Positions 1-64,000 of a stretch of 64,000 bases of DNA are shown one piece after another. The position numbers were made by a program, and so were the translations under genes. This DNA comes from an uncultured delta proteobacterium (GTDB taxonomy: Bacteria > Desulfobacterota > Desulfobacteria > Desulfobacterales > SpSt-501). Within the stretch, counting starts at the first letter, position 1. Each line of letters starts with the position of its first letter. A model generated the notes under the pieces. It worked only from the letters and a program-made list of their open reading frames with translations. It made no database searches and had not been told where the DNA came from. The stretch is taken from NCBI GenBank assembly GCA_963828345.1, contig CAWHEZ010000011.1, positions 3,615 through 67,614 on the forward strand, in the 5' to 3' direction.

Positions 1-387
1 GAATGAACGGGCGAAAATCAAAATACATCCCCCGAATCTTGAGCTCGTATTCCTGCCGCTGCTCGGGGTCACTTTCGAACAGGCATTCGCCGGCGGCAAC
101 AATCTCGTAAGCGATCTCCAGAGACGAGGAGTTCAAGACCGTGGCGTCCACCTTGCGGCCCAGCGCCATTCCCATCCGGGCGGCGACCATATGAAGGGGG
201 GCCGAGCATTCAAATGCATCGGCCGCATAGGGCTCATGTTCAACGAGAAAAGCCAAGTCGATGTCGGACTCGGTGCGCTGGCGATTGCGGGCAAAAGAGC
301 CGAACAGATACACGATCCGGATGAGCCCGCGAGGATGGCCTCGGAATTCAGGCATTCGAAGACATCTCGTATGATGGTGAGAGTCAT
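1..387 (-). CDS. Minimal Pol-beta-type nucleotidyltransferase (MntA/MNT antitoxin-like), runs off the left edge; one apparent frameshift near 328
   Basis: Manual minus-strand translation, absent from the ORF track: ...LIRIVYLFGSFARNRQRTESDIDLAFLVE...LGRKVDATVLNSSSLEIAYEIVAAGECLFESDPEQRQEYE... Contains the GS-x-SDxD NTase motif. The ATG at 387 is in an adjacent frame. Confidence 0.75.
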
Positions 388-399
388 GCACGAAGATGC

Positions 400-2224
400 T
401 CAGCAGGAGGAAGGAGCGCCGTTCGAGAAATTGCTTACCGATAAGCCATGGGTTGTCAATTTGGAAGGGCATTCGGGCCGACTCTGGAATCGAAAGGGTA
501 GCGGCCACCGGCTTCGAGCGCACGCCCCGATAAGGACGCGGTCGCAGCAGGCCGCGGTGGACATGCGGTGGGTGATCACGACCATCGTACGGCCCCGCCT
601 CCACTCCTGGATCCCCTCGATCAACGCCCGTTCCGCGGCCGCGTCCAGGGCAGAGGTGGGCTCGTCCAGGATCAGGACGTCCGGGTCCATCAGGAGCGCG
701 CGCACCAGCGCGACGCGCTGCCGCTGCCCCTCCGAGAGCATCAGCCCGCCCTCGCCGACCTGGGTCCGGTAGTCCAAGGGCATTCGAAGAATATCCTCGT
801 GCAGGGCGGCCGCCCGCGCGGCGCCGGTCACCTCCGCGATGGAAGCGTCCGGGTTGCCGAAGCGCAGGTTGTCGAGGATGCTGCCGCTCGCAAGTATCGG
901 GCGCTGCGGCACGTAGCCCAGCCGCCGCCTCAGCGCGCCGATGTCGTAGGATTCGATCGGCCGCCCGTCGAAGAGTATACCGCCTGAGGACGGACGATAA
1001 AACCCCAGAACGAGTCCGGCCAGGGTGGTCTTGCCCGCCCCGCTCGGACCGACCAGGGCGACCGATTCCCCGGGACGGACGTGCAGCGAGATCCCGCTCA
1101 GGAGCGGCGGGGCGTCCGGGTAGGCGAACGACACGTCGCGCAGCTCGAGCTCGCCGCCGAGGGCAACGGCCACTGCGCCGTCGTCGCACCGACTTTCCGG
1201 CGCGCGGTCCAGGATCGACCCCATGCGCTCGAGGCTCGCCCGTGCGGCCTGGAACTGAAGGGTGACCGAGGAAAGATACTGCGCCGGGCCGAACACGTCC
1301 GACAGGTAGGCTTGGAACGCCAGCAGCGACCCGAGGGTCCACTCGCCGCGCATGATGAGAATCGCCCCGGCGGCCAGCGCGAGCACCCGGCCGGCCCCGG
1401 GCATCGACTGCAGGAACACGGCGCCGGCGGAGCCGACCACGGCCTGCTCGAGGGCGGTGCCGAGCACCCGCTCGAAGCGGGCTCTGAGCTTCGCGCCCGC
1501 GCGGCGCTCGCCCGCGGCCGCTTTCACGGCGACCACCCCGGCCAGCGTCTCCTGGAGGCAGCCGGATGCCTCCGCCTGCTGCTCGAGCCGGCGCCGGCTC
1601 AGCAGGAACGCTTTGCGGGAGAAGAACCGCAGCCCCCAGCAGAGCAGCGGCAGGAGCGCCAGCACGGCGAGCGCCATGCGCCACTCCAGGTAGACCAGGA
1701 AGCAGCCCCCTCCCAGCAGCCGCAGCGCCTGGCCGAAGGCGTTGGCGCCGGCCCCCGAGAACACGACGCGCAGGTTTTCGACGTCCTCGGTGAGGCTGCG
1801 GGTGAGAGCCCCGGTCGACCGCCGGTCGAAAAACGGCTTGGGCAGCCGCAGCACGTGCGCGACCAGGGTGTCCTGCAGGTCGGCCAGCGCGTGGGCCTGA
1901 AAGCGTGCGAAGCAGAACTCCTCGGCCAGGCGCAGGAGCTTCTCCGCGCACAGGCAGGCCGCCAGCGCGGCCAGCGCCGCGAGCAGCAGGTCGTTGCGCC
2001 CGGGGGCGATCACGTCGTCCACGAGGTGGCGCATGACCATGGGCGGCAGGAGCCCGGCGGCCGTGGACAGCCCCATGCACAGCGCGCCGGCCACGGCGTG
2101 GCGGCGGTGGCGCCGGAACCAGGGGGCCAGCCGCCGCAGCGGCCTCAGGCCGCCGGCCGGGGCGTCCCCGGCGTCGCGGGCCGCGAGCCCACGTTTCAGG
2201 ACAGCTCAACCAGTCGGCGAACAT
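400..2224 (-). CDS. ABC exporter, fused TMD + NBD (MsbA/HlyB-like)
   Basis: TM helices followed by Walker A GPSGAGKT, Q-loop YVPQ, signature LSEGQRQR, Walker B ILDEPT and H-loop. True start is probably ATG ~2224 (indel near 2200); the C-terminus may also be frameshifted. Confidence 0.85.
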
Positions 2225-3463
2225 TCTTCCCCCGGTGCGCCGGACGGCCGACGGGACGGCGCCTTTGCGGGCGGCGCCGTCCCCGGCATCTCGGGCGCGA
2301 GCAGCTCGGTGTAGAGGCGATCCAGGCGGGCGGTCATGGCGTCGAGGCTGAACTCCCGGCAGACGACCCGGCCCTCGTCGCCCATGCGGTCGGCAAGGGC
2401 CGGGTTGCCCAGCAGGAGCGAAATGCTCTCGGCCAGCTCGAGCTCGTTTTGCGGGGTGACGAGCAGCCCGTTGCGGCCGTGCCGGACCAGGTCCGGGATG
2501 CCGCCCACGCGGCTGGCCACGACCGGCCGGCCGGCCGCCATCGCCTCGACCAGCACGCGGCCCATGCCCTCGTTCAGCGAGGGCAGCACGAAGAGGTCGA
2601 AGAGCGGCATGATCGCGCGCACGTCCTCCCGCCAGCCGAGGAAGTGCACGCGGTCCCCATGCCCGGAGAACGAGGCCTGGGCGCCGAGCGCCCCTTCCAG
2701 CTCTCCGCGGCCGACGAAGACCAGGTCCACGTCCGCGTGCTCCTCCCACACCCGCGCCATGGCGTTGAGCAGGTGCTGCGGCCCCTTCACCGGCAGCAGC
2801 CAGCCGACGAACCCGACGAGGCGGCGGTCGGGATCGAGCCCGAGGGCGCGCTTGCGCTCCGCCGGGTCGGCCGGCGGCTCGGCAAAGGCGCCGACGTCGA
2901 CCCCGCTGTGGATCGTGCAGACCGTCTCCGGCCGACCGATCGCGAGCTCCACGTAGTCCCGGCGCTCGCCGCCGGTCAGCGCCACCGTGCGATCGGTGCA
3001 GCGGGCAAACCAGCGCTCGAGGGCCAGGAACAGCGCCGACCGGAACCGCCCGAAGTGCCCGGAGAACACGTGACCGTGCGGGGTGTGGACCACGCGCGGG
3101 ACCCCCGCCAGTCGCGCGGCCATCCGCCCGAGGATGCCGGCCTTGGAGGTGTGGGTGTGGACGAGGTCGGGCCGCTCGCGCCGGATGACCCACCACAGGC
3201 GCAGCAGCGCGACCAGGTCCCAGAACGGGTGAATGCGGCGCACGAGCGAGCGCATCGGGACGAAGCGGGCCCCGCGCGTTGCCGGCAGAGTGTTTGAGCT
3301 GCTCGACGGCCGCCTGCTCGGACTCCGACATGCGGCTTTCGCCCGCCAGGCCGTGCACGAGCACGGTCTCGTAACGGTGGGCGAGCTCGCGGCAGGTCAA
3401 GAGCGTGTTCTGCGCGGAGCCGCCCATGTCCAGACGGGTGAGGATGTGCAGGATTTTCGGCAT
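2206..3463 (-). CDS. Glycosyltransferase family 4 (frameshift near 3275)
   Basis: N-terminus MPKILHILTRLDMGGSAQ from ATG 3463; later HTHTSKAG and PSLNEGMGRVLVEAMAAG (EX7E). Confidence 0.88.
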
Positions 3464-3586
3464 GGGGGCGGCAGCGGATTCAGTCTCAGCTCTGGCATCG
3501 GACGGGAGTCCACTGGTTGAGGAAGATATCGGCGACAAACGAGAGTCAAGCGGCGCATGGATATGCTGAAGCGACTCCGACCCCCA

Positions 3587-4552
3587 TCAGTCTGGCATCA
3601 GGCTGCTGCCTTTTTTCAGCGCAATGGCCAACAGCAAGACGCATACGCAATAGAGGGTGAAGAAAAAGGCCAGGGGCTCCCTTCCAATGACCCAGCCATA
3701 CGAGACTAAGAGCGGAAAGTGGACCAGGTAGATTTCGTAGGAGTGTTCGCCGATAAAGCGCACGAATCGCGGTACTAACCTTATTTGATCCAAGTAGAAG
3801 ATGGAGATGGCGATGAAAGCGACAAAAAAAAGAGTCCGCCCCACAGGCATCGCGACAAACAATCCGGCCATCGCGACCCACAAGAGGACGAGAACCCATC
3901 CGAATCGCCTCGAAAGCAATTGGAGCCTGTTGATGAATACCCGTCGGCCGGCCATGAGACAGACCGATAAAGGAAAAGCGAACGTGTATGTCGTCCATCC
4001 GCCGAAATAATCCGATAGAACCGGAACGCGGGTGATCAGCACCGTCGTGCCGAACGAGGTCAGGACCAGGAGAACGCATTTGGCCAGGCATGGATGCGGG
4101 AGTATTCGAGATCAGGAAAAAGACCCCGTAGAGATATAGAATAAACGGGATGAACCAGAGAGTCGCGTTGGGCGGAGCTTTTTTAATGATTCCGGCGAAG
4201 CTCAAGCGCGATTTCGTGCCATGGGTATGTCTGTATCCAACAGGGAGAGGTCTAAGCAGGTAAAACGGCTGGCAGAATAAGCCAGAGCGGAATGAAAATT
4301 ACTGGACAGTCGTCTTCGGATGAATCTCACCCCACATCGGCTGAACTCATAGGATTTGGTCAACCCCATCCCCGAGACGATGAGGAAGGTCATCACCGCC
4401 CATTCGCCGCACTGGCCGAATGAGTCCGCGTCCCGCCGATGCAGAAAAAATAGAAATGGCCGGCAAAAGAGAAGACCGATGGCCATCGCTCTCAATGCCT
4501 GCGCGGTAGAACGGGTGAAGTAATCCGGCGCAGGAGAAGCGGCGCTGACACG
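3587..4552 (-). CDS. Acyltransferase family 3 (OafA-like O-acyltransferase), several frameshifts
   Basis: Fragments LRAMAI, AVMTFLIVSGMGLTKSY, NATLWFIPFI and FIGEHSYEIYLVH in different frames; hydrophobic; visibly more AT-rich than the flanks. Confidence 0.7.
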
Positions 4553-4558
4553 GATCGG

Positions 4559-5492
4559 TCACGGCTTTCGCGCCCAGACCAGCAACGAGGGCCCGACGAT
4601 CCACCGGGAGCTGCTGAGCCGGAAGAGCAGATCCGATGCCGCACCTGCCATCGATTTGCCGATGCCGATGAGCGCATCCCTCCGGCCGTAGCGGTAGGGG
4701 CTGCCGGCCGTCAACGGGGAGTTCTGAATCCGGATGTCTGAGAACCCCTGGGCCGCCAGCATCCGCTCAAGCGCGTCGGGCGTAAACGTCCAGCGGTGAA
4801 AGACGTGCAGCGGCCGATGAGCGAACTTCGGGCACAATCGACGGATCCTGAAAAACCAGCGGCAGAGCCAGAGCTGGTGGGTTAGATTGCGGACGCGGAT
4901 GCCGACGATCCCACCGGGCGCCAGAATCCGGTAGCATTCCGCGATTTCTGCGGGAGGATCCTCCACATGGCAGAGGACATCCCAGAGCGTCACGGCATCG
5001 AGGCTCGCAGCGGGCAGCCCGGCGGAGCCGAGGTCCCCGCAGTGCAGCTCGGCACCCGGCACCCGGAGCCTGGCCGAGTCGACCGCCTCCGGCACGATTT
5101 CAACCCCCTCGGCTCCCACCCGCGATGCCTTGGCCTTCTCCAGGAAATAGCCGTAGCCGCACCCCACATCCAGCAGCCGCCTGGCGGTCACGCGGCATCG
5201 CTGCTCGCGAGGTGTTGCAGGGCGTGCCGATAGAAGCCGGCCTTCGAAGCGGCGACCTTCGCGTGCGGGTCCACCGAACGGTAGTGCCGGACCATGGTCT
5301 CGCGGTCGTCCGGGCTGTCCGCGGCATCCTGAAACAGGAGCCCGCAGATCCGGCAGCGGCGCCCCTGCGGTCTTGATTCGGGCGGCAGCGGCGTCAGCGC
5401 CGCCCCGCAGGCCGGGCACGGAGCGGCGAGGCTCCAGCCCCGTCAACGGCAACCTGCGTGCCCCGCACCGATCGACCGCCCGTTCTCATCAT
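4559..5492 (-). CDS. Class I SAM-dependent methyltransferase with N-terminal CxxC..CxxC (frameshifted)
   Basis: LLDVGCGYG motif I and DAVTLWDVLCHV; an alternate frame gives PCPACG...RCRICGLLF. Similar to the gene at 10321-11142. Confidence 0.8.
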
Positions 5493-5493
5493 C

Positions 5494-7395
5494 TCATGCA
5501 TGCGCTTCCTGCCATTGCTGGAAAACGATCAGGTTCCAGAGCGCCCAGGCGGTGTCGGTCCGCCGCTCGCGGTGGCTGCGGACCAGTCCTGAACGACGTC
5601 GGCCTCGAAAATGCCCTGGTCGCGGATGCGCTCCTCGCTCAGGTAGCGGTCGACCAGGAACTTCAGCTCGGTCCGGAGCCAGCGGCTGATCGGGACCTCG
5701 AACCCGGATTTCGGCAGCCGGGTGTGACCCGGCGGCAGCAGCGACGCGAAGGCCTCCTTGAGCACGCGCTTGGTGACGCCCCCGCGCAGTTTCTCGGCCC
5801 CGGGGATCCGGAACGCGAGCTCGACCACGCGGTGGTCGAGCAGCGGCACGCGCACCTCGAGCGAGTGGGCCATGCTCATCAGGTCGACCTTGGTCAGCAT
5901 GTCGCCGGGTAGGCAATCGATCAGGTCGGTGGCGAGCATGCGGTTGACGGCATCCCCCGTGCAGCGGCCGAGCAGCTGCCGGACCCAGGCGAGCGCCGGG
6001 TCGGCGCCGCTGACGCCGCCCCGGACGAGCCGTTGCCGGACATCCGCGGGCGAGATTTCCTTGAGTGCCAGCAGCCGCTCGTCGAAAGGCCCCTTCGCGG
6101 CGCGGATGAACTTCTTGACCCGGCGCAGGGTCTCCCCGACGCGGCTCTCGCGCGAGTCGGGCAGCGCGGCGATCACCGGCTCGATGACCGACTCCCGCAG
6201 CAGGGCCGGCACCAGGTGGTAGCGCGCCCGCCAGCCCTCGGCGAGATAGGAGCGGTAGCCGCCGAAGAGCTCGTCGCCGCCGTCCCCCGAGAGGGCGACC
6301 TTCACGTGGCGCCGGGTTTCGCGCGCCACCAGGAAGGTCGGGATGGCCGAAGAGTCCGCGAAGGGCTCGGCGGAGGCGCCGAACACCCCGGGCAGCGCGT
6401 CCAGCATGTCCTGTTGGCGGACGCGGATCTCGTGGTGCTCCGTGCCGTACATCGCCGCCACCCGGCGCGCGGCCGCGGTTTCGTCGTACAGCCCGTCGCC
6501 GTCGAACCCGATCGTGAAGGTCTTGACCGGCGACTGCGACAGCCGGGCCATCAGCGCCACCACGATGCCGGAGTCGACCCCGCCGCTCAGGAAGGCGCCG
6601 ACGGGCACGTCGGCCAGCATGCAGCCGGCCACGGCCTCGGACAGCAGGTCGACCAGCCGGCTGCGGCCGGTCGGGTCCGCGGGCTCCGCCTCCTCCGCGG
6701 GGTGCGGGCAGGCCCCAGTAGCGCGAGATCTCGACCCGGCCGCCTTCGAGCACGAGCGAGCAGCCGGGCTCGAGCTTGCGGATCCCCGCGAACATCGTCC
6801 GCGGGGCCGGCACATAATTGAAGGCCAGGTAGAGCATGAGCGCTTCGCGGTCGAGGGTCCGGTCGACCGCCGGGTCCGTCAGCAGCGCCCGGATCTCCGA
6901 GGCGAAGAGCAGGCGGCCGCCGTCCCAGGAGTAGACCAGCGGCTTGATCCCGATGCGGTCGCGGCAGAGCCATAGACGCCGCCGTCTCTCGTCCCAGAGG
7001 CCGAAGGCGAACATGCCGTTCAGGCGCCGGACGGCCTCGACACCCTCCTCCTCGTAGAGGTGAACGACGACCTCGGTGTCCGAGTCGCTGCGGAAACGGT
7101 GCCCCTTGGCCTCGAGCTCGCGGCGCAGCGCCTTGTAGTTGTAGATCTCGCCGTTGTAGGTCAGCCGGATCGTCCCGTCCTCGTTGGCCATGGGCTGGCG
7201 CGCCGCGGGCGAGAGGTCGATGATCGACAGGCGCCGGTGCCCGAGGCCGACGTGGAGGCCGGCCGCGGGGACCCCGCCCAGGTGCAGGCCGGCGTCGTCC
7301 GGCCCGCGCGCCGCGAGAGCCGCACACATGCCCCGAATCCGGTCCTCCGGGACCGGACGGTTGAGAAGGTCGATGTGGCCGCAGATGCCGCACAT
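5494..7395 (-). CDS. asnB: Asparagine synthase (glutamine-hydrolyzing)-like glycan amidotransferase; frameshifts near 6690 and 5590
   Basis: MCGICG Ntn start, GHRRLSIIDL, NGEIYN, RDRIGIKPL; next frame gives FLSGGVDS, SGDGGDELFGGY, KVDLMSMAHSLEVRVPLLD. Confidence 0.9.
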   Translation of the reverse strand: MCGICGHIDLLNRPVPEDRIRGMCAALAARGPDDAGLHLGGVPAAGLHVGLGHRRLSIIDLSPAARQPMANEDGTIRLTYNGEIYNYKALRRELEAKGHRFRSDSDTEVVVHLYEEEGVEAVRRLNGMFAFGLWDERRRRLWLCRDRIGIKPLVYSWDGGRLLFASEIRALLTDPAVDRTLDREALMLYLAFNYVPAPRTMFAGIRKLEPGCSLVLEGGRVEISRYWGLPAPRGGGGARGPDRPQPAGRPAVRGRGRLHAGRRARRRLPERRGRLRHRGGADGPAVAVAGQDLHDRVRRRRAVRRNRGRAPGGGDVRHGAPRDPRPPTGHAGRAARGVRRLRRALRGLFGHPDLPGGARNPAPREGRPLGGRRRRALRRLPLLSRRGLAGALPPGAGPAAGVGHRAGDRRAARLAREPRRGDPAPGQEVHPRREGAFRRAAAGTQGNLARGCPATARPGRRQRRRPGARLGPAAARPLHGGCRQPHARHRPDRLPTRRHADQGRPDEHGPLARGARAAARPPRGRARVPDPRGRETARGRHQARAQGGLRVAAAAGSHPAAEIRVRGPDQPLAPDRAEVPGRPLPERGAHPRPGHFRGRRRSGLVRSHRERRTDTAWALWNLIVFQQWQEAHA

Positions 7396-8552
7396 GACTT
7401 CAACCGGCCTCCGAGATTGCGGTCGGCGGCATTCACGGGCGATGCCGTCTTCAAGAAGATCGCAGTGCGGCCGCCACCACATCCGGACGGGGAAATCGCT
7501 CTCGAGACATATCGGGCGTGAGCACAGTTGGCTTGCTGGCAGGGACGGCAGGCGCACCGGCTTTTGCAGCACGCGACTTCGTTCCGGCAATGCGTAGGGT
7601 CCGAAAAGCGCCGGGCTCCTCCGGCCCGAAGACGGCCACGACCGGCACCTTCAAGAGCCGCCGCGATGTGCATGGGACCGCTGTCGTTGGTGATCAGCAG
7701 GTCGCAGCGGCTGAGGAAGTACGGTAACTCGTGCAGGGACAAGCGGCCGACCAGGTTCACGGCGGTCCCGTTGAGGGATTCCTGTATGGCCGCTGCGACG
7801 GACTCCTCGCCCGGTCCGCCGAAAATGAGAACTCGGGCACCGATCAGATCCGCCAGGCTCCGCGCGACGGCTGCAAAATTCGCAGCGGGCCAGCGTCGGT
7901 TGACGCGGTCGCCGCCGGGGTTGATCCCGATCAGTCTTTCCCGCATGCCCCTGGATGTCGAGGCGCCACCAAACCGTCCCATCGCGTCTTTGCCGTCGGC
8001 GACGGGGACTTCTATCCCCAAATCGTCGTCTCGGCCGCCGATGGCACAGGCGACCTCGGTCATCGCATTGACCCGATGTGTGCCGAAGAACACGCGTTCC
8101 GGCACATGGGTATTCAGAAGCAAACGCATAAACCCGTGAGCGTGCCCGGCCTTCAGACGCGCTCTTATCAGGCTGAAGAGGAGAGCCATTCTGGCAGACC
8201 CGACCCATGAGCACACCGGATAGAAATTGGCAACGATGTCATAACGGGTTCGGCGCAGCTGCCGCAGCACGTCCACGAAGGGCCGAACCGGAAACCTTTG
8301 GCCTCGCAGCTCCCGGATGGGAAAAACGAAAACCCGGTCTATGCCAGAGTATCTCCGGGCGAAAATGGCTCCTTCCGAGCTGGTCAGGAGGTGAATCGCC
8401 GCGCCGGGATGCCCTCTGCGGACAGCGCGGATGGCCCGTGTGGCCATGACGAAATCACCGATGCCGGCGACCAGGATCAACAGGATGGTCGGCACGGCTT
8501 GGATCGATTTCGTTTCAGATGTTTGCTCGGCTGACAGTCGCAAGGGAGACAC
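7392..8552 (-). CDS. Glycosyltransferase family 9 (heptosyltransferase-like), C-terminal frameshifts
   Basis: GIGDFVM, INPGG..NRRWP, ITNDSGPMHIAAA, then PVVAVFGP in another frame. Confidence 0.85.
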
Positions 8553-8565
8553 CGGATGGGGGACT

Positions 8566-10320
8566 TCACTTGGTCAACACGGCATGCACGGAAAGCGCTG
8601 GAAACACCCGTAGAGGGCTCTGCTCATAGGCGTCGGGGAATCGATTGAACAGCGGCTCCAGTATCCGGTTCCAGACCGAAAGCCGCTTGCCGAACTCCAG
8701 CCGCGTCGTGCATTCCGAGAACTTGAAATCGAAATAGCCGCAATCGCGCGTGTAGTAGCCGAAGGTGTTGTAGCCGAAGAAATGGCGGTGTGTCGGATCC
8801 TGATAGGCCAGCTGCCAGGTGAAATGAGGCACCTCGATCCTGACGCAACCCCCGCGTACGAGGATGCGATGGATTTCGCGCATGGCCCGGTTGTGGTCGA
8901 CCAGGTGTTCCAGACAATGGCTCATGGTGATGGCTTCAACGGATTCGTCCCGAAAGGGCCACGGGTAGCGATCCAGGTCGCAAATGAGATCAACGCCCGT
9001 TGCGCGTCGATTCTTGTCGACGTTTATGAACCCTTGCAGCGGTTTGCCGCCAGATCCAAGGTTCAGTTTCATGGCAGTGCGTACGACGGACTCTCGACTG
9101 ACCCACACCCCCCGACCGTACGGCGGCTGGGGTTCAGCCGTGCGAGAGGGTTTAGCTGCTGAGCGGATTACGGTCGGAGCGGGCCGGTGGCGCACCATGG
9201 GCAGCAATGCGCTCAGCGCCGCCTTGGGATTGATCATCCGCATGCAGGCGTGATCTTCCCGCTCGCAAATGCCTCGATTGCATCCTATGCAGTCGAGACG
9301 GTCTTGGCGCATCACGATATGGTGCTGGCCGATCGGCATCCAACGGTCCTTTTCGGTTGGGCCCATGAACGAGAGCGTCGGCACGCCTAATGCGGCGGCG
9401 ATGTGAAGCGGCCCAGAGTTGTTGCACACCAGGGCGGTTGTCTCTGCGACCACGGCAGCCATCTGGCGCAGGCCGAAGCTTTCGCAAACGATCACTCTTT
9501 CGCCAACGGACGTTTTGAAGAACCGAACCAGGTCCTGTTCGCCAGGACCTCCAACGACGAGAACATCGCAGTCGTGGCCATGTAGCCCGCGAGCCAGTTC
9601 GGCGAAATACTCGACCGGCCAGCGCTGCGAAGGATAGTGTGCTCCGAGGTGGAAGCCGACCAGCGGACGGCCGCCCAGCCGCCTATTGGCCAGCCACCGC
9701 TTGGCCTCATCACGTTCCTGGTCTAGCAGGCAAATGCCCGGCGAACACCCGGCGGGCGCTGCCTGCAGCTGTCGCGTCGTCTCCAACACCAGTTCCGCGA
9801 TGTGCCAGCCTTCCTCCATCCTGCACAGCCGGTTGAAGAACACCTCCCGTCCGTAGCCCGAGAACCCGATTCGAATCGGGGCTCGGCTGAGAAAGGCGAT
9901 CAGGGCGGTGTGAAGGTCGTGGCCGGTCATGGGATCGATGGCGACGTCATAACCGTTCCGGGCGAGTCGAGCGGCACGGCGCAGAAATCCGGACGACCCG
10001 AAGCCTGATCTATGTCTGTTCCAGACGATCACGTGGTCGACGTAGGGGTCGTGCCGCAGCAAGGACGCGTTGGACCGACTGGCCAGCACGGTCAGGCGCG
10101 ATGCCGGGAATGCCCTCTTGAGCTCACGAAAAGCGGGGATAGACAGCACCATGTCGCCGATGCGGTCGACCCGGATGAAGAGAATGTTGCGTGGCTCCAC
10201 GGGTGCCGCCGCGGCCATGGCCGATCCCAGCCGCGGAATCCGCCCGCCGGCGGTCAACAATACCTTGCGGGCCTTGAGATACGCGTTCTTCACGAAGCCC
10301 CTTGCAGTTGATCCCGACAT
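8566..10320 (-). CDS. GT9 glycosyltransferase (10320 to ~9190) in frame with a SAM methyltransferase domain (ATG 9072 to 8566); either a fusion or two genes
   Basis: RIGDMVL, GAHYPSQRWP, CNNSGPLHIAAALGVP and C-terminal CxxC..C..C; then MKLNLGSG..GFINVD..SHCLEHL..DPTH. Confidence 0.8.
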   Translation of the reverse strand: MSGSTARGFVKNAYLKARKVLLTAGGRIPRLGSAMAAAAPVEPRNILFIRVDRIGDMVLSIPAFRELKRAFPASRLTVLASRSNASLLRHDPYVDHVIVWNRHRSGFGSSGFLRRAARLARNGYDVAIDPMTGHDLHTALIAFLSRAPIRIGFSGYGREVFFNRLCRMEEGWHIAELVLETTRQLQAAPAGCSPGICLLDQERDEAKRWLANRRLGGRPLVGFHLGAHYPSQRWPVEYFAELARGLHGHDCDVLVVGGPGEQDLVRFFKTSVGERVIVCESFGLRQMAAVVAETTALVCNNSGPLHIAAALGVPTLSFMGPTEKDRWMPIGQHHIVMRQDRLDCIGCNRGICEREDHACMRMINPKAALSALLPMVRHRPAPTVIRSAAKPSRTAEPQPPYGRGVWVSRESVVRTAMKLNLGSGGKPLQGFINVDKNRRATGVDLICDLDRYPWPFRDESVEAITMSHCLEHLVDHNRAMREIHRILVRGGCVRIEVPHFTWQLAYQDPTHRHFFGYNTFGYYTRDCGYFDFKFSECTTRLEFGKRLSVWNRILEPLFNRFPDAYEQSPLRVFPALSVHAVLTK

Positions 10321-11142
10321 TCAGACCGCCTGCGCAATCGTTAGAATCGAGTTGTACCAGTGGCGGTTGAAACACCGCGACATGGCCACCGCCACGCAGT
10401 TGATGAACTGCTTGGAACGCTCGACGATGCCGTAATCCGGACCGACCTCGATGCTCGCAAACCCGGCGCGGCCGAGGAGCCGCTCGATGCTTGAAGCCGA
10501 GAAGTGGAAGAGGTGCAGTTCCTTGTCCTCAAGCGAAAAGAGGTGAGGGCGGCGGCGCTTGACGATGCGATAGGCTGCCTGCATGATGCGGTCGTCGACG
10601 TTCGGCACGGCCACTACCAACCACCCGCCGGGTTTCACCACGCGCCGGACCTCCTCCAAGACCCGCAGCGGCGCCCTAACGTGCTCGAGGACGTGCCAGA
10701 GCGTGACCACGTCATAGCTCTGTGCAGGAAATCCGGCATCCCATATCTCTCCGCGGAAAATGGTGTGCCCTGACCGTCGCGAGGCGTGATCGGCGGCCCA
10801 AGCCGAGACCTCTGTGCCGTCAACCGCCCACCCCCTCCGCAGCGCGTGATCCAGGAACGCACCGTCCCCGCAACCGACATCCAGCAGGCGGCCTGGGCCG
10901 GCGAAGCGTTCGATGATGTCCATTCGCTGCGCCCACATGCGCTCCCGTCTTGTTTTCTGATTCGATATCCATTCGGCGTAGTACTCCTGGCCATAATGCC
11001 GATGCAAAGCTGCGGGGTCGGGGACAGGGTCGACGTAGACCAAGCCGCACCCCGAGCAGCGCACGACGCGGTGGGGCGGCTCGGCGTGCTCGAGGATGCG
11101 GCCGGAAGCACATCGGCAGATTGGGCAAGGGGGCACCTGCAT
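10321..11142 (-). CDS. Class I SAM-dependent methyltransferase with N-terminal Zn-ribbon-like motif
   Basis: CPIC...CSGCGLVY, LLDVGCGDG, DVVTLWHVLEHV, KPGG. Confidence 0.88.
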   Translation of the reverse strand: MQVPPCPICRCASGRILEHAEPPHRVVRCSGCGLVYVDPVPDPAALHRHYGQEYYAEWISNQKTRRERMWAQRMDIIERFAGPGRLLDVGCGDGAFLDHALRRGWAVDGTEVSAWAADHASRRSGHTIFRGEIWDAGFPAQSYDVVTLWHVLEHVRAPLRVLEEVRRVVKPGGWLVVAVPNVDDRIMQAAYRIVKRRRPHLFSLEDKELHLFHFSASSIERLLGRAGFASIEVGPDYGIVERSKQFINCVAVAMSRCFNRHWYNSILTIAQAV

Positions 11143-12353
11143 CAGGCTCTCACGACCTCTTCGTAGACCCGCGACGTCAGCTCCGTGTTTCGCTCCAGCC
11201 CGAAAAAATCCTCCGCCCTCCGGCGGCCGCACCTTCCCATCTGAGCCCTGAGCTCGGCGCTGCCGATCAGCGTCCGCAGCCGATCCGCCATAGCCTGCGG
11301 TCCTCTAACAGGAACGACGAACCCCGTGCGACCCTCGTCGACGGCCTCGCGGGTGCCTCCGGCATCCGTGGCCACGACCGGTTTGCCGCAGGCCATGGCC
11401 TCGAGCGCCGCCCGCGGGAAGGCCTCGGCTTCAGCCGACGGCAGCACGAAAACGCCGACCGTTCGCAGAAAGTCCTCTGTCGGATGGACGTGCCCCAGGA
11501 ATTCGACCCGGTCGCTGATTCCGGCGTCACGGCAGAAGTCCCGGCAGCGATTGAAATAGGCCGGGTCGGCGATGTCCCCGGCCACCCGCAGCCTGACCGC
11601 CGGCAGGGAAGGCTTCAGAAGGCGCATGGCTTCCAAGAGGGTCAGGGTTCCCTTCTCCTTCTCGACCCGGCCGACCGTACCGACCACCACCTCACCTCCC
11701 GGCGATACGGGATCGGCCAGATTCTCCCCATCCGCCGGGCGGAATCGGTTCAGGTCGACGCCGTTGTGGATGACGCGGATCTTCCGTGTTGCCGCCTTCG
11801 ATGGGAATCGGAATTTCAGAGCGTTCGCCACGAGCAGGATCCTGGATGGGAGCATGCTCAGCAGAGGATCGTATGGGTCTCGAGCCGATGCCCGGACATG
11901 CCAGACCACGGGCTTGCGCCGCAGCCGCCCGACGACTCCTGCGTAGAGCGTGTTGCGCGGACCGTCCGTGTGAAGCAGATCGATGTCGAGCCTGTCCACC
12001 AGCGTGAGCAGCCGACGCAGAGCGGCTGCAACCCGATGGCTGCCGTTCCAGGCGATCCGGGGCAGGTCCAGCGCGCGGACCTCCACGCCCCGCGCCCGCA
12101 GGCTCTGCGACAGGCTGCCCTCGCGCGGCACGACCACGCATGGCCGAAACCGGGCCGGGTCGAGCCCGCGGGCCAGGTGAAACAGACTTTCCTGCCCTCC
12201 TCGTCCGCGGTCGGCAAAGCTCGAAAACAGCATCACTCGAATGGGGTCAGGCCGCACAGCGCCCATCCATGGAGAGGGAGGCGTAGAGCGTCTCGATCTC
12301 GGCCACCATTCGCTCCGCTCGGAAACGCTGCTCATATTCGCTCCGCGCCGCAC
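11142..12353 (-). CDS. Glycosyltransferase family 4 (true start probably ~12270)
   Basis: GGQESL, IHNGVD, EAFPRAALEAMACGKPVVAT. Confidence 0.9.
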   Translation of the reverse strand: MRRGANMSSVSERSEWWPRSRRSTPPSPWMGAVRPDPIRVMLFSSFADRGRGGQESLFHLARGLDPARFRPCVVVPREGSLSQSLRARGVEVRALDLPRIAWNGSHRVAAALRRLLTLVDRLDIDLLHTDGPRNTLYAGVVGRLRRKPVVWHVRASARDPYDPLLSMLPSRILLVANALKFRFPSKAATRKIRVIHNGVDLNRFRPADGENLADPVSPGGEVVVGTVGRVEKEKGTLTLLEAMRLLKPSLPAVRLRVAGDIADPAYFNRCRDFCRDAGISDRVEFLGHVHPTEDFLRTVGVFVLPSAEAEAFPRAALEAMACGKPVVATDAGGTREAVDEGRTGFVVPVRGPQAMADRLRTLIGSAELRAQMGRCGRRRAEDFFGLERNTELTSRVYEEVVRA

Positions 12354-13365
12354 CCCCCAGGCGCGCCCTCAGGCAAGGGTCGGCGGCGAGGGTCAGGATG
12401 GCGCCGGCCAGTGCCTCGGAGTCTCCCGGCGGGACCAGCAGGCCGGTGCGGCCATGCGCGACGACCTCGGGAATGCCGCCGAGCCGGCTGGCGACCGCCG
12501 GCAGCCCGTGCTGAGCCGCCTCTATCAGCGACAGCGACAGCGCTTCCCGGTGAAGCGTCGGCTGGATGACCATGTCGGCCTGGCGCAGCACCGTGTGCAC
12601 GTCGGTCAGGCAGCCCGTGAATCCGATGCGCGACTTGAGCTTCATATCCGCCGCATGCCGCTCGAGCTCGGAGCGCAGCGGGCCGTCGCCGACGATCAAT
12701 AGCTTCAGGTCCGGTCTGGTCGCCACCGCATGCCGAAACGCGTCGATCAGAACCCGATGGCCCTTGTTGTCGACCAGAGAACCGACTGAGACCGCCAGCA
12801 GCCCTTCACCCGGCGTCTCCTGTCCCGGCCGGCGCGGGTGCGCCCCAGCCTCGGCCGGAATCCCGTTGTAAACCACACGGCATTTTTCCGTGGGGAGGCC
12901 GATATGGCGAATCACGAATTGCTGGACCGCCCCCGACACGCACACGACCGACCGGGTGAAGGGCGCCAGCAGGTGCTGCATCCAGATGTGACGACGGCAA
13001 AGCTCGGGATCAGCGGTGTGCACATGAACCACGATCTTGCGCTTGCCGGCGAGAATGGCGGACAGACGGCCGAACGTCCCCGCGAAGCTGCCGTGAGTGT
13101 GCACGATGTCCGTGCCGGCATGGCGCAGATCCCGGGCCAGCCGCAGGACGTTGGACGGGTCATGGTAGCTCGCGAGCTTCAATATCCTGACTCGGATTCC
13201 CGATCGCCTCACCGCATCGGCCAGTGCGCCGCCCCGCGCCAGGCACCAGACTTCTGCCTCGAATCTCCGGCGGTCGAGACCTTCGGCCAGGGTGGCGATG
13301 ACCTTCTCCTGCCCGCCGACGCCCATGTCCTCCGTCAGGTGAACGACTTTGGTGCGGCGTTTCAT
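12247..13365 (-). CDS. Glycosyltransferase family 4
   Basis: GGQEKV, VYNGI, KGH, EALSLSLIEAAQHGLPAVAS. Confidence 0.9.
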   Translation of the reverse strand: MKRRTKVVHLTEDMGVGGQEKVIATLAEGLDRRRFEAEVWCLARGGALADAVRRSGIRVRILKLASYHDPSNVLRLARDLRHAGTDIVHTHGSFAGTFGRLSAILAGKRKIVVHVHTADPELCRRHIWMQHLLAPFTRSVVCVSGAVQQFVIRHIGLPTEKCRVVYNGIPAEAGAHPRRPGQETPGEGLLAVSVGSLVDNKGHRVLIDAFRHAVATRPDLKLLIVGDGPLRSELERHAADMKLKSRIGFTGCLTDVHTVLRQADMVIQPTLHREALSLSLIEAAQHGLPAVASRLGGIPEVVAHGRTGLLVPPGDSEALAGAILTLAADPCLRARLGGAARSEYEQRFRAERMVAEIETLYASLSMDGRCAA

Positions 13366-13413
13366 GAGACGGTTTCCCCATGAGCGCCGGAAGCGCTCGG
13401 GGCGACCGGCCGT

Positions 13414-14451
13414 TCAGCTCCCCGGCAATCTGCCAGGCGATCCCCTGAGTGCAGGGTATTCAGCAGCTTGCTCGACTCGATGGGCGTAGGTATGATGGCG
13501 CTGGACCTCCAGCCGGCCGGCCTTTGCGATTTGACGCCGTTCCTCGACGTGGTTGAGGTAGTAGAGGACCTGCCGCTCGAGATCGCTGCCGCCGGAAAAG
13601 CTCGCCAGATGCTCGCCGTCCTTAAACAGTTCCAGCACGTCCTTCTGCCGGTCCGTCAGCACGAATGCGCCGCAGGCCATGGCCTCGAAAACCCGCGGGC
13701 TGGCCTGAAACACCGGGAACCGGTCATCGTCGCTTCGGTAGTGAATCGACAGAATGACCTCGGCGGCGGAGTAGATGCGGACCCAGCTCTCGGGGCCCAG
13801 GCCCGGCCCCCGAATGCAGGCCCGCAGGGGGTCACCGGCCGCGAGCGCATCCCACCCGGGCCCCCAGACGGACAGGCCGCAACGCACCAGCCCTCGCAGC
13901 AGCTCCGCACGGCGGGGGTAATAGGATCCGACAAAGACCACATCGCTGCCGAAACGTCGCCGCTCTTCTGCGGACAAATCGACGGGACGGTGCACCTGAG
14001 GGTCACAGGCCATGGGCAGCCACCGAGCCCCGGCAATGCCCGACGCTCTGAGATGTTCCACGTATTCGCTGCCCTGGCAGAATACGGAGTGATAGTGGCG
14101 GGCGGTCTTCCGCATGACATCGTCGGCCCGCGGAGGGTCGGTCGTCCACAACACTACCTGAAACCCTTTGCGGATCAGCGGGCCCAGCGCCCGGCGGGTA
14201 ATCCGATGCCCCCCGGTCACCACGATCAGGTCCGGCTGCATGCGTTCCGCCAGTCGGACCAAACTCAGATTGATGACGGCCACGCTGATGGACTGCAGCG
14301 GCGCCCAGCGCCGCCGCAGCCGGCCGGGGATCACGTGATTGCGATCGTTGAATACGATCAGCTCATGGCCTAACGCAGCAATTGCCCTTTCGATGTATTC
14401 GGTTACCGTAAGGTAATGCGGGTTGTGATAGCCGCTTAAAAGGATTCTCAT
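13414..14451 (-). CDS. CgeB-like glycosyltransferase (Glyco_trans_1_2 type)
   Basis: WTTDPP, WLPMACDP, DVVFVGS..PRR, SPRVFEAMACGAFVLTD, HTYAHR. Confidence 0.85.
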   Translation of the reverse strand: MRILLSGYHNPHYLTVTEYIERAIAALGHELIVFNDRNHVIPGRLRRRWAPLQSISVAVINLSLVRLAERMQPDLIVVTGGHRITRRALGPLIRKGFQVVLWTTDPPRADDVMRKTARHYHSVFCQGSEYVEHLRASGIAGARWLPMACDPQVHRPVDLSAEERRRFGSDVVFVGSYYPRRAELLRGLVRCGLSVWGPGWDALAAGDPLRACIRGPGLGPESWVRIYSAAEVILSIHYRSDDDRFPVFQASPRVFEAMACGAFVLTDRQKDVLELFKDGEHLASFSGGSDLERQVLYYLNHVEERRQIAKAGRLEVQRHHTYAHRVEQAAEYPALRGSPGRLPGS

Positions 14452-15191
14452 GGAGCGGTCGCCAAAAGGTGACTGTGGACGGCTGGTCGTTGCGGAACCG
14501 TTAGGGAGCTCTCTTTGGTCGCGACCATAAACAGAATGAGGTTCTTGGTGGTCGAGAGTGATTGAAACAGCCAGGCGAAGACTTTCAGTAAAAAGTTATT
14601 CCCTCCCCAATCCCCGATAGTTCTTAACGTGATCTGTTGGAAACCAACATCATGGGCAAGCGCGGCAAGCGTCTTAGCGCAGAAATAGCGGACATGGCCT
14701 TCCTGGCCGGCACGGTAGTCTACAAAAAAGAACTGATTTCCGATCAGCCACTCAATGACATTCCTCCAATAGTGGAGGTTGGGTGTTGAAACCACCAGCC
14801 GCCCCCCGGGTCTCAGCACCCGCATGCATTCTCGCAGAAACGCTCCGGTGTCGAGGAGATGCTCGATGAGCTCAGATGAATGCACCACATCAAACGTGGC
14901 ATCGGAAAAGGGAAGGCCGTTCGACACGTCATGCATGAAGTAACGAGCCGATTTCGCATACGCCGGGGCGCCTTGAACGATGTCTACCCCGAACCGGTCC
15001 ACCTGATCGCCGACCAAAGAGAGCAGTATCCCGTCGCCGCAGCCTACATCCAGCATGTTTTGGGGCGCCACTTCACAGACGAGCTGGCGGCTCAACAACA
15101 TTCGTTGAACCACATATCGGCTCTTGTTGATGAGAGGCGTCGGCAAATTCATCCTTGCAGCCTCTCGTACGGCGTTATCAACAGATCGCAA
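14448..15191 (-). CDS. Class I SAM-dependent methyltransferase (start possibly ~15152)
   Basis: LDVGCGDG, LPFSDATFD, ELIEHL, RVLRPGG, STPN. Confidence 0.88.
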   Translation of the reverse strand: MRSVDNAVREAARMNLPTPLINKSRYVVQRMLLSRQLVCEVAPQNMLDVGCGDGILLSLVGDQVDRFGVDIVQGAPAYAKSARYFMHDVSNGLPFSDATFDVVHSSELIEHLLDTGAFLRECMRVLRPGGRLVVSTPNLHYWRNVIEWLIGNQFFFVDYRAGQEGHVRYFCAKTLAALAHDVGFQQITLRTIGDWGGNNFLLKVFAWLFQSLSTTKNLILFMVATKESSLTVPQRPAVHSHLLATAP

Positions 15192-16123
15192 CGGTGATGG
15201 AACCGATTGTCAATCGGCTTAACCCCCTTCTCGCTGTGTTCCGCCAGTTCGAAAAAGGCATACCGTTGCGGGATTCGATCCCGGATTTCCCTCAGTGTGT
15301 ATTCGCCCGGGTTGAACTCCATCACCACCACCGGTCTTTGCTTTTCCATGAGGTTCACCCCGCCTTTGAGAACTTCAAACTCGTGACCTTCGACATCGAT
15401 CTTGATCATCGAAACCGGCAGCGTCTCCGCCCCCAGGCAGTCATCGAGCGTGCCCATGGGGACCGTGATATCCCCTTGAGGCTTCATACGCCCTTTCCCG
15501 ATATTAAAATCCGAGGGATTGGTGTCGAATACCACCTCACCGCGCATGCTTCCCAGCGCTTCGGGGTGAAGCTCCACGTTGGTGACGCCGTTCAGCTCCA
15601 GGTTTTCCCCCATCCTGGCATAAATCGAAGGCACTGGCTCGAATGCATGAACCTTCCCGCCGTCGCTTACGCATGCCGCCAGCACCAGCGAGTGCATCCC
15701 CAGATTCGCACCGACATCAATGGCGCAGGTGCCGGGTCGGGCGAAGCGCCGATAGACATGAAAGTGCATCTGCCCGCCGTCTCTGCCGAACAGGTAGACG
15801 CTGCTCGAGTTGGCGTTGTCGGTCGCACAGCGGATGCGCAGGTCCTCAAAGCCTATGGGCGCCGTTCCCAGATCCAGCGGATTTGAAGGGTGTCTCCGGA
15901 AAAAATCCTGCTGGGCGGCCAGCGTGCAATCCAGGAACCACTCGTAAATCCAGCGCGGCTGACGGCCGGTGCGCTGACACTCCGACCATCGACGGCTGAT
16001 CGCCTGGATCCAACGGTGCGCCTGCCGATCCGGTTTCCGGTAGGCGTGACTCACCAGCAGCCGAAACAGGCTTCGCTTCGCAGGACCCACGATCGTCTTG
16101 ACGATCCGAATCAGCCGTTGCAT
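15149..16123 (-). CDS. FkbM-family methyltransferase
   Basis: IDVGANLG, VHAFEP, IKIDVEGHE. Confidence 0.9.
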   Translation of the reverse strand: MQRLIRIVKTIVGPAKRSLFRLLVSHAYRKPDRQAHRWIQAISRRWSECQRTGRQPRWIYEWFLDCTLAAQQDFFRRHPSNPLDLGTAPIGFEDLRIRCATDNANSSSVYLFGRDGGQMHFHVYRRFARPGTCAIDVGANLGMHSLVLAACVSDGGKVHAFEPVPSIYARMGENLELNGVTNVELHPEALGSMRGEVVFDTNPSDFNIGKGRMKPQGDITVPMGTLDDCLGAETLPVSMIKIDVEGHEFEVLKGGVNLMEKQRPVVVMEFNPGEYTLREIRDRIPQRYAFFELAEHSEKGVKPIDNRFHHRCDLLITPYERLQG

Positions 16124-16126
16124 AGC

Positions 16127-17455
16127 TCACCCGCCCAGCGCGCGTTCATACACAGCGGCATATCGATCCGCCGCGGTGTCCGGCGAAAGATGCTCCGCTG
16201 CATACCTTCCGGCAGAGGACCCCATGCGCCCCCGCAGCGACGGGTCGACCGCCAGTCGGTGCAACGCATCGGCGAGCTGCTGCACGTTGCCCGGTTCCAC
16301 GTGAATCCCATTCACCCCATCGGAAACCATCTCCCGCAACCCTCCGACGCCGCTGACCACCACGGGGATCTGCATGGCCATCGCCTCTGCCGTTGCGACA
16401 CTGAGGGCCTCCATGAAAGACGGCTGAACGTAGATGTCCGTTGCCCGCAGCACGGGCTCAGCATCGCGACACCCCTGCACGATGTGGACCCGGCCGTTGC
16501 ATCCCGCGCTCTCGATCGACGCTTCGACGTGCCGCTGGATCTCGAGATGATCCGCTCGGCCGTTCGTATCGCCAATGAGGGCCAGTTTGACGCGAGGGGT
16601 TTTCGCGGCCAGCATCGAAAAGGCATCCGCGAGCACGGTATGCCCTTTGATGGGGTGGAACGTCGCCGTGCAGGTGATCAAAACCTCTTCCGGTTCGATC
16701 CCGAGCGCTTTTCGGCTGGCCGCCCTTTCTGCGACATCAGGGTGGTGGAAAAAGCGCTCAGCCGGCACATTGTAAATGACTTCAGACATGGCCCCCGCGA
16801 ATGCCGGCAGGCGTCCTATGTCTTGCGCCATCGATCGGGTGACCGACACCACGGTTCTGAGTGGGCTCTTCCATCTCCGATAATGAACCGAATAGCGCTT
16901 GGCCCAATCGAGATACGAGTAGCTCTGGCATGTAATAACGACAGGAACCGCAGTCCCCGCGCAGGCTCTCAGCGCAATGAGATCTGCGTCGAAACTGTGA
17001 GCGTGAACCAGGTCCGGGCGTAATGCCCGCAGGGCGTGTTTGACGTGGCCGATGACCCATCGAGTCTGAAAGCAGCTCAACCAGGCCGGCAGCATAGGAA
17101 TCCGGTTCACCGGTATTCCGTTTTCGAAAAAATGCTTCGGGCCTATATTTACTGACGGGTAGTGGTACACGTGCGGCTGCCAGCCCCAAGTTCTGAGGTT
17201 ACGAGCCACCAGTCTCAGGTTGCTGTTGACGCCGCTGACTCCATGTGAGGACACGAGGTGCAAGACATTTCGGTCTCTGCCGCGCTGCCGGTCGAGTCTC
17301 GCCTTCAACAGACACGACTCGCCCGCCGGCGTGGCGCTTTCGCCCTCCGGGAGGCGGTCTCCCACGCACATCCGACGGTGCCTGCAGGGCCTGGCATTCA
17401 GTCTTTCCTGCGAGGTGCCAGCGGTCGTCACCTCATCCAAGGCATTACTCTGCAA
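16127..17455 (-). CDS. Glycosyltransferase family 4 (start uncertain)
   Basis: PDLVHAH, KGH, PSFMEALSVATAEAMAMQIPVVVS. Confidence 0.85.
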   Translation of the reverse strand: MQSNALDEVTTAGTSQERLNARPCRHRRMCVGDRLPEGESATPAGESCLLKARLDRQRGRDRNVLHLVSSHGVSGVNSNLRLVARNLRTWGWQPHVYHYPSVNIGPKHFFENGIPVNRIPMLPAWLSCFQTRWVIGHVKHALRALRPDLVHAHSFDADLIALRACAGTAVPVVITCQSYSYLDWAKRYSVHYRRWKSPLRTVVSVTRSMAQDIGRLPAFAGAMSEVIYNVPAERFFHHPDVAERAASRKALGIEPEEVLITCTATFHPIKGHTVLADAFSMLAAKTPRVKLALIGDTNGRADHLEIQRHVEASIESAGCNGRVHIVQGCRDAEPVLRATDIYVQPSFMEALSVATAEAMAMQIPVVVSGVGGLREMVSDGVNGIHVEPGNVQQLADALHRLAVDPSLRGRMGSSAGRYAAEHLSPDTAADRYAAVYERALGG

Positions 17456-18920
17456 GTGACCCCCGGGCGGTCGTGAGAATGCCCGCTATCATGCCGCGGG
17501 CTTGGGAGGCCATGAACATAGCGTCGAGGATCAGCAGGAACGTTACATAGCTGCCGGCTCCGACGACCACCAGCGTCCCGAATCCGGCAATCCCATGCCC
17601 AACGATGCTTTTTACGCTTCCGATGACCGCCACCATCCCCAAAGATGCAATTAGCGGAGCCGCCATGATTCGAGCGAAGTGACGCCATCCCGCGTCGAGC
17701 AGAGTTAGCAGCCGAAACGCATAGAGAACCTCCAAGATCAGGTAGGACAGGAGAACGGCCGCCGCCACGCCCTTCAGCCCAAACCAGCTGGCAGCTGGGA
17801 CGATCAGAGCCGACAGCACGATCATCTGAACCGTGGAATATTTCACCGCGTACCGTGGCACTCCCATCCCCCAGAAGAGGGCAACGGCTGTCCCACCAAA
17901 GGCTCTCAGGCTGCAAAGCAGGCTCATGATCTGAATGAGGGGCACTGCCGGGTTCCATTTTTCGCCAAGACACAGCTGAGAAAACTCGGCGGAAAGAATA
18001 TAAATCCCTGCAGACAGGGGAAAGCATATCACCACGATGAATTGGAATACTCTGAAGAATGCCTCCTTGAGCCTTTGATGGTCTTCCCGAATCTGCGAGT
18101 AGGAGGGAAAAACCACCTGGGAAACGGTATTCGTGATTTCGGTCGCCAGAATATTCGATATCAGAAAGGCCATTTGATAGTAGCCGAGTGCGGTGGCGCC
18201 GAAAACTTTGCCGACAAACACGCTATCTCCCTGGGTAACCACTGTGATCACCACACTCGAGAGAAGAATCCATTTGCCGAATTGGAAGAGCTCATTGAAC
18301 TTGGCACGATCGATGCGGAACGCAGGCCGGTAGGGATGCAGCAGGAAAGACAACAGGAGGCGACTCAGATTGAAAGCCATCCCGCCCCACACCAGCGCCC
18401 ATACGTTTCGCAAATACCATGCTGCTGTGAGCGAAACCGCCAGATCTACAAACGTGGGGATCGACTCCAACACAAAATTCTTCTTGAAGTTCAAATCCTT
18501 CTGAAACAGCACGACACCAATGTTTGTTAGTCCGTTCAAGAGTATCGAAACGGCGACCACACGCATGAGGGCGGTGAGCCCGTCGATGTGGAAGAAAGCC
18601 GCCACCGCGGGGGCCATCCCCATAACGACGAGGAACAGCACCACACTACGGAGGAGGGATGCCGTCCAGACGGTATCCAGGTAATCGGCCTCATGGCCGT
18701 TACGTTGGATCAGAGCTTGGGAAAAGCCGAACTGGGTTAGGCAATCCAGTAGGGTTAAGAGGGTCATCACAATCCCGATCTGCCCGAAATCCTCTGGGAA
18801 CAGCAACCGCGCGAGAATCAGGGTGCGGATCAGGCCCATGCCTCGGCTGGCGATCCTCAGGAAGAAACTCCACAGTCCGCCGCTGATGATTTTCGAGATG
18901 AGGGGCAAGGACGGAGCCAT
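17445..18920 (-). CDS. wzx: Polysaccharide flippase, Wzx/WzxC-like
   Basis: LILARLLFPEDFG, GFSQALIQ, LGYYQMAF, many TM helices, 491 aa. Confidence 0.88.
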   Translation of the reverse strand: MAPSLPLISKIISGGLWSFFLRIASRGMGLIRTLILARLLFPEDFGQIGIVMTLLTLLDCLTQFGFSQALIQRNGHEADYLDTVWTASLLRSVVLFLVVMGMAPAVAAFFHIDGLTALMRVVAVSILLNGLTNIGVVLFQKDLNFKKNFVLESIPTFVDLAVSLTAAWYLRNVWALVWGGMAFNLSRLLLSFLLHPYRPAFRIDRAKFNELFQFGKWILLSSVVITVVTQGDSVFVGKVFGATALGYYQMAFLISNILATEITNTVSQVVFPSYSQIREDHQRLKEAFFRVFQFIVVICFPLSAGIYILSAEFSQLCLGEKWNPAVPLIQIMSLLCSLRAFGGTAVALFWGMGVPRYAVKYSTVQMIVLSALIVPAASWFGLKGVAAAVLLSYLILEVLYAFRLLTLLDAGWRHFARIMAAPLIASLGMVAVIGSVKSIVGHGIAGFGTLVVVGAGSYVTFLLILDAMFMASQARGMIAGILTTARGSLAE

Positions 18921-19028
18921 GTTTAGGAAAGCTCACCTGCAGATCTATGCCGTGACGCCATTAGATTCGGGGCGGGGTTGAACGCGTCTGACACCATGAC
19001 TTCAAGACAGCTTGCGGGTTCAGGGCCT

Positions 19029-20153
19029 TCAGGCCGCCGGCACCAGCCCCCTCGCCTCCGATCGACTCACGGCAGGCAGCCGGCTACCGGGAGGGGATGG
19101 TCTTGCCTCGCGCCTGCGTCGTCTGGTAGATGTTTCGATTTCTTGGCAACCCACGGCCGCAGCCGGCAAACGGTGATTCTCGTGTTCTATGATGCGTTCC
19201 AAAATCTCGGTGAGCCGATACTGCGGTGTCCACCCGACATGGCCCCGAATTCTGCGCGTATCCGGCATACGGTAGGCCATGTCTTCAAAACCTTCACCGT
19301 ATGCGTGCGCGTAAGGAATGAGATGGATCGGCGCCGGGCTGCCGGTTAGATTCTTGATTTGCTGAGCCAAGCCGAGAATGGTCGTTTCCTCCTGACTTCC
19401 GATATTGAACACCTTCCCCGCATGCTGGTTTCCCTCCGTCAGAAGGACTATGGCCGCCACCACATCGCGCACATCACAGAAACATCGCCTCTGGTATCCG
19501 TTACCGTAAACCGTGATCGGTTGCCTCCGTAATGCCTGTCTGACGAAGGTGGGAATGACCATCCCGTATTGATCCGTTTGCCTCGGTCCGACCGTGTTGA
19601 ACAGGCGAAACGCCACTACATCCAAGCCATATTCCCGCTGATAGGCCAATCCAAGCGACTCATCGATCATTTTGCTTTGGGCGTAGGCCCATCGGCATTT
19701 GCTGGTGGGTCCGAGCACCACGTCATCGTCCTCGGCAAAAGGCGGGCCTTTGCCCTTTACCGTAGACTTCGGACGAACTGGCCAGAAGCGTAAAACACCG
19801 GTACCGCAGCGCAGCCTTCAACACCGCCTGGGTCCCCATGACGTTGGTTTCGATGGTGTGGACAGGGCGATCGACAATCAGCTTGACCCCAACCGCCGCC
19901 GCAAGATGAATGATCACATCCGAGACCGAAGCCAATCGATCCATGACCAGCGCATCGGTTATGGAGGCTCTCGCAAAGCTAAAGCTCTTGTGGCTCAGCA
20001 GGTGATCGATGTTGTCCGTCTTCCCGGTCGACAGGTCATCGATGGCAAGGACAACATGGCCGGCCCGGAGCAATGCTTCAGCCAGAGTGCGATCCTATGA
20101 AGCCCGCACCACCTGTGATCAAGAACGTTTTTTGGCGTGCCGTTGTTCTTCAT
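19029..20153 (-). CDS. NAD-dependent nucleotide-sugar epimerase/dehydratase (extended SDR); frameshifts near 20120, 20085 and 19740
   Basis: ITGGAGFIGSH, HLAAAVGV, ASSSEVYGK, YAQSK (YxxxK), RLFNTVGPRQ. Confidence 0.88.
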
Positions 20154-20664
20154 GCCTTCACCCTGAAAAATGGGGATGGATTGGGGCCGAAATGCGAATT
20201 CTGACGCCTCCACCGACCGCCTCCGAGGAGATCCGGATTGTTGGCTGCGGCTCCGCCCCGTCGATTACACGCGCAGGTGCATCGAAAGGGCCTCGGAACC
20301 GGAACTATTTGGATTTTTTGCAAGTAACATGCCCTCAGGGTAATCGGTCGGAATTCACTCCGAACACGCGGTCCGGGACTGCGGTATGCGCGGAAGTTAC
20401 TTCGGTTCAACCATTTGTTATTTATGTACTTAATATCTATTACCGTCGACACAAAGCCCACCTGGGTCTCGATAGCCGCCCGGATCGCCATGACATATTA
20501 TTGACACGGTTCGGGCCTCGCTCGCCCGGCCGTAGCGACCTCGCTTGAACCCTTCGATCCTCACCTTCCCGTCGAACTCCTGGCCGATTGAAATTTGAAC
20601 GGGGCAGTCTGGCTTAAGATTTTCAATTTACATTAAAAAATCTGTTTCGAGACGCATTTTTCCC

Positions 20665-20693
20665 TTGACTCACGCTAATTATTAATGTTTAAT
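20665..20693 (+). promoter_or_regulatory. Putative sigma70 promoter of the dcw operon
   Basis: TTGACT-17 nt-TTTAAT just upstream of mraZ. Confidence 0.55.
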
Positions 20694-20720
20694 GGCGCAA
20701 AGTGGTGGAAAGTGGTGGAG
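20691..20720 (+). promoter_or_regulatory. MraZ operator (10-bp-period direct repeats)
   Basis: aatggcgcaa/agtggtggaa/agtggtggag; GTGG repeats with a 10-nt period upstream of mraZ match known MraZ boxes. Confidence 0.7.
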
Positions 20721-20731
20721 ATTTGACGGGC

Positions 20732-21181
20732 ATGTTTCGCGGAAGCTCCTTTCATACCATCGACGACAAGGGCCGGGTGGTCATCCCGACCCGCTTCCGT
20801 GACCTGCTCCGCAAGGAGGGCAGCCCGGACGGCGTGATGGTCTCACGCATGGACCAGTGCCTGCTCGCCTACCACTTCGAGGACTGGTACCGCTTGGAGA
20901 ACCGCATCCTGCAGCTGGCCGAGAAAAGCGAGTACATGCGCCGCTTCCGGCGCATCTTCATCGGCGGAGCGTCCGAGTGCCTCTGCGACAGGCAGGACCG
21001 GATCCTGATCCCGCCGATGCTGCGCCAGTACGCGGGCCTGAGCCGGGACATCGTCCTCGTCGGCGTCACCGACCACTTCGAGCTCTGGTCACGGGAGAAC
21101 TTCGAGAAGGAGGAGCTGACGCTCCAGAACGACCTGAAGAACCCGGAGGCCAGGAACGAAATCGCCAAACTCGGCATCTGA
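20732..21181 (+). CDS. mraZ: Division/cell wall cluster transcriptional repressor MraZ
   Basis: MFRG...IDDKGRVVIP; second repeat DRQDRILIP; first gene of dcw. Confidence 0.96.
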   Translation: MFRGSSFHTIDDKGRVVIPTRFRDLLRKEGSPDGVMVSRMDQCLLAYHFEDWYRLENRILQLAEKSEYMRRFRRIFIGGASECLCDRQDRILIPPMLRQYAGLSRDIVLVGVTDHFELWSRENFEKEELTLQNDLKNPEARNEIAKLGI

Positions 21182-21185
21182 TCCC

Positions 21186-22106
21186 ATGCCATACCGCCAC
21201 GTCCCCGTCATGCGCGCGGAGGTGCTGGAGTTCCTCAACTGCCGGCCCGGAAAGACATACGTGGACGGCACCGTCGGCGGTGCGGGACATGCCCGGGCCA
21301 TCCTCGAGCGCACCGCCCCCGACGGCGTCCTGATCGGCCTCGACCAGGACGCCGACGCGATCGCCCACGCCAAGACCACCCTCGGGCCATTTGCGAACCG
21401 CGTGCGCCTGGTGCACGCCAATTTCGCGCAGCTGCCCGAGGTCCTCTCCGAACTGAACGTCCCCGGCGCGGACGGCATCCTGCTCGACCTGGGCGTATCG
21501 CTGCACCACTTCGAGGGCAGCGGCCGCGGGTTCAGCTTCCAGCAGGACGAGCCCCTGGACATGCGCATGGACGTGCGCACGGAGCAGACGGCGGCCGACA
21601 TCGTCGCGGGGTCGAGCGAAGACGAGCTGCGCACCCTGTTTCGCGAGTACGGCGAGGAGCGCTTCGCCGGGCGCATCGCCCGGCGTATAGCCGCCGCCCG
21701 GCGCACAGCGCCGATCCGGACCAGCGCGGCCCTGGCGCGCATCGTCGCCGGGGCGGTGCCCGGCCGGTCCCGCGGCCGCATTCACCCGGCCACCCGCGTC
21801 TTCATGGCGCTGCGGATCGCGGTCAACCGCGAGCTGGAGCGGCTGGAAGAGGTCATGGGCCGTCTGCCGGAGCTCCTCCTCCCCGGCGGACGCGTCTGCG
21901 TCCTGACCTTCCACTCGCTGGAGGACCGCATCGTCAAGCAGCGGCTGAAGGCGCTCGAAGTCCCCCGCCGCGAGGCCGCCGCGCCGGCGGACGGGGGCCG
22001 TTGCCTGAGAATCCTGACCCGCAAGGTGGTGCGGCCGAGCGCGGAGGAGACCGCCGCCAACCCGATGGCGCGCAGCACGAAGCTGCGCGCGGCCGAGCGG
22101 ATCTGA
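21186..22106 (+). CDS. rsmH: 16S rRNA m4C1402 methyltransferase
   Basis: HVPVM, DGTVGGAGHA, DLGVS, PLDMRMD, HPATRVFMALRIAVN, FHSLEDR. Confidence 0.97.
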   Translation: MPYRHVPVMRAEVLEFLNCRPGKTYVDGTVGGAGHARAILERTAPDGVLIGLDQDADAIAHAKTTLGPFANRVRLVHANFAQLPEVLSELNVPGADGILLDLGVSLHHFEGSGRGFSFQQDEPLDMRMDVRTEQTAADIVAGSSEDELRTLFREYGEERFAGRIARRIAAARRTAPIRTSAALARIVAGAVPGRSRGRIHPATRVFMALRIAVNRELERLEEVMGRLPELLLPGGRVCVLTFHSLEDRIVKQRLKALEVPRREAAAPADGGRCLRILTRKVVRPSAEETAANPMARSTKLRAAERI

Positions 22107-22122
22107 ACTCAAGAGAGGCTGG

Positions 22123-22422
22123 ATGGCCCAGAGCCCGCCCAAACCCGGTCGACGCAACCGCAGGCTGACCGCGCTGTGGCTCTCGCTGCTGTGCCTCTTC
22201 ATCGCCGAGTTGCTGGTCTACACCTGGGCGCGCGTGCAGTGCACCCGCACCGGGTACGAGATCTCGTCCCTGACCAAGGAGCAGCAGCGGCTGAACGAGC
22301 TGCAGACCAACCTCAAGGTGGAGCTCGCCCGCTTGAAGGCCCCGCAACGGATCACGAAAATCGCGCAGGAGAAGCTCGGGTTGACCCTGCCGACCCCGCG
22401 CCAGGTGATGGTGATGCCGTGA
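22123..22422 (+). CDS. ftsL: Cell division protein FtsL
   Basis: Single TM helix plus coiled coil; lies between rsmH and ftsI. Confidence 0.85.
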   Translation: MAQSPPKPGRRNRRLTALWLSLLCLFIAELLVYTWARVQCTRTGYEISSLTKEQQRLNELQTNLKVELARLKAPQRITKIAQEKLGLTLPTPRQVMVMP

Positions 22423-24155
22423 CGCCGACGCGCGCCAAATCCATCCGCTTCCGCATCCTGATGGTCGGGCTGGTGTTCGTGTCGGGGTTCGGCGTCATCG
22501 GCGGCAAGGCGCTGCTGCTGCAGATCTACCAGGGCAGCTGGCTGTCCCAGAAGGCGTCGGACCAGGTGGAGGACTCGCTGCACGCGGTCGGGAAACGCGG
22601 CATGATCTTCGACCGGCGGGGGCGCGAAATGGCCGTCAGCATCGACGCCACCTCGATCGCCGTCCGGCCGACCCAGGTCCGGGACCCCGAGGCCGTCGCC
22701 CGCGAGCTGTCCGGGATCTTCAAAATGCCGGCGGCGGAGCTCAAAAAGAAGCTCGCGGCCGAAAAGCCCTTCGTGTGGCTGAAGCGCCAGGCGACCCCGA
22801 AGGAGGTCGAGGCCGTGCGCCAGCTGCGCCTGCCCGGCGTGGAGTTCGTGGCGGAGTCCAAGCGGTTCTATCCGAACCGGACACTGGGAGCGCACGTGCT
22901 GGGGTTCACCGGCATGGACGGCAAGGGCATGGAAGGGATCGAGTTCTTCCACGACGGCTACCTGCGCGGCACGGGCACGAGCGTCCGGATCCTGAAGGAC
23001 GCCTATGGGAACGGGTTCCAGTCGGAACCCCCGCCCGACGAGGAGGGGGCCGGCAAGAACCTGGTGCTGACCATCGACCAGACCGTGCAGTTCGTGGCCG
23101 AAACCGCCATCGGCGAGGCGGTCGAGTCGACGCGGGCGCGCTCGGGCATGGCGCTCGTGATGGAGCCCGCCACCGGCGCCATCCTCGCCCTGGCGCTGGC
23201 GCCCACGTTCAACCCCAACGCCCGCGAGGATCAGAAAAAGGCCCTCTGGCGCAACCGGGCGGTCACCGACCCGTTCGAGCCCGGCTCGACCCTGAAGATC
23301 TTCGTCGCCGCCGCCGCGCTCGAGCACACGCAGCTGTCGCCGAAAACGACCTTCAACTGCGAGAACGGCGCCTACAAGATCGGCAAGTACACGGTGCACG
23401 ACGTCCACCGCTACGGGGTCCTGTCGCTGCAGGACATCATCCGGTTCTCGAGCAACATCGGGGCGGCGAAAATCGGCGAGAAGGTGGGGCCGGAGCGGCT
23501 CCACCAGACACTGCGCCTGTTCGGCTTCGGGCAGCGCACGGGCATCGACAGCCCGGCCGAAACCGCGGGGCTGCTGATGCCGCCCAAGCGCTGGGCCGAC
23601 ATCGACACGGCCGCCATCTCCTTCGGCCACGGCATTGCGGTCTCGGCCGTCCAGCTGGTCGCGGCGGTTTCCGCGATCGCCAACGACGGGGTCCTGATGC
23701 GACCGCGCCTCGTGCAGGCCGTGACCGACCGGCAGGGGCAGATCGTGCAGCAGTTCCCGCCCGAGGAGGTCCACCGGGCGGTCTCGGTGCAGACCGCGCG
23801 CACGGTGCGCGACATCATGCAGACCGTGATGCTCCCCGGCGGGACGGGGGTCAGCGCGTCGCTCGAAGGCTACACCGCCTGCGGCAAGACCGGAACGGCG
23901 CGCAAGGTCGACGAATCCGGCCAGTACACCAACGACCGCCACGTCGCCTCGTTCGTCGGCTTCGCGCCGTATGAAAAGCCCCAGATCGCGGTGCTGATCG
24001 TGATCGACGAGCCCAAGGGGCAGATCTACGGCGGCGCCGTGGCGGCCCCGGTCTTCCGCAAGATCGCCCAGGCCACCCTGAACTACCTGAACGTGCCGCC
24101 GCGCACCGGCACCGAGAAGCTGCGGGTGTCCATGGACGGGGGGGGGCGCGGATGA
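22419..24155 (+). CDS. ftsI: Septal transpeptidase PBP3/FtsI
   Basis: RGMIFDR, EPGSTLK (SxxK), SSN, KTGT; GTG start overlaps the ftsL stop. Confidence 0.95.
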   Translation: MTPTRAKSIRFRILMVGLVFVSGFGVIGGKALLLQIYQGSWLSQKASDQVEDSLHAVGKRGMIFDRRGREMAVSIDATSIAVRPTQVRDPEAVARELSGIFKMPAAELKKKLAAEKPFVWLKRQATPKEVEAVRQLRLPGVEFVAESKRFYPNRTLGAHVLGFTGMDGKGMEGIEFFHDGYLRGTGTSVRILKDAYGNGFQSEPPPDEEGAGKNLVLTIDQTVQFVAETAIGEAVESTRARSGMALVMEPATGAILALALAPTFNPNAREDQKKALWRNRAVTDPFEPGSTLKIFVAAAALEHTQLSPKTTFNCENGAYKIGKYTVHDVHRYGVLSLQDIIRFSSNIGAAKIGEKVGPERLHQTLRLFGFGQRTGIDSPAETAGLLMPPKRWADIDTAAISFGHGIAVSAVQLVAAVSAIANDGVLMRPRLVQAVTDRQGQIVQQFPPEEVHRAVSVQTARTVRDIMQTVMLPGGTGVSASLEGYTACGKTGTARKVDESGQYTNDRHVASFVGFAPYEKPQIAVLIVIDEPKGQIYGGAVAAPVFRKIAQATLNYLNVPPRTGTEKLRVSMDGGGRG

Positions 24156-25696
24156 CGCGGCTGGCCACATTGCTGAGCGCGACGGGGACGACGGCCGTGT
24201 CGGGGGTCGACGGGGATGGACCCGAGGTGCGCTCGCTGCACTACCGCTCGCAGGAGGTGCGCCCCGGCGGGGTGTTCGTGGCCATGCGGGGGGTGAGCGC
24301 CGACGGGCACGACTTCGTCGACGACGCCGTCGACCGCGGGGCGGTCGCCGTCGTCGTCGAGCGGCCGGTTGCGGCGCGCGCGGCGGTCGTGCAGGTGCCC
24401 GACAGCCGCCGAGCGCTGGCCGAGCTGGCGGCCGCGTTCTACGGCCGGCCGTCGGACGACATGACCGTGGTGGCGGTCACCGGCACGAACGGCAAGACCA
24501 CGACCTCCTACCTGATCGAGAGCATCCTCGCACAGGCCGGGCACCGCACCGGGGTGATCGGCACGATCAACTATCGCTTCGCCGGGCAGTCGTTCGCCAA
24601 CCCCGTGACGACACCGGAGAGCCTGGACCTGCAACGCATCCTGGCCGACATGCGGGCGGCGGGCGTACGCCACGCGGTGCTGGAGGCCTCCTCGCACGCG
24701 ATCCACCTGGCGCGCATCCACGCCTGCCGCATGGACGTGGCCGTCTTCACCAACCTGAGCCAGGACCACCTCGACTACCACGGGGACATGCAGACCTACT
24801 GGGCGGTCAAGCAGAGCCTGTTCACCGACCACCTCCGCTCGGGCCCCAAGGCCGGGCACGCGACGGCCGTCGTCAACACCGACAGCGCGCACGGCCGCGA
24901 GCTGGCCGACCGGCTGGGGCCGCAGACGGTGCGGGTCGGCACGACCGCGGACTGCGATCTGCGCGGCGAGGACATCGCCTGTGCGCTCGACGGGACCCGG
25001 GGGGTCATCCGCCGGGGGGACGACCGCATCGCGTTCACCTCCCCGCTGGTCGGCCGCCACAACGTCGAGAACATCCTGTGTGCGGCCGGCGCCGCCGCGG
25101 CCCTCGGGATCGCCCCCGAAACGGTGGGCCGGGGGATCGCGGCGCTCGCCTGCGTTCCGGGCCGGCTCGAACGGGTCGATACCGCGCGCGGGATCGGGGT
25201 CTACGTCGACTACTCCCACACCCCGGACGCGCTCGAAAACGCGCTGCGGGCGCTGCGGGCGCTCACGGCCGGGCGCCTGATCTGCGTCTTCGGCTGCGGC
25301 GGGGACCGCGACCGGACCAAGCGTCCGGTCATGGGCGCGATCGCCGCGCGCCTGAGCGATCTGGCGATCGTCACCTCGGACAACCCCCGCTCCGAGGCGC
25401 CCGAGGCGATCATCGCCGACATCCTGCCCGGCCTGCGGCGGGAGGGGGCGCACGCCCTCGACCCGGCCGCGGCGGGCGGCCTGAACGGGCGAGGGTTCGT
25501 GGCCGAGCCCGACCGCCGCACGGCCATCGCGCTCGGCCTGCGCGCGGCCCGGCGGGGCGACGCCGTGCTGATCGCCGGCAAGGGCCACGAGACCTACCAG
25601 ATCATCGGCGGGCAGACGATCCACTTCGACGACCGCGAGGAAGCGGCCCGGGTGCTGGCGGAACCGGCGACGGACACCGCGGGAAGAACGGCTTAG
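24152..25696 (+). CDS. murE: UDP-MurNAc-dipeptide:meso-DAP ligase
   Basis: TGTNGKTT, DHLDYH, FGCGGDRD, DNPR (DAP-specific), AGKGHE. Confidence 0.97.
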   Translation: MTRLATLLSATGTTAVSGVDGDGPEVRSLHYRSQEVRPGGVFVAMRGVSADGHDFVDDAVDRGAVAVVVERPVAARAAVVQVPDSRRALAELAAAFYGRPSDDMTVVAVTGTNGKTTTSYLIESILAQAGHRTGVIGTINYRFAGQSFANPVTTPESLDLQRILADMRAAGVRHAVLEASSHAIHLARIHACRMDVAVFTNLSQDHLDYHGDMQTYWAVKQSLFTDHLRSGPKAGHATAVVNTDSAHGRELADRLGPQTVRVGTTADCDLRGEDIACALDGTRGVIRRGDDRIAFTSPLVGRHNVENILCAAGAAAALGIAPETVGRGIAALACVPGRLERVDTARGIGVYVDYSHTPDALENALRALRALTAGRLICVFGCGGDRDRTKRPVMGAIAARLSDLAIVTSDNPRSEAPEAIIADILPGLRREGAHALDPAAAGGLNGRGFVAEPDRRTAIALGLRAARRGDAVLIAGKGHETYQIIGGQTIHFDDREEAARVLAEPATDTAGRTA

Positions 25697-25710
25697 GGAA
25701 ACGGCACGGC

Positions 25711-27123
25711 ATGCAGGGGACCATCCACGACATCCTCGAGGCGACCGGCGGACGGCTGGTGCAGGGTCGGGCCGACACCGGCTTTGCCGGCCTCTCGATC
25801 GACTCGCGCACGATCGCGCCGGGCGAGGCCTTCGTCGCCATCCACGGCGAGGTGCACGACGGGCACGCCTTCCTGCCGCAGGTGCTCGCCGGCTCGCAGG
25901 CAAGCGGGGTCGTGGTGGCCGCCGACCGGCTGGACGCGCTGGCCGGACCGCTCGGCGCCCACCCGGGCACGGCCTGCGTCGCGGTGGGGGACACGACCCG
26001 CGCGCTCGGGGACATTGCCGCGCGCCATCGGCGCCGCATGGCCGCATCGGTCGTGGCGATCACCGGCTCCAACGGCAAGACCAGCACGCGCCGCATGACG
26101 GCCGCCGTCCTGGCGCGCCGCTTCGAGATCCTGGAGCCCGCGCGCAACCTCAACAACCAGATCGGCGTCCCGCTGACCCTCTTCCGCCTCGAGGAGCGCC
26201 ACCAGTGGGCCGTCCTCGAGCTCGGCACCAGCCTGCCCGGCGAGATCGCGCGCCTGGCCGAAATCTGCCGGCCGGACATCGCGGTCGTCACCAACGTCGG
26301 CCCGGCCCACCTGGAGCGGCTGGGCTCGCTCGAGGGGGTGGCGGCCGAGAAGGGCGCACTCGTGGCGGGGCTCGCCCCGGGCGGCCGCGCCGTCCTGAAC
26401 GCGGACGACCCGCGCGTGGCCGCCATGGCCGCGGGGCTCGGCGAAAACGCCCTGCGGTTCGGCCTGGCGGAAACGGCCCGGGTGCGCGCGGCCGCGGTCA
26501 CGGAGACCGCGGCCGGGGTCGCGTTCGATCTCCTCGTCGGCGGCGCGGGCCCGCGGGTCCGCCTGAACGCGCACGGGCGCGTCATGGTGCACAACGCGCT
26601 GGCAGCCGCCGCGGTCGGGACCCTGCTCGGCCTGTCGCCCGAGGACATCCGGGCCGGCCTCGAGAGCTTCCGGCCGGTGCCCGGCCGCATGGGCGTGACG
26701 GCGCTGCCGGGCGATGTCCACCTGATCGACGACACCTACAACGCCAACCCGGCCTCGATGCGCGCGGCCCTCGAAACCCTGACCGCGCTGCGGGGCTCCG
26801 GCCGGGCGCTCCTCGTCACGGGCGACATGCGCGAGCTCGGCCCCGAGGCCGCCCGGCTGCACCGGGAGCTCGGCCGGCTCGCGGCCGAGGCCGGGGTCGA
26901 CCGGCTCTTCGTCTGCGGCGAGCGCGCCGCCGACGTGGCCGCGGGCGCGCTCGCGGCCGGGATGCCGGCCGCCGCGGTCGCGACCGGCTCGCGCGACGAG
27001 ATCCGGGGTGCCCTGCTCGACGCGCTGCGGCCCGGCGACTGGGTGCTCGTCAAGGGGTCGCGGGCCATGGGCATGGAAACGATCGTCCGGGCGCTCGGCG
27101 CCCCGACGCCGGGGCGGGGGTGA
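25711..27123 (+). CDS. murF: UDP-MurNAc-tripeptide:D-Ala-D-Ala ligase
   Basis: SIDSR, ITGSNGKT, NNQIGVP, DTYNANP, KGSR. Confidence 0.96.
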   Translation: MQGTIHDILEATGGRLVQGRADTGFAGLSIDSRTIAPGEAFVAIHGEVHDGHAFLPQVLAGSQASGVVVAADRLDALAGPLGAHPGTACVAVGDTTRALGDIAARHRRRMAASVVAITGSNGKTSTRRMTAAVLARRFEILEPARNLNNQIGVPLTLFRLEERHQWAVLELGTSLPGEIARLAEICRPDIAVVTNVGPAHLERLGSLEGVAAEKGALVAGLAPGGRAVLNADDPRVAAMAAGLGENALRFGLAETARVRAAAVTETAAGVAFDLLVGGAGPRVRLNAHGRVMVHNALAAAAVGTLLGLSPEDIRAGLESFRPVPGRMGVTALPGDVHLIDDTYNANPASMRAALETLTALRGSGRALLVTGDMRELGPEAARLHRELGRLAAEAGVDRLFVCGERAADVAAGALAAGMPAAAVATGSRDEIRGALLDALRPGDWVLVKGSRAMGMETIVRALGAPTPGRG

Positions 27124-27126
27124 CCG

Positions 27127-28206
27127 ATGCTCTACCATCTCCTCTACCCGCTGCACACGCTCTTCTCGGTCTTCAACGTGTTCCGCTACATCACGTTCCG
27201 GACGATCTACGCCAGCCTGACGGCCTTCTTCATCTGCTACTTCCTGGGGCCGTGGGTGATCGAGAAGCTCGCCCGGATGCAGGTCGGCCAGTACATCCGC
27301 GAGGACGGCCCGAAAAGCCACCTCGGCAAGGCCGGCACCCCGACCATGGGCGGCATCCTGATCGTCGGGTCGATCACCGGCTCCACCCTGCTCTGGAGCG
27401 ACCTGGGCAACCCCTTCGTCTGGATCGCCCTGATGGTGCTGATCGGCTTCGGTGCGATCGGTTTCGTGGACGACTACCTGATGCAGGTCAAGAAGCAGAG
27501 CAAGGGCCTGAGCGTGCGCGGCAAACTCGTTCTGCAGGTCATCCTGGGCCTTGCGGCCGGCGCGCTGGTCTACGCCACTCCCAACTTCTCGACCGAGATC
27601 ACCCTGCCGTTCTTCAAGACCGTGACCCCGGAGATCGGCTGGGGGTACATCCTCTTCGCGACCCTGGTCATCGTGGGCGCCTCGAACGCGGTCAACCTGA
27701 CCGACGGCCTGGACGGGCTCGCGATCGGGCCGATGACCATCGCGGCGACGACCTACATGATCTTCGCCTACGTCGCCGGCAACGTGAAAATCGCCAGTTA
27801 CCTCCAGATCACCTACGTCCCGGGCTGCGGCGAGATCGCGGTCCTGTGCGGGGCCATTGCAGGCACCGGGCTGGGGTTCCTGTGGTTCAACGCCTACCCG
27901 GCCGAGGTGTTCATGGGCGACACCGGGTCGCTCTCGCTCGGGGCCGTGCTGGGCGCCATCGCGGTGATCACCAAGCAGGAGATCCTGCTGGTGCTGGTGG
28001 GCGGTCTCTTCGTCATCGAGGCCTTGTCGGTCATTTTCCAGGTCGGCTTCTTCAAGATGACGCGCGGGCGCCGGATCTTCCGCATGGCGCCCCTGCATCA
28101 CCACTTCGAGCTGAAGGGCTGGCCCGAACCCAAGGTGATCGTCCGCTTCTGGATCATCGCCATCGCTCTGGCGCTGCTGGCCATGAGCACGTTGAAACTG
28201 CGGTGA
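27127..28206 (+). CDS. mraY: Phospho-MurNAc-pentapeptide transferase
   Basis: [35 protein letters not shown]. Confidence 0.98.
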
Positions 28207-28210
28207 ACGG

Positions 28211-28287
28211 CATGCGTCCCGTCCGCCCCTTCCCGTTCCGGGCGACTGCCCTCCTCCGGTCCCGGGCGGGGCGGGCGGGGTCGCATG
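28211..28287. repeat. GC-rich intergenic inverted repeat (hairpin) after mraY
   Basis: catgcgtcccgtccgcccc ... ggggcgggcggggtcgcatg. Confidence 0.5.
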
Positions 28288-28304
28288 GGCTGGGAAGAAA
28301 GAAC

Positions 28305-28379
28305 GATGCTGGATGGATGCTCGAGAACCGGATAGGAGATCGAACAGGCATCGACCACATCGAGATCGGATCGGGCATC
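28305..28379. repeat. Degenerate heptamer-unit palindrome (GATGCTG/C ... GCATCGA-type units)
   Basis: Left arm gatgctg-gatg-gatgctcga; right arm gcatcga-ccacatcga-gatcgga-tcgggcatc. Confidence 0.35.
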
Positions 28380-28386
28380 AGGAGAT

Positions 28387-29772
28387 ATGAACCTCGCTGA
28401 TCGCACCATCCTGGTCGTGGGTCTCGCCCGCAGCGGCATCGCCGCGGCGCGCTTCCTCGCCCGTCGCGGGGCGAAGGTCCGCGCGACCGACCTGGCCCCG
28501 GCCGACCGCATCGGCCCGGCCGCGGCCGAGCTGCGCGCGCTCGGGGTCGAGCTGGAGCTGGGCGGCCACCGGCCCGAATCCTTCACCCGGGCGGAGCTGA
28601 TCGTGATCAGCCCGGGGGTGCCGCACCGCATGCCGCTGCTCGAGGCGGCGCGGGCGCACGGGGTGCCCGTGATCGGGGAGCTCGAGCTCGCCGCGCGCTT
28701 CATCGCCGAACCGATCGTGGGCGTGACCGGCACCAACGGCAAGACGACCGTGACCGAGCTGATCGGCGCCATGCTCGCCGCCTCGGGCCGCCGGGTCTTC
28801 GTGGGGGGCAACATCGGCACCCCCCTGATCGGGTACGTGGACGGCGCGGCGCCGGCGGAGGTGGTCGTGGCCGAGGTCAGCAGCTTCCAGCTCGACACGA
28901 TCGAGACGTTCCGGCCGCAGGTCGGGGTCCTGCTGAACATCACCGCCGACCACCTCGACCGCTATCCCGACTTCGACGCCTACGCCCGCTCGAAGCTGCG
29001 GCTGTTCGCCAACCAGCAGCCCGGGGACACGGCCGTCCTGAACGGCTCCGACCCGGCCGTCCGCGCCCGCGCCGGCGCCATCGCCGCCGGGATCCTGTAT
29101 TTCAACGCCCCCCGGGGCGACGGCGCCGCCCGGCTCGAGGGACGGGTGTTGCGGCTGCGTCTGCCCAACCGCGCCGAGTCCCGGCTCGACCTCGGCCGCT
29201 TCGGGCTGCGCGGTCCGCACAACCTGGAAAACGCGGCCGCGGCCGCCCTGGCGGCCCTCTCCGCCGGGGCCAGCCCGGACGGGGTCCAGGCCGCTCTGGA
29301 CGGCTTCGCGGCCGCCCCCCACCGCATGGAGACGGTCGCGACCGTCGGGGGCGTCGAGTACGTGAACGACTCCAAGGCCACCAACGTCGACGCCGTGCGC
29401 CGTGGGCTGGAAAGCTTCGCGCAGCCGGTGGTCCTCATCATGGGCGGGGTGGACAAGGGCGGCGACTTCCGCCTGCTCCGGGACGCGGCCCGCGCCCGCG
29501 GCAAGGCCCTGGTGCTGGTGGGCGGCGCCCGGGAGGCGATCCGCGCCGCGCTGGGAGGGATCCTGGCCGTGCACGAAGCGGCCGACATGGCGGAGGCCGT
29601 CAGGCGGGCCGCTGACCTCGCCGCCCCCGGCGACGTGGTGCTGCTCGCACCCGGGTGCGCCAGCTTCGATCGCTACGCGAACTACCAGGAACGCGGCGAG
29701 GACTTCCGCCGGGCGGTCGTCCGCCGGGCGGAGGCCGACGCCGCGACGACCGCCAAGGAGCCGACCCGGTGA
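28387..29772 (+). CDS. murD: UDP-MurNAc-L-Ala:D-Glu ligase
   Basis: GLARSG, ISPGVP, TGTNGKTT, EVSSFQL, DHLDRY, NDSKATN. Confidence 0.97.
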   Translation: MNLADRTILVVGLARSGIAAARFLARRGAKVRATDLAPADRIGPAAAELRALGVELELGGHRPESFTRAELIVISPGVPHRMPLLEAARAHGVPVIGELELAARFIAEPIVGVTGTNGKTTVTELIGAMLAASGRRVFVGGNIGTPLIGYVDGAAPAEVVVAEVSSFQLDTIETFRPQVGVLLNITADHLDRYPDFDAYARSKLRLFANQQPGDTAVLNGSDPAVRARAGAIAAGILYFNAPRGDGAARLEGRVLRLRLPNRAESRLDLGRFGLRGPHNLENAAAAALAALSAGASPDGVQAALDGFAAAPHRMETVATVGGVEYVNDSKATNVDAVRRGLESFAQPVVLIMGGVDKGGDFRLLRDAARARGKALVLVGGAREAIRAALGGILAVHEAADMAEAVRRAADLAAPGDVVLLAPGCASFDRYANYQERGEDFRRAVVRRAEADAATTAKEPTR

Positions 29773-30908
29773 TCACGACTCGAACCGCCGGAGCCCGTTC
29801 CGTCGCCACCGCCCAGGACGCGCAGCTCCTGTTCCCGGTCCTCTTTCTGGTCGGCATCGGGATCGTCATGGTCTACAGCGCGAGCTCGGCGATCGCCATG
29901 AAAAAGTTCGGTTCGGATTACTACTTCCTTAAAAAACAGGCGGTGTTCGCGGTGATCGGCATCTGCGCCCTGGTCGCCTGCCGGCACATCCCCTACACGG
30001 TCTACCGGCCGCTCGCCTACCCGCTGCTGGCGCTCTCCATCCTGCTGCTGGCCGCGGTGCTGTTCTCGCCCTTCGGGGTGACGGCCGGCGGGTCGAGCCG
30101 GTGGCTGCGCCTGGGCCCGATCCGGTTTCAGCCCTCTGAGTTCGCCCGCCTGGCGCTGATCGTCTACCTGGCCTACTCCATGGAGCGCAAGGCGGACCGG
30201 ATCGGCGAGTTCTCGATCGGTTTCCTGCCGCACGTGGTCGTGCTCGGCGTCCTGTCGGCCCTGGTCCTGAAGCAGCCCGACTTCGGGTCGGCCGCGATCC
30301 TGGCCTTCCTGACCTGGCTGATGATGTTCGTCGGCGGGGTGAAGCTGACCTACCTCTTGAGCTCGTGCGTGCTCGGAGTGGTGGCCGGCGCCTACGTCAT
30401 CACGCACGCCGGCTACCGGGCCCGGCGCCTCATGAGCTTCCTGGACCCCTGGCAGTACAGCTCGGACGCGGGCTACCAGATCGTGCACTCGCTCATGGCC
30501 TTCGGCAGCGGCGGGTGGTGGGGGGCGGGCATCGGCAATGGGGTGCAGAAGCTCTTCTACCTGCCCGAGCCGCACACCGACTTCATTTTCTCGGTGATCG
30601 GCGAGGAACTCGGGGTGGCGGGGGTGCTGCTGATCATCCTGCTCTACCTGCTGATCGTCTGGAAGGGGATCCGCATCGCACGCCACGCGCCGGACCTCTT
30701 CGGCTGCTTCCTGGCGGTCGGGCTCACGGCCGCGCTGGCGCTGCAGATCTGCATCAACATGGGGGTCACTCTGGGGCTTCTGCCCACCAAGGGGCTGACG
30801 CTCCCGTTCCTGAGCTACGGCGGCACGTCGCTGGTGTTGAACATGGCGACTGTCGGGATCCTGATGAACATCGCGGCCGCGGGCAAGACGGCCAGGGGGC
30901 TGGCATGA
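29769..30908 (+). CDS. ftsW: SEDS peptidoglycan polymerase FtsW
   Basis: MVYSAS, FQPSEF, QPDFG, LPEPHTDFIF, LPFLSYGG. Confidence 0.96.
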   Translation: MITTRTAGARSVATAQDAQLLFPVLFLVGIGIVMVYSASSAIAMKKFGSDYYFLKKQAVFAVIGICALVACRHIPYTVYRPLAYPLLALSILLLAAVLFSPFGVTAGGSSRWLRLGPIRFQPSEFARLALIVYLAYSMERKADRIGEFSIGFLPHVVVLGVLSALVLKQPDFGSAAILAFLTWLMMFVGGVKLTYLLSSCVLGVVAGAYVITHAGYRARRLMSFLDPWQYSSDAGYQIVHSLMAFGSGGWWGAGIGNGVQKLFYLPEPHTDFIFSVIGEELGVAGVLLIILLYLLIVWKGIRIARHAPDLFGCFLAVGLTAALALQICINMGVTLGLLPTKGLTLPFLSYGGTSLVLNMATVGILMNIAAAGKTARGLA

Positions 30909-32099
30909 GCGCGACCGGCACGATTCCCGGCCCGCCGTCGGCCGTTTCGACCCCACCGCCGCTGCGCGTGCTGGTCGCCGGCGGCGGCACGGGCGGTCAC
31001 CTCTTCCCGGGGATCGCCGTGGCGCAGGAGCTCCGGCGGCGCTGCCCGCGACACCGAGGTGCGCTTCGTCAGCCGCGGCAACGAGTTCGAGCGCTCCGCC
31101 CTGGCGCGCGCCGGCTTCCCCCTGACGGCCATTACCGTCGAGGGCTTCAAAGGCCGCGGGCTGTGGAACCAGCTGCGGATGCTGGCGAACCTCCCGCGCG
31201 GATTCGCGCAGTCGGTCGGGGTGCTGCGCGAGTTCCGGCCCGACCTGGTGATCGGGCTCGGCAGCTACGCGGCCGGGCCGGTCGTCCTGGCGGCCTGGAC
31301 GATGCGCATACCGATCGCCCTGTGCGAGCAGAACACGCTGCCCGGCATCACCAACCGGGCCCTCGCGCGCTTCGCGGACCGGATCTTCACCTCCTTCGAG
31401 CGCACGGCCGGCGGGTTCGACCCGCGCAAGGTGGTCTGGACCGGGAACCCCCTGCGCCGGGAGCTCCTGGCGGACGTGCCTCCCGCGGACGGCCGCCGCG
31501 CGGACCGCTTCACCGTGCTCGTGCTCGGCGGCAGCCAGGGGGCCCACCGCCTCAACACCGCCATGGCGGAGGCCCTGGAGCGGATGGAACGGCCGGAACG
31601 GTTCGCCTTCATCCACCAGACCGGTGCCGCGGACGAAGCCGTGGTCGCGGAGGCCTACCGCCGGGCGGGTGCGCGGGCGCGGGTGCAGGCGTTCTTCCAC
31701 GACATGGCCGAGCCCTACCGCGCGGCCGACCTCGTCGTCTGCCGCGCGGGGGCCACGACCGTGGCCGAAATCACCGCGCTCGGCAAGGCCGCCGTCTACG
31801 TGCCCTTCCCGTTCGCGGCCGACGACCACCAGCGCCTGAACGCCGGGCAGATGGTCGCGGCCGGCGCGGCCGAGATGATCGACGAGGCTGCGCTGACCGG
31901 GGAGGTGCTGGCCGAACGCATCCATTATTACGCCGGCCGCCCGGAGGTCCTCCGCCGGATGGCGGAGCGCTCCGCCGCCCTGGGGCGACCCGATGCAGCC
32001 GCGCGCATCGTGGACGAATGCTACCGCCTGGTTGCAGGTTGCGCACGCCGGGCGGCGGACCGGTCACCACACCAACGGGCCGACGGGCCGACGGGCTGA
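30905..32099 (+). CDS. murG: Lipid II GlcNAc transferase MurG (apparent frameshift near 31045)
   Basis: AGGGTGGHLFPG from ATG 30905; next frame EQN..PG, GNP, GGSQGA, RAGATT. Confidence 0.95.
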
Positions 32100-32105
32100 C
32101 GCACC

Positions 32106-33476
<1,371 letters not shown>

Positions 33477-33507
33477 GCGCCGCCATGGCGGCCCGCGGAG
33501 GGCGCCG

Positions 33508-34440
33508 ATGAGAGCCTTCGCCGCCAACCGCCGGTCGGCCCCGCGCCGCAACGTCAGCCGCCGCGCGGCGGCTGCCCGACGCCGGACGTGGGCCGGCCGC
33601 CTCGCGACCGGGCTCTGGGCCCTGGCCGGGGTGGCCGCCGTCGTGTTCGTGAGCTTTTTCTTCGTCTTCGTGCACGACATGTTCACCCAGAGCCCGCACT
33701 TCACCGCCCGGCAGATCCAGGTCGAGGGCGCCCGCCGCCTGCCGCCCCGCGCGGTGGCCGCGCAGGCCGGCGTGCACGAGGGCATCAACGTGCTCAGCGT
33801 CAACCTCTCGGCCGCCCGGCGGCGGCTGCTCACCCACCCGTGGATCGCAGAGGCCGAGGTCCGGCGGGAGATCCCGTCGGCCATCCACATCCGCGTGCGC
33901 GAGCACGTGCCGGCCGCCGTGGTGGACATGGGCAGGAAGTTCCTGCTGAACGAGCAGGGGGAGATTTTCAAGGAGTGGGAGCCGGCGGACCCCGCGGGCC
34001 TGCCGGTCGTCAGCGGCCTGAAGCCGGCCGACGTGCGGGTCGCGGACCGCTCCGGCGCGGCGGCCCTGCCGGTGGTGGCGGCGCTCGCGCCGGCCGCCCC
34101 GGCCGAGGCGCCCTTCAGCCGCCCGATGGACGCCGTGCTCCAGGTGCTGGCCCTCGGCCGCGAGACCACCGGCGTTCTCCCCGTGAAACAGATCGCGGCC
34201 ATCCGGGTCGACCGCGAGCTGGGCCTCACGGTGGTGGCCTACGATGACGCCAAATCCATCCGGCTGGGGTACGACGACTACCCCGCCAAGTACCGCCTGC
34301 TCACGGACCTCCTGGCCTTCTTCAAGGGCCAGCCCGGCATGGCGGCCGTGGCGCGCGTCGACCTGACCGACGCCGGCCGGGTGATCGTGAACCCCGTCCG
34401 GGCGGATCTACCGGCCAAGCCCGGACCCAAAGGAGGTTGA
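33508..34440 (+). CDS. ftsQ: Cell division protein FtsQ/DivIB
   Basis: Basic N-terminus, one TM helix, POTRA-like HPWIAEAEVRREIP..IRVREH; precedes ftsA. Confidence 0.9.
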   Translation: MRAFAANRRSAPRRNVSRRAAAARRRTWAGRLATGLWALAGVAAVVFVSFFFVFVHDMFTQSPHFTARQIQVEGARRLPPRAVAAQAGVHEGINVLSVNLSAARRRLLTHPWIAEAEVRREIPSAIHIRVREHVPAAVVDMGRKFLLNEQGEIFKEWEPADPAGLPVVSGLKPADVRVADRSGAAALPVVAALAPAAPAEAPFSRPMDAVLQVLALGRETTGVLPVKQIAAIRVDRELGLTVVAYDDAKSIRLGYDDYPAKYRLLTDLLAFFKGQPGMAAVARVDLTDAGRVIVNPVRADLPAKPGPKGG

Positions 34441-34446
34441 AACAGC

Positions 34447-35679
34447 ATGCAGCGCAAGGACGACATCGTGGTCGGCCTGGACATCGGCACCACCAAGATC
34501 TGTGCGGTGGTCGGCGAGGTGTCCGGCAGCTCGGTCAACATCATCGGCATCGGGACCCACCCCTCGGTCGGGCTGCGCAAGGGGGTCGTGGTCAACATCG
34601 AGGCGACCGTCGAGTCCATCAAGAAGGCCGTCGAGGAGGCCGAGCTCATGGCCGGCTGCGAGATCTCCTCGGTCTACACCGGGATCGCCGGCGGGCACAT
34701 CACCGGCTTCAACAGCCGCGGCATCGTGGCCATCAAGGGCCCGGAAATCACCCCGCTCGACGTGGAGCGCGTGATCGACGCCGCCCGGGCGGTGGCCATC
34801 CCGATGGACCGCGAGGTGATCCACGTGCTGCCGCAGGAGTACATCGTGGACGACCAGCCGGGCATCCAGAACCCGGTCGGCATGTCCGGCGTGCGGCTGG
34901 AGGCCAAGATCCACATCGTGACCGGCGCGGTCGCCTCCGCCCACAACCTGGTGAAGTGCGCCAACCGATCCGGGCTGGACGTCTGCGACATCGTGCTCGA
35001 GTGCCTGGCCTCCGGCGAGGCGGTGCTCACCGAGGAGGAGAAGCAGCTCGGCACGGCGCTGCTCGACCTGGGCGGCGGGACGACCGACCTGGCCGTCTTC
35101 TCGGGCAAAAACATCAAGCACACCTTCGTGCTCGCCCTCGGCGGGGACAACCTGACCAACGACATCGCCATCGGCCTGCGCTGCCCGCACCCCGAGGCCG
35201 AGAAGATCAAGAAGAAGTACGGCAGCTGCGTCGCGCGTCACATCCGCGCGGACGAGGCCATCGAGGTGCCGGGCGTGAGCGGGCGCGAGGCGCGCAAGCT
35301 CCCGCGCCAGATCCTGGGCGAGATCCTCGAGCCGCGCATGGAGGAGATCTTCGCGCTCGTCAACCGCGAGATCTACCGGGCCAACATGGAGAACATGGTC
35401 CCCTCCGGCATCGTCCTCACGGGGGGCACGGCCCTGCTCGAAGGGGTCACCGAGGTGGCCGAGTCGGTGTTCAGCCTGCCCGCGCGCATCGGGACGCCCC
35501 AGGGCATCAAGGGGCTGGTCGACGTCGTCAACAACCCGATGTACGCGACCGGCGTCGGCCTGGTGCTCTACGGGGCGCGCCACCAGGCCAAGGAGAAGCG
35601 GAAGTTCCGCATCCGCGACCGCAATATTTTCAACCGCCTCATCACGCGCATGCGGCGCTGGTTCAAGGACGTGGTGTAA
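34447..35679 (+). CDS. ftsA: Cell division protein FtsA
   Basis: GLDIGTTK, DLGGGTTD, VLTGG, YATGVGL, amphipathic C-terminal helix. Confidence 0.98.
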   Translation: MQRKDDIVVGLDIGTTKICAVVGEVSGSSVNIIGIGTHPSVGLRKGVVVNIEATVESIKKAVEEAELMAGCEISSVYTGIAGGHITGFNSRGIVAIKGPEITPLDVERVIDAARAVAIPMDREVIHVLPQEYIVDDQPGIQNPVGMSGVRLEAKIHIVTGAVASAHNLVKCANRSGLDVCDIVLECLASGEAVLTEEEKQLGTALLDLGGGTTDLAVFSGKNIKHTFVLALGGDNLTNDIAIGLRCPHPEAEKIKKKYGSCVARHIRADEAIEVPGVSGREARKLPRQILGEILEPRMEEIFALVNREIYRANMENMVPSGIVLTGGTALLEGVTEVAESVFSLPARIGTPQGIKGLVDVVNNPMYATGVGLVLYGARHQAKEKRKFRIRDRNIFNRLITRMRRWFKDVV

Positions 35680-35692
35680 GGACGTCGTTTGG

Positions 35693-35792
35693 TAAGTTTG
35701 AAGTTTTAGGTTTTAGGTCAGGACAAAGGACGTTGAACACGACGGAGGTCGATCGGCACGTCACTTAAAACTTAACACCAACACGCAACACG
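35693..35792. repeat. Intergenic palindrome of tandem heptamers (GTTTTAA/TTAAAAC type)
   Basis: taagttt-gaagttt-taggttt-taggtca ... cacttaa-aacttaa-caccaa-cacgcaa. Confidence 0.65.
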
Positions 35793-35816
35793 ATTTTAAA
35801 AACCGGCAGGAGGGCA

Positions 35817-37043
35817 ATGATGTTCACGTACATAGACAACGAGAAGACGGCCAAGATCAAGGTGATCGGGGTCGGGGGCGCCGGCGGCAACGCCATCAAC
35901 AACATGATCCGCTCCGGGCTGCAGGGGGTCAAGTTCATCGCCGCCAACACCGACGCCCAGGCGCTCGAGATCTCGCAGGCGGACACCCGCATCCAGCTCG
36001 GCGACACGATCACCGAGGGGCTGGGCGCCGGGGCCAACCCCCAGATCGGGCGCGACGCCGCGCTCGAGGCCGCCGAGCAGATCCGCAAGGCGCTGGCCGA
36101 CAGCCACATGGTCTTCATCACCGCCGGGCTGGGCGGCGGCACGGGCACCGGCGCCACCCCGGTCATCGCCGAGATCTGCCGCGAGATGGGGGCGCTGACG
36201 GTCGCCGTGGTCTCGCGGCCCTTTTCCTTCGAGGGCAAGAAGCGCGCGCTGATCGCCGAGCAGGGCCTGGCGGAGCTCAAGCAGGTGGTCGACACGGCCA
36301 TCACCATCCCCAACGACCGGCTGCGGGCGCTGGCCTCCAAGAAGGCGACCCTCATGGAGATGTTCATGAAGGCCGACGAGATCCTGCTGCACGCGGTCAA
36401 GGGCATCACGGATCTGATCATGATGCCGGGGCTGGTGAACCTGGATTTCGCCGACGTGCGCACCACGATGTCCAAGGCCGGCATGGCGCTGATGGGCATC
36501 GGCATCGCCTCGGGGGAGAACCGCGCGATCGAGGCGGCCGAGAAGGCGATCTCGCACCCGCTGCTGGAGGACATCTCGATCTCCGGCGCCAAGGGGGTGC
36601 TCATGAACATCACGGCCTCCAGCTCGATGGAGTTCGAGGAGGTGGCCGAGGCCTCCGAGCGGATCCACAAGGAAGTGGGCGACGAGGCCGAGATCTTCTG
36701 GGGCACGTCGGTCGACGAGAGCCTGGGCGACGAGATGCGGGTGACGGTCATCGCCACCGGCATCGGCGCGGAGGTCGAGGCGCTGCGTCCGGTCGAGCGC
36801 GAGAAGGAGCGGGGCAAGGAGCCGGAGCGCAAGGTCGTCCAGCCGCTGCGCGGCAAGGTGCGCGACGTCACGCCCGAAGATGTGGCGCGTCAGGACATCG
36901 TGGACCTCGACGAGCCGACCTTCATGCGCAACCGCCGGGTGGTGGGCGAGTCCTCCGGGGCGCTCTACCGCGGGGTCGGACGCATGGCGCTGGACGACAG
37001 CGATCTGGACGTGCCGACCTTCCTGCGACGCAAGGCGGATTAG
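35817..37043 (+). CDS. ftsZ: Cell division protein FtsZ
   Basis: IKVIGVGGAGGNA, GGGTGTG, NLDFAD, C-terminal DVPTFLR. Confidence 0.99.
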   Translation: MMFTYIDNEKTAKIKVIGVGGAGGNAINNMIRSGLQGVKFIAANTDAQALEISQADTRIQLGDTITEGLGAGANPQIGRDAALEAAEQIRKALADSHMVFITAGLGGGTGTGATPVIAEICREMGALTVAVVSRPFSFEGKKRALIAEQGLAELKQVVDTAITIPNDRLRALASKKATLMEMFMKADEILLHAVKGITDLIMMPGLVNLDFADVRTTMSKAGMALMGIGIASGENRAIEAAEKAISHPLLEDISISGAKGVLMNITASSSMEFEEVAEASERIHKEVGDEAEIFWGTSVDESLGDEMRVTVIATGIGAEVEALRPVEREKERGKEPERKVVQPLRGKVRDVTPEDVARQDIVDLDEPTFMRNRRVVGESSGALYRGVGRMALDDSDLDVPTFLRRKAD

Positions 37044-37187
37044 CCGGCTGCTGAAAAACCGCGCCTCAGGCCGTGATCCGGCGTTGCGCGACCTTTTGCG
37101 ATTGCTCACATACTGGTCAGTATGCTGCGCATCCCAAAAGGCCGCGCGCCTTGGCTGACGGCCTGACGCTTGTTTTTCAACAACCGG
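37044..37187. repeat. ~144-bp long imperfect palindrome, MITE/REP-like element
   Basis: Nested arms ccggctgctgaaaaac/gtttttcaacaaccgg, tcaggccgt/acggcctga, ccttttg/caaaagg, catact/agtatg. Confidence 0.7.
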
Positions 37188-37280
37188 TCACAGCGTGCCT
37201 CCGCCGTCCGTTTTTCTACGGAAAGCGGGTTTGCAACGGGTCGGGTGCTGACGTATGGTAGGGTCCCGACCACCGCTCAC

Positions 37281-39032
37281 ATGAACGGACGCACGGTGAA
37301 ACGCAACGTGACCCCAGCCCCATCGGTCGACGAGGAAATCGGCACGATCCGCAAGCCCTGGCGCGGGCGGACGAGCGTCGCCCTGGCCTACCCCAACCGG
37401 TACGCGGTCGGCATGTCCAACCTGGGCCTGCAGACGGTCTACCGCCTGTTCAACGCGTTTGAGCACGTCGTCTGCGAACGGGTCTTCCTGCCGGAGCCCG
37501 ACGCCGCGGCCGGCCGCCTGACCACCTTCGAGTCGGGTCGTCGGGTGGCCGAGGCCGACATCCTGGCCTTCTCGGTCTCCTTCGAAAGCGACTACCAGAA
37601 CCTGCTCGCCATGTTGGACGCGGCGGGCATCCCGCTGCGCGCCGAGGAGCGCGGCCCCGACCACCCGCTGGTGGTCGCGGGCGGGGTCGCCTGCGCCCTC
37701 AACCCCGAGCCGATCGCCCCCTTCGTGGACTGCGTCCTGATCGGCGAGGCCGAGATCATCCTGCCGGCCTTCGTGCAGGCGTTCGAAGCGGACCGCGAGC
37801 GCAGCGAGCTGCTGCTCGCGCTGGCCCGGCGCGTCCCCGGCGCTTACGTGCCCTCGTTCTACCGGGTCGACTACGCGCCCGACGGGACCCTCGCGGCGTT
37901 CGCCCCGACCGCGGACGTGCCCGCGCGCATCCCGCGCCCGTTTCTGCGGGACCTGGCGGACGTCGAGACCTGCAGCGCCGTGATCACCCCCCACACGGCC
38001 TTCGGCCGGTCCTTTCTCGTGGAGGTCGGGCGCGGCTGCCCGCACGGCTGCCGCTTCTGCAGCGCCGGCTTCGTCTACCGACCCCCGCGTTTCCGCCCGC
38101 GGGAGCGCCTCGCGGCGACCATCGAGAAGGGGCTCGCGCACACCGACCAGATCGGGCTGGTCGGCGCGGCCGTGTCCGACCTGCCGGGGCTCGACCTGCT
38201 CTGCTCCGGGTTCGAGGGCCGCGGCGCCGAGTTCGCGTTCAGCTCGCTGCGGGCGGACGCGCTGAGCCCGGGTCTGCTGGACGCCCTGGGGCGGGCGAAG
38301 GTCAAAACGGCCACGATCGCGCCGGAAGCCGGCTCCGAGCGCCTGCGGCGGGTCATCAACAAGGGGCTCACGGAGGCCGACGTCCTGAACGCCGCGACCG
38401 CGCTCGTCGAACGCGGCATCCCCAACCTGAAGCTCTACTTCATGCTGGGCCTGCCGACCGAGACGCGCGCGGACGTCGAGGCGATCCCCGCACTGGTCAA
38501 ACGCATCAAGCACGGCTTCCTGAAATCCAGCCGCGCCCGCAGCGCCATCGGGACCATCACCGTCGGGCTGAGCTGCTTCGTGCCCAAGCCCTTCACCCCC
38601 TTCCAGTGGGCGGCCATGGCCGAGGTGGGGGCGCTCAAGGAGCGGGTCAAGCGCGTCAAGGCCGCGCTCGGGCCGGTCGCCAACGTGCGGGTGCACTCCG
38701 ACCTGCCCCGCTGGGCCTACGTCCAGGCGCTCCTGGCGCGCGGGGACCGGCGCGTGGCGGACATCCTGCAGCGGGTCCACGCCCTGTCCGGCAACTGGCC
38801 GCAGGCGCTCAAGTCGGTCGCCGTCAACCCCGACTTCTACGTGGTCCGGGAGCGCGGGCCGGACGAGCTCCTGCCCTGGGACTTCATCGACCACCACGTC
38901 TCCAAGGCCGTGCTCCGGGCCGACTACCGCCGCGCCCTCGACGGGCTCGCCGGGGAGGTCTGCCGCCCCGATTCCTGCCGCCGCTGCGGGGCCTGCGGCC
39001 CGGCCGCCGACCCCGCCTTGCCCGGCGCATAA
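37281..39032 (+). CDS. Radical SAM protein with B12-binding-like N-terminal domain, function unknown
   Basis: YPNRYAVGMSNLG, GRGCPHGCRFC (CxxxCxxC), APEAGSERLR, FVPKPFTPFQW, C-terminal C..CxxCGAC. Confidence 0.88.
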   Translation: MNGRTVKRNVTPAPSVDEEIGTIRKPWRGRTSVALAYPNRYAVGMSNLGLQTVYRLFNAFEHVVCERVFLPEPDAAAGRLTTFESGRRVAEADILAFSVSFESDYQNLLAMLDAAGIPLRAEERGPDHPLVVAGGVACALNPEPIAPFVDCVLIGEAEIILPAFVQAFEADRERSELLLALARRVPGAYVPSFYRVDYAPDGTLAAFAPTADVPARIPRPFLRDLADVETCSAVITPHTAFGRSFLVEVGRGCPHGCRFCSAGFVYRPPRFRPRERLAATIEKGLAHTDQIGLVGAAVSDLPGLDLLCSGFEGRGAEFAFSSLRADALSPGLLDALGRAKVKTATIAPEAGSERLRRVINKGLTEADVLNAATALVERGIPNLKLYFMLGLPTETRADVEAIPALVKRIKHGFLKSSRARSAIGTITVGLSCFVPKPFTPFQWAAMAEVGALKERVKRVKAALGPVANVRVHSDLPRWAYVQALLARGDRRVADILQRVHALSGNWPQALKSVAVNPDFYVVRERGPDELLPWDFIDHHVSKAVLRADYRRALDGLAGEVCRPDSCRRCGACGPAADPALPGA

Positions 39033-39035
39033 CTA

Positions 39036-39063
39036 TTGAATTTTCCAAGTGCTGTGATAAGGT
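39036..39063 (+). promoter_or_regulatory. Possible sigma70 promoter for the rnf operon
   Basis: TTGAAT-16 nt-TAAGGT with extended -10 TG. Confidence 0.35.
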
Positions 39064-39156
39064 GCCTCCCTTCGGCCTGCGGCCGACCATGGTGAGCGGT
39101 TCACGCCCGCCCCCTCCGCGACCCGGAAGGGCGGGCCCGTTTCAGGAGGCGGTGAC

Positions 39157-41271
39157 ATGCTGGAAGGCATTCTGTTCATGACGGCCCTGGGCGCGGCCTG
39201 CGGCATCGTGCTCAGCATCGCGGCCCGGGTGTTCTACGTGTACGAGGACCCGCGCATCGCGCAGGTGGAAGCCTGCATGGCAGGCGCCAACTGCGGCGGG
39301 TGCGGCTTCGCCGGCTGCTCGGCCGCCGCCGCGGCCGTGGTGTTCGGCAAGGCCAAACCGAACGTGTGCGTGGTCGGCGGGCTCGAGTCCGCCCAGAACG
39401 CCGCCGCCGTCATGGGGGTGGAGGTGTCTGCGGCCGAGCCGCCGAAGTCGACCAACCCCTGCACCGGCGGGCTGCGCGCCGAGAACAAGTTCGTCTACCA
39501 GGGCATCCAGTCGTGCCGGGCCGAGGCGGCCCTCTTCAGCGGCCGGCGGGTGTGCGAGGTCGGCTGCATCGGGCACGGCGACTGCATCAACGCCTGCATG
39601 TTCGACGCGATCCGGATGGGCCCCGAGGGCTACCCGGTCATCGTCGAGGAGAAATGCGTCGGCTGCGGGGCCTGCGCCCGCGCCTGCCCCAAGGACCTGC
39701 TGAAGATCAGCACGCCCTCCGAGCGCCTGCTGCACTTCAACACGGCGCGCGACTGCCTCGCGCCCTGCCGCCAGACCTGCCCGGCCGAGATCGACATCCC
39801 GCAGTACATCCACCAGATCCGCACGGGCGACTACGCCGGCGCGGTCGCCACCATCCGCGAGCGCAACCCGCTGCTGCTCGCCTGCGGCCGCGTCTGCCCG
39901 CACCCCTGCGAGACCAACTGCCGGCGCGGTGCGGCCGACGAGCCGGTGTCCATCAACCAGCTCAAGCGGTTCGCCGCGGATTTCGAGATGACCTCCGGCC
40001 GGCGGCTGCCGGTGCGGGTGGCGCCGGACACCGGCAAGCGCGTCGCGGTCGTCGGCGGCGGCCCGGCCGGACTGACCTGCGCCTACTTCCTGCGCCGCCT
40101 GGGCCACGCGGTCACGATCTTCGAGGCCATGCCCAAGCTGGGCGGCATGCTGCGCTACGGCATCCCGGAGTACCGGCTGCCCAAGGCCGTCCTGGACTGG
40201 GAGATCGAGGGCATCCTGAACCTCGGGATCGAGGTCCGCACCGGGGCCCGCTTCGGCCGGGACATCGATCTCGAGCGCCTGCGCGGCGAGGGCTTCGACG
40301 CCGTCTTCCTCGGCGTCGGGGCCTGGAAGGACACCCGCCTCCAGGTGCCGGGCGAGGACGTGACCGGCTGCTACACCGGGATCGACTTCCTCTCGCGCCT
40401 GGCCTCCGGCGAGACGCTCGACATCCGCCCGACCGCGGCCGTGGTCGGCGGCGGGAACACCGCGATCGACTGCACGCGCAACCTCATCCGGCTCGGCGCC
40501 AAGGTCCACCTCGTCTACCGGCGCACGCGCAAGGAGATGCCCGCCAACGCCGTCGAGGTCGAGGCGGCCGAAGCCGAAGGCGCCGATTTCATGTTCCTGT
40601 ACGCCCCGGTTCAAGTCCTGGCCGACGCGCAGGGCCAGGTGACCCACCTCGAGGTCCTGCGCATGGAGCTGGGCGAGCCCGACGCGAGCGGCCGCCGACG
40701 GCCCGTTCCGGTCGCCGGTTCCGAAACCCGGCTGCCGGTCGACATGGTGATCTCGGCCATCGGCCAGGCCCCGGACGTCTCCTTCGCCGGCACGGGCGAG
40801 GGCGATCTCAAACATCTCAAGGTCAGCCGCTGGAGCACCGTCCAGGCCGACGCCGGCACGCTGCAGACCACCATCCCCTACCTCTTCGCCGCCGGCGACG
40901 CCGCCACCGGGCCCTCGCTCGTGGTCGACGCGATCGGAGGCGGCCGCCGCGCCGCGCGCTCGATCCACCAGTTCGTCACCGGCCAGCCCGTGACCGCGGC
41001 CGGCAACGAGCTCAACAAGACCCTGCTGACCGAGACCCTGTTCAAGAACGTCCGCGGGGTGATCCGACGGCCGCGGGCCGAGATGGTGGAGCTGCCGCCG
41101 GCCGAGCGCATCCGCTCCTTCGCGGAAGTCGACCAGGTGCTGACCGAGCAGGCCGCACGCGGCGAGAGCGACCGCTGCCTGTCCTGCTGCCTGTCCTGCT
41201 ACGACCCGGATGCGCCGCGGACGGCGTGCGAGGACGAGCCGGAGCATAGGGAAGCGCAGCCGGCAGCGTGA
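39157..41271 (+). CDS. rnfB: RnfB fused to a GltD/NfnB-like FAD- and NAD(P)-binding Fe-S oxidoreductase
   Basis: TM anchor, GANCGGCGFAGC and ferredoxin motifs (CVGCGACARACP); then PCRQTCP, CGRVCPHPCE, GGGPAG, GGMLRYGIP, GGGNTA..YRRT, FAAGD, RCLSC. Confidence 0.9.
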   Translation: MLEGILFMTALGAACGIVLSIAARVFYVYEDPRIAQVEACMAGANCGGCGFAGCSAAAAAVVFGKAKPNVCVVGGLESAQNAAAVMGVEVSAAEPPKSTNPCTGGLRAENKFVYQGIQSCRAEAALFSGRRVCEVGCIGHGDCINACMFDAIRMGPEGYPVIVEEKCVGCGACARACPKDLLKISTPSERLLHFNTARDCLAPCRQTCPAEIDIPQYIHQIRTGDYAGAVATIRERNPLLLACGRVCPHPCETNCRRGAADEPVSINQLKRFAADFEMTSGRRLPVRVAPDTGKRVAVVGGGPAGLTCAYFLRRLGHAVTIFEAMPKLGGMLRYGIPEYRLPKAVLDWEIEGILNLGIEVRTGARFGRDIDLERLRGEGFDAVFLGVGAWKDTRLQVPGEDVTGCYTGIDFLSRLASGETLDIRPTAAVVGGGNTAIDCTRNLIRLGAKVHLVYRRTRKEMPANAVEVEAAEAEGADFMFLYAPVQVLADAQGQVTHLEVLRMELGEPDASGRRRPVPVAGSETRLPVDMVISAIGQAPDVSFAGTGEGDLKHLKVSRWSTVQADAGTLQTTIPYLFAAGDAATGPSLVVDAIGGGRRAARSIHQFVTGQPVTAAGNELNKTLLTETLFKNVRGVIRRPRAEMVELPPAERIRSFAEVDQVLTEQAARGESDRCLSCCLSCYDPDAPRTACEDEPEHREAQPAA

Positions 41272-41359
41272 GAAATGAAGAAAAGGATTCAAGGGGTCAA
41301 GGGGGAAGACGATTCCGCGGCAACTTCATTTCACTCGACCCCTTGACCCCTCGGACCCC
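41272..41359. repeat. Intergenic palindrome of tandem octamers plus an overlapping 9-bp inverted repeat
   Basis: ggattcaa-ggggtcaa-ggggg ... ctcgaccc-cttgaccc-ctcggacc; gaaatgaag/cttcatttc. Confidence 0.65.
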
Positions 41360-41396
41360 GGCAGATCAAACGCAAAACTAGAGGAATGGGCTAACG

Positions 41397-41783
41397 ATGT
41401 TCTCCCGGCAAGAGCTGAAACTGGTCTACGGCGCGGTCGCGTGCCTGCTGCTGATCGCGGTGGTGAGCTACGCGGCTTTCCCCGCGCAGGCGCCCCGGCA
41501 GCCCAACCGCATCGCGTTCCAGAGCATCGCGGGCAAGGTGATGTTCTCCCACGACCGGCACCTGTCCGCGTCCGGGTACGCCCTGCTCTGCGACGAGTGC
41601 CACCACACCCTGGCCCCGACCGAGTTCGACCAGGCCGGGTCCTGCGTCGAATGCCACCCGGCCGGCGAGGGCGGGGACGACACCGTCAAGCGCGCGGACG
41701 CCTTCCACAAGCAGTGCGTCGACTGCCACCTGGGATACGGGGCGGGACCGATCGAATGCGCCCAGTGCCACATGATGCAATGA
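41397..41783 (+). CDS. Tetraheme cytochrome c (class III / c3-like) with N-terminal signal or membrane anchor
   Basis: Four CxxCH motifs (CDECHH, CVECH, CVDCH, CAQCH), plus FSHDRH and AFHKQC distal-His patterns. Confidence 0.92.
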   Translation: MFSRQELKLVYGAVACLLLIAVVSYAAFPAQAPRQPNRIAFQSIAGKVMFSHDRHLSASGYALLCDECHHTLAPTEFDQAGSCVECHPAGEGGDDTVKRADAFHKQCVDCHLGYGAGPIECAQCHMMQ

Positions 41784-41817
41784 GCCGGCGCGAGAGCGGC
41801 GAAGTGAGGATGGACGG

Positions 41818-43098
41818 ATGATGAAAAAATCGTTTCTGAGGTTCGGCACTCCCTGCCTGGATCACCCGCCCGCGCCCGCGGGAACCGGCCCGGCGGAGCG
41901 GATCCTGGCGGACGGCCCGGTGACCCTCCTGCACCCCCGCCCGGCCGAGGGCAAGGCCGTCCCGGCCGTGAAGGTCGGCGACCGGGTGAAGGCCGGGCAG
42001 CCGCTGGCGCTCTACGGCGGCCCCGACTACGTCACCGCCCCGCTCGGCGGGCGGGTCGCGGCGCTGCGGCCGGTGAGCGGCTCGTTCGGGCGCATGTCCA
42101 CCGCCGTCACCCTCGTCCACGAGGCCGACCCGACCTCCGACGAGGGGTTCGCCGCCGTGCGCAGCGCCCCGACGCTGGCGGGCGCCATGGCCTTCCTGGC
42201 GCAGCTCCCCGGCCGACCGGGTCTCGAGCGCCTGGCCGACCCGGACCGGCCCATCCGCACCCTCGTGGTCCATGCGGCCGACCCGGACCTGCTCGTCTAC
42301 ACGCACCAGCACGTGCTCGTCACCCGCATCCACGACGTCCGCAGCGGCATCCGGGTGCTGAAGCAGTTGACCGGGATCGAGGAGGTGATCATCCTCGCCC
42401 GCAGCGAAGTCATCCAGGGGCACGGCGAGCTCGGCGCGCACATCCGGACCGTCGACCACCGCTACCCGTCCGCCCTGCCCCCCCTCGTCATGGCGCGCCT
42501 CTTCGGCCGGATCGTCCCGGCCGGGCGGACCCCGGAGGATCTCGGGGTCTGCTTCATGAGCGCGGAAGCCGTGGCCTCGATCGGGGAGGCCTTCGACACG
42601 GGCCGGGTCCCGACGCTGAAGACGCTGACGGTGACCCCGCGGGACGGGCGTCCCCGCATGGTCGCGGTCCCGATCGGAACGCCGGTCGGCCGCATCCTCG
42701 CGCATTTCGGCGTGACGCCCGCGGAAGGCGACCGGGTCGTCCTGGGCGGGCCGATGCGCGGTGCCGCGGTGTACGCGCTCGATCACCCGGTCGAGCCGGA
42801 CACCGACGCCGTCCTCGTGCTGGACGCGGCGCGCGCCGCCGCGGTCTCGGACTACCCCTGCGTCAACTGCGGGGAGTGCGTGCGCGTCTGCCCGGCCCGC
42901 ATGCAGGTCAACCTGCTGGTGCGTTACCTGGAGGCCCAGAAGTACGAGGAGGCCGAGGAGGCCTACGACCTGCAGGCCTGCATCGAGTGCGGCCTGTGCA
43001 GCTACGTGTGTGTCGCGCACATCCCCATCGTCCAACACATCACTCTCGCCAAGCACGAACTGGCGCGCTTCCGCCGGGCGGAGGGAACCAATGGCTGA
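41818..43098 (+). CDS. rnfC: RnfC-like subunit with divergent flavin/NADH-binding region
   Basis: VKVGDRVKAGQ N-domain, YP..L, VPIGTP, GGPMRG, CVNCGECVRVCP, CIECGLCSYVC. Confidence 0.88.
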   Translation: MMKKSFLRFGTPCLDHPPAPAGTGPAERILADGPVTLLHPRPAEGKAVPAVKVGDRVKAGQPLALYGGPDYVTAPLGGRVAALRPVSGSFGRMSTAVTLVHEADPTSDEGFAAVRSAPTLAGAMAFLAQLPGRPGLERLADPDRPIRTLVVHAADPDLLVYTHQHVLVTRIHDVRSGIRVLKQLTGIEEVIILARSEVIQGHGELGAHIRTVDHRYPSALPPLVMARLFGRIVPAGRTPEDLGVCFMSAEAVASIGEAFDTGRVPTLKTLTVTPRDGRPRMVAVPIGTPVGRILAHFGVTPAEGDRVVLGGPMRGAAVYALDHPVEPDTDAVLVLDAARAAAVSDYPCVNCGECVRVCPARMQVNLLVRYLEAQKYEEAEEAYDLQACIECGLCSYVCVAHIPIVQHITLAKHELARFRRAEGTNG

Positions 43099-44050
43099 TC
43101 AGCAACGACTCGTGGTGTCCGCGGCACCCCACTGGCACATCGGCAGCCGGGTCACCGAGCGCAACCGGGATCTCGTCCTGGCGGCCCTGCCGGCCGCCCT
43201 GTTCGGCATCCACCAGTACGGGGCCCCGGCCCTCGGGGTGCTGGCGCTGTCGATCGCTTCGGCCGTGCTCTGGGAGCTCGCCTTCACGCGGGTGGCGGGG
43301 CGACCGGTGACGGTCGGCGACGGGTCGACCGTGGTGATCGGGCTGCTCTTCGGCATGATGCTGCCGGCGACCCTCCCCTGGTGGGCGGTCGTCACCGGCA
43401 CCTTCCTGGCCGTGGTGGTGGCCCGCCAGATCTACGGCGGCATCGGCGCCAACCCGTTCAACCCGGTCGCGGTGGCGGTGGCGATCCTCATGCTGGCCTG
43501 GAAGCAGCGCATGGACGTCGACACGGCGCTCGTCGCCTACGCCTTCGACTACCCGGCGGCCTTCCACCTGGCGGCCGTGAAGGCCTTCGGAACGGGCGCA
43601 ATCAAGGACCTCTCGCTCGCGGACCTCTTCCTCGGGCGGCAGGTCGGGACGATCGGGTCGGCCTTCGGCCCGGGGCTCGTCGCAGGCGGCGTCTACCTCA
43701 TCCTGCGGGGGACGATCCGCTGGGAGATCCCGCTCGCGTTCCTGGCCGGAGTGGCCGCGACCGCGACCGTCTTTCACCTGGCCGACCCCGCGCGCTACGC
43801 CCCCGCGGGCTTCCACCTCGTGACCGGCTTCACGCTGCTCGGTGCGTTCTTCCTCGCGACCGAGGACTCCTCCTCGCCCGTCAACGTCGTCCCCATGCTG
43901 ATCTACGGGGCCATCGGCGGTGCAGTGACCGTGTTCATCCGCACCATCGGGGTCTTCGCGGAAGGCCTGGTGTTCGCCATCCTGGTCGGCAACCTGCTGC
44001 AGCCCCTCCTGGACAAGATCCGTCCGAGGGCGCTCGGAAAGGTCGAGTGA
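43091..44050 (+). CDS. rnfD: RnfD-like membrane subunit lacking the FMN-Thr motif
   Basis: SAAPH, YGGIGANPFNP, DLFLG, IRWEIP, GAFFLATE, EGLVFAILVGN. Confidence 0.92.
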   Translation: MADQQRLVVSAAPHWHIGSRVTERNRDLVLAALPAALFGIHQYGAPALGVLALSIASAVLWELAFTRVAGRPVTVGDGSTVVIGLLFGMMLPATLPWWAVVTGTFLAVVVARQIYGGIGANPFNPVAVAVAILMLAWKQRMDVDTALVAYAFDYPAAFHLAAVKAFGTGAIKDLSLADLFLGRQVGTIGSAFGPGLVAGGVYLILRGTIRWEIPLAFLAGVAATATVFHLADPARYAPAGFHLVTGFTLLGAFFLATEDSSSPVNVVPMLIYGAIGGAVTVFIRTIGVFAEGLVFAILVGNLLQPLLDKIRPRALGKVE

Positions 44051-44053
44051 GCC

Positions 44054-44655
44054 ATGAGAGAGATCATTCGCATGATCGTGTTCCTGACCCTCATCAGCTT
44101 CGCCTCCGGCGGGCTTCTGGCGGCGCTGCGCGAAGGGACCCAGGAACGGATCGACCAGCAGGTGCTGGAATACGTGAAGGGCCCGCTCGATCCGCACCGT
44201 GTTCGCGGGCGCCTCCAATGACCCGGTCGCCACCCGCTTCCAACTCAGCGACGGGGACAAGGCGCGCACCTTCTTCGTCGGGGTCCTGGACGGCGAGGCC
44301 AGCGCGGGGTCGCGCTTCGAAGCGGTCGTCGCCCAAGGGCTACAAGGGCGACGTCGGCCTCATGGTGGCGATTGACGTCAAGACCGACAAGCTGATCGGC
44401 GTCGACGTGACCACCCACAACGAAACCCCGGGACTCGGCGCCAAGGCCAAGACGGACCCGAAGTTCGCCGCCCAGTTCAAGGGGCTGCCGGCGTCCGGGC
44501 CGGTCAAGGTCACCCAGGACGGAGGCTCGATCAACGCCATCAGCGGCGCCACCATCACCTCGCGCGCCGTGTGCGACGCGGTCACCGTTGCCGCCGGGGC
44601 GTACGAGAAGCTCAAGCCGCAGATCGCGGACAAACTGAAAGACGTCAAGAAGTGA
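44054..44655 (+). CDS. rnfG: RnfG FMN-binding subunit (frameshifts ~44190-44335)
   Basis: N-terminal TM helix, GYKGDV, HNETPGLG, AISGATITS. Confidence 0.9.
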
Positions 44656-44667
44656 CGAACGGGGAAC

Positions 44668-44767
44668 GTGTTAAGTTTCAAGTGTTAGGTTTTAAGTGGT
44701 TGAGCCGGCCCGAGACGATACTGCAGATGTCTCTTTTTCTTAAAACTTAAAACTTTGAACTTAAAAC
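44668..44767. repeat. Intergenic palindrome of tandem heptamers (GTTTTAA/TTAAAAC type)
   Basis: gtgttaa-gtttcaa-gtgttag-gttttaa-gtggttg ... ttaaaac-ttaaaac-tttgaac-ttaaaac. Confidence 0.8.
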
Positions 44768-44790
44768 CGCTTCTGCATTAAGGATAGAAA

Positions 44791-45398
44791 ATGGCCAGAA
44801 CCATCACCCAGGAATTCACGAAGGGCCTCTGGGCCGAGATCCCCCCCTTCCGCCTGGTGCTCGGGCTCTGCCCCACCTGGCGATCACCAACACGGTCGAG
44901 AACGCCTACGGGATGGGGATCGCGGTGACCTTCGTGCTCACCTTTTCGAACATCCTGATCTCGGCTGCTGCGCAAGGTCATCCCGCCCAAGGTGCGCATC
45001 GTCGCCTTCATCGTCGTCATCGCCACCTTCGTGTGCGTGGTCGAACTCGTGATGCAGGCCTACACCTACGGGCTGTTCATGAAGCTCGGGCATCTACATC
45101 CCGCTCATCGTCGTGAACTGCATCCCGATGGGACGGGCCGAGGCATTCGCGAGCCGCTACAGGGTCGTCCGTTCGACGCTGGACGGGCTGGGCTGGGGAT
45201 CGGCTACACGCTCGTCGCTGACGACGCTCGCCTTCTTCCGCGAGAGTGATCGCCACCGGCGCGATCACCTTCTATGAAACGCCGCTCGCCGTGTTCGGCG
45301 CCGCGTTCGAGCCCTTCAAGTTCCTCGTGGAGGCCCCGGGCGCCTTCGTCTGTTTAGGCCTGATGCTGGGAGTGATGAACATCCTGGGGAAAAAGTAG
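44791..45398 (+). CDS. rnfE: RnfE membrane subunit (several frameshifts)
   Basis: LVLGLCPT, IPPKVRIVAFIVVIATFV, IPLIVVNCI..GRAE, APGAFVCLG across frames. Confidence 0.88.
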
Positions 45399-45407
45399 GA
45401 GACTGCC

Positions 45408-45987
45408 ATGTTCGGCGACCTGTTCACCCTGTTCTTCAGCTGTGTTCTGATCAACAACATCCTGCTGATCCAGTACCTCGGGAACTGCCCGTTCCTGGGC
45501 ACCTCCAAGAAGATGGAGACGGCGGTCGGGATGGCCATGGCGGTGGTGTTCGTGCTGGTGCTGGCGGGGATCATTACCTGGCTGGTGGAGTGGTACGTGC
45601 TGGCGCCCTTCGACCTGCGCTACCTGCGGACGATCGCCTTCATCCTGGTCATCGCCGCCCTGGTGCAGTTCGTGGAAATGTTCCTCAAGAAAAGCATCCC
45701 CGCGCTGTACACGGGGCTGGGCATCTTCCTGCCCCTCATCACCACCAACTGCGCGGTCCTCGGTGTGTGCCTGATCAACATCGGCAAGGAACTACACGTT
45801 CATCCAGATGCTCGTGTCCTCGTTCGCCTACCCCGTCGGCTTCGGCCTGGCGCTGGTCCTCTTCGCGGGCGTGCGCGAGCGCATCCTGCTCGCCCGCACC
45901 CCGAAGCCCTTCCAGGACACGGCGATCGGCCTGGTCACGGCCGGCATGCTGTCGCTATCCTTCTTCGCCTTTAAAGGGTGGATGTAA
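45408..45987 (+). CDS. rnfA: RnfA membrane subunit (frameshift near 45790)
   Basis: NNILLIQYLGNCPFLG, LVQFVEM, LGIFLPLITTNCAVLG, FAGVRERI. Confidence 0.93.
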
Positions 45988-45994
45988 GAAACGG

Positions 45995-46071
45995 GCGTCC
46001 AGGGTTCGGGGTTCAGGAAAAAAAGCCGCCCGGGTGTTGTTTTCTCCTCCTGAACCCTGAACCCCGAACCC
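45995..46071. repeat. Palindrome of tandem heptamers (GGGTTCA/TGAACCC) between convergent rnfA and rluD-like genes
   Basis: gcgtcca-gggttcg-gggttca ... tgaaccc-tgaaccc-cgaaccc. Confidence 0.75.
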
Positions 46072-47016
46072 TACGTTTCTGAACCGCCCTCCCCTCCCAG
46101 CTCCCGCAGCACTCCCCAGCATATCCTCCGGCAGCGGCGACTCGAAGCTCATCCGCTCGCCGGTGCGCGGGTGGTCGAGCTCGAGCCGCAGGGCGTGCAG
46201 CATCTGCCGCCGCAGCCCCCGGCGCTCACCGCCCCGGTCGCGACCGTAGACCGGGTCTCCGAGAATCGGATGACCGACGGCGGCGCAGTGCACCCGGATC
46301 TGGTGCGTGCGCCCGGTGCGCAGCCGCAGCTCGAGCAGCGTGACCTCGCCCAGCACGTGCCTCACCCGCCACTCGGTTTCGGCCCCCCGCCCCCTGCGGC
46401 TCACGGTCGACATGCGCTTGCGGTCCACGGGATGGCGGCCGATCGCCAGGCGCACGACGCCGCTCGGCGCGGGCATCTGCCCGTGGACGAGCGCGAGGTA
46501 GACCTTGCCGACCGTGCGGCGCTTGAACTGGGCGGCGAGGTGCTCCAGGGCGGCGGCCGTCTTGGCCACCACGAGGGTCCCGGTCGTGTCCTTGTCCAGC
46601 CGGTGGACGATCCCCGGACGGAGTTCGGCGCCGATGCCGGTCAGATCCGGGCAGTGGTAGAGCAGGGCGTTGACGAGCGTTCCGGAGCGATGCCCCGGGG
46701 CGGGGTGGACCACGAGCCCGGCGGGCTTGTTGACCACGATGATGTCGGCGTCTTCGTAAAGAATGGACAGAGGGATGGGTTCAGGTTGGAACCCGCAGGG
46801 CTGAGGGGCCGGAAGCCGTCCGGAAACGACGTCACCCGCCTTGAGGCGGTAGCTCGGTTTCCGAGCCTGTCCGTTGACCTTGAACCGCTCGGTCGTTATG
46901 AGGTGAACGGCCAACGAACGCGAACAGTCGGGCAGACGTTCTGCAATAAAGACATCTAAACGGATGCCGCGGCAAGCGGCATCCGCAGGGAGGGAGAAGG
47001 CGTCACCGCAGCCCAT
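46071..47016 (-). CDS. rluD: RluA-family pseudouridine synthase (RluD-like); probable C-terminal indel
   Basis: S4 domain RLDVFI, NKPAGLVVHP, HRLDKDTTG, TGRTHQIRVH. Confidence 0.9.
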
Positions 47017-47035
47017 GGCGGCCGGCCCCGGGGCC

Positions 47036-47584
47036 TCAGGCGGCTTCGTGGGAGAACAGGGACTCGATCTCGAGGATGATGGTCTTCTCGTCGGTCTTCT
47101 TGGCCTTCGAGAGTTCCTTGACCAGCAGCACCTGGGCGGTGTCGTAGAGCTTGCGTTCGCCGAACGACAGGTCCTTGGTCAGCTTGAGGCGGAAAAGGTC
47201 GCGAAACACTTCGGCGACGTCGTAGAGCGAGCCGGTCTTGATCTTTTCCATGTATTCGCGGTAGCGCCGGTTCCAGGTCTGATTGTCGGCCAGGACCTCT
47301 CGCTTGGTTTTCATCACCGCGTAAACCTTTGGAATTTCCTTCACATCGATCAGGCAGCGCAACCCCACCGAGTCCACGTTGCGGATGGGGATCATGATGA
47401 CCATGCCGTTTTCGAGCACCTTGAGGATGTAGAAATCGTGCTGCTCGCCGTTGACCACGCGGGTCTCGACGGCCTGGATCTGCCCCACGCCGTGGGCGGG
47501 ATAAACGGCGAGATCGCCGACCCGGAATTTGCGGGATTTCGAGTTCGTCGGCCGCGCGGTTTCTTTTGGAGTCTTCCCAGCCAT
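47036..47584 (-). CDS. carD: CarD/CdnL-family RNA polymerase-binding regulator
   Basis: FRVGDLAVYPAHGVG, TWNRRYR, LSFGERK. Confidence 0.93.
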   Translation of the reverse strand: MAGKTPKETARPTNSKSRKFRVGDLAVYPAHGVGQIQAVETRVVNGEQHDFYILKVLENGMVIMIPIRNVDSVGLRCLIDVKEIPKVYAVMKTKREVLADNQTWNRRYREYMEKIKTGSLYDVAEVFRDLFRLKLTKDLSFGERKLYDTAQVLLVKELSKAKKTDEKTIILEIESLFSHEAA

Positions 47585-47663
47585 ATGCTTCACTTGTCCT
47601 ACGTACTGCGGATTCGGCTCATTTAGTTGAAATTCTTTATCATATCCGGCGAGTTTCTACAAT

Positions 47664-47697
47664 AGAAAAGGCCGGCGCCCTGCGGCGCCGGCCTTCT
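47664..47697 (-). terminator. Intrinsic terminator downstream of hppA
   Basis: aaggccggcgcc-ctgc-ggcgccggcctt 12-bp stem followed by a T-run on the minus strand. Confidence 0.65.
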
Positions 47698-47722
47698 GAA
47701 GCGTGGAGCGTTACCGGATGGC

Positions 47723-49759
47723 CTACAGCAGGAACGGAACCAGCAGCAGGGCCACCACGTTCAGGATCTTGATCATGGGGTTGACGGCGGGACCGGCGGT
47801 GTCTTTGTACGGGTCGCCGACAGTGTCGCCGGTGACGGCCGCCTTGTGAGTGTCGCTGCCCTTGCCGCCGAAGTGCCCGTCTTCAACATATTTCTTCGCA
47901 TTGTCCCAGGCGGCTCCGCCCGTGGTCATCGAAATGGCCACGAACACGCCGGTGACGATGCTGCCGATCAGCAGGCCGCCCAGGGCGATCTTGCCGAGCA
48001 GCAACCCGACGACGATCGGGGTGACGACCGGCAGCAGGGCCGGGATCATCATCTCCTTCAGCGCGAACTTGGTGACGATGTCCACGCAGGCGGCGTAATC
48101 CGGCTTGCCGGTGCCTTCCATGATCCCCGGGATTTCACGGAACTGCCGACGCACTTCCTCGACCACCGCGCCGCCGGCCTTGCCGACCGCCATCATGGCG
48201 ATGGAGGCGAACAGGTAGGGCAGCAGGCCGCCGATGAAGAGGCCGATGATGACGTTCACGTCGCTCAGGTCAAACCGCAACTCCACCCCGCTGCCGAGCA
48301 GAGCGAACTCCTGCGTGTAGGCGGCGAACAGCACCAGGGCGGCCAGACCGGCGGAGCCGATGGCATAGCCCTTGGTGACGGCCTTGGTGGTGTTGCCGAC
48401 CGCATCCAGGGGGTCGGTGACGGCGCGGACGCTTTCTTCCATCTCGGCCATCTCGGCGATGCCGCCGGCGTTGTCCGTGATCGGGCCGTAGGCGTCGATC
48501 GCGATGACCATGCCGGTCATGGAAAGCATGGACATGGCCGCCATGGCGATGCCGTAGAGACCGGCGAAATAATGGGCCATCCCGATGGCCAGGCAGATGA
48601 CGAGCACCGGCGCCGCGGTGGACTGCATGCTGACGGCGAGACCGGCGATGATGTTGGTGCCGTGGCCGGTGGTGGACGCCTGCGCGATCCCCTTCACGGG
48701 GCCGTACTTGCCGGTGTAGTACTCGGTGATGATGACGATCACGACCGTCAGGATGAGCCCCACCAGCGTGGACAGGTAGATGTTCATGCTGGAGATCTGC
48801 TTGCCGCCGACCAGGGTCAGAGTCGGCATCAGGTTCTGGATGGCGAAGAAGAAGACGATGGCCGCGATGATGGCGCTGCCGAACATGCCCTTGTAAAGGG
48901 CGCCCATGATGTACTCGTTTTTGCCCAGGCGCACGAAGAACACGCCGATGATGGAGGCGACGATGGAAATGGCGCCCAGCACCAGCGGGAACTCGGTCGC
49001 GATGAGATTTTTCGGGAACAGCAGGTTGCCGAGCAGCATCGCGGCCACCGCGGTCACGGCGTAGGTCTCGAACAGGTCGGCCGCCATGCCGGCGCAGTCG
49101 CCGACGTTGTCGCCCACGTTGTCGGCGATGACCGCCGGGTTGCGCGGGTCGTCTTCGGGAATCCCGGCCTCAACCTTGCCGACCAGGTCCGCGCCGACGT
49201 CCGCACCCTTGGTGAAGATGCCGCCGCCCAGCCGCGCGAAGATCGAAATCAGGCTGCCGCCGAAGCCCAGCGCCACCAGGGCGACCACCGCGTCGCGGGT
49301 GGAAATCCCCATGTGGAGCAGAATGGCGTAATACCCGGCCACGGCCGTCAGCGCCAGGCCGGCGACGATCATGCCGGTGACCGAGCCGCCGCGGAACGCC
49401 AGCTGCAGGGCCGCATTCAGGCCTTTGCGGGCCGCTTCGGAGACGCGCACGTTGGCGATGACCGACACCCGCATGCCGATGTAGCCTGCCAGGTAGGACG
49501 CCACGGCCCCGACCAGGAAGCCGATCGCCGTCGTCAGCTTCATGGTGACGGCGATGATGATGAAAATGATGATTCCGGTAATGCTGACGCTTTTCAGCTG
49601 GCGGTTCAGATAGGCGATGGCGCCTTCTGCAATCGCGCCGGAGATCTGCTGCATCCGCTCGTTTCCGGCCGGAGCGCTCTTGACCATGCCGGCCACGATG
49701 ATGGCGTAGAGCACGCCGGCAACACCCACTAATGTGCACACCAACGGTAGATAGTTCAT
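47723..49759 (-). CDS. hppA: Membrane-bound ion-translocating pyrophosphatase, K+-independent H+-PPase signature
   Basis: [29 protein letters not shown] (Lys variant), [10 protein letters not shown]. Confidence 0.96.
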
Positions 49760-49783
49760 CCTCTCCTCCCTGATGTCTGGACG

Positions 49784-50407
49784 TTAATCGATACGCGTGA
49801 TGAGTTTGGTGTTGAACTGGTTCATCCCGACTTTGATTCCCTTGCACAGGATCGTGACGACGGCATCCCGCGCCCGGTCGATGATCTGCGGCAGAACGAC
49901 CGCTTCCGTTGGGAGGAAGCGATCCAGCACAAAATCGGCCACCCGTTCCCCGCTGTCCGAACGCCCGATGCCCACCCGCAGACGCGCGAAATCACCCCCG
50001 CCGAAGGCATCGACCAACGATCTTATGCCATTGTGCCCGCCGTGCCCTCCTTTCTCCTTGATTTTAAAACGCCCGTAGTCCAGGTCGATGTCGTCGTGGA
50101 TGACCAACACCTCCCGGCTCGAAATCTGGAAAAAGTCCGCCAGTGCACGCACCGGCGGCCCACTACGGTTCATGAAGGAATTCGGTTTGGCGAGAATGAT
50201 CTCGTTGCCCTCGAGACGCCCGCGGCCGAACACGGCCCCGAACTTCTCGCGCCCGAGGGGAATGCCGGCGTCGCCGGCCAGCCGGTCCGCCACCATGAAG
50301 CCGACATTGTGCCGGGTGGACGCATAGCGCTCACCCGGGTTCCCGAGCCCCACCACCAGGCGCAACCGCGCCTGCGGTCGCTCGTTGTCGACATCCTCCT
50401 GGGCCAT
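49784..50407 (-). CDS. pth: Peptidyl-tRNA hydrolase
   Basis: GLGNPG..Y..TRHNVG, FMNRSG, HDDID, GGHNG. Confidence 0.97.
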   Translation of the reverse strand: MAQEDVDNERPQARLRLVVGLGNPGERYASTRHNVGFMVADRLAGDAGIPLGREKFGAVFGRGRLEGNEIILAKPNSFMNRSGPPVRALADFFQISSREVLVIHDDIDLDYGRFKIKEKGGHGGHNGIRSLVDAFGGGDFARLRVGIGRSDSGERVADFVLDRFLPTEAVVLPQIIDRARDAVVTILCKGIKVGMNQFNTKLITRID

Positions 50408-50467
50408 GACCTCTGCCGGCTCGAACCGCCTCCGGCTCCGGGCGGTTCACCACGCGGCGGCGCGTCC

Positions 50468-51124
50468 CTATTCGGCGGCCGCCTCGGTTTTGCCTTCGGC
50501 CGTTGCTTCGGCGCCCTCGGCCGCCTCACCCTCGGCCGGCGCGGCCGTCGGTGCGGCTTCGGCCTTCGGGCTCACCACGGTCACCAGCGTGTAGTTCGCG
50601 GCCGACGGCAACTCGACGCCGGCCGGCAGCGCAAGGTCCTTCACGTGCAGCACATCGCCGATGCCGAGCGCGCTCACGTCGAGTTCCAGGCTGTCGGGGA
50701 TTTCCTGCGGCAGACAGAGCACCTCGATCTCACGCTCGATGATCTGCAGCATCCCGCCGTCCTCCTCGCCCGCGGCCTTGCCCTTGATCGCCAGCGGGAC
50801 CATGATCCGCAGTTTGCGGTTCATGTCGATCTCGTAGAAATCGGCGTGCAGGAAGCGCCCGGTGACCGGGTGAGCCTGGAGCTCCTTGATGACGACCGGC
50901 TTGGCGCCGGTCTGGCTGCCCTGAACGGTCAACGAAAAGATCGTCCGCCGGAGGTTGCCCTTCTGGACGACGTGTTCGAGGTCCCGGATGTTGACGGCCA
51001 GCATGACCGGCGGGGTCGTGGGGCCGTAGAGCACGGCCGGCATCGACCCCTCGCGGCGCAGTCTGCGCGCGGGCCCGTTGCCGGAGCTTTGTCTGATGTT
51101 GGCACTGAGTTCCACCTGTTTCAA
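50468..51124 (-). CDS. rplY: 50S ribosomal protein L25/Ctc
   Basis: ARRLRREG..PAVLYG, HADFY, acidic Ala-rich tail. Confidence 0.96.
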   Translation of the reverse strand: MKQVELSANIRQSSGNGPARRLRREGSMPAVLYGPTTPPVMLAVNIRDLEHVVQKGNLRRTIFSLTVQGSQTGAKPVVIKELQAHPVTGRFLHADFYEIDMNRKLRIMVPLAIKGKAAGEEDGGMLQIIEREIEVLCLPQEIPDSLELDVSALGIGDVLHVKDLALPAGVELPSAANYTLVTVVSPKAEAAPTAAPAEGEAAEGAEATAEGKTEAAAE

Positions 51125-51212
51125 AACCGTATCCTCCTTGACCTTAATGTTCGAGGCGTCCGCTGCGGCCGGTGACCGGTCCGCGCGGGCGCCGCTTGCC
51201 CATGGGATGCAC

Positions 51213-52157
51213 CTACACGAAGAGCGAGGTCACCGAATCCCCGCGGTAGCTGCGGACGATCGCCTCGCCCACCAGCTCCGCAATCGAGAGCACGCGGATC
51301 TTGCCGCACGCCTGCGCGTTGGCCCCCAGCGGGATCGTGTCGGTGACGACCACGCTTTTGAGCGCCGAACCGCAAATGCGGTCCACCGCCGGCCCGGAGA
51401 GCACCGGGTGGGCGCAGCAGGCGTGGATTTCACGCGCACCCTCGCGCGCCAAGGCTTCGGCCGCCTCCACCAGGGTGCCGGCGGTGTCCACCATGTCGTC
51501 CAGGATGATGGCCACCTTGTCGCGCACGTTGCCGATGACGGCCATCGCCTTGGCCTGGTTGGGCGCGGAGCGACGCTTGTCGATGATGGCCAGGTCCGCG
51601 TCCAGGCGCTTGGCGAACGCCCGCGCGCGTTCCACGCCGCCCGCGTCCGGGGAGACGATGGCCAGGTTGCCGTCGAAGCGCTCGCGGATGTGCCGGATCA
51701 GCACCGGCGCCGCGAACAGGTTGTCCACGGGGATGTTGAAGAACCCCTGGATCTGTCCTGCGTGCAGGTCCATCGTGATGACGCGGTGGGCGCCGGCCAC
51801 GGTGATCATGTCCGCCACCAGCTTGGCGCTGATCGGCACGCGCGGGGCGACCTTCTTGTCCTGGCGCGAGTAGCCGTAGTACGGCAGCACGGCCGTGATC
51901 CGGCGCGCCGAGGACCGCTTGAAGGCGTCGATCATCAGCAGCAGCTCGACCAGGCTGTCGTTGACCGGAGCGCAGGTCGACTGGACGACGAAGACGTCCT
52001 TCGAGCGCACGTTCTCGAGGATCTCGATCTGGATCTCCCCGTCGCTGAACGTGGTGACCTTGGCCCCGCCCAGCGGGATTTTCAGGTAGTCGCAGATCCT
52101 CTGCGCCAGCGCCGGATTCGAGTTTCCCGCGAAGATGAAAATGCCGTTGCCGTCCAT
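51213..52157 (-). CDS. prs: Ribose-phosphate pyrophosphokinase
   Basis: [41 protein letters not shown]. Confidence 0.98.
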
Positions 52158-52182
52158 GCTGTCCCCGTGGTCCCGTCACGTC

Positions 52183-52257
52183 TGGCTGGGGCGGGAGGAT
52201 TCGAACCTCCGAGTGCAGGAACCAAAGTCCTGTGTCTTACCGCTTGACGACGCCCCA
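52183..52257 (-). tRNA. tRNA-Gln (anticodon TTG)
   Basis: Minus strand TGGGGCGTCGTCAAGCGGTAAGACACAGGAC-TTTGG-TTCCTG...GGTTCGAATCC...CGCCCCAGCCA; cloverleaf with encoded CCA; usual ispE-tRNA-Gln-prs synteny. Confidence 0.95.
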
Positions 52258-52287
52258 GAAACCCGATTCGGCCTGCGAGGGCCGAGC

Positions 52288-53166
52288 TCACATCGCGTGG
52301 ATCAAATCGACAGGTTCGGTCAAGAGCTCGGCGCAGAACACCCGCCACCCGGGAGTCCCCGCAAGGGCGTCGGCGGCGTTGCGGGCGGCGCCCCGGTCGG
52401 GGAAGAGGCCGAAAACACTTGACCCGCTCCCGGACATGAGTGACCCCAGCGCCCCCAACTCTCTCAGGTGGTGCTTGATGGCGGTGAGCTCGGGGTGCAA
52501 CGCCAGCGTAACCGTCTCGAGATCATTGCACAAATGCTGCAGTGGGTCGAACGCTGCTGTCTTTAAATGGGCTCTTGTAGGTGGTTTTGTTCGGTTTGTC
52601 AATTGCAAATTCAAGTTTTGGTAAACCATTCGAGTGGATACGCTGAAGGGCGGGCTGACCACGACGGCCGTCAGGGGCGGGATGCGGGCATAGCGCTCGA
52701 GCCGGTCCCCGATGCCGGAGACCAGGGCGGGCGACTGGAAAATGAAGAAAGGGACATCCGCGCCGAGCCCTCTGCCCAGCGCGAGGAGGCGCGTGCGGGA
52801 AAGCGGCGCGCCGTGCAGGCGGTTCAGCCCGAGCAGCACGCCGGCCGCGTTGCTGCTGCCCCCGCCCAGCCCGGCGCCCGCCGGGATGTGCTTGTCCAGG
52901 CGGATCTCGGCCCCGCCCGGCCGCCCCAGCGCGTCGTAGAAACTGCGCGCCGCCCGGAAGGCGAGATTGCCCTCATCGGCCGGCAAGGCGGGGTCGGAGC
53001 ACTCCAGGCGGATCGCCCCGCCGCCCGCGGAGAGCTCGATGCGGTCGTAGAGGCCGATCCGGCACATGAGGGAAAAAAGGTCGTGGTATCCGTCCGGCCG
53101 GCGGCGCAGGACGCGCAGAAACAAATTGATCTTGGCGGGGGAGAGGATGGTGAGGGGGGTCGCCAC
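52288..53166 (-). CDS. ispE: 4-diphosphocytidyl-2-C-methyl-D-erythritol kinase
   Basis: PAKINLFL, GYHDL, PAGAGLGGGSSNAA, GADVPFF, MSGSG. Confidence 0.97.
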   Translation of the reverse strand: MATPLTILSPAKINLFLRVLRRRPDGYHDLFSLMCRIGLYDRIELSAGGGAIRLECSDPALPADEGNLAFRAARSFYDALGRPGGAEIRLDKHIPAGAGLGGGSSNAAGVLLGLNRLHGAPLSRTRLLALGRGLGADVPFFIFQSPALVSGIGDRLERYARIPPLTAVVVSPPFSVSTRMVYQNLNLQLTNRTKPPTRAHLKTAAFDPLQHLCNDLETVTLALHPELTAIKHHLRELGALGSLMSGSGSSVFGLFPDRGAARNAADALAGTPGWRVFCAELLTEPVDLIHAM

Positions 53167-53185
53167 GGCCCGGCTGGCGCCCGCT

Positions 53186-53590
53186 TCAGCCCTTTTCCTT
53201 CACGTACAGGATCCGCAGGTCGTAGAGGATGCTCTTCAGCATGCCGTCCTCGTCCGGGGTCAGGTTGCCGGCGGTCTTCTGCTGCAGCATGCTGATGATG
53301 TCGATGGTCTGCTTGGCCATGGGCAGGTTTTTTTCGGCCTTGCCCGAGACGGGGTCTTCGATGATCCCCAGATGGACCAGCGCCGACGCGTTGAGGGACG
53401 CGATGAAGGTCGGGAAGTTGATCTGGGGCAGCGGGGTCGACTCCGGCTGCGGCCGGGCCTGCCGCTCCGCCGCGGGCGGCTCCTCGGGCGCCACCCCCTC
53501 GGGGGCCGGCTTCGGGTCCGCAGGGGCCGGTCCCTCCGACGAGAACGTGCGGCGGTCTTTCACCACAAATCCCTTTTCGTTTTCGGCCAT
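53186..53590 (-). CDS. DUF1844-like hypothetical protein
   Basis: F..FIASL..ALVHLG..DP, AKQTIDII.ML..KT.GNL..DE pattern. Confidence 0.85.
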   Translation of the reverse strand: MAENEKGFVVKDRRTFSSEGPAPADPKPAPEGVAPEEPPAAERQARPQPESTPLPQINFPTFIASLNASALVHLGIIEDPVSGKAEKNLPMAKQTIDIISMLQQKTAGNLTPDEDGMLKSILYDLRILYVKEKG

Positions 53591-53658
53591 GACGCCTCCT
53601 CGTGGAAGGGGTTGGAAACGCTCGGGGTCAATCTACGCGAAACGGGCCGCTTGTCAAG

Positions 53659-54129
53659 TCAGTCGGCCTTCTCCGCCGCCTTGTCCAGCTTGCCGAAGGC
53701 GTACTTGCCGATGAGCCCCTCGATGTCCAGCGCCGGCTCGGTTTCGACGATCATCTCCCCGGGTTTCAGGTAGCGGTCGGACCCGCCGGGGGAGAGCAGG
53801 ATGTACTTGTCCCCCAGAAGCCCGGCCGTCTTGATGGAAGCGATCGTATCCTCGCTGACCTGGATGCTGTCGCGCACCTTCAGCCGCACCATGGCCACCA
53901 GGTCGCGCGGCTCCAGGGAGATGCCGTCCACCAGGCCGACCTGGACCCCCGCGATCTCGACCGTGGAGCCCGTCTTCAACCCGGCGACCGATTTGAAGCG
54001 GGCGTTCAGGAAGTAGTACTTGTCCCCCAGGACCTCGACCTCCCCGAGGCGGAAGGTGAGGTAGCCCACACAGATGATGCCGAGCAGGACAAAGACTCCC
54101 ACCCCGAGTTCCACCGATGACTGCCGCAT
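53659..54129 (-). CDS. mlaD: MCE protein MlaD
   Basis: VGVFVLLG, F..VAGLK.G..V.IAGVQVG, TAGLLGDKYI.L.PGG. Confidence 0.93.
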   Translation of the reverse strand: MRQSSVELGVGVFVLLGIICVGYLTFRLGEVEVLGDKYYFLNARFKSVAGLKTGSTVEIAGVQVGLVDGISLEPRDLVAMVRLKVRDSIQVSEDTIASIKTAGLLGDKYILLSPGGSDRYLKPGEMIVETEPALDIEGLIGKYAFGKLDKAAEKAD

Positions 54130-54253
54130 GTTGCCTCCCGCCGGATTCCGCCGGGCGGCGTCGGCACGACGCCGCCGCGCGGAAATGCGCCTTGGGTTGA
54201 CTCTCGTTTGGGCCGCGAACCCCGCCCCCCGCTGCGAGTCGGGGGGACAGGGC

Positions 54254-55468
54254 TCACGGCCGGAATTCGTAGAACACGGCCTGCGCCTTTTCGGCCTCGG
54301 CGATCAGCCCCTCCGGGCTGCCGTCCCGTCGGGCCTGGGCGACCCCCGCGCTGACCGAGTACCCGAACCCCTTCGCCATGTCGATCGAGCGGAAGAGGTC
54401 GTTGGCCTGCATGGTGCGGGAGATCTTCCGGCAGAAGCTGCGCGCCTGCTGGTCGCTGGTGTCGGGCATCACCACCAGGATCTTGTTGATGCCGTGGCGG
54501 AAGCAGGTGTCCGTGATGTAGGTGTTCTGAGTCACGTGGTTGGCGAAGGTCTTGAACACCGTCTGCCCGGCCACGTGACCGGCGATGCGGTCGATGTCGG
54601 CCAGGTTGTCCATCGCCAGCATGACGATCGAGAACGGGATCGCGTGGCGCTGCAGGCGGCTCAGCTCCTGCAGCAGCCGGGCCTGGCCGATCGACTGCGA
54701 GGTGGCGCCCGTCAGGTCGTCGCGCGGGCTCTCCAACCCCTGGATGAAGTTGCGGACGCCGGGGTCCGAGGCCTGCTGGATCTCCTCCGGGGTGCCCTCG
54801 AAGCGAATCCGGCCCTCGTCGATCATCGCCACCCACTGCGAGATGAAGAAGATGTCCGGGATCTCGTGGCTGACGACCACACCGGTGAAGCCGAAGCGGC
54901 GCTGGTAGTCGAGGATCATGCTGTGCACGGCGTTCTTGCGGATCGGGTCCAGCCCGGTGGTCGGCTCGTCGAAGAGCACGATCTCGGGGTCGGTCACGAG
55001 CGCGCGCGCGAGCGCGACCCGTTTCTTCATGCCGCCCGAGAGCTGCGCGGGGTACTTGTGCTCGATGTCGTGCAGGTCCAGCGCGTGCAGCTTGTTGCGC
55101 ACGCGCCGGAAGATGTCCTCCCGGGGGATGCCCTTGCGCTCGACCAGCGGGAGCGCGACGTTTTCGAAAACGTTGAGGAAGTCGAAAAGGGCCGTGTCCT
55201 GGAACACATAGCTGAATTTCTGCTTGAGCCCGCGCCGTTCGGCCGGGCTCATCACCGCCCGGCTGCGCCCCTCGAACAGGATCTCCCCTGCATCGGGCTC
55301 GAACAGCCCGATGACGTGCTTGAGCAAAACGCTCTTGCCCGAGCCGCTCTTGCCGATGACCGCCGTGATCTGACCGCGCTGGATGCTCAGGTCCACCCCG
55401 TCCAGGACCCGGTTCACGCCCAGGCTCTTGACCACCCCCTTGAGTTCGATCAGCGGAGACCCGTTCAT
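54254..55468 (-). CDS. mlaF: MlaF-type ABC ATPase with C-terminal degenerate GGDEF domain
   Basis: GKSGSGKS, LSGGMKKRVALARA, DEPTTGLDP, VSHEI; then DDLTG, GHVAGQ, FRHGINKI, SVSAGVA. Confidence 0.88.
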   Translation of the reverse strand: MNGSPLIELKGVVKSLGVNRVLDGVDLSIQRGQITAVIGKSGSGKSVLLKHVIGLFEPDAGEILFEGRSRAVMSPAERRGLKQKFSYVFQDTALFDFLNVFENVALPLVERKGIPREDIFRRVRNKLHALDLHDIEHKYPAQLSGGMKKRVALARALVTDPEIVLFDEPTTGLDPIRKNAVHSMILDYQRRFGFTGVVVSHEIPDIFFISQWVAMIDEGRIRFEGTPEEIQQASDPGVRNFIQGLESPRDDLTGATSQSIGQARLLQELSRLQRHAIPFSIVMLAMDNLADIDRIAGHVAGQTVFKTFANHVTQNTYITDTCFRHGINKILVVMPDTSDQQARSFCRKISRTMQANDLFRSIDMAKGFGYSVSAGVAQARRDGSPEGLIAEAEKAQAVFYEFRP

Positions 55469-55478
55469 TGCAGCCCCG

Positions 55479-56279
55479 TCACAGGAGGAAGGTGGTCAGC
55501 ACGTAGTCGGTCACCAGGACCACGACGCACGATATGACGACGGCCGATGTCGTCGAGATGCTCACGCCCTTGGCCCCGTACTCGGCCCGGGTGTGGGTGT
55601 AGTAGCCCTGAAAACAGCAGATGGTCACGGTGACCACCGCGAATGCCAGCGACTTGATGAACCCGCCCACGATGTCGGCGGTCTCGACGCTGGACTGGGC
55701 GCGCGAAAAATAGAAGGCCGGGTTGACCCCCAGCAGGGCCGACCCGGACAGGTAGCCGCCGAAGAGCCCCACCACGTCGAAAAGCGCGGTCAGGAGCGGG
55801 AAACAGACCAGCGCCGCGGCGATGCGGGGGGCGACCAGGAACCGCATGGGGTTGATGTCCATGGTCTTCAGCGCGTCGATCTGCTCCGAGATCCGCATGA
55901 TGCCGATCTCGGCCGCCATGGCCGACCCGCCGCGGGCGATCACCATGATGGCCGTGAGCACCGGGCCCATCTCGCGCACGAGGGAGAGCGCCACCGCCGA
56001 GCCGAGCGCCGCGGTCGAGCCGTACTTGACCAGCGCGTAGTAGCCCTGCAGGCCGAGCACCATGCCGGTGAATCCGGCCGTCAGGCTGATGACGAACACC
56101 GACTTCATGCCGATGAAGTAGATCTGCTGCCGGATCTTGTCGAACTGGATGGGCGGCTGGAAGATGAGCACGAAGCCGCGGACGAAGAACAGGAACAGAC
56201 GGCCGAGGTAGCGCACGAAGTCGATGACCTCGCGCCCCAGGGCGGCTACGGGCGTTTTCAGTGTGACAAGGTTGAGCAT
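55479..56279 (-). CDS. mlaE: MlaE ABC permease
   Basis: FTGMVLGLQ, REMGPVLTA, AEIGIMRISEQIDAL. Confidence 0.94.
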   Translation of the reverse strand: MLNLVTLKTPVAALGREVIDFVRYLGRLFLFFVRGFVLIFQPPIQFDKIRQQIYFIGMKSVFVISLTAGFTGMVLGLQGYYALVKYGSTAALGSAVALSLVREMGPVLTAIMVIARGGSAMAAEIGIMRISEQIDALKTMDINPMRFLVAPRIAAALVCFPLLTALFDVVGLFGGYLSGSALLGVNPAFYFSRAQSSVETADIVGGFIKSLAFAVVTVTICCFQGYYTHTRAEYGAKGVSISTTSAVVISCVVVLVTDYVLTTFLL

Positions 56280-56435
56280 ACGTGATACGTTGGCGCCGTT
56301 GGAATGGGCACGGTGCGCGGCGGGCCGCGCGGCGTGAAGTTGAAATTTTGTATTCGACTCCCCCAGCATTGTCAAGCCGGTTATCGGCCGCTGCAACGGG
56401 CAGCGGTCGTTTTTTTGGCGGGAACGGGAAAACGG

Positions 56436-58316
56436 ATGTTACGGGCAGAGAGCATCAGCAAGAGCTACGGGGGGCGCGTGCTGTTCGACCGGGTGGACTT
56501 CACCGTGGGCACACGCGAACGGGTGGGGCTGGTCGGCCGCAACGGCCACGGCAAGACCACTCTGTTCCGCCTGATCGCCGGGGAGGAGCAGCCGGACGGC
56601 GGCAACCTCGTGACCCCGCGCCACTACCGCGTCGGCTACGTGCGGCAGCAGCTGGAGTTTACCCGGCCCTCGATCCTCGAGGAGGCCATGACGGCGCTGC
56701 CCCCGGGCGAGAGCGACCACCACTGGAAGGCCGAGAAGGTCCTGGCCGGGCTCGGCTTCTCCCGGGCGGACCTCGCGCGGCCGCCGGCGGAGTTCTCGGG
56801 CGGCTACCAGGTGCGCCTCAACCTGGCCAAGGCCCTGATCTCCGAGCCGGACCTGCTGCTGCTGGACGAGCCCACCAACTTTCTCGACATCACGTCGATC
56901 CGCTGGGTGGAGCGCTTCCTGATCGCCTGGCCGCGCGAGCTGCTCGTGATCACGCACGACCGCAGCTTCATGGACCGCGTGGTCACCCACGTCATGGGCA
57001 TCCACCGCCAGAAGGTCCGCAAGATCGCGGGCACCACCGACAGCTACTACGGGCAGATCGCGCAGGACGAGGAGATCTACGAGAAGACGCGCCTGAACGA
57101 CGAACGCCGGCGCAAGGAGGTGGAGCTCTTCATCACGCGCTTCCGCGCCAAGGCGCGGCTGGCCGGGCTGGTGCAGTCCCGGGTCAAGGCCCTCCAGAAG
57201 ATGGAGAAGCGCGACAAACTCGAGCAGCTGAAGGACCTCGAATTCGCCTTCCGCGAAAAGCCCCTGCCCGGCAAGCACGCGGTGCAGGCGCGGCACCTCA
57301 CGTTCGGCTACGACCCGGGCCGGCCGCTGCTGCGGGACCTCTCGATCACCATCACGGCCGGGGAGCGCGTCGCGATCGTCGGCCCCAACGGCAAGGGCAA
57401 GACCACGCTCCTCAAGCTCCTGGCCGGAGCGCTGTCCCCCGACTCCGGCGAAGTGCTCTACCACCCGGCCATCCAGAAGGGCTTCTTCGAGCAGACCAAC
57501 GTGAGCCACCTCATCCCGAACCGCACGGTCGAGGAGGAGATCCTGAACTGCGACGCCGCGGTCGACCGCCAGACGGCGCGCAACATCTGCGGGGCGATGC
57601 TGTTCTCGGGCGACGACGCGCTCAAGAAAATCGCGGTGCTTTCAGGCGGTGAGCGCAGCCGCGTGCTGCTCGGGCAGATCATCGCCACCCCGGTGAACCT
57701 GCTGCTGCTGGACGAGCCCACCAACCACCTGGACCTGGAGTCCTGCGACGCGCTCCTGGAGGCTCTCGACGCCTTCGAGGGAACGCTCATCCTGGTCACC
57801 CACAACGAGATGTTCCTGCACGCCCTGGCCGAGCGGCTGATCGTCTTCCGCGAGGACGCGGTCGAGCTGTTCGACGGCAGGTACCAGGAGTTCCTGGACC
57901 AGGGCGGGTGGCAGGACGAGCGGCCGGCCGGCAAGGCGGAGGCGGAGACCGACGGCGCGCAGCTCGAGAACCTCAAGGCGGCGCGCAAGGAGTTGCGCCG
58001 CCGGCGCTCTGAAATCAACGCCCGCCGCACGCGCGCGCTCAAACCGCTGGAGGACCGGATGAAGCGCCTGGAGCGCGACATCGAGCGCCGCGACGCCGAG
58101 ATGGCCGCCCACTCCCAGGCCATGCAGGCCGCCTCCGAGAGCCGCGACGGCGCGCGCATCGCCGAGGTCTCCCAGGCCATGCACGCCAGCCAGAAGGAGA
58201 TCGACCGTCTCTTCGACGAGCTCGACCGCGCCACCCGGGAGCACGAGGGCCTGAGCGCCGACTTCGACCGGGAGCTGGCCGAGGTGGAGGAGTCGGCCAC
58301 GGGCATCGAGGGTTGA
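56436..58316 (+). CDS. ABC-F family ATPase (translation-associated)
   Basis: Two NBDs (GRNGHGKT and GPNGKGKT, DEPTN twice), no TM helices, C-terminal coiled coil. Confidence 0.92.
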   Translation: MLRAESISKSYGGRVLFDRVDFTVGTRERVGLVGRNGHGKTTLFRLIAGEEQPDGGNLVTPRHYRVGYVRQQLEFTRPSILEEAMTALPPGESDHHWKAEKVLAGLGFSRADLARPPAEFSGGYQVRLNLAKALISEPDLLLLDEPTNFLDITSIRWVERFLIAWPRELLVITHDRSFMDRVVTHVMGIHRQKVRKIAGTTDSYYGQIAQDEEIYEKTRLNDERRRKEVELFITRFRAKARLAGLVQSRVKALQKMEKRDKLEQLKDLEFAFREKPLPGKHAVQARHLTFGYDPGRPLLRDLSITITAGERVAIVGPNGKGKTTLLKLLAGALSPDSGEVLYHPAIQKGFFEQTNVSHLIPNRTVEEEILNCDAAVDRQTARNICGAMLFSGDDALKKIAVLSGGERSRVLLGQIIATPVNLLLLDEPTNHLDLESCDALLEALDAFEGTLILVTHNEMFLHALAERLIVFREDAVELFDGRYQEFLDQGGWQDERPAGKAEAETDGAQLENLKAARKELRRRRSEINARRTRALKPLEDRMKRLERDIERRDAEMAAHSQAMQAASESRDGARIAEVSQAMHASQKEIDRLFDELDRATREHEGLSADFDRELAEVEESATGIEG

Positions 58317-58391
58317 GGCGCCGCCATTTTGCCCGACCGGGTGCGCCTCCGGTCCGCGCAACGCGGGATCGCGGAAACGCCGTTTTTCGAG

Positions 58392-58760
58392 TCATTCCTC
58401 GTCGCAGGTCAGTTTTTCCACCCGCTCTTGCTGCTTTTTACACTGGATACAGAGCTCCGTTACCGGTCGCAGTTTGAGCCGGGCGATGTCGATGGCCTCC
58501 TCGCACTCCTCGCAAATCCCAAACGTCCGGTCATCGATCTTCTGCAGCGCCTTCTTGATCTTCACCATCAGCTTCTTGTCGCGCTCCATCATGTGGACCG
58601 CCAGCTCTCTTTCAGACTCGAGCGCGGCGCGATCCAGAGGGTCGGCTGAGGCAACGGTCGCATTCAGCAACACGGCGATGGAGCCCTCGGATTTCCGGGC
58701 GAGGTGTTCCAGCTGCTTCTTCAGCGTCACGCGGAAAAAGTCCAATTCCTTCTTTTTCAT
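58392..58760 (-). CDS. dksA: DksA/TraR-family C4 zinc-finger protein
   Basis: DPLDRA (DxxDxA), FGICEEC...RL..RP...LCIQC. Confidence 0.88.
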   Translation of the reverse strand: MKKKELDFFRVTLKKQLEHLARKSEGSIAVLLNATVASADPLDRAALESERELAVHMMERDKKLMVKIKKALQKIDDRTFGICEECEEAIDIARLKLRPVTELCIQCKKQQERVEKLTCDEE

Positions 58761-58853
58761 ACCGGCCCTCCTTTCGGTTGCGCCCTGCCCTTACCCAGAG
58801 GCCTCTGCGCCGGCGCCGTGACCGCCCCGGGGGCCCGCGGTCGTCCACGCCGG

Positions 58854-59291
58854 TCAGCGATACACCAGCACGGGAACTTTCGAATGGGTCAGCACCTTTT
58901 GAGTCTCGCTGCCGAGAAGCAGCGCCCCGACCCCCCTGCGGCCGTGGGAGGCCATCATGATGAGGTCGCACCCTTTCTGTTCGGCGACCCGGATGATCGC
59001 TTCAAACGGGTAGTCGCTGACCTCGAAGAGCGTCTCACAGGGGACCCCCTCGTCCTGGGCGGCCTGTGTGACGACGGCAAGGATGCGGTCGGCCTCCGGC
59101 CGGTGTTGCCGGATGGTCTCCTCCTTCGACTGCACGATGATACCGGTCTGGTACAGATAATATTTCCTTTCCGGGATCACGACGACCCCGAGGACCGCGG
59201 CCTGGAGGCGCTTGGCAAACTCGACCCCCCGGTGAACCGAGGCACGCGAGAGTGCCGAGCCGTCCGTCGGCAACAGGATGCGCTTGAACAT
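58854..59291 (-). CDS. Universal stress protein
   Basis: ILLPTDGS, CDLIMMASHGRRG, LGSETQKVL. Confidence 0.95.
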   Translation of the reverse strand: MFKRILLPTDGSALSRASVHRGVEFAKRLQAAVLGVVVIPERKYYLYQTGIIVQSKEETIRQHRPEADRILAVVTQAAQDEGVPCETLFEVSDYPFEAIIRVAEQKGCDLIMMASHGRRGVGALLLGSETQKVLTHSKVPVLVYR

Positions 59292-59318
59292 ATCCCCCTC
59301 CTTTCCACCTCGGCGGGA

Positions 59319-59831
59319 TCACCGGAACACCAGCACCGGAATCTTGGAGTGGGTCAGCACTTTCTGGGTTTCGCTGCCGAGCAAGAGCGCCCGGATGCCC
59401 TTTCTCCCATGAGACGCCATCAGGATGAGGTCGCAGCCCTGTTCCTCGGCAACGCTGAGGATCGTCTCGTAGGGGTGGTCGGAGATCTCCACCACGGCGT
59501 CGCACGCCACCCCGGCACCGTGGGCCATCCTTGCCAACGCGGCCACGTGGATCTTCGCATCGGCCCTCATGCGCTCTTCGGTCGGTTCCGTAACCCTTCG
59601 CGGAATTTCCCCGCCGTAAAACGACGGGTAGACCTGCGGCACCCCGCACCAGTCGGCCGGTTCCGCAACCCCTCTCGGGGTTTCCCGGTCGGAATACGAC
59701 GGGTGGACCTTCGGCACCACGCACAAGCCGGTGACCCGGGCGTGGATACTCCGCGCGAAAACGATGCCTTTCTCGATCGCGGCATCGGAAAGCGGGGACC
59801 CGTCCGTCGGCAGCAGAATGTGCGTGAACAT
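59319..59831 (-). CDS. Universal stress protein with internal 25-aa duplication
   Basis: ILLPTDGS, DLILMASHGRKG, LGSETQKVL. Confidence 0.93.
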   Translation of the reverse strand: MFTHILLPTDGSPLSDAAIEKGIVFARSIHARVTGLCVVPKVHPSYSDRETPRGVAEPADWCGVPQVYPSFYGGEIPRRVTEPTEERMRADAKIHVAALARMAHGAGVACDAVVEISDHPYETILSVAEEQGCDLILMASHGRKGIRALLLGSETQKVLTHSKIPVLVFR

Positions 59832-59854
59832 GCGCACCTCCCGTCTGGAAGACC

Positions 59855-60292
59855 TTAACGGAGCACCAGCACCGGGATGTTCGAGTGGGTGAGCACCTTT
59901 TGGGTTTCGCTGCCGAGCAGAACCCCGGCGACCCCGCGCCGTCCGTGAGACGCCATCACGATCAGGTCGCAGCCCCTATTCACGGCCGCGGCGACGATGA
60001 CCTCGTACGGGTGGTCGCTGGATTCGCACACCGTCTCGCAGGGCACCCCGGCCTGCGCCGCGGCCTTCGCGATGGTCTCCAGCCGCCGGGTCGCCTCCAG
60101 CCGGTGCTGCCGCGCCGTCTCCTCCTTCACCTGGAGCGTGATGTCCGTCTGGTAGAGATAGTACTGATCCATGGGCACGACGCTGATGCCGGTGACCCTG
60201 GCGTTCAACGCCTTGGCGAGCTGCACCCCTTTTTGGATCGCGGCCCGCGACAGATTGGAACCGTCCGTCGGAAGCAACAGGTGCGTAAACAT
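59855..60292 (-). CDS. Universal stress protein
   Basis: LLLPTDGS, DLIVMASHGRRG, LGSETQKVL. Confidence 0.95.
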   Translation of the reverse strand: MFTHLLLPTDGSNLSRAAIQKGVQLAKALNARVTGISVVPMDQYYLYQTDITLQVKEETARQHRLEATRRLETIAKAAAQAGVPCETVCESSDHPYEVIVAAAVNRGCDLIVMASHGRRGVAGVLLGSETQKVLTHSNIPVLVLR

Positions 60293-60353
60293 TCGTCCCT
60301 CCTTTGGCTGCCCGACGCGCCGGGGCGCCGGTTGCGCCCGGGCGGCGAGCGGT

Positions 60354-60677
60354 TCACCGGTTGGGGTCCACCACCTGCCAGTTCGCCTCGAACGTGTTGT
60401 CGTGCAGGGAGTAGGCGTAGCCCCGCATCCGCCCGATCCCCGGCAGCTGGCCTTCCTGCACGCGCCAGTAGCAGAGGTAGACGGCCGGGACGACCCGGTA
60501 GTCCTGGGGGTCGGCCGCGTTGACGGTGTTGAGCCAGACCTCGCGCTTTTCGATCACGCGCCAGAGCGTGCCGTACTTCCGGCTGCGCACCGATTGCCCG
60601 ACGCTGGGCAGGTGTTTTTCGCGAATCACCTCGTCGTGGGTCTCCAGTTTCTCGCGCACCACATCCTCGTCCAACAT
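60354..60677 (-). CDS. Hypothetical protein (107 aa)
   Basis: AGGAGG RBS, natural composition, same strand as its neighbours. Confidence 0.75.
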   Translation of the reverse strand: MLDEDVVREKLETHDEVIREKHLPSVGQSVRSRKYGTLWRVIEKREVWLNTVNAADPQDYRVVPAVYLCYWRVQEGQLPGIGRMRGYAYSLHDNTFEANWQVVDPNR

Positions 60678-60707
60678 GCCAGCCTCCTTTCCCCGCCCTT
60701 GTGGGGG

Positions 60708-61022
60708 CTACAGGGCCAGGTATTTCAACCCGATCCGGTAGCACGCCTCCGGCGGGGCGATTCGGTGTTGCGACCACCTGACCTCGGCGACGGCCAGGCA
60801 GGAAATCTCCATTGGAACGGCGCCATCGCCCGGCCGCCGCGCAGCGCGGACCGACAGCACGGTCCCAACGGCGAAATCCCGGGGCACCAGGACGCACAGG
60901 CCGTCGCGGCTGTAGCTCTCGATCCGCCCGGGGTAGACCCCTCCATGGGGGTCGCCGGTGACGCGGCTGCACACGACCGAGATGTCGACCCGGCTGCGGC
61001 GGCTCTTGCGCTTTTCGTCCAT
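60708..61022 (-). CDS. PilZ-domain protein
   Basis: RKSRR (RxxxR), SYSRDG ([D/N]xSxxG-like), AEVRW, YRIGLKY; GAAGGAAGG RBS. Confidence 0.8.
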   Translation of the reverse strand: MDEKRKSRRSRVDISVVCSRVTGDPHGGVYPGRIESYSRDGLCVLVPRDFAVGTVLSVRAARRPGDGAVPMEISCLAVAEVRWSQHRIAPPEACYRIGLKYLAL

Positions 61023-61030
61023 GCCTTCCT

Positions 61031-61320
61031 TCACGGGCCACTCCCCGCGGGCGCATCCTCGCCCGTCCGGTCCGACAGGGGCTCCGGAGGCGCGATACAA
61101 TAGTCCCTCCAGACACATCCGATCCCGTCGCAGGCGGTTTGACCGCTGCGGAAACAGTCCCGCACGCCGTCCAGCCGCTGCAGGCTGCGCACCAACCGGG
61201 TCAGATCGCAGATGTCCTCAAACACGGCGGCCTCCACGACACTGCCGGAGACGGGCTCCGGCCAGACATGCGCCGATGGGTTCGACTCCCTTCTCCTACG
61301 TCTGCAAAGCACTGTCCATG
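61031..61320 (-). CDS. Small hypothetical protein with C-terminal 4-Cys motif; start uncertain
   Basis: LVRSLQRLDGVRDCFRSGQTACDGIGCVWRDYC. Confidence 0.5.
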
Positions 61321-61615
61321 AGCGGCGGGCCTCAATTGCATAGGGGGAACCCGCAGGTGCGGGAGGTTTTCCCGGCCGGGGTGGGGGAAAGACGGGAATC
61401 GGCGGGAAAAGGGATGGCGTCATCCCTTCAAGCGGCAGCAGCCAACCCGCCTGCCGCAACACGATGACGGCCCCCGGGAGGATTTCAGGTACGCCACCTG
61501 ATCCATTGCCCTGAAAATGGAGGCGGGGGCCGTGCACGCTCGTTATCGAAATCCATGGCGCATACACGGGCCCATGCAGCTCGCTTGACATCCAGATGGG
61601 GATGTGATCCTAATA

Positions 61616-61650
61616 TTCGCATATGCGTATTGCGTTCGTATATGCGAACG
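61616..61650 (+). promoter_or_regulatory. Tandem palindromic operator pair upstream of the TRAP operon
   Basis: TTCGCATATGCGTA and CGTTCGTATATGCGAACG, centres 19 bp apart; TTGACA at 61585. Confidence 0.55.
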
Positions 61651-61754
61651 TTAACCTCATGGAGACCCGGGCATCCGGATGATTTTAGCGCCACCATTTG
61701 AGTCAACGGATGAGCCGGCCAGAAACCTCAACCGGTCGAAAAGGATGGAATGAG

Positions 61755-62766
61755 ATGAGAAACTCGTCGAAGGGGATGGCTACGATGCTGGTTGCGGCAC
61801 TCTCGTTCATTTTGTTTCACAGCCAACTTTTTGCGGCCGAGCCGGTCACACTTCATGTGGGCGGGACGGTATCACCGAAGCACTCCTGGTACAAAGCCAC
61901 CGAACTCTTCGGAGCTGAAGTGGAAAAAGCTTCGGGTGGCACCTTGAAAGTCCAGATCGAGATGGGCGGGGTGCACGGCGGGGAGCGCCAAATGGTCACC
62001 GAGGCCATGCGGGGGGTCCTGGACATGGTGTGGACCTCCGATATCGGCGTCGCCGCAGTTATCCCGTCGGTGGGCTTCGTGAACCTGCCCTATCTCTTCA
62101 AAGACTATAAGGATGTCGACGCGCGATACTTAAACGGCTGGACGGGGAAACAAATCGAAGCCGAGTGTCTCAAGAAGGGCATGTCATCGTGCGCATGGCG
62201 AAAACGATTTCAGGGCGGTTACGAATTCCAAGCGGCCCATCAAATCAGGTGAGGACTTCAAAGGGCTGAAGCTGAGAGTGCCGGAAGTGCCCATTTACAT
62301 CGCCTTTTACAAGGGGCTGGGATCCCTGCCCACCCCCATGGCCATCACCGAGGTCCCGACCGCACTGCAGCAGAAGACCGTCGACGGGCAGGATAACGGG
62401 GCCATCATCACTTACGATTTCGGCTTCCACCAGTTCCAGAAATACATGACGCGCGCCAACCAGATCTACAGCGGCTCGCAGCTGCTGATCAGCAAGAAGA
62501 AATTCGACAGCCTGACCGATGCGCAAAAACAGATCGTCATGACGGCGGCGAAGAATGCCGGCATCGCCCAGGTCAAGATGAATCGGGAAATGGTGGAGGG
62601 CTATTACAAGGAAATGGCCGCCAGCGGTGTCGAGGTGATCGATGCGACGCCCGCCCTGTCCAAGGACATGGCGGTGGTCGCGGAAAAAGTCTGGACAGAC
62701 CCTGAGACCGTCAAGTCGTTTGGAAAAGACATTATCGACCGGATCGTGGCAGAAAAAAACAAATGA
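61755..62766 (+). CDS. dctP: TRAP transporter substrate-binding protein DctP (frameshift near 62190)
   Basis: Signal peptide, NLPYLF, DFKGLKLRVP, EVPTALQQKTVDGQDN. Confidence 0.9.
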
Positions 62767-62772
62767 GCTGAA

Positions 62773-62806
62773 TGCGACAGGCTTCCTGGGCTGGGAGCCT
62801 GTCGCA
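62773..62806 (+). terminator. Stem-loop between dctP and dctQ (mRNA stabiliser or attenuator)
   Basis: tgcgacaggcttcc-tgggct-gggagcctgtcgca; no U-tail. Confidence 0.5.
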
Positions 62807-62825
62807 CCCCCTTGAGAGGGTGATC

Positions 62826-63068
62826 ATGAAATCGATCAAGCGGCTGAACGACATCGCGGTCAAATGCCAGTCCACTCTGCTCGTCCTGATGTTCATTGTC
62901 CTGCTGGCCCTGATGCTGATCCAGGTCATTTATCGTTATTTCCTGGAGCTGCCCCTGCCGTGGACGGAGGAAATCGCCCGGTACGTTTTCGTCATCGTGA
63001 CCTATCTCGGGGCCTCGATCGCGTCTCTGAAAACAGCCACATCGAAATCAACGTCCGGCCTCGCTTGA
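62826..63068 (+). pseudogene. dctQ: TRAP small permease DctQ, 3'-truncated
   Basis: QVIYRY..PLPWTEEIARY..YLGAS..(ENSHI), then similarity is lost; no dctM follows. Confidence 0.7.
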
Positions 63069-63210
63069 CATTCAGAAGGCGATGTGGCCTCTCTATTCGT
63101 CTGCGCGCTTCATGGTCGCAAATACGTACACTCATCGCGGAGGGGGCATGGGTATCCGAATGGCGCCCATAGTTGCAGCTTCATAAAACACGGATCGGCA
63201 GAGGATGAGG

Positions 63211-64000
63211 ATGAAAAACTTCACGTTTTGTACGACCAAGACCATCGTGAATGAAAAGGGCGGCCTGGCGCGGGCGGACGAGTTTGTTGCCGGCCTGAAC
63301 TGCAAACGAGTACTGATCGTTACGGATAAAGGGGTCGTCGCAGCCGGGCATTATGAAAAGCTCGCCCGCAGCCTCTCCTCCGCCGGCATCGGATTCTGCG
63401 ACTACCAGGACGTCGGCCCGGACCCGTCCGAGCAGATGGTCTATGCGGCCGCAGAGGCCGGGAGCCGCCACGACATCGACGGCGTCGTCGGAATCGGCGG
63501 GGGGAGCTCCCTGGACGTCGCCAAAGCGGTTGCAGTCATTTGCAAAACAAAAACCCGCTTGGACGAGATCTTCGGAATCGAAAAAGTGACGGGGACGCGC
63601 CTGCCCTTGACCTTGATCCCGACCACGGCCGGAACCGGGTCGGAGGTGACGTATTCGTCCGTGATCACGGCCGCGGACGGCAAGAAGAAGGTGGTCATCA
63701 GCAACAAGCTCTACGCCGATGTGGCGCTGCTGGATGTCGAATTGACCCGCACCATGCCCACGGTCGTCGCCGCCACGACCGGCATGGACGCGATCGTCCA
63801 CGCCATCGAAGCCTACACCAGCGTCAGCAAGAAGAACCCCCTCTCGGACATGCTGGCCATAGAAGCCCTGAAGCTGCTGCTCGGCAACATTGAAACGGCG
63901 GTCGGCGAAGGCGAGCATTGGGAGGCCAGATCCGGCATGCTCCTGGGGGCCATGCTGGCCGGCCAGGCATTCTCAAATTCCTCGGTTTCAAGCATTCACG
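63211..64000 (+). CDS. Iron-containing alcohol dehydrogenase, partial (runs off the right edge)
   Basis: Manual translation: LIVTDKG, IGGGSSLDVAK, IPTTAGTGSEVT, TGMDAIVHAIEAY. Confidence 0.92.
   Translation, partial: MKNFTFCTTKTIVNEKGGLARADEFVAGLNCKRVLIVTDKGVVAAGHYEKLARSLSSAGIGFCDYQDVGPDPSEQMVYAAAEAGSRHDIDGVVGIGGGSSLDVAKAVAVICKTKTRLDEIFGIEKVTGTRLPLTLIPTTAGTGSEVTYSSVITAADGKKKVVISNKLYADVALLDVELTRTMPTVVAATTGMDAIVHAIEAYTSVSKKNPLSDMLAIEALKLLLGNIETAVGEGEHWEARSGMLLGAMLAGQAFSNSSVSSIH

Follow-up and report, generated by a model that had tools for sequence, protein, structure and literature searches.

The window, a 64,000-nucleotide stretch of DNA from an uncultured delta proteobacterium of the Desulfobacterales, contains the only Rnf/Nqr cluster of the genome (Table 1). 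On the + strand it encodes an RnfB-flavoprotein fusion, a cytochrome c, RnfC, RnfD, RnfG, RnfE and RnfA. The family of each Rnf subunit was confirmed by Pfam and NCBIfam, and these profiles and the coordinates bear out the gene order proposed in an earlier, sequence-only reading. The RnfG SGAT motif, the RnfA and RnfE Cys motifs, the RnfB cysteines and both RnfC [4Fe-4S] motifs are present, and the predicted RnfA/E 2Fe-2S ligands and covalent FMN site of RnfG are canonical.

Table 1. Genes and features of the rnf locus, in positions of the window.
Feature	Position	Strand	Length	Remarks
RnfB::NfnB/GltD-like NAD(P)H flavoprotein	39157..41271	+	704 aa	Pfam, NCBIfam and PDB matches
Tetrahaem class III cytochrome c	41397..41783	+	128 aa	N-terminal hydrophobic anchor or signal
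RnfC homologue	41818..43098	+	426 aa	without NADH/FMN motifs; two [4Fe-4S] motifs kept
RnfD homologue	43091..44050	+	319 aa	without flavinylated Thr
rnfG	44054..44655	+		spread over three frames in the assembly; SGAT present
AT-rich spacer rnfG-rnfE	44656..44790	none		inverted repeat
rnfE	44791..45398	+		six single-base indels in the assembly; GLCP and VNC Cys motifs present
rnfA	45408..45987	+		one extra base (45792) in the assembly; GNCP and TNC Cys motifs present

An N-terminal membrane helix opens the large RnfB; next come the RnfB Fe-S domain, a ferredoxin domain (2x[4Fe-4S]), a two-cluster domain of the GltD type and Rossmann domains for FAD and NAD(P)H, and a CxxCCxxC tail closes the protein. 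Its Pfam matches are FeS, Fer4_7, Fer4_20 and Pyr_redox_2, and it scores 76.4 against TIGR01944 (rnfB), above the cut-off of 68.7. PDB comparison pairs residues 4-190 with RnfB chains and residues 190-680 with NfnB-like modules (E 8.7e-132 to 5.6e-93); for the FAD/NAD(P)H part, NfnB-like NADPH modules are the nearest. The Cys ligands form a continuous series along the protein, with 24 invariant cysteines among 7 orthologues. By these matches, the NAD(P)H site is shifted from RnfC to the NfnB/GltD-like flavoprotein fused to RnfB. Whereas known modules of this kind (5jca, 4ylf, 2vdc; fused 9bov, 9n5u, 8oh5) align over residues 190-680 and share the two-cluster, FAD and NAD(P)H domains, the module is here fused to a membrane-anchored RnfB, with no NfnA or GltB partner gene nearby. 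The cytochrome has four CxxCH motifs and matches Pfam Cytochrom_CIII (E 4.6e-12); its best NCBIfam match is the TmcA-type acidic tetrahaem c3, at 66.6 bits, below the cut-off of 114. All haem Cys and His are invariant among 42 orthologues, as are P36 and R38 after the anchor. Genome-wide there are eight class III cytochrome matches and one ApbE.

The original report of the Desulfobacula toluolica Tol2-type Rnf is said to be that of Wohlbrand et al. 2016 (Proteomics 16:973). This type, also called Rnf2, shares with our locus the ~700 aa RnfB with an NAD(P)-binding flavoprotein part, the RnfC without NADH module, a small cytochrome c gene and rnfCDGEA; the difference is that the large rnfB here precedes the cytochrome gene instead of following rnfA. 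The passages available from PMC5109826 describe a type whose ~700 aa RnfB has NAD-binding sites, whose RnfC is without NADH module and whose rnf2 cluster includes a cytochrome gene, and those from PMC11887813 assign Rnf2 to the core genome of the Desulfobacteraceae and report that six strains form it constitutively. As far as these passages go, the subtype is already in print at domain and proteome level and is not unique to this genome; their text on the Tol2-type or Rnf2 complex makes no mention of the RnfD Thr loss. No biochemical assay of Tol2-type Rnf or Rnf2 was found in print.

Rnf2 is typical of Desulfobacterales sulfate reducers. Among 80 loci fetched with the RnfB fusion protein, 61 have the Rnf2 architecture, including Desulfosarcina alkanivorans PL12 (L072): 41 have the order cyt-C-D-G-E-A-B, 14 start with B like our locus, and 6 are cut by contig ends. 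The position of rnfB in front of the cytochrome gene is a clade-specific rearrangement (14/80 loci). Wherever the upstream end of a fusion-anchored cluster lies on the contig (55 clusters), there is a cytochrome gene, and orthologues 61-72% identical occur in Desulfosarcina, Desulfobacula, Desulfonema and related MAGs. Since the same layout recurs in dozens of genomes, chance is excluded as an explanation of the architecture.

When aligned to the solved chains 9eri_C, 7zc6_C and 8ahx_C, RnfC reads ADPD at the ECEP site and the GGAxFP stretch is missing; the scores with TIGR01945 (179.5, cut-off 245.95) and Complex1_51K (28.6, cut-off 31.2) are both below threshold. RnfD is recognized by PF03116 (E 8.2e-85) and TIGR01946 (208.0, cut-off 207.05), and its F158 aligns with the FMN-bearing T156 of A. 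woodii RnfD, ATPL being replaced by AFHL. Both losses, of the RnfC motifs GxGGAGFP and ECEP and of the RnfD FMN-Thr, had been noticed in the sequence-only reading and hold in the fusion-anchored operons: a search for an equivalent RnfD Thr/Ser and an intact RnfC pocket found the canonical motif in 0/51 RnfD and canonical NADH/FMN motifs in 0/52 RnfC. Judged from the alignments, RnfC is without its NADH/FMN module and RnfD without covalently bound FMN. The idea of an ordinary ferredoxin:NAD+ Rnf whose RnfC has a divergent pocket for NADH and FMN is hardly credible. In its favour, RnfC is alignable over its full length to solved chains (E 1.6e-35), but both motifs are missing in 52/52 orthologues, the two profile scores fall short, and an RnfC without NADH module is already described in the available part of PMC5109826.

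Other sites in the two subunits are kept. Two CxxCxxCxxxC motifs occur in 151/151 RnfC examined, and the riboflavin-site residues, at positions taken from A. woodii RnfD, are acidic in 64/65 and Asn in 50/65 RnfD (N124 and E here). This argues against the earlier view of C and D as mainly structural: an only structural role is doubtful, and a pure one-way route bypassing both is unlikely. The two conserved RnfC clusters and the probable RnfD riboflavin site suggest that electrons still flow through the return branch. At equal RnfA divergence, RnfC identity is 33% in the class of our locus versus 52% in canonical Rnf; by this measure RnfC, the least conserved subunit of that class, is faster-evolving and less constrained than in canonical Rnf.

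In a sample of 100 Rnf loci from the phylum of the window, the RnfC motifs are missing in 34/34 cytochrome-linked and 22/22 large-RnfB loci, and the 45 loci whose RnfC is intact all retain Thr/Ser at the RnfD site, with no cytochrome and no large RnfB. The RnfD site is without Thr/Ser in 28 of the 34 cytochrome-linked loci and keeps Ser in the other 6. No cytochrome was found within 4 kb in 8 of the 22 large-RnfB loci, which means that the fusion does not require a cytochrome; in three of these eight, RnfD keeps Thr at the FMN site. The losses and gains thus travel together, as anticipated, but amount to only 3-5 changes on the RnfD tree.

Canonical Rnf (A. woodii 9eri, C. tetanomorphum 7zc6, A. 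vinelandii 8ahx) has the same six homologous subunits, RnfA/E Cys ligands, RnfG SGAT, RnfB N-terminal Fe-S and ferredoxin domains and two RnfC 4Fe-4S motifs, but retains the RnfC NADH/FMN motifs and the flavinylated RnfD Thr, and has neither the NAD(P)H flavoprotein on RnfB nor the cytochrome c. Na+-NQR has a homologous core (NqrB-E corresponding to RnfD, G, E and A), and there too the RnfC homologue, NqrA, lost its NADH function while NADH enters via a recruited flavoprotein, NqrF; on the other hand, NqrA is without Fe-S clusters, NqrB keeps covalent FMN, the acceptor is quinone, and RnfB and a cytochrome are absent. In M. acetivorans, a cytochrome c gene is co-transcribed ahead of rnfC, RnfC does not use NAD and RnfG is the proposed donor to the cytochrome, but the archaeal RnfB is small and ferredoxin-facing and the multihaem MmcA is larger (PMC4023990); the NCBIfam rnfX_Methano models all score far below their cut-offs at our locus. 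The Desulfovibrio-type dhcA-rnfCDGEAB(F) cluster likewise has a cytochrome c3-family gene ahead of rnfC (PMC4841214, PMC4215793). The RnfG of the locus type described here passes NCBIfam RnfG_DVU2794, and in the phylum sample 12/12 cytochrome plus small-RnfB loci, matched to Desulfovibrio by architecture only, are without the RnfC motifs; the Desulfovibrio type differs in its small RnfB (268-321 aa), its tetra- or decahaem cytochrome and the lack of a NAD(P)H module on RnfB. It is the type found in D. alaskensis, where dhcA mutants do not share the rnf phenotype (PMC4215793), a result that counts against the preferred reading below.

Our preferred reading, which we judge to have an even chance of being correct, is that the locus encodes the Rnf2 (Tol2-type) complex of Desulfobacterales and that this moves electrons from NAD(P)H to a periplasmic cytochrome across the membrane. 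Rnf2 is probably an ion-coupled membrane redox complex, and the NAD(P)H-to-cytochrome route is no more than plausible. NAD(P)H would reduce the FAD of the module fused to RnfB, and electrons would pass through RnfB by way of its five [4Fe-4S] clusters, enter the RnfA/E cluster, cross the membrane with Na+/H+ and arrive at RnfG-FMN on the periplasmic side. From there they would reach the tetrahaem cytochrome and the periplasmic cytochrome c3 pool feeding Qrc, Tmc and Dsr; operation in reverse is also possible. The periplasmic exit is supported by the absence of the RnfC module from cytochrome-linked loci (34/34) and of RnfD Thr/Ser from 28 of them, by the resemblance of the cytochrome to TmcA-type c3 and by the eight class III cytochrome matches and the ApbE of the genome. 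A precedent exists in M. acetivorans, where RnfG is proposed to hand electrons to cytochrome c and NAD is not involved (PMC4023990), and in A. woodii the RnfA/E path is common to Na+ and electron while RnfD transfers electrons only (PMC11889175). The return branch of RnfC clusters and RnfD riboflavin site would still exchange electrons with some cytoplasmic partner. The coordinated losses and gains behind the earlier claim of a different circuit are real, but the kept RnfC and RnfD sites, the cytochrome-free loci and the dhcA mutants speak against that claim as first drawn.

These same observations would fit a ferredoxin:NAD(P)+ oxidoreductase with its ends swapped, a possible but somewhat doubtful alternative. 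Here, the full U-shaped loop would be used: NAD(P)H would bind at the fused RnfB, a cytoplasmic Fe-S protein such as ferredoxin would dock on the RnfC clusters, RnfD would pass electrons through a non-covalent flavin, and the cytochrome would be a side port or accessory. Such a circuit agrees with the universal RnfC clusters, the largely kept riboflavin site, the eight cytochrome-free loci (three with RnfD Thr), the dispensability of dhcA and the scheme of the Rabus group, which in the available part of PMC11887813 links the NADH and ferredoxin pools through Rnf2. However, Thr/Ser is absent from the FMN site of all 51 fusion-anchored RnfD, and FMN-D is the link between FMN-G and riboflavin in A. 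woodii. In addition, RnfC is conserved less than the other subunits, and all 55 fusion-anchored clusters with a visible upstream end carry the cytochrome gene.

In the window, none of rnfG, rnfE and rnfA is an open reading frame: rnfG lies in three frames, rnfE has six frame changes and rnfA one, and the motifs credited to them in the sequence-only reading, although present as cofactor ligands, sit in separate frame pieces, a disruption which that reading missed. Against a 97-98% identical relative (G013, L018) there are 12 single-base indels within 1.6 kb (44185-45792): five extra bases in rnfG (44185, 44303, 44305, 44317, 44323), six indels in rnfE (44877, 44967, 45091, 45190, 45214, 45247) and one extra base in rnfA (45792). 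The intact proteins of the relative (198, 201 and 192 aa) pass NF045876 RnfG_DVU2794 (227.7 over 205), TIGR01948 (RnfE, 217 over 213.4) and TIGR01943 (RnfA, 248.8 over 229.3). In short-read contigs from four runs of four other studies, the indels at 44185, 45091 and 45792 are missing in 4/4 runs and those at 44303/44305 and 45189 in 3/3 covering runs, while at 44317, 44323 and 45214 the base of the window is present in some covering contigs. The frame breaks are most likely assembly errors, since most or all of the indels are missing in the 98% relative and in the contigs of the four studies. True pseudogenes in a decaying operon, with the complex not made, are an unlikely explanation. The density of frame-breaking indels in the genome's only Rnf/Nqr cluster and the three positions with mixed contigs would agree with it, as would the public runs, none of which has the exact sequence of the window (largest share of its words in any run, 0.42). 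However, the other four genes of the cluster (rnfB, rnfC, rnfD and that of the cytochrome) are unbroken, and the synonymous to non-synonymous codon substitutions in rnfG/E/A (32:14) resemble those in rnfB/C/D (51:19). Furthermore, a region that is intact in the window carries >200 such indels in a sister assembly, clustered as is typical of consensus errors, and according to the available part of PMC11887813 cultured relatives form Rnf2 constitutively, as a core complex.

A three-port flavin-based bifurcating or confurcating machine, in which the fusion FAD splits NADPH electrons between a low-potential acceptor in the cytoplasm (ferredoxin) and a transmembrane route to the cytochrome, is very improbable. 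Among solved structures, the fused module is closest to NfnB-like modules from bifurcating enzymes (9n5u 'NfnA', 8oh5, 5jca NfnI), and the fusion, the RnfC clusters and the cytochrome are candidate ports. However, the cluster encodes no NfnA-like second flavin partner, and GltD-type modules also serve as simple linear NADPH input wires.

The spacer between rnfG and rnfE contains a 29-nt inverted repeat in which 14-nt units stand in tandem. This small repeat is dispersed, since 6 other contigs of the genome together carry 12 more partial matches.

All six Rnf subunits (A, B, C, D, E and G) are encoded together in the window, and Pfam and NCBIfam matches to the subunits confirmed the order rnfB::flavoprotein, cytochrome, C, D, G, E, A that had been proposed from the sequence alone. 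RnfD, G, E and A scored above the cut-offs of the TIGR rnf models, whereas RnfC did not (TIGR01945, 179.5 vs a cut-off of 245.95); its Complex1_51K match also stayed below cut-off, and SLBB was absent among the Pfam matches listed. The cytochrome belongs to class III. Its top NCBIfam match, of the TmcA type, is below cut-off; in its family an N-terminal hydrophobic segment is conserved, and the P36 and R38 that come after it are invariant. No other Rnf/Nqr cluster occurs in the genome, where eight class III cytochrome matches and a single ApbE were also found. Across the window, scans for Rfam families and tRNAs returned a single tRNA-Gln and no match in the rnf region. Just downstream of rnf lie what we take, from their translated sequences, to be genes for a CarD-like regulator and a membrane pyrophosphatase.

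Features of the rnf locus and its surroundings in the window
Feature	Coordinates	Strand	Family assignment
RnfB fusion, 704 aa	39157-41271	+	Pfam, NCBIfam
Cytochrome c, 128 aa, four CxxCH	41397-41783	+	Pfam, NCBIfam
RnfC	41818-43098	+	Pfam, NCBIfam
RnfD	43091-44050	+	Pfam, NCBIfam
rnfG, frame-broken	44054-44655	+	Pfam, NCBIfam
rnfG-rnfE spacer, 135 bp	44656-44790
rnfE, frame-broken	44791-45398	+	Pfam, NCBIfam
rnfA, frame-broken	45408-45987	+	Pfam, NCBIfam
Presumed CarD-like regulator	47036-47593	-
Presumed membrane pyrophosphatase, 678 aa	47723-49759	-
tRNA-Gln	52183-52257		Rfam and tRNA scans

The locus shares with canonical Rnf the six subunits, the RnfG FMN motif and the RnfA/E cysteine ligands, but the FMN/NADH module of RnfC and the FMN-bearing threonine of RnfD are both absent. 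Aligned to the solved RnfC chains of A. woodii, C. tetanomorphum and A. vinelandii, the window RnfC has ADPD at the ECEP site and no counterpart of the GGAxFP stretch, while both 4Fe-4S motifs align with all three chains. Neither NADH/FMN motif (GxGGAxFP or ECEP) occurred in any of 52 RnfC orthologues from operons anchored on the fusion. Residue T156, which carries FMN-D in A. woodii RnfD (PMC11889175), aligns with F158 of the window RnfD, and none of 51 orthologues from such operons has Thr or Ser at this site (Y 37, A 7, H 4, F 2, D 1). The riboflavin ligands of A. woodii RnfD are described as N123 and D249 (PMC11889175); the window protein has N124 and a Glu at these positions. SGAT was found in most of 50 RnfG orthologues, one listed variant being GGAT, and the cysteine columns are kept in the RnfE (48) and RnfA (52) orthologues with the exception of two truncated rows. 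The losses in RnfC and RnfD and the ligands of RnfG and RnfA/E, all claimed by the sequence-only reading, are confirmed.

The pattern of constraint was examined by comparing subunit identities at equal RnfA divergence. With mean RnfA identity at about 0.62-0.63, and in pairs that are not independent, RnfC identity was 0.33 in the class with a cytochrome and a large RnfB (one with the fused module) vs 0.52 in canonical Rnf, and RnfD identity 0.47 vs 0.54; the values were 0.69 vs 0.58 for RnfE and 0.43 vs 0.41 for RnfG. Two CxxCxxCxxxC motifs are kept in 151/151 RnfC sequences. The catalytic module of RnfC is thus gone and its clusters are retained. At the riboflavin positions of RnfD, an acidic residue is present in 64/65 and Asn in 50/65 members of the cytochrome and large-RnfB class, compared to 45/45 for both in the canonical class. 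By its residues, RnfD of the former class may still hold a non-covalent flavin.

The fusion consists of the RnfB Fe-S domain, a 2x[4Fe-4S] domain and then Fer4_20 (81.9 bits) and Pyr_redox_2 (101.2 bits), both above the Pfam cut-off, an architecture that corresponds to GltD/NfnB. It has in common with those proteins a two-cluster N-domain followed by FAD and NAD(P)H Rossmann domains. The NF009410 score was 507.1, slightly below the cut-off of 516. For residues 190-680 the best PDB matches were NfnB-like NADPH modules of larger enzymes (9bov, 9n5u, 8oh5), followed by NfnB (5jca, 4ylf) and then GltD. Seven orthologues share 24 invariant cysteines, including a C-terminal CxxCCxxC and four sets fitting five [4Fe-4S] clusters. 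The VYRRT stretch past the second GGGNTAID motif presumably resembles that of NADPH-binding relatives.

Fusion orthologues with at least 79% identity were present in 15/24 genomes of the same genus, split in two in one of them, and orthologues with 56-69% identity in 11/16 genomes of other families in the order. Scanning species genomes gave at least 559 relatives. The 80 best matches all come from MAGs or isolates of Desulfobacterales or Desulfatiglandales; among them is Desulfosarcina alkanivorans PL12, with a 65% identical fusion in the same cluster. The gene-order tally and those of RnfC (52) and RnfD (51) rest on these best 80 of at least 559 loci. The order cyt-C-D-G-E-A-B was found in 41 of the 80 and the window's own, B-cyt-C-D-G-E-A, in 14; 6 clusters are cut off by a contig end ahead of their A-B part, and in 19 loci the fetched sequence around the fusion, short in some cases, contains no rnf gene. 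In the RnfD tree, the RnfD of a close relative (98% identical to the window's) falls within a starred 23-row clade of loci with a cytochrome and a large RnfB. In one genome of the order, cyt-C-D-G-E-A precedes a GltD-like gene of its own (467 aa) that lacks the RnfB part (G029, locus L120 on contig C90), and a full RnfB fusion lies on another contig (L022, C26); this may be a split or intermediate form.

For a view across the phylum, 301 genomes were searched with RnfD, and 122 had a match. With the window's own genome set aside, there were 154 matches (149 listed), and 100 of these loci were fetched; they were picked by hand down the list, and those omitted were mostly of already represented genera or the weakest rows. 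The regular expressions ECEP and G.GG[AS].FP served to score RnfC, and a locus counted as having a cytochrome if an ORF with at least three CxxCH was found on the strand of rnfD and no more than 4 kb away from it. Both RnfC motifs were found in 45/100 loci, neither in 55/100, and just one in 0/100. All 45 loci with the motifs have Thr or Ser in RnfD and have neither a cytochrome nor a large RnfB. The motif-less group includes 34/34 cytochrome loci, in which the RnfD site is Y 12, P 7, S 6, D 3, E 2, N 2, A 1 and F 1, and 22/22 large-RnfB loci, 14 with and 8 without a cytochrome. Twelve loci combine a four- or ten-haem cytochrome with a small RnfB, match Desulfovibrio by architecture and lack the RnfC motifs in every case. 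Hence the NADH site assumed by annotation is missing from over half of the Rnf loci sampled in the phylum, which suggests that the textbook ferredoxin:NAD+ reading does not apply to them. The traits go together, as the sequence-only reading had expected, on a phylogeny with few events: on the 108-row RnfD tree the cytochrome needs at least 4 changes, the RnfD site at least 5, and the RnfC module and the large RnfB at least 3 each, and the tree offers 1-4 independent pairs, too few for a test of correlated evolution. The pattern is thus clean but largely inherited.

The sample also contained other cluster types. A second large-RnfB type (L131, L132, L137, L149; also L141, L143) has the order C-D-G-E-A-B without a cytochrome gene, a fusion only 40-44% identical and Pro at the RnfD FMN site; it coexists with the cytochrome type in several genomes of the same genus and is absent from the window's genome. 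A third large-RnfB clade (L155, L171, L172, L176) likewise has no cytochrome and an RnfC without NADH motifs, and its RnfD keeps Thr at the FMN site in 3/4 loci; it is a candidate for a ferredoxin:NAD(P)+ loop with exchanged ends. Clusters with a cytochrome and a small RnfB (tetrahaem in L124-L130, L133 and L135; decahaem in L125, L128 and L142) lack the RnfC motifs and the RnfD Thr, and are hard to reconcile with the usual annotation as ferredoxin:NAD+ oxidoreductase. Two further variants, both with an ATPL site in RnfD and no cytochrome, lie within the canonical RnfD clade. One (L187, L188, L190, L191, L194) has the order G-E-A-B-C-D and an RnfC with EFEP (FELC in L187) and no GGAxFP; the other (L180, L197, L205) has AAEPF or SGEPF in RnfC.

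From the cofactor sites, present and absent, that were observed in the alignments, we infer the following electron route. NAD(P)H would enter at the fused flavoprotein, and electrons would then pass along the RnfB clusters and through RnfA/E. An ion would move with the electron through RnfA/E as in A. woodii, for which a shared passage of ion and electron is described (PMC11889175). From RnfA/E, electrons would continue to the FMN of RnfG and exit via the anchored tetrahaem cytochrome to the periplasmic c3 network. Such a transfer has a precedent in M. acetivorans, where RnfG passes electrons to cytochrome c without NAD (PMC4023990). We consider this cytochrome route for Rnf2, the Desulfobacula toluolica Tol2-type Rnf, to have an even chance of being correct. 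Complex prediction of the RnfG periplasmic domain with the cytochrome and four haems, using 42-row alignments, gave 0.00 in two runs and speaks neither for nor against binding.

The full loop may instead be kept with its ends exchanged, which we regard as possible but rather unlikely, or the loop may have a third port. Both alternatives draw on the retained RnfC clusters and riboflavin residues, on the existence of large-RnfB clusters without a cytochrome, and on the genetics of D. alaskensis. In that organism dhcA mutants are without the rnf phenotype (PMC4215793).

Extended to the phylum, the cytochrome route becomes a compound proposal, which we regard as less likely than not. The Desulfobacterota Rnf complexes without the RnfC NADH site (55/100), most of them also without the covalent FMN of RnfD, would be half-loop transmembrane wires, in which Na+ or H+ moves with the electron via RnfA/E to RnfG and a periplasmic cytochrome c. 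Large-RnfB forms would act as NAD(P)H:cytochrome c oxidoreductases and small-RnfB forms as ferredoxin:cytochrome c oxidoreductases, with the conserved RnfC clusters serving as a third, cytoplasmic port. If true, this would supply the missing donor for Qrc, Tmc and Dsr in sulfate reducers that do not use hydrogen. Desulfobacteraceae do much of marine sulfate reduction, and with a role in NAD(P)H-to-cytochrome transfer, "Rnf" genes would have to be interpreted differently when the metabolism of sulfate reducers is modelled.

Whether this subtype had been described was left as a question by the sequence-only reading; the kind is already in print. Citing Wohlbrand et al. (2016), PMC5109826 reports a different Rnf type in D. 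toluolica Tol2, with an RnfB of about 700 aa containing NAD-binding sites and an RnfC that lacks the NADH module, and presents its mode of action as still awaiting verification. The window cluster shares with it the size of RnfB (704 aa), the NAD(P)-binding part, the RnfC without this module and the small cytochrome c gene, and as a further member of this kind is not new as an entity. [quoted passage not shown] Rnf2 is placed in the core genome of Desulfobacteraceae as an abundant, constitutively formed complex and drawn as connecting the NADH pool with that of ferredoxin (PMC11887813). The same authors point to cytochrome-dependent membrane complexes without an obvious electron donor in these bacteria (PMC5109826, PMC11887813), a gap that would be closed if NAD(P)H electrons reach periplasmic cytochromes via Rnf2. 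Many Desulfovibrionaceae are described as having a 'FAD-dependent oxidoreductase' in place of rnfB and a cytochrome recruited to Rnf (PMC11434368). For D. alaskensis, ferredoxin:NAD+ assays on vesicles are reported to have failed (PMC4841214). In our literature search, main texts yielded no enzyme assay of Rnf2, and no statement of the RnfD Thr loss in these complexes was found, although supplements (e.g., fig. S18 of PMC11887813) may show it. A 2025 RNF/NQR review has zero occurrences of 'Desulfo' or 'sulfate' (PMC12174285). Other known systems differ from the window cluster. No NqrF-like gene, as found in Na+-NQR, is present in it, and the nqrA-E models scored far below cut-off; moreover, NqrA has no Fe-S clusters, whereas the window RnfC has two 4Fe-4S motifs. 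The Methanosarcina-type equivalogs (NCBIfam rnfA-G_Methano) all remained below cut-off, e.g., 97.2 vs 650 for rnfC_Methano.

The observation made by the sequence-only reading, otherwise sound, left unreported that rnfG, rnfE and rnfA have no open frames in the window. In a relative whose locus is 97-98% identical (sister assembly G013, loci L018 and L026), these genes are intact and encode 198, 201 and 192 aa. Compared to this relative, the window has 12 single-base indels within 44185-45792, of which rnfG contains five, rnfE six and rnfA one, and rnfB, the cytochrome gene, rnfC and rnfD show zero net frame change. At most 0.42 of the words of 43900-46100 occur in any one public sequencing run, and no run has the window's exact sequence. 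Four runs, each belonging to a different study, had contigs against which the indels were checked. The bases that the window has in excess at 44185, 45091 and 45792 were absent in 4/4 runs, those at 44303/44305 in 3/3 covering runs, and a base missing from the window near 45189-45190 was present in 3/3 covering runs; at 44317, 44323 and 45214 the agreement came from only part of the covering contigs. One run contig spanning rnfE had six gaps and two spanning rnfG had five. At 29.2-35.8 kb (L026 1-6600 vs window 29221-35800) it is the sister assembly that departs from the window, by more than 200 single-base indels; the mur/fts cell-division genes of this region are open in the window and fragmented in the sister, so both assemblies hold local clusters of consensus errors. 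Substitutions in rnfG/E/A affect 32 codons synonymously vs 14 non-synonymously, similar to rnfB/C/D (51 vs 19). The frame breaks are probably consensus errors rather than decay.

The AT-rich spacer between rnfG and rnfE contains a 29-nt inverted repeat built of tandem 14-nt units, and partial copies of the repeat are present at 12 further sites across 6 contigs of this genome. It therefore resembles a short palindromic element that is dispersed in the genome and has inserted into the operon. In more distant orthologous clusters, e.g., L019, the rnfG-rnfE gap is only about 10 bp.
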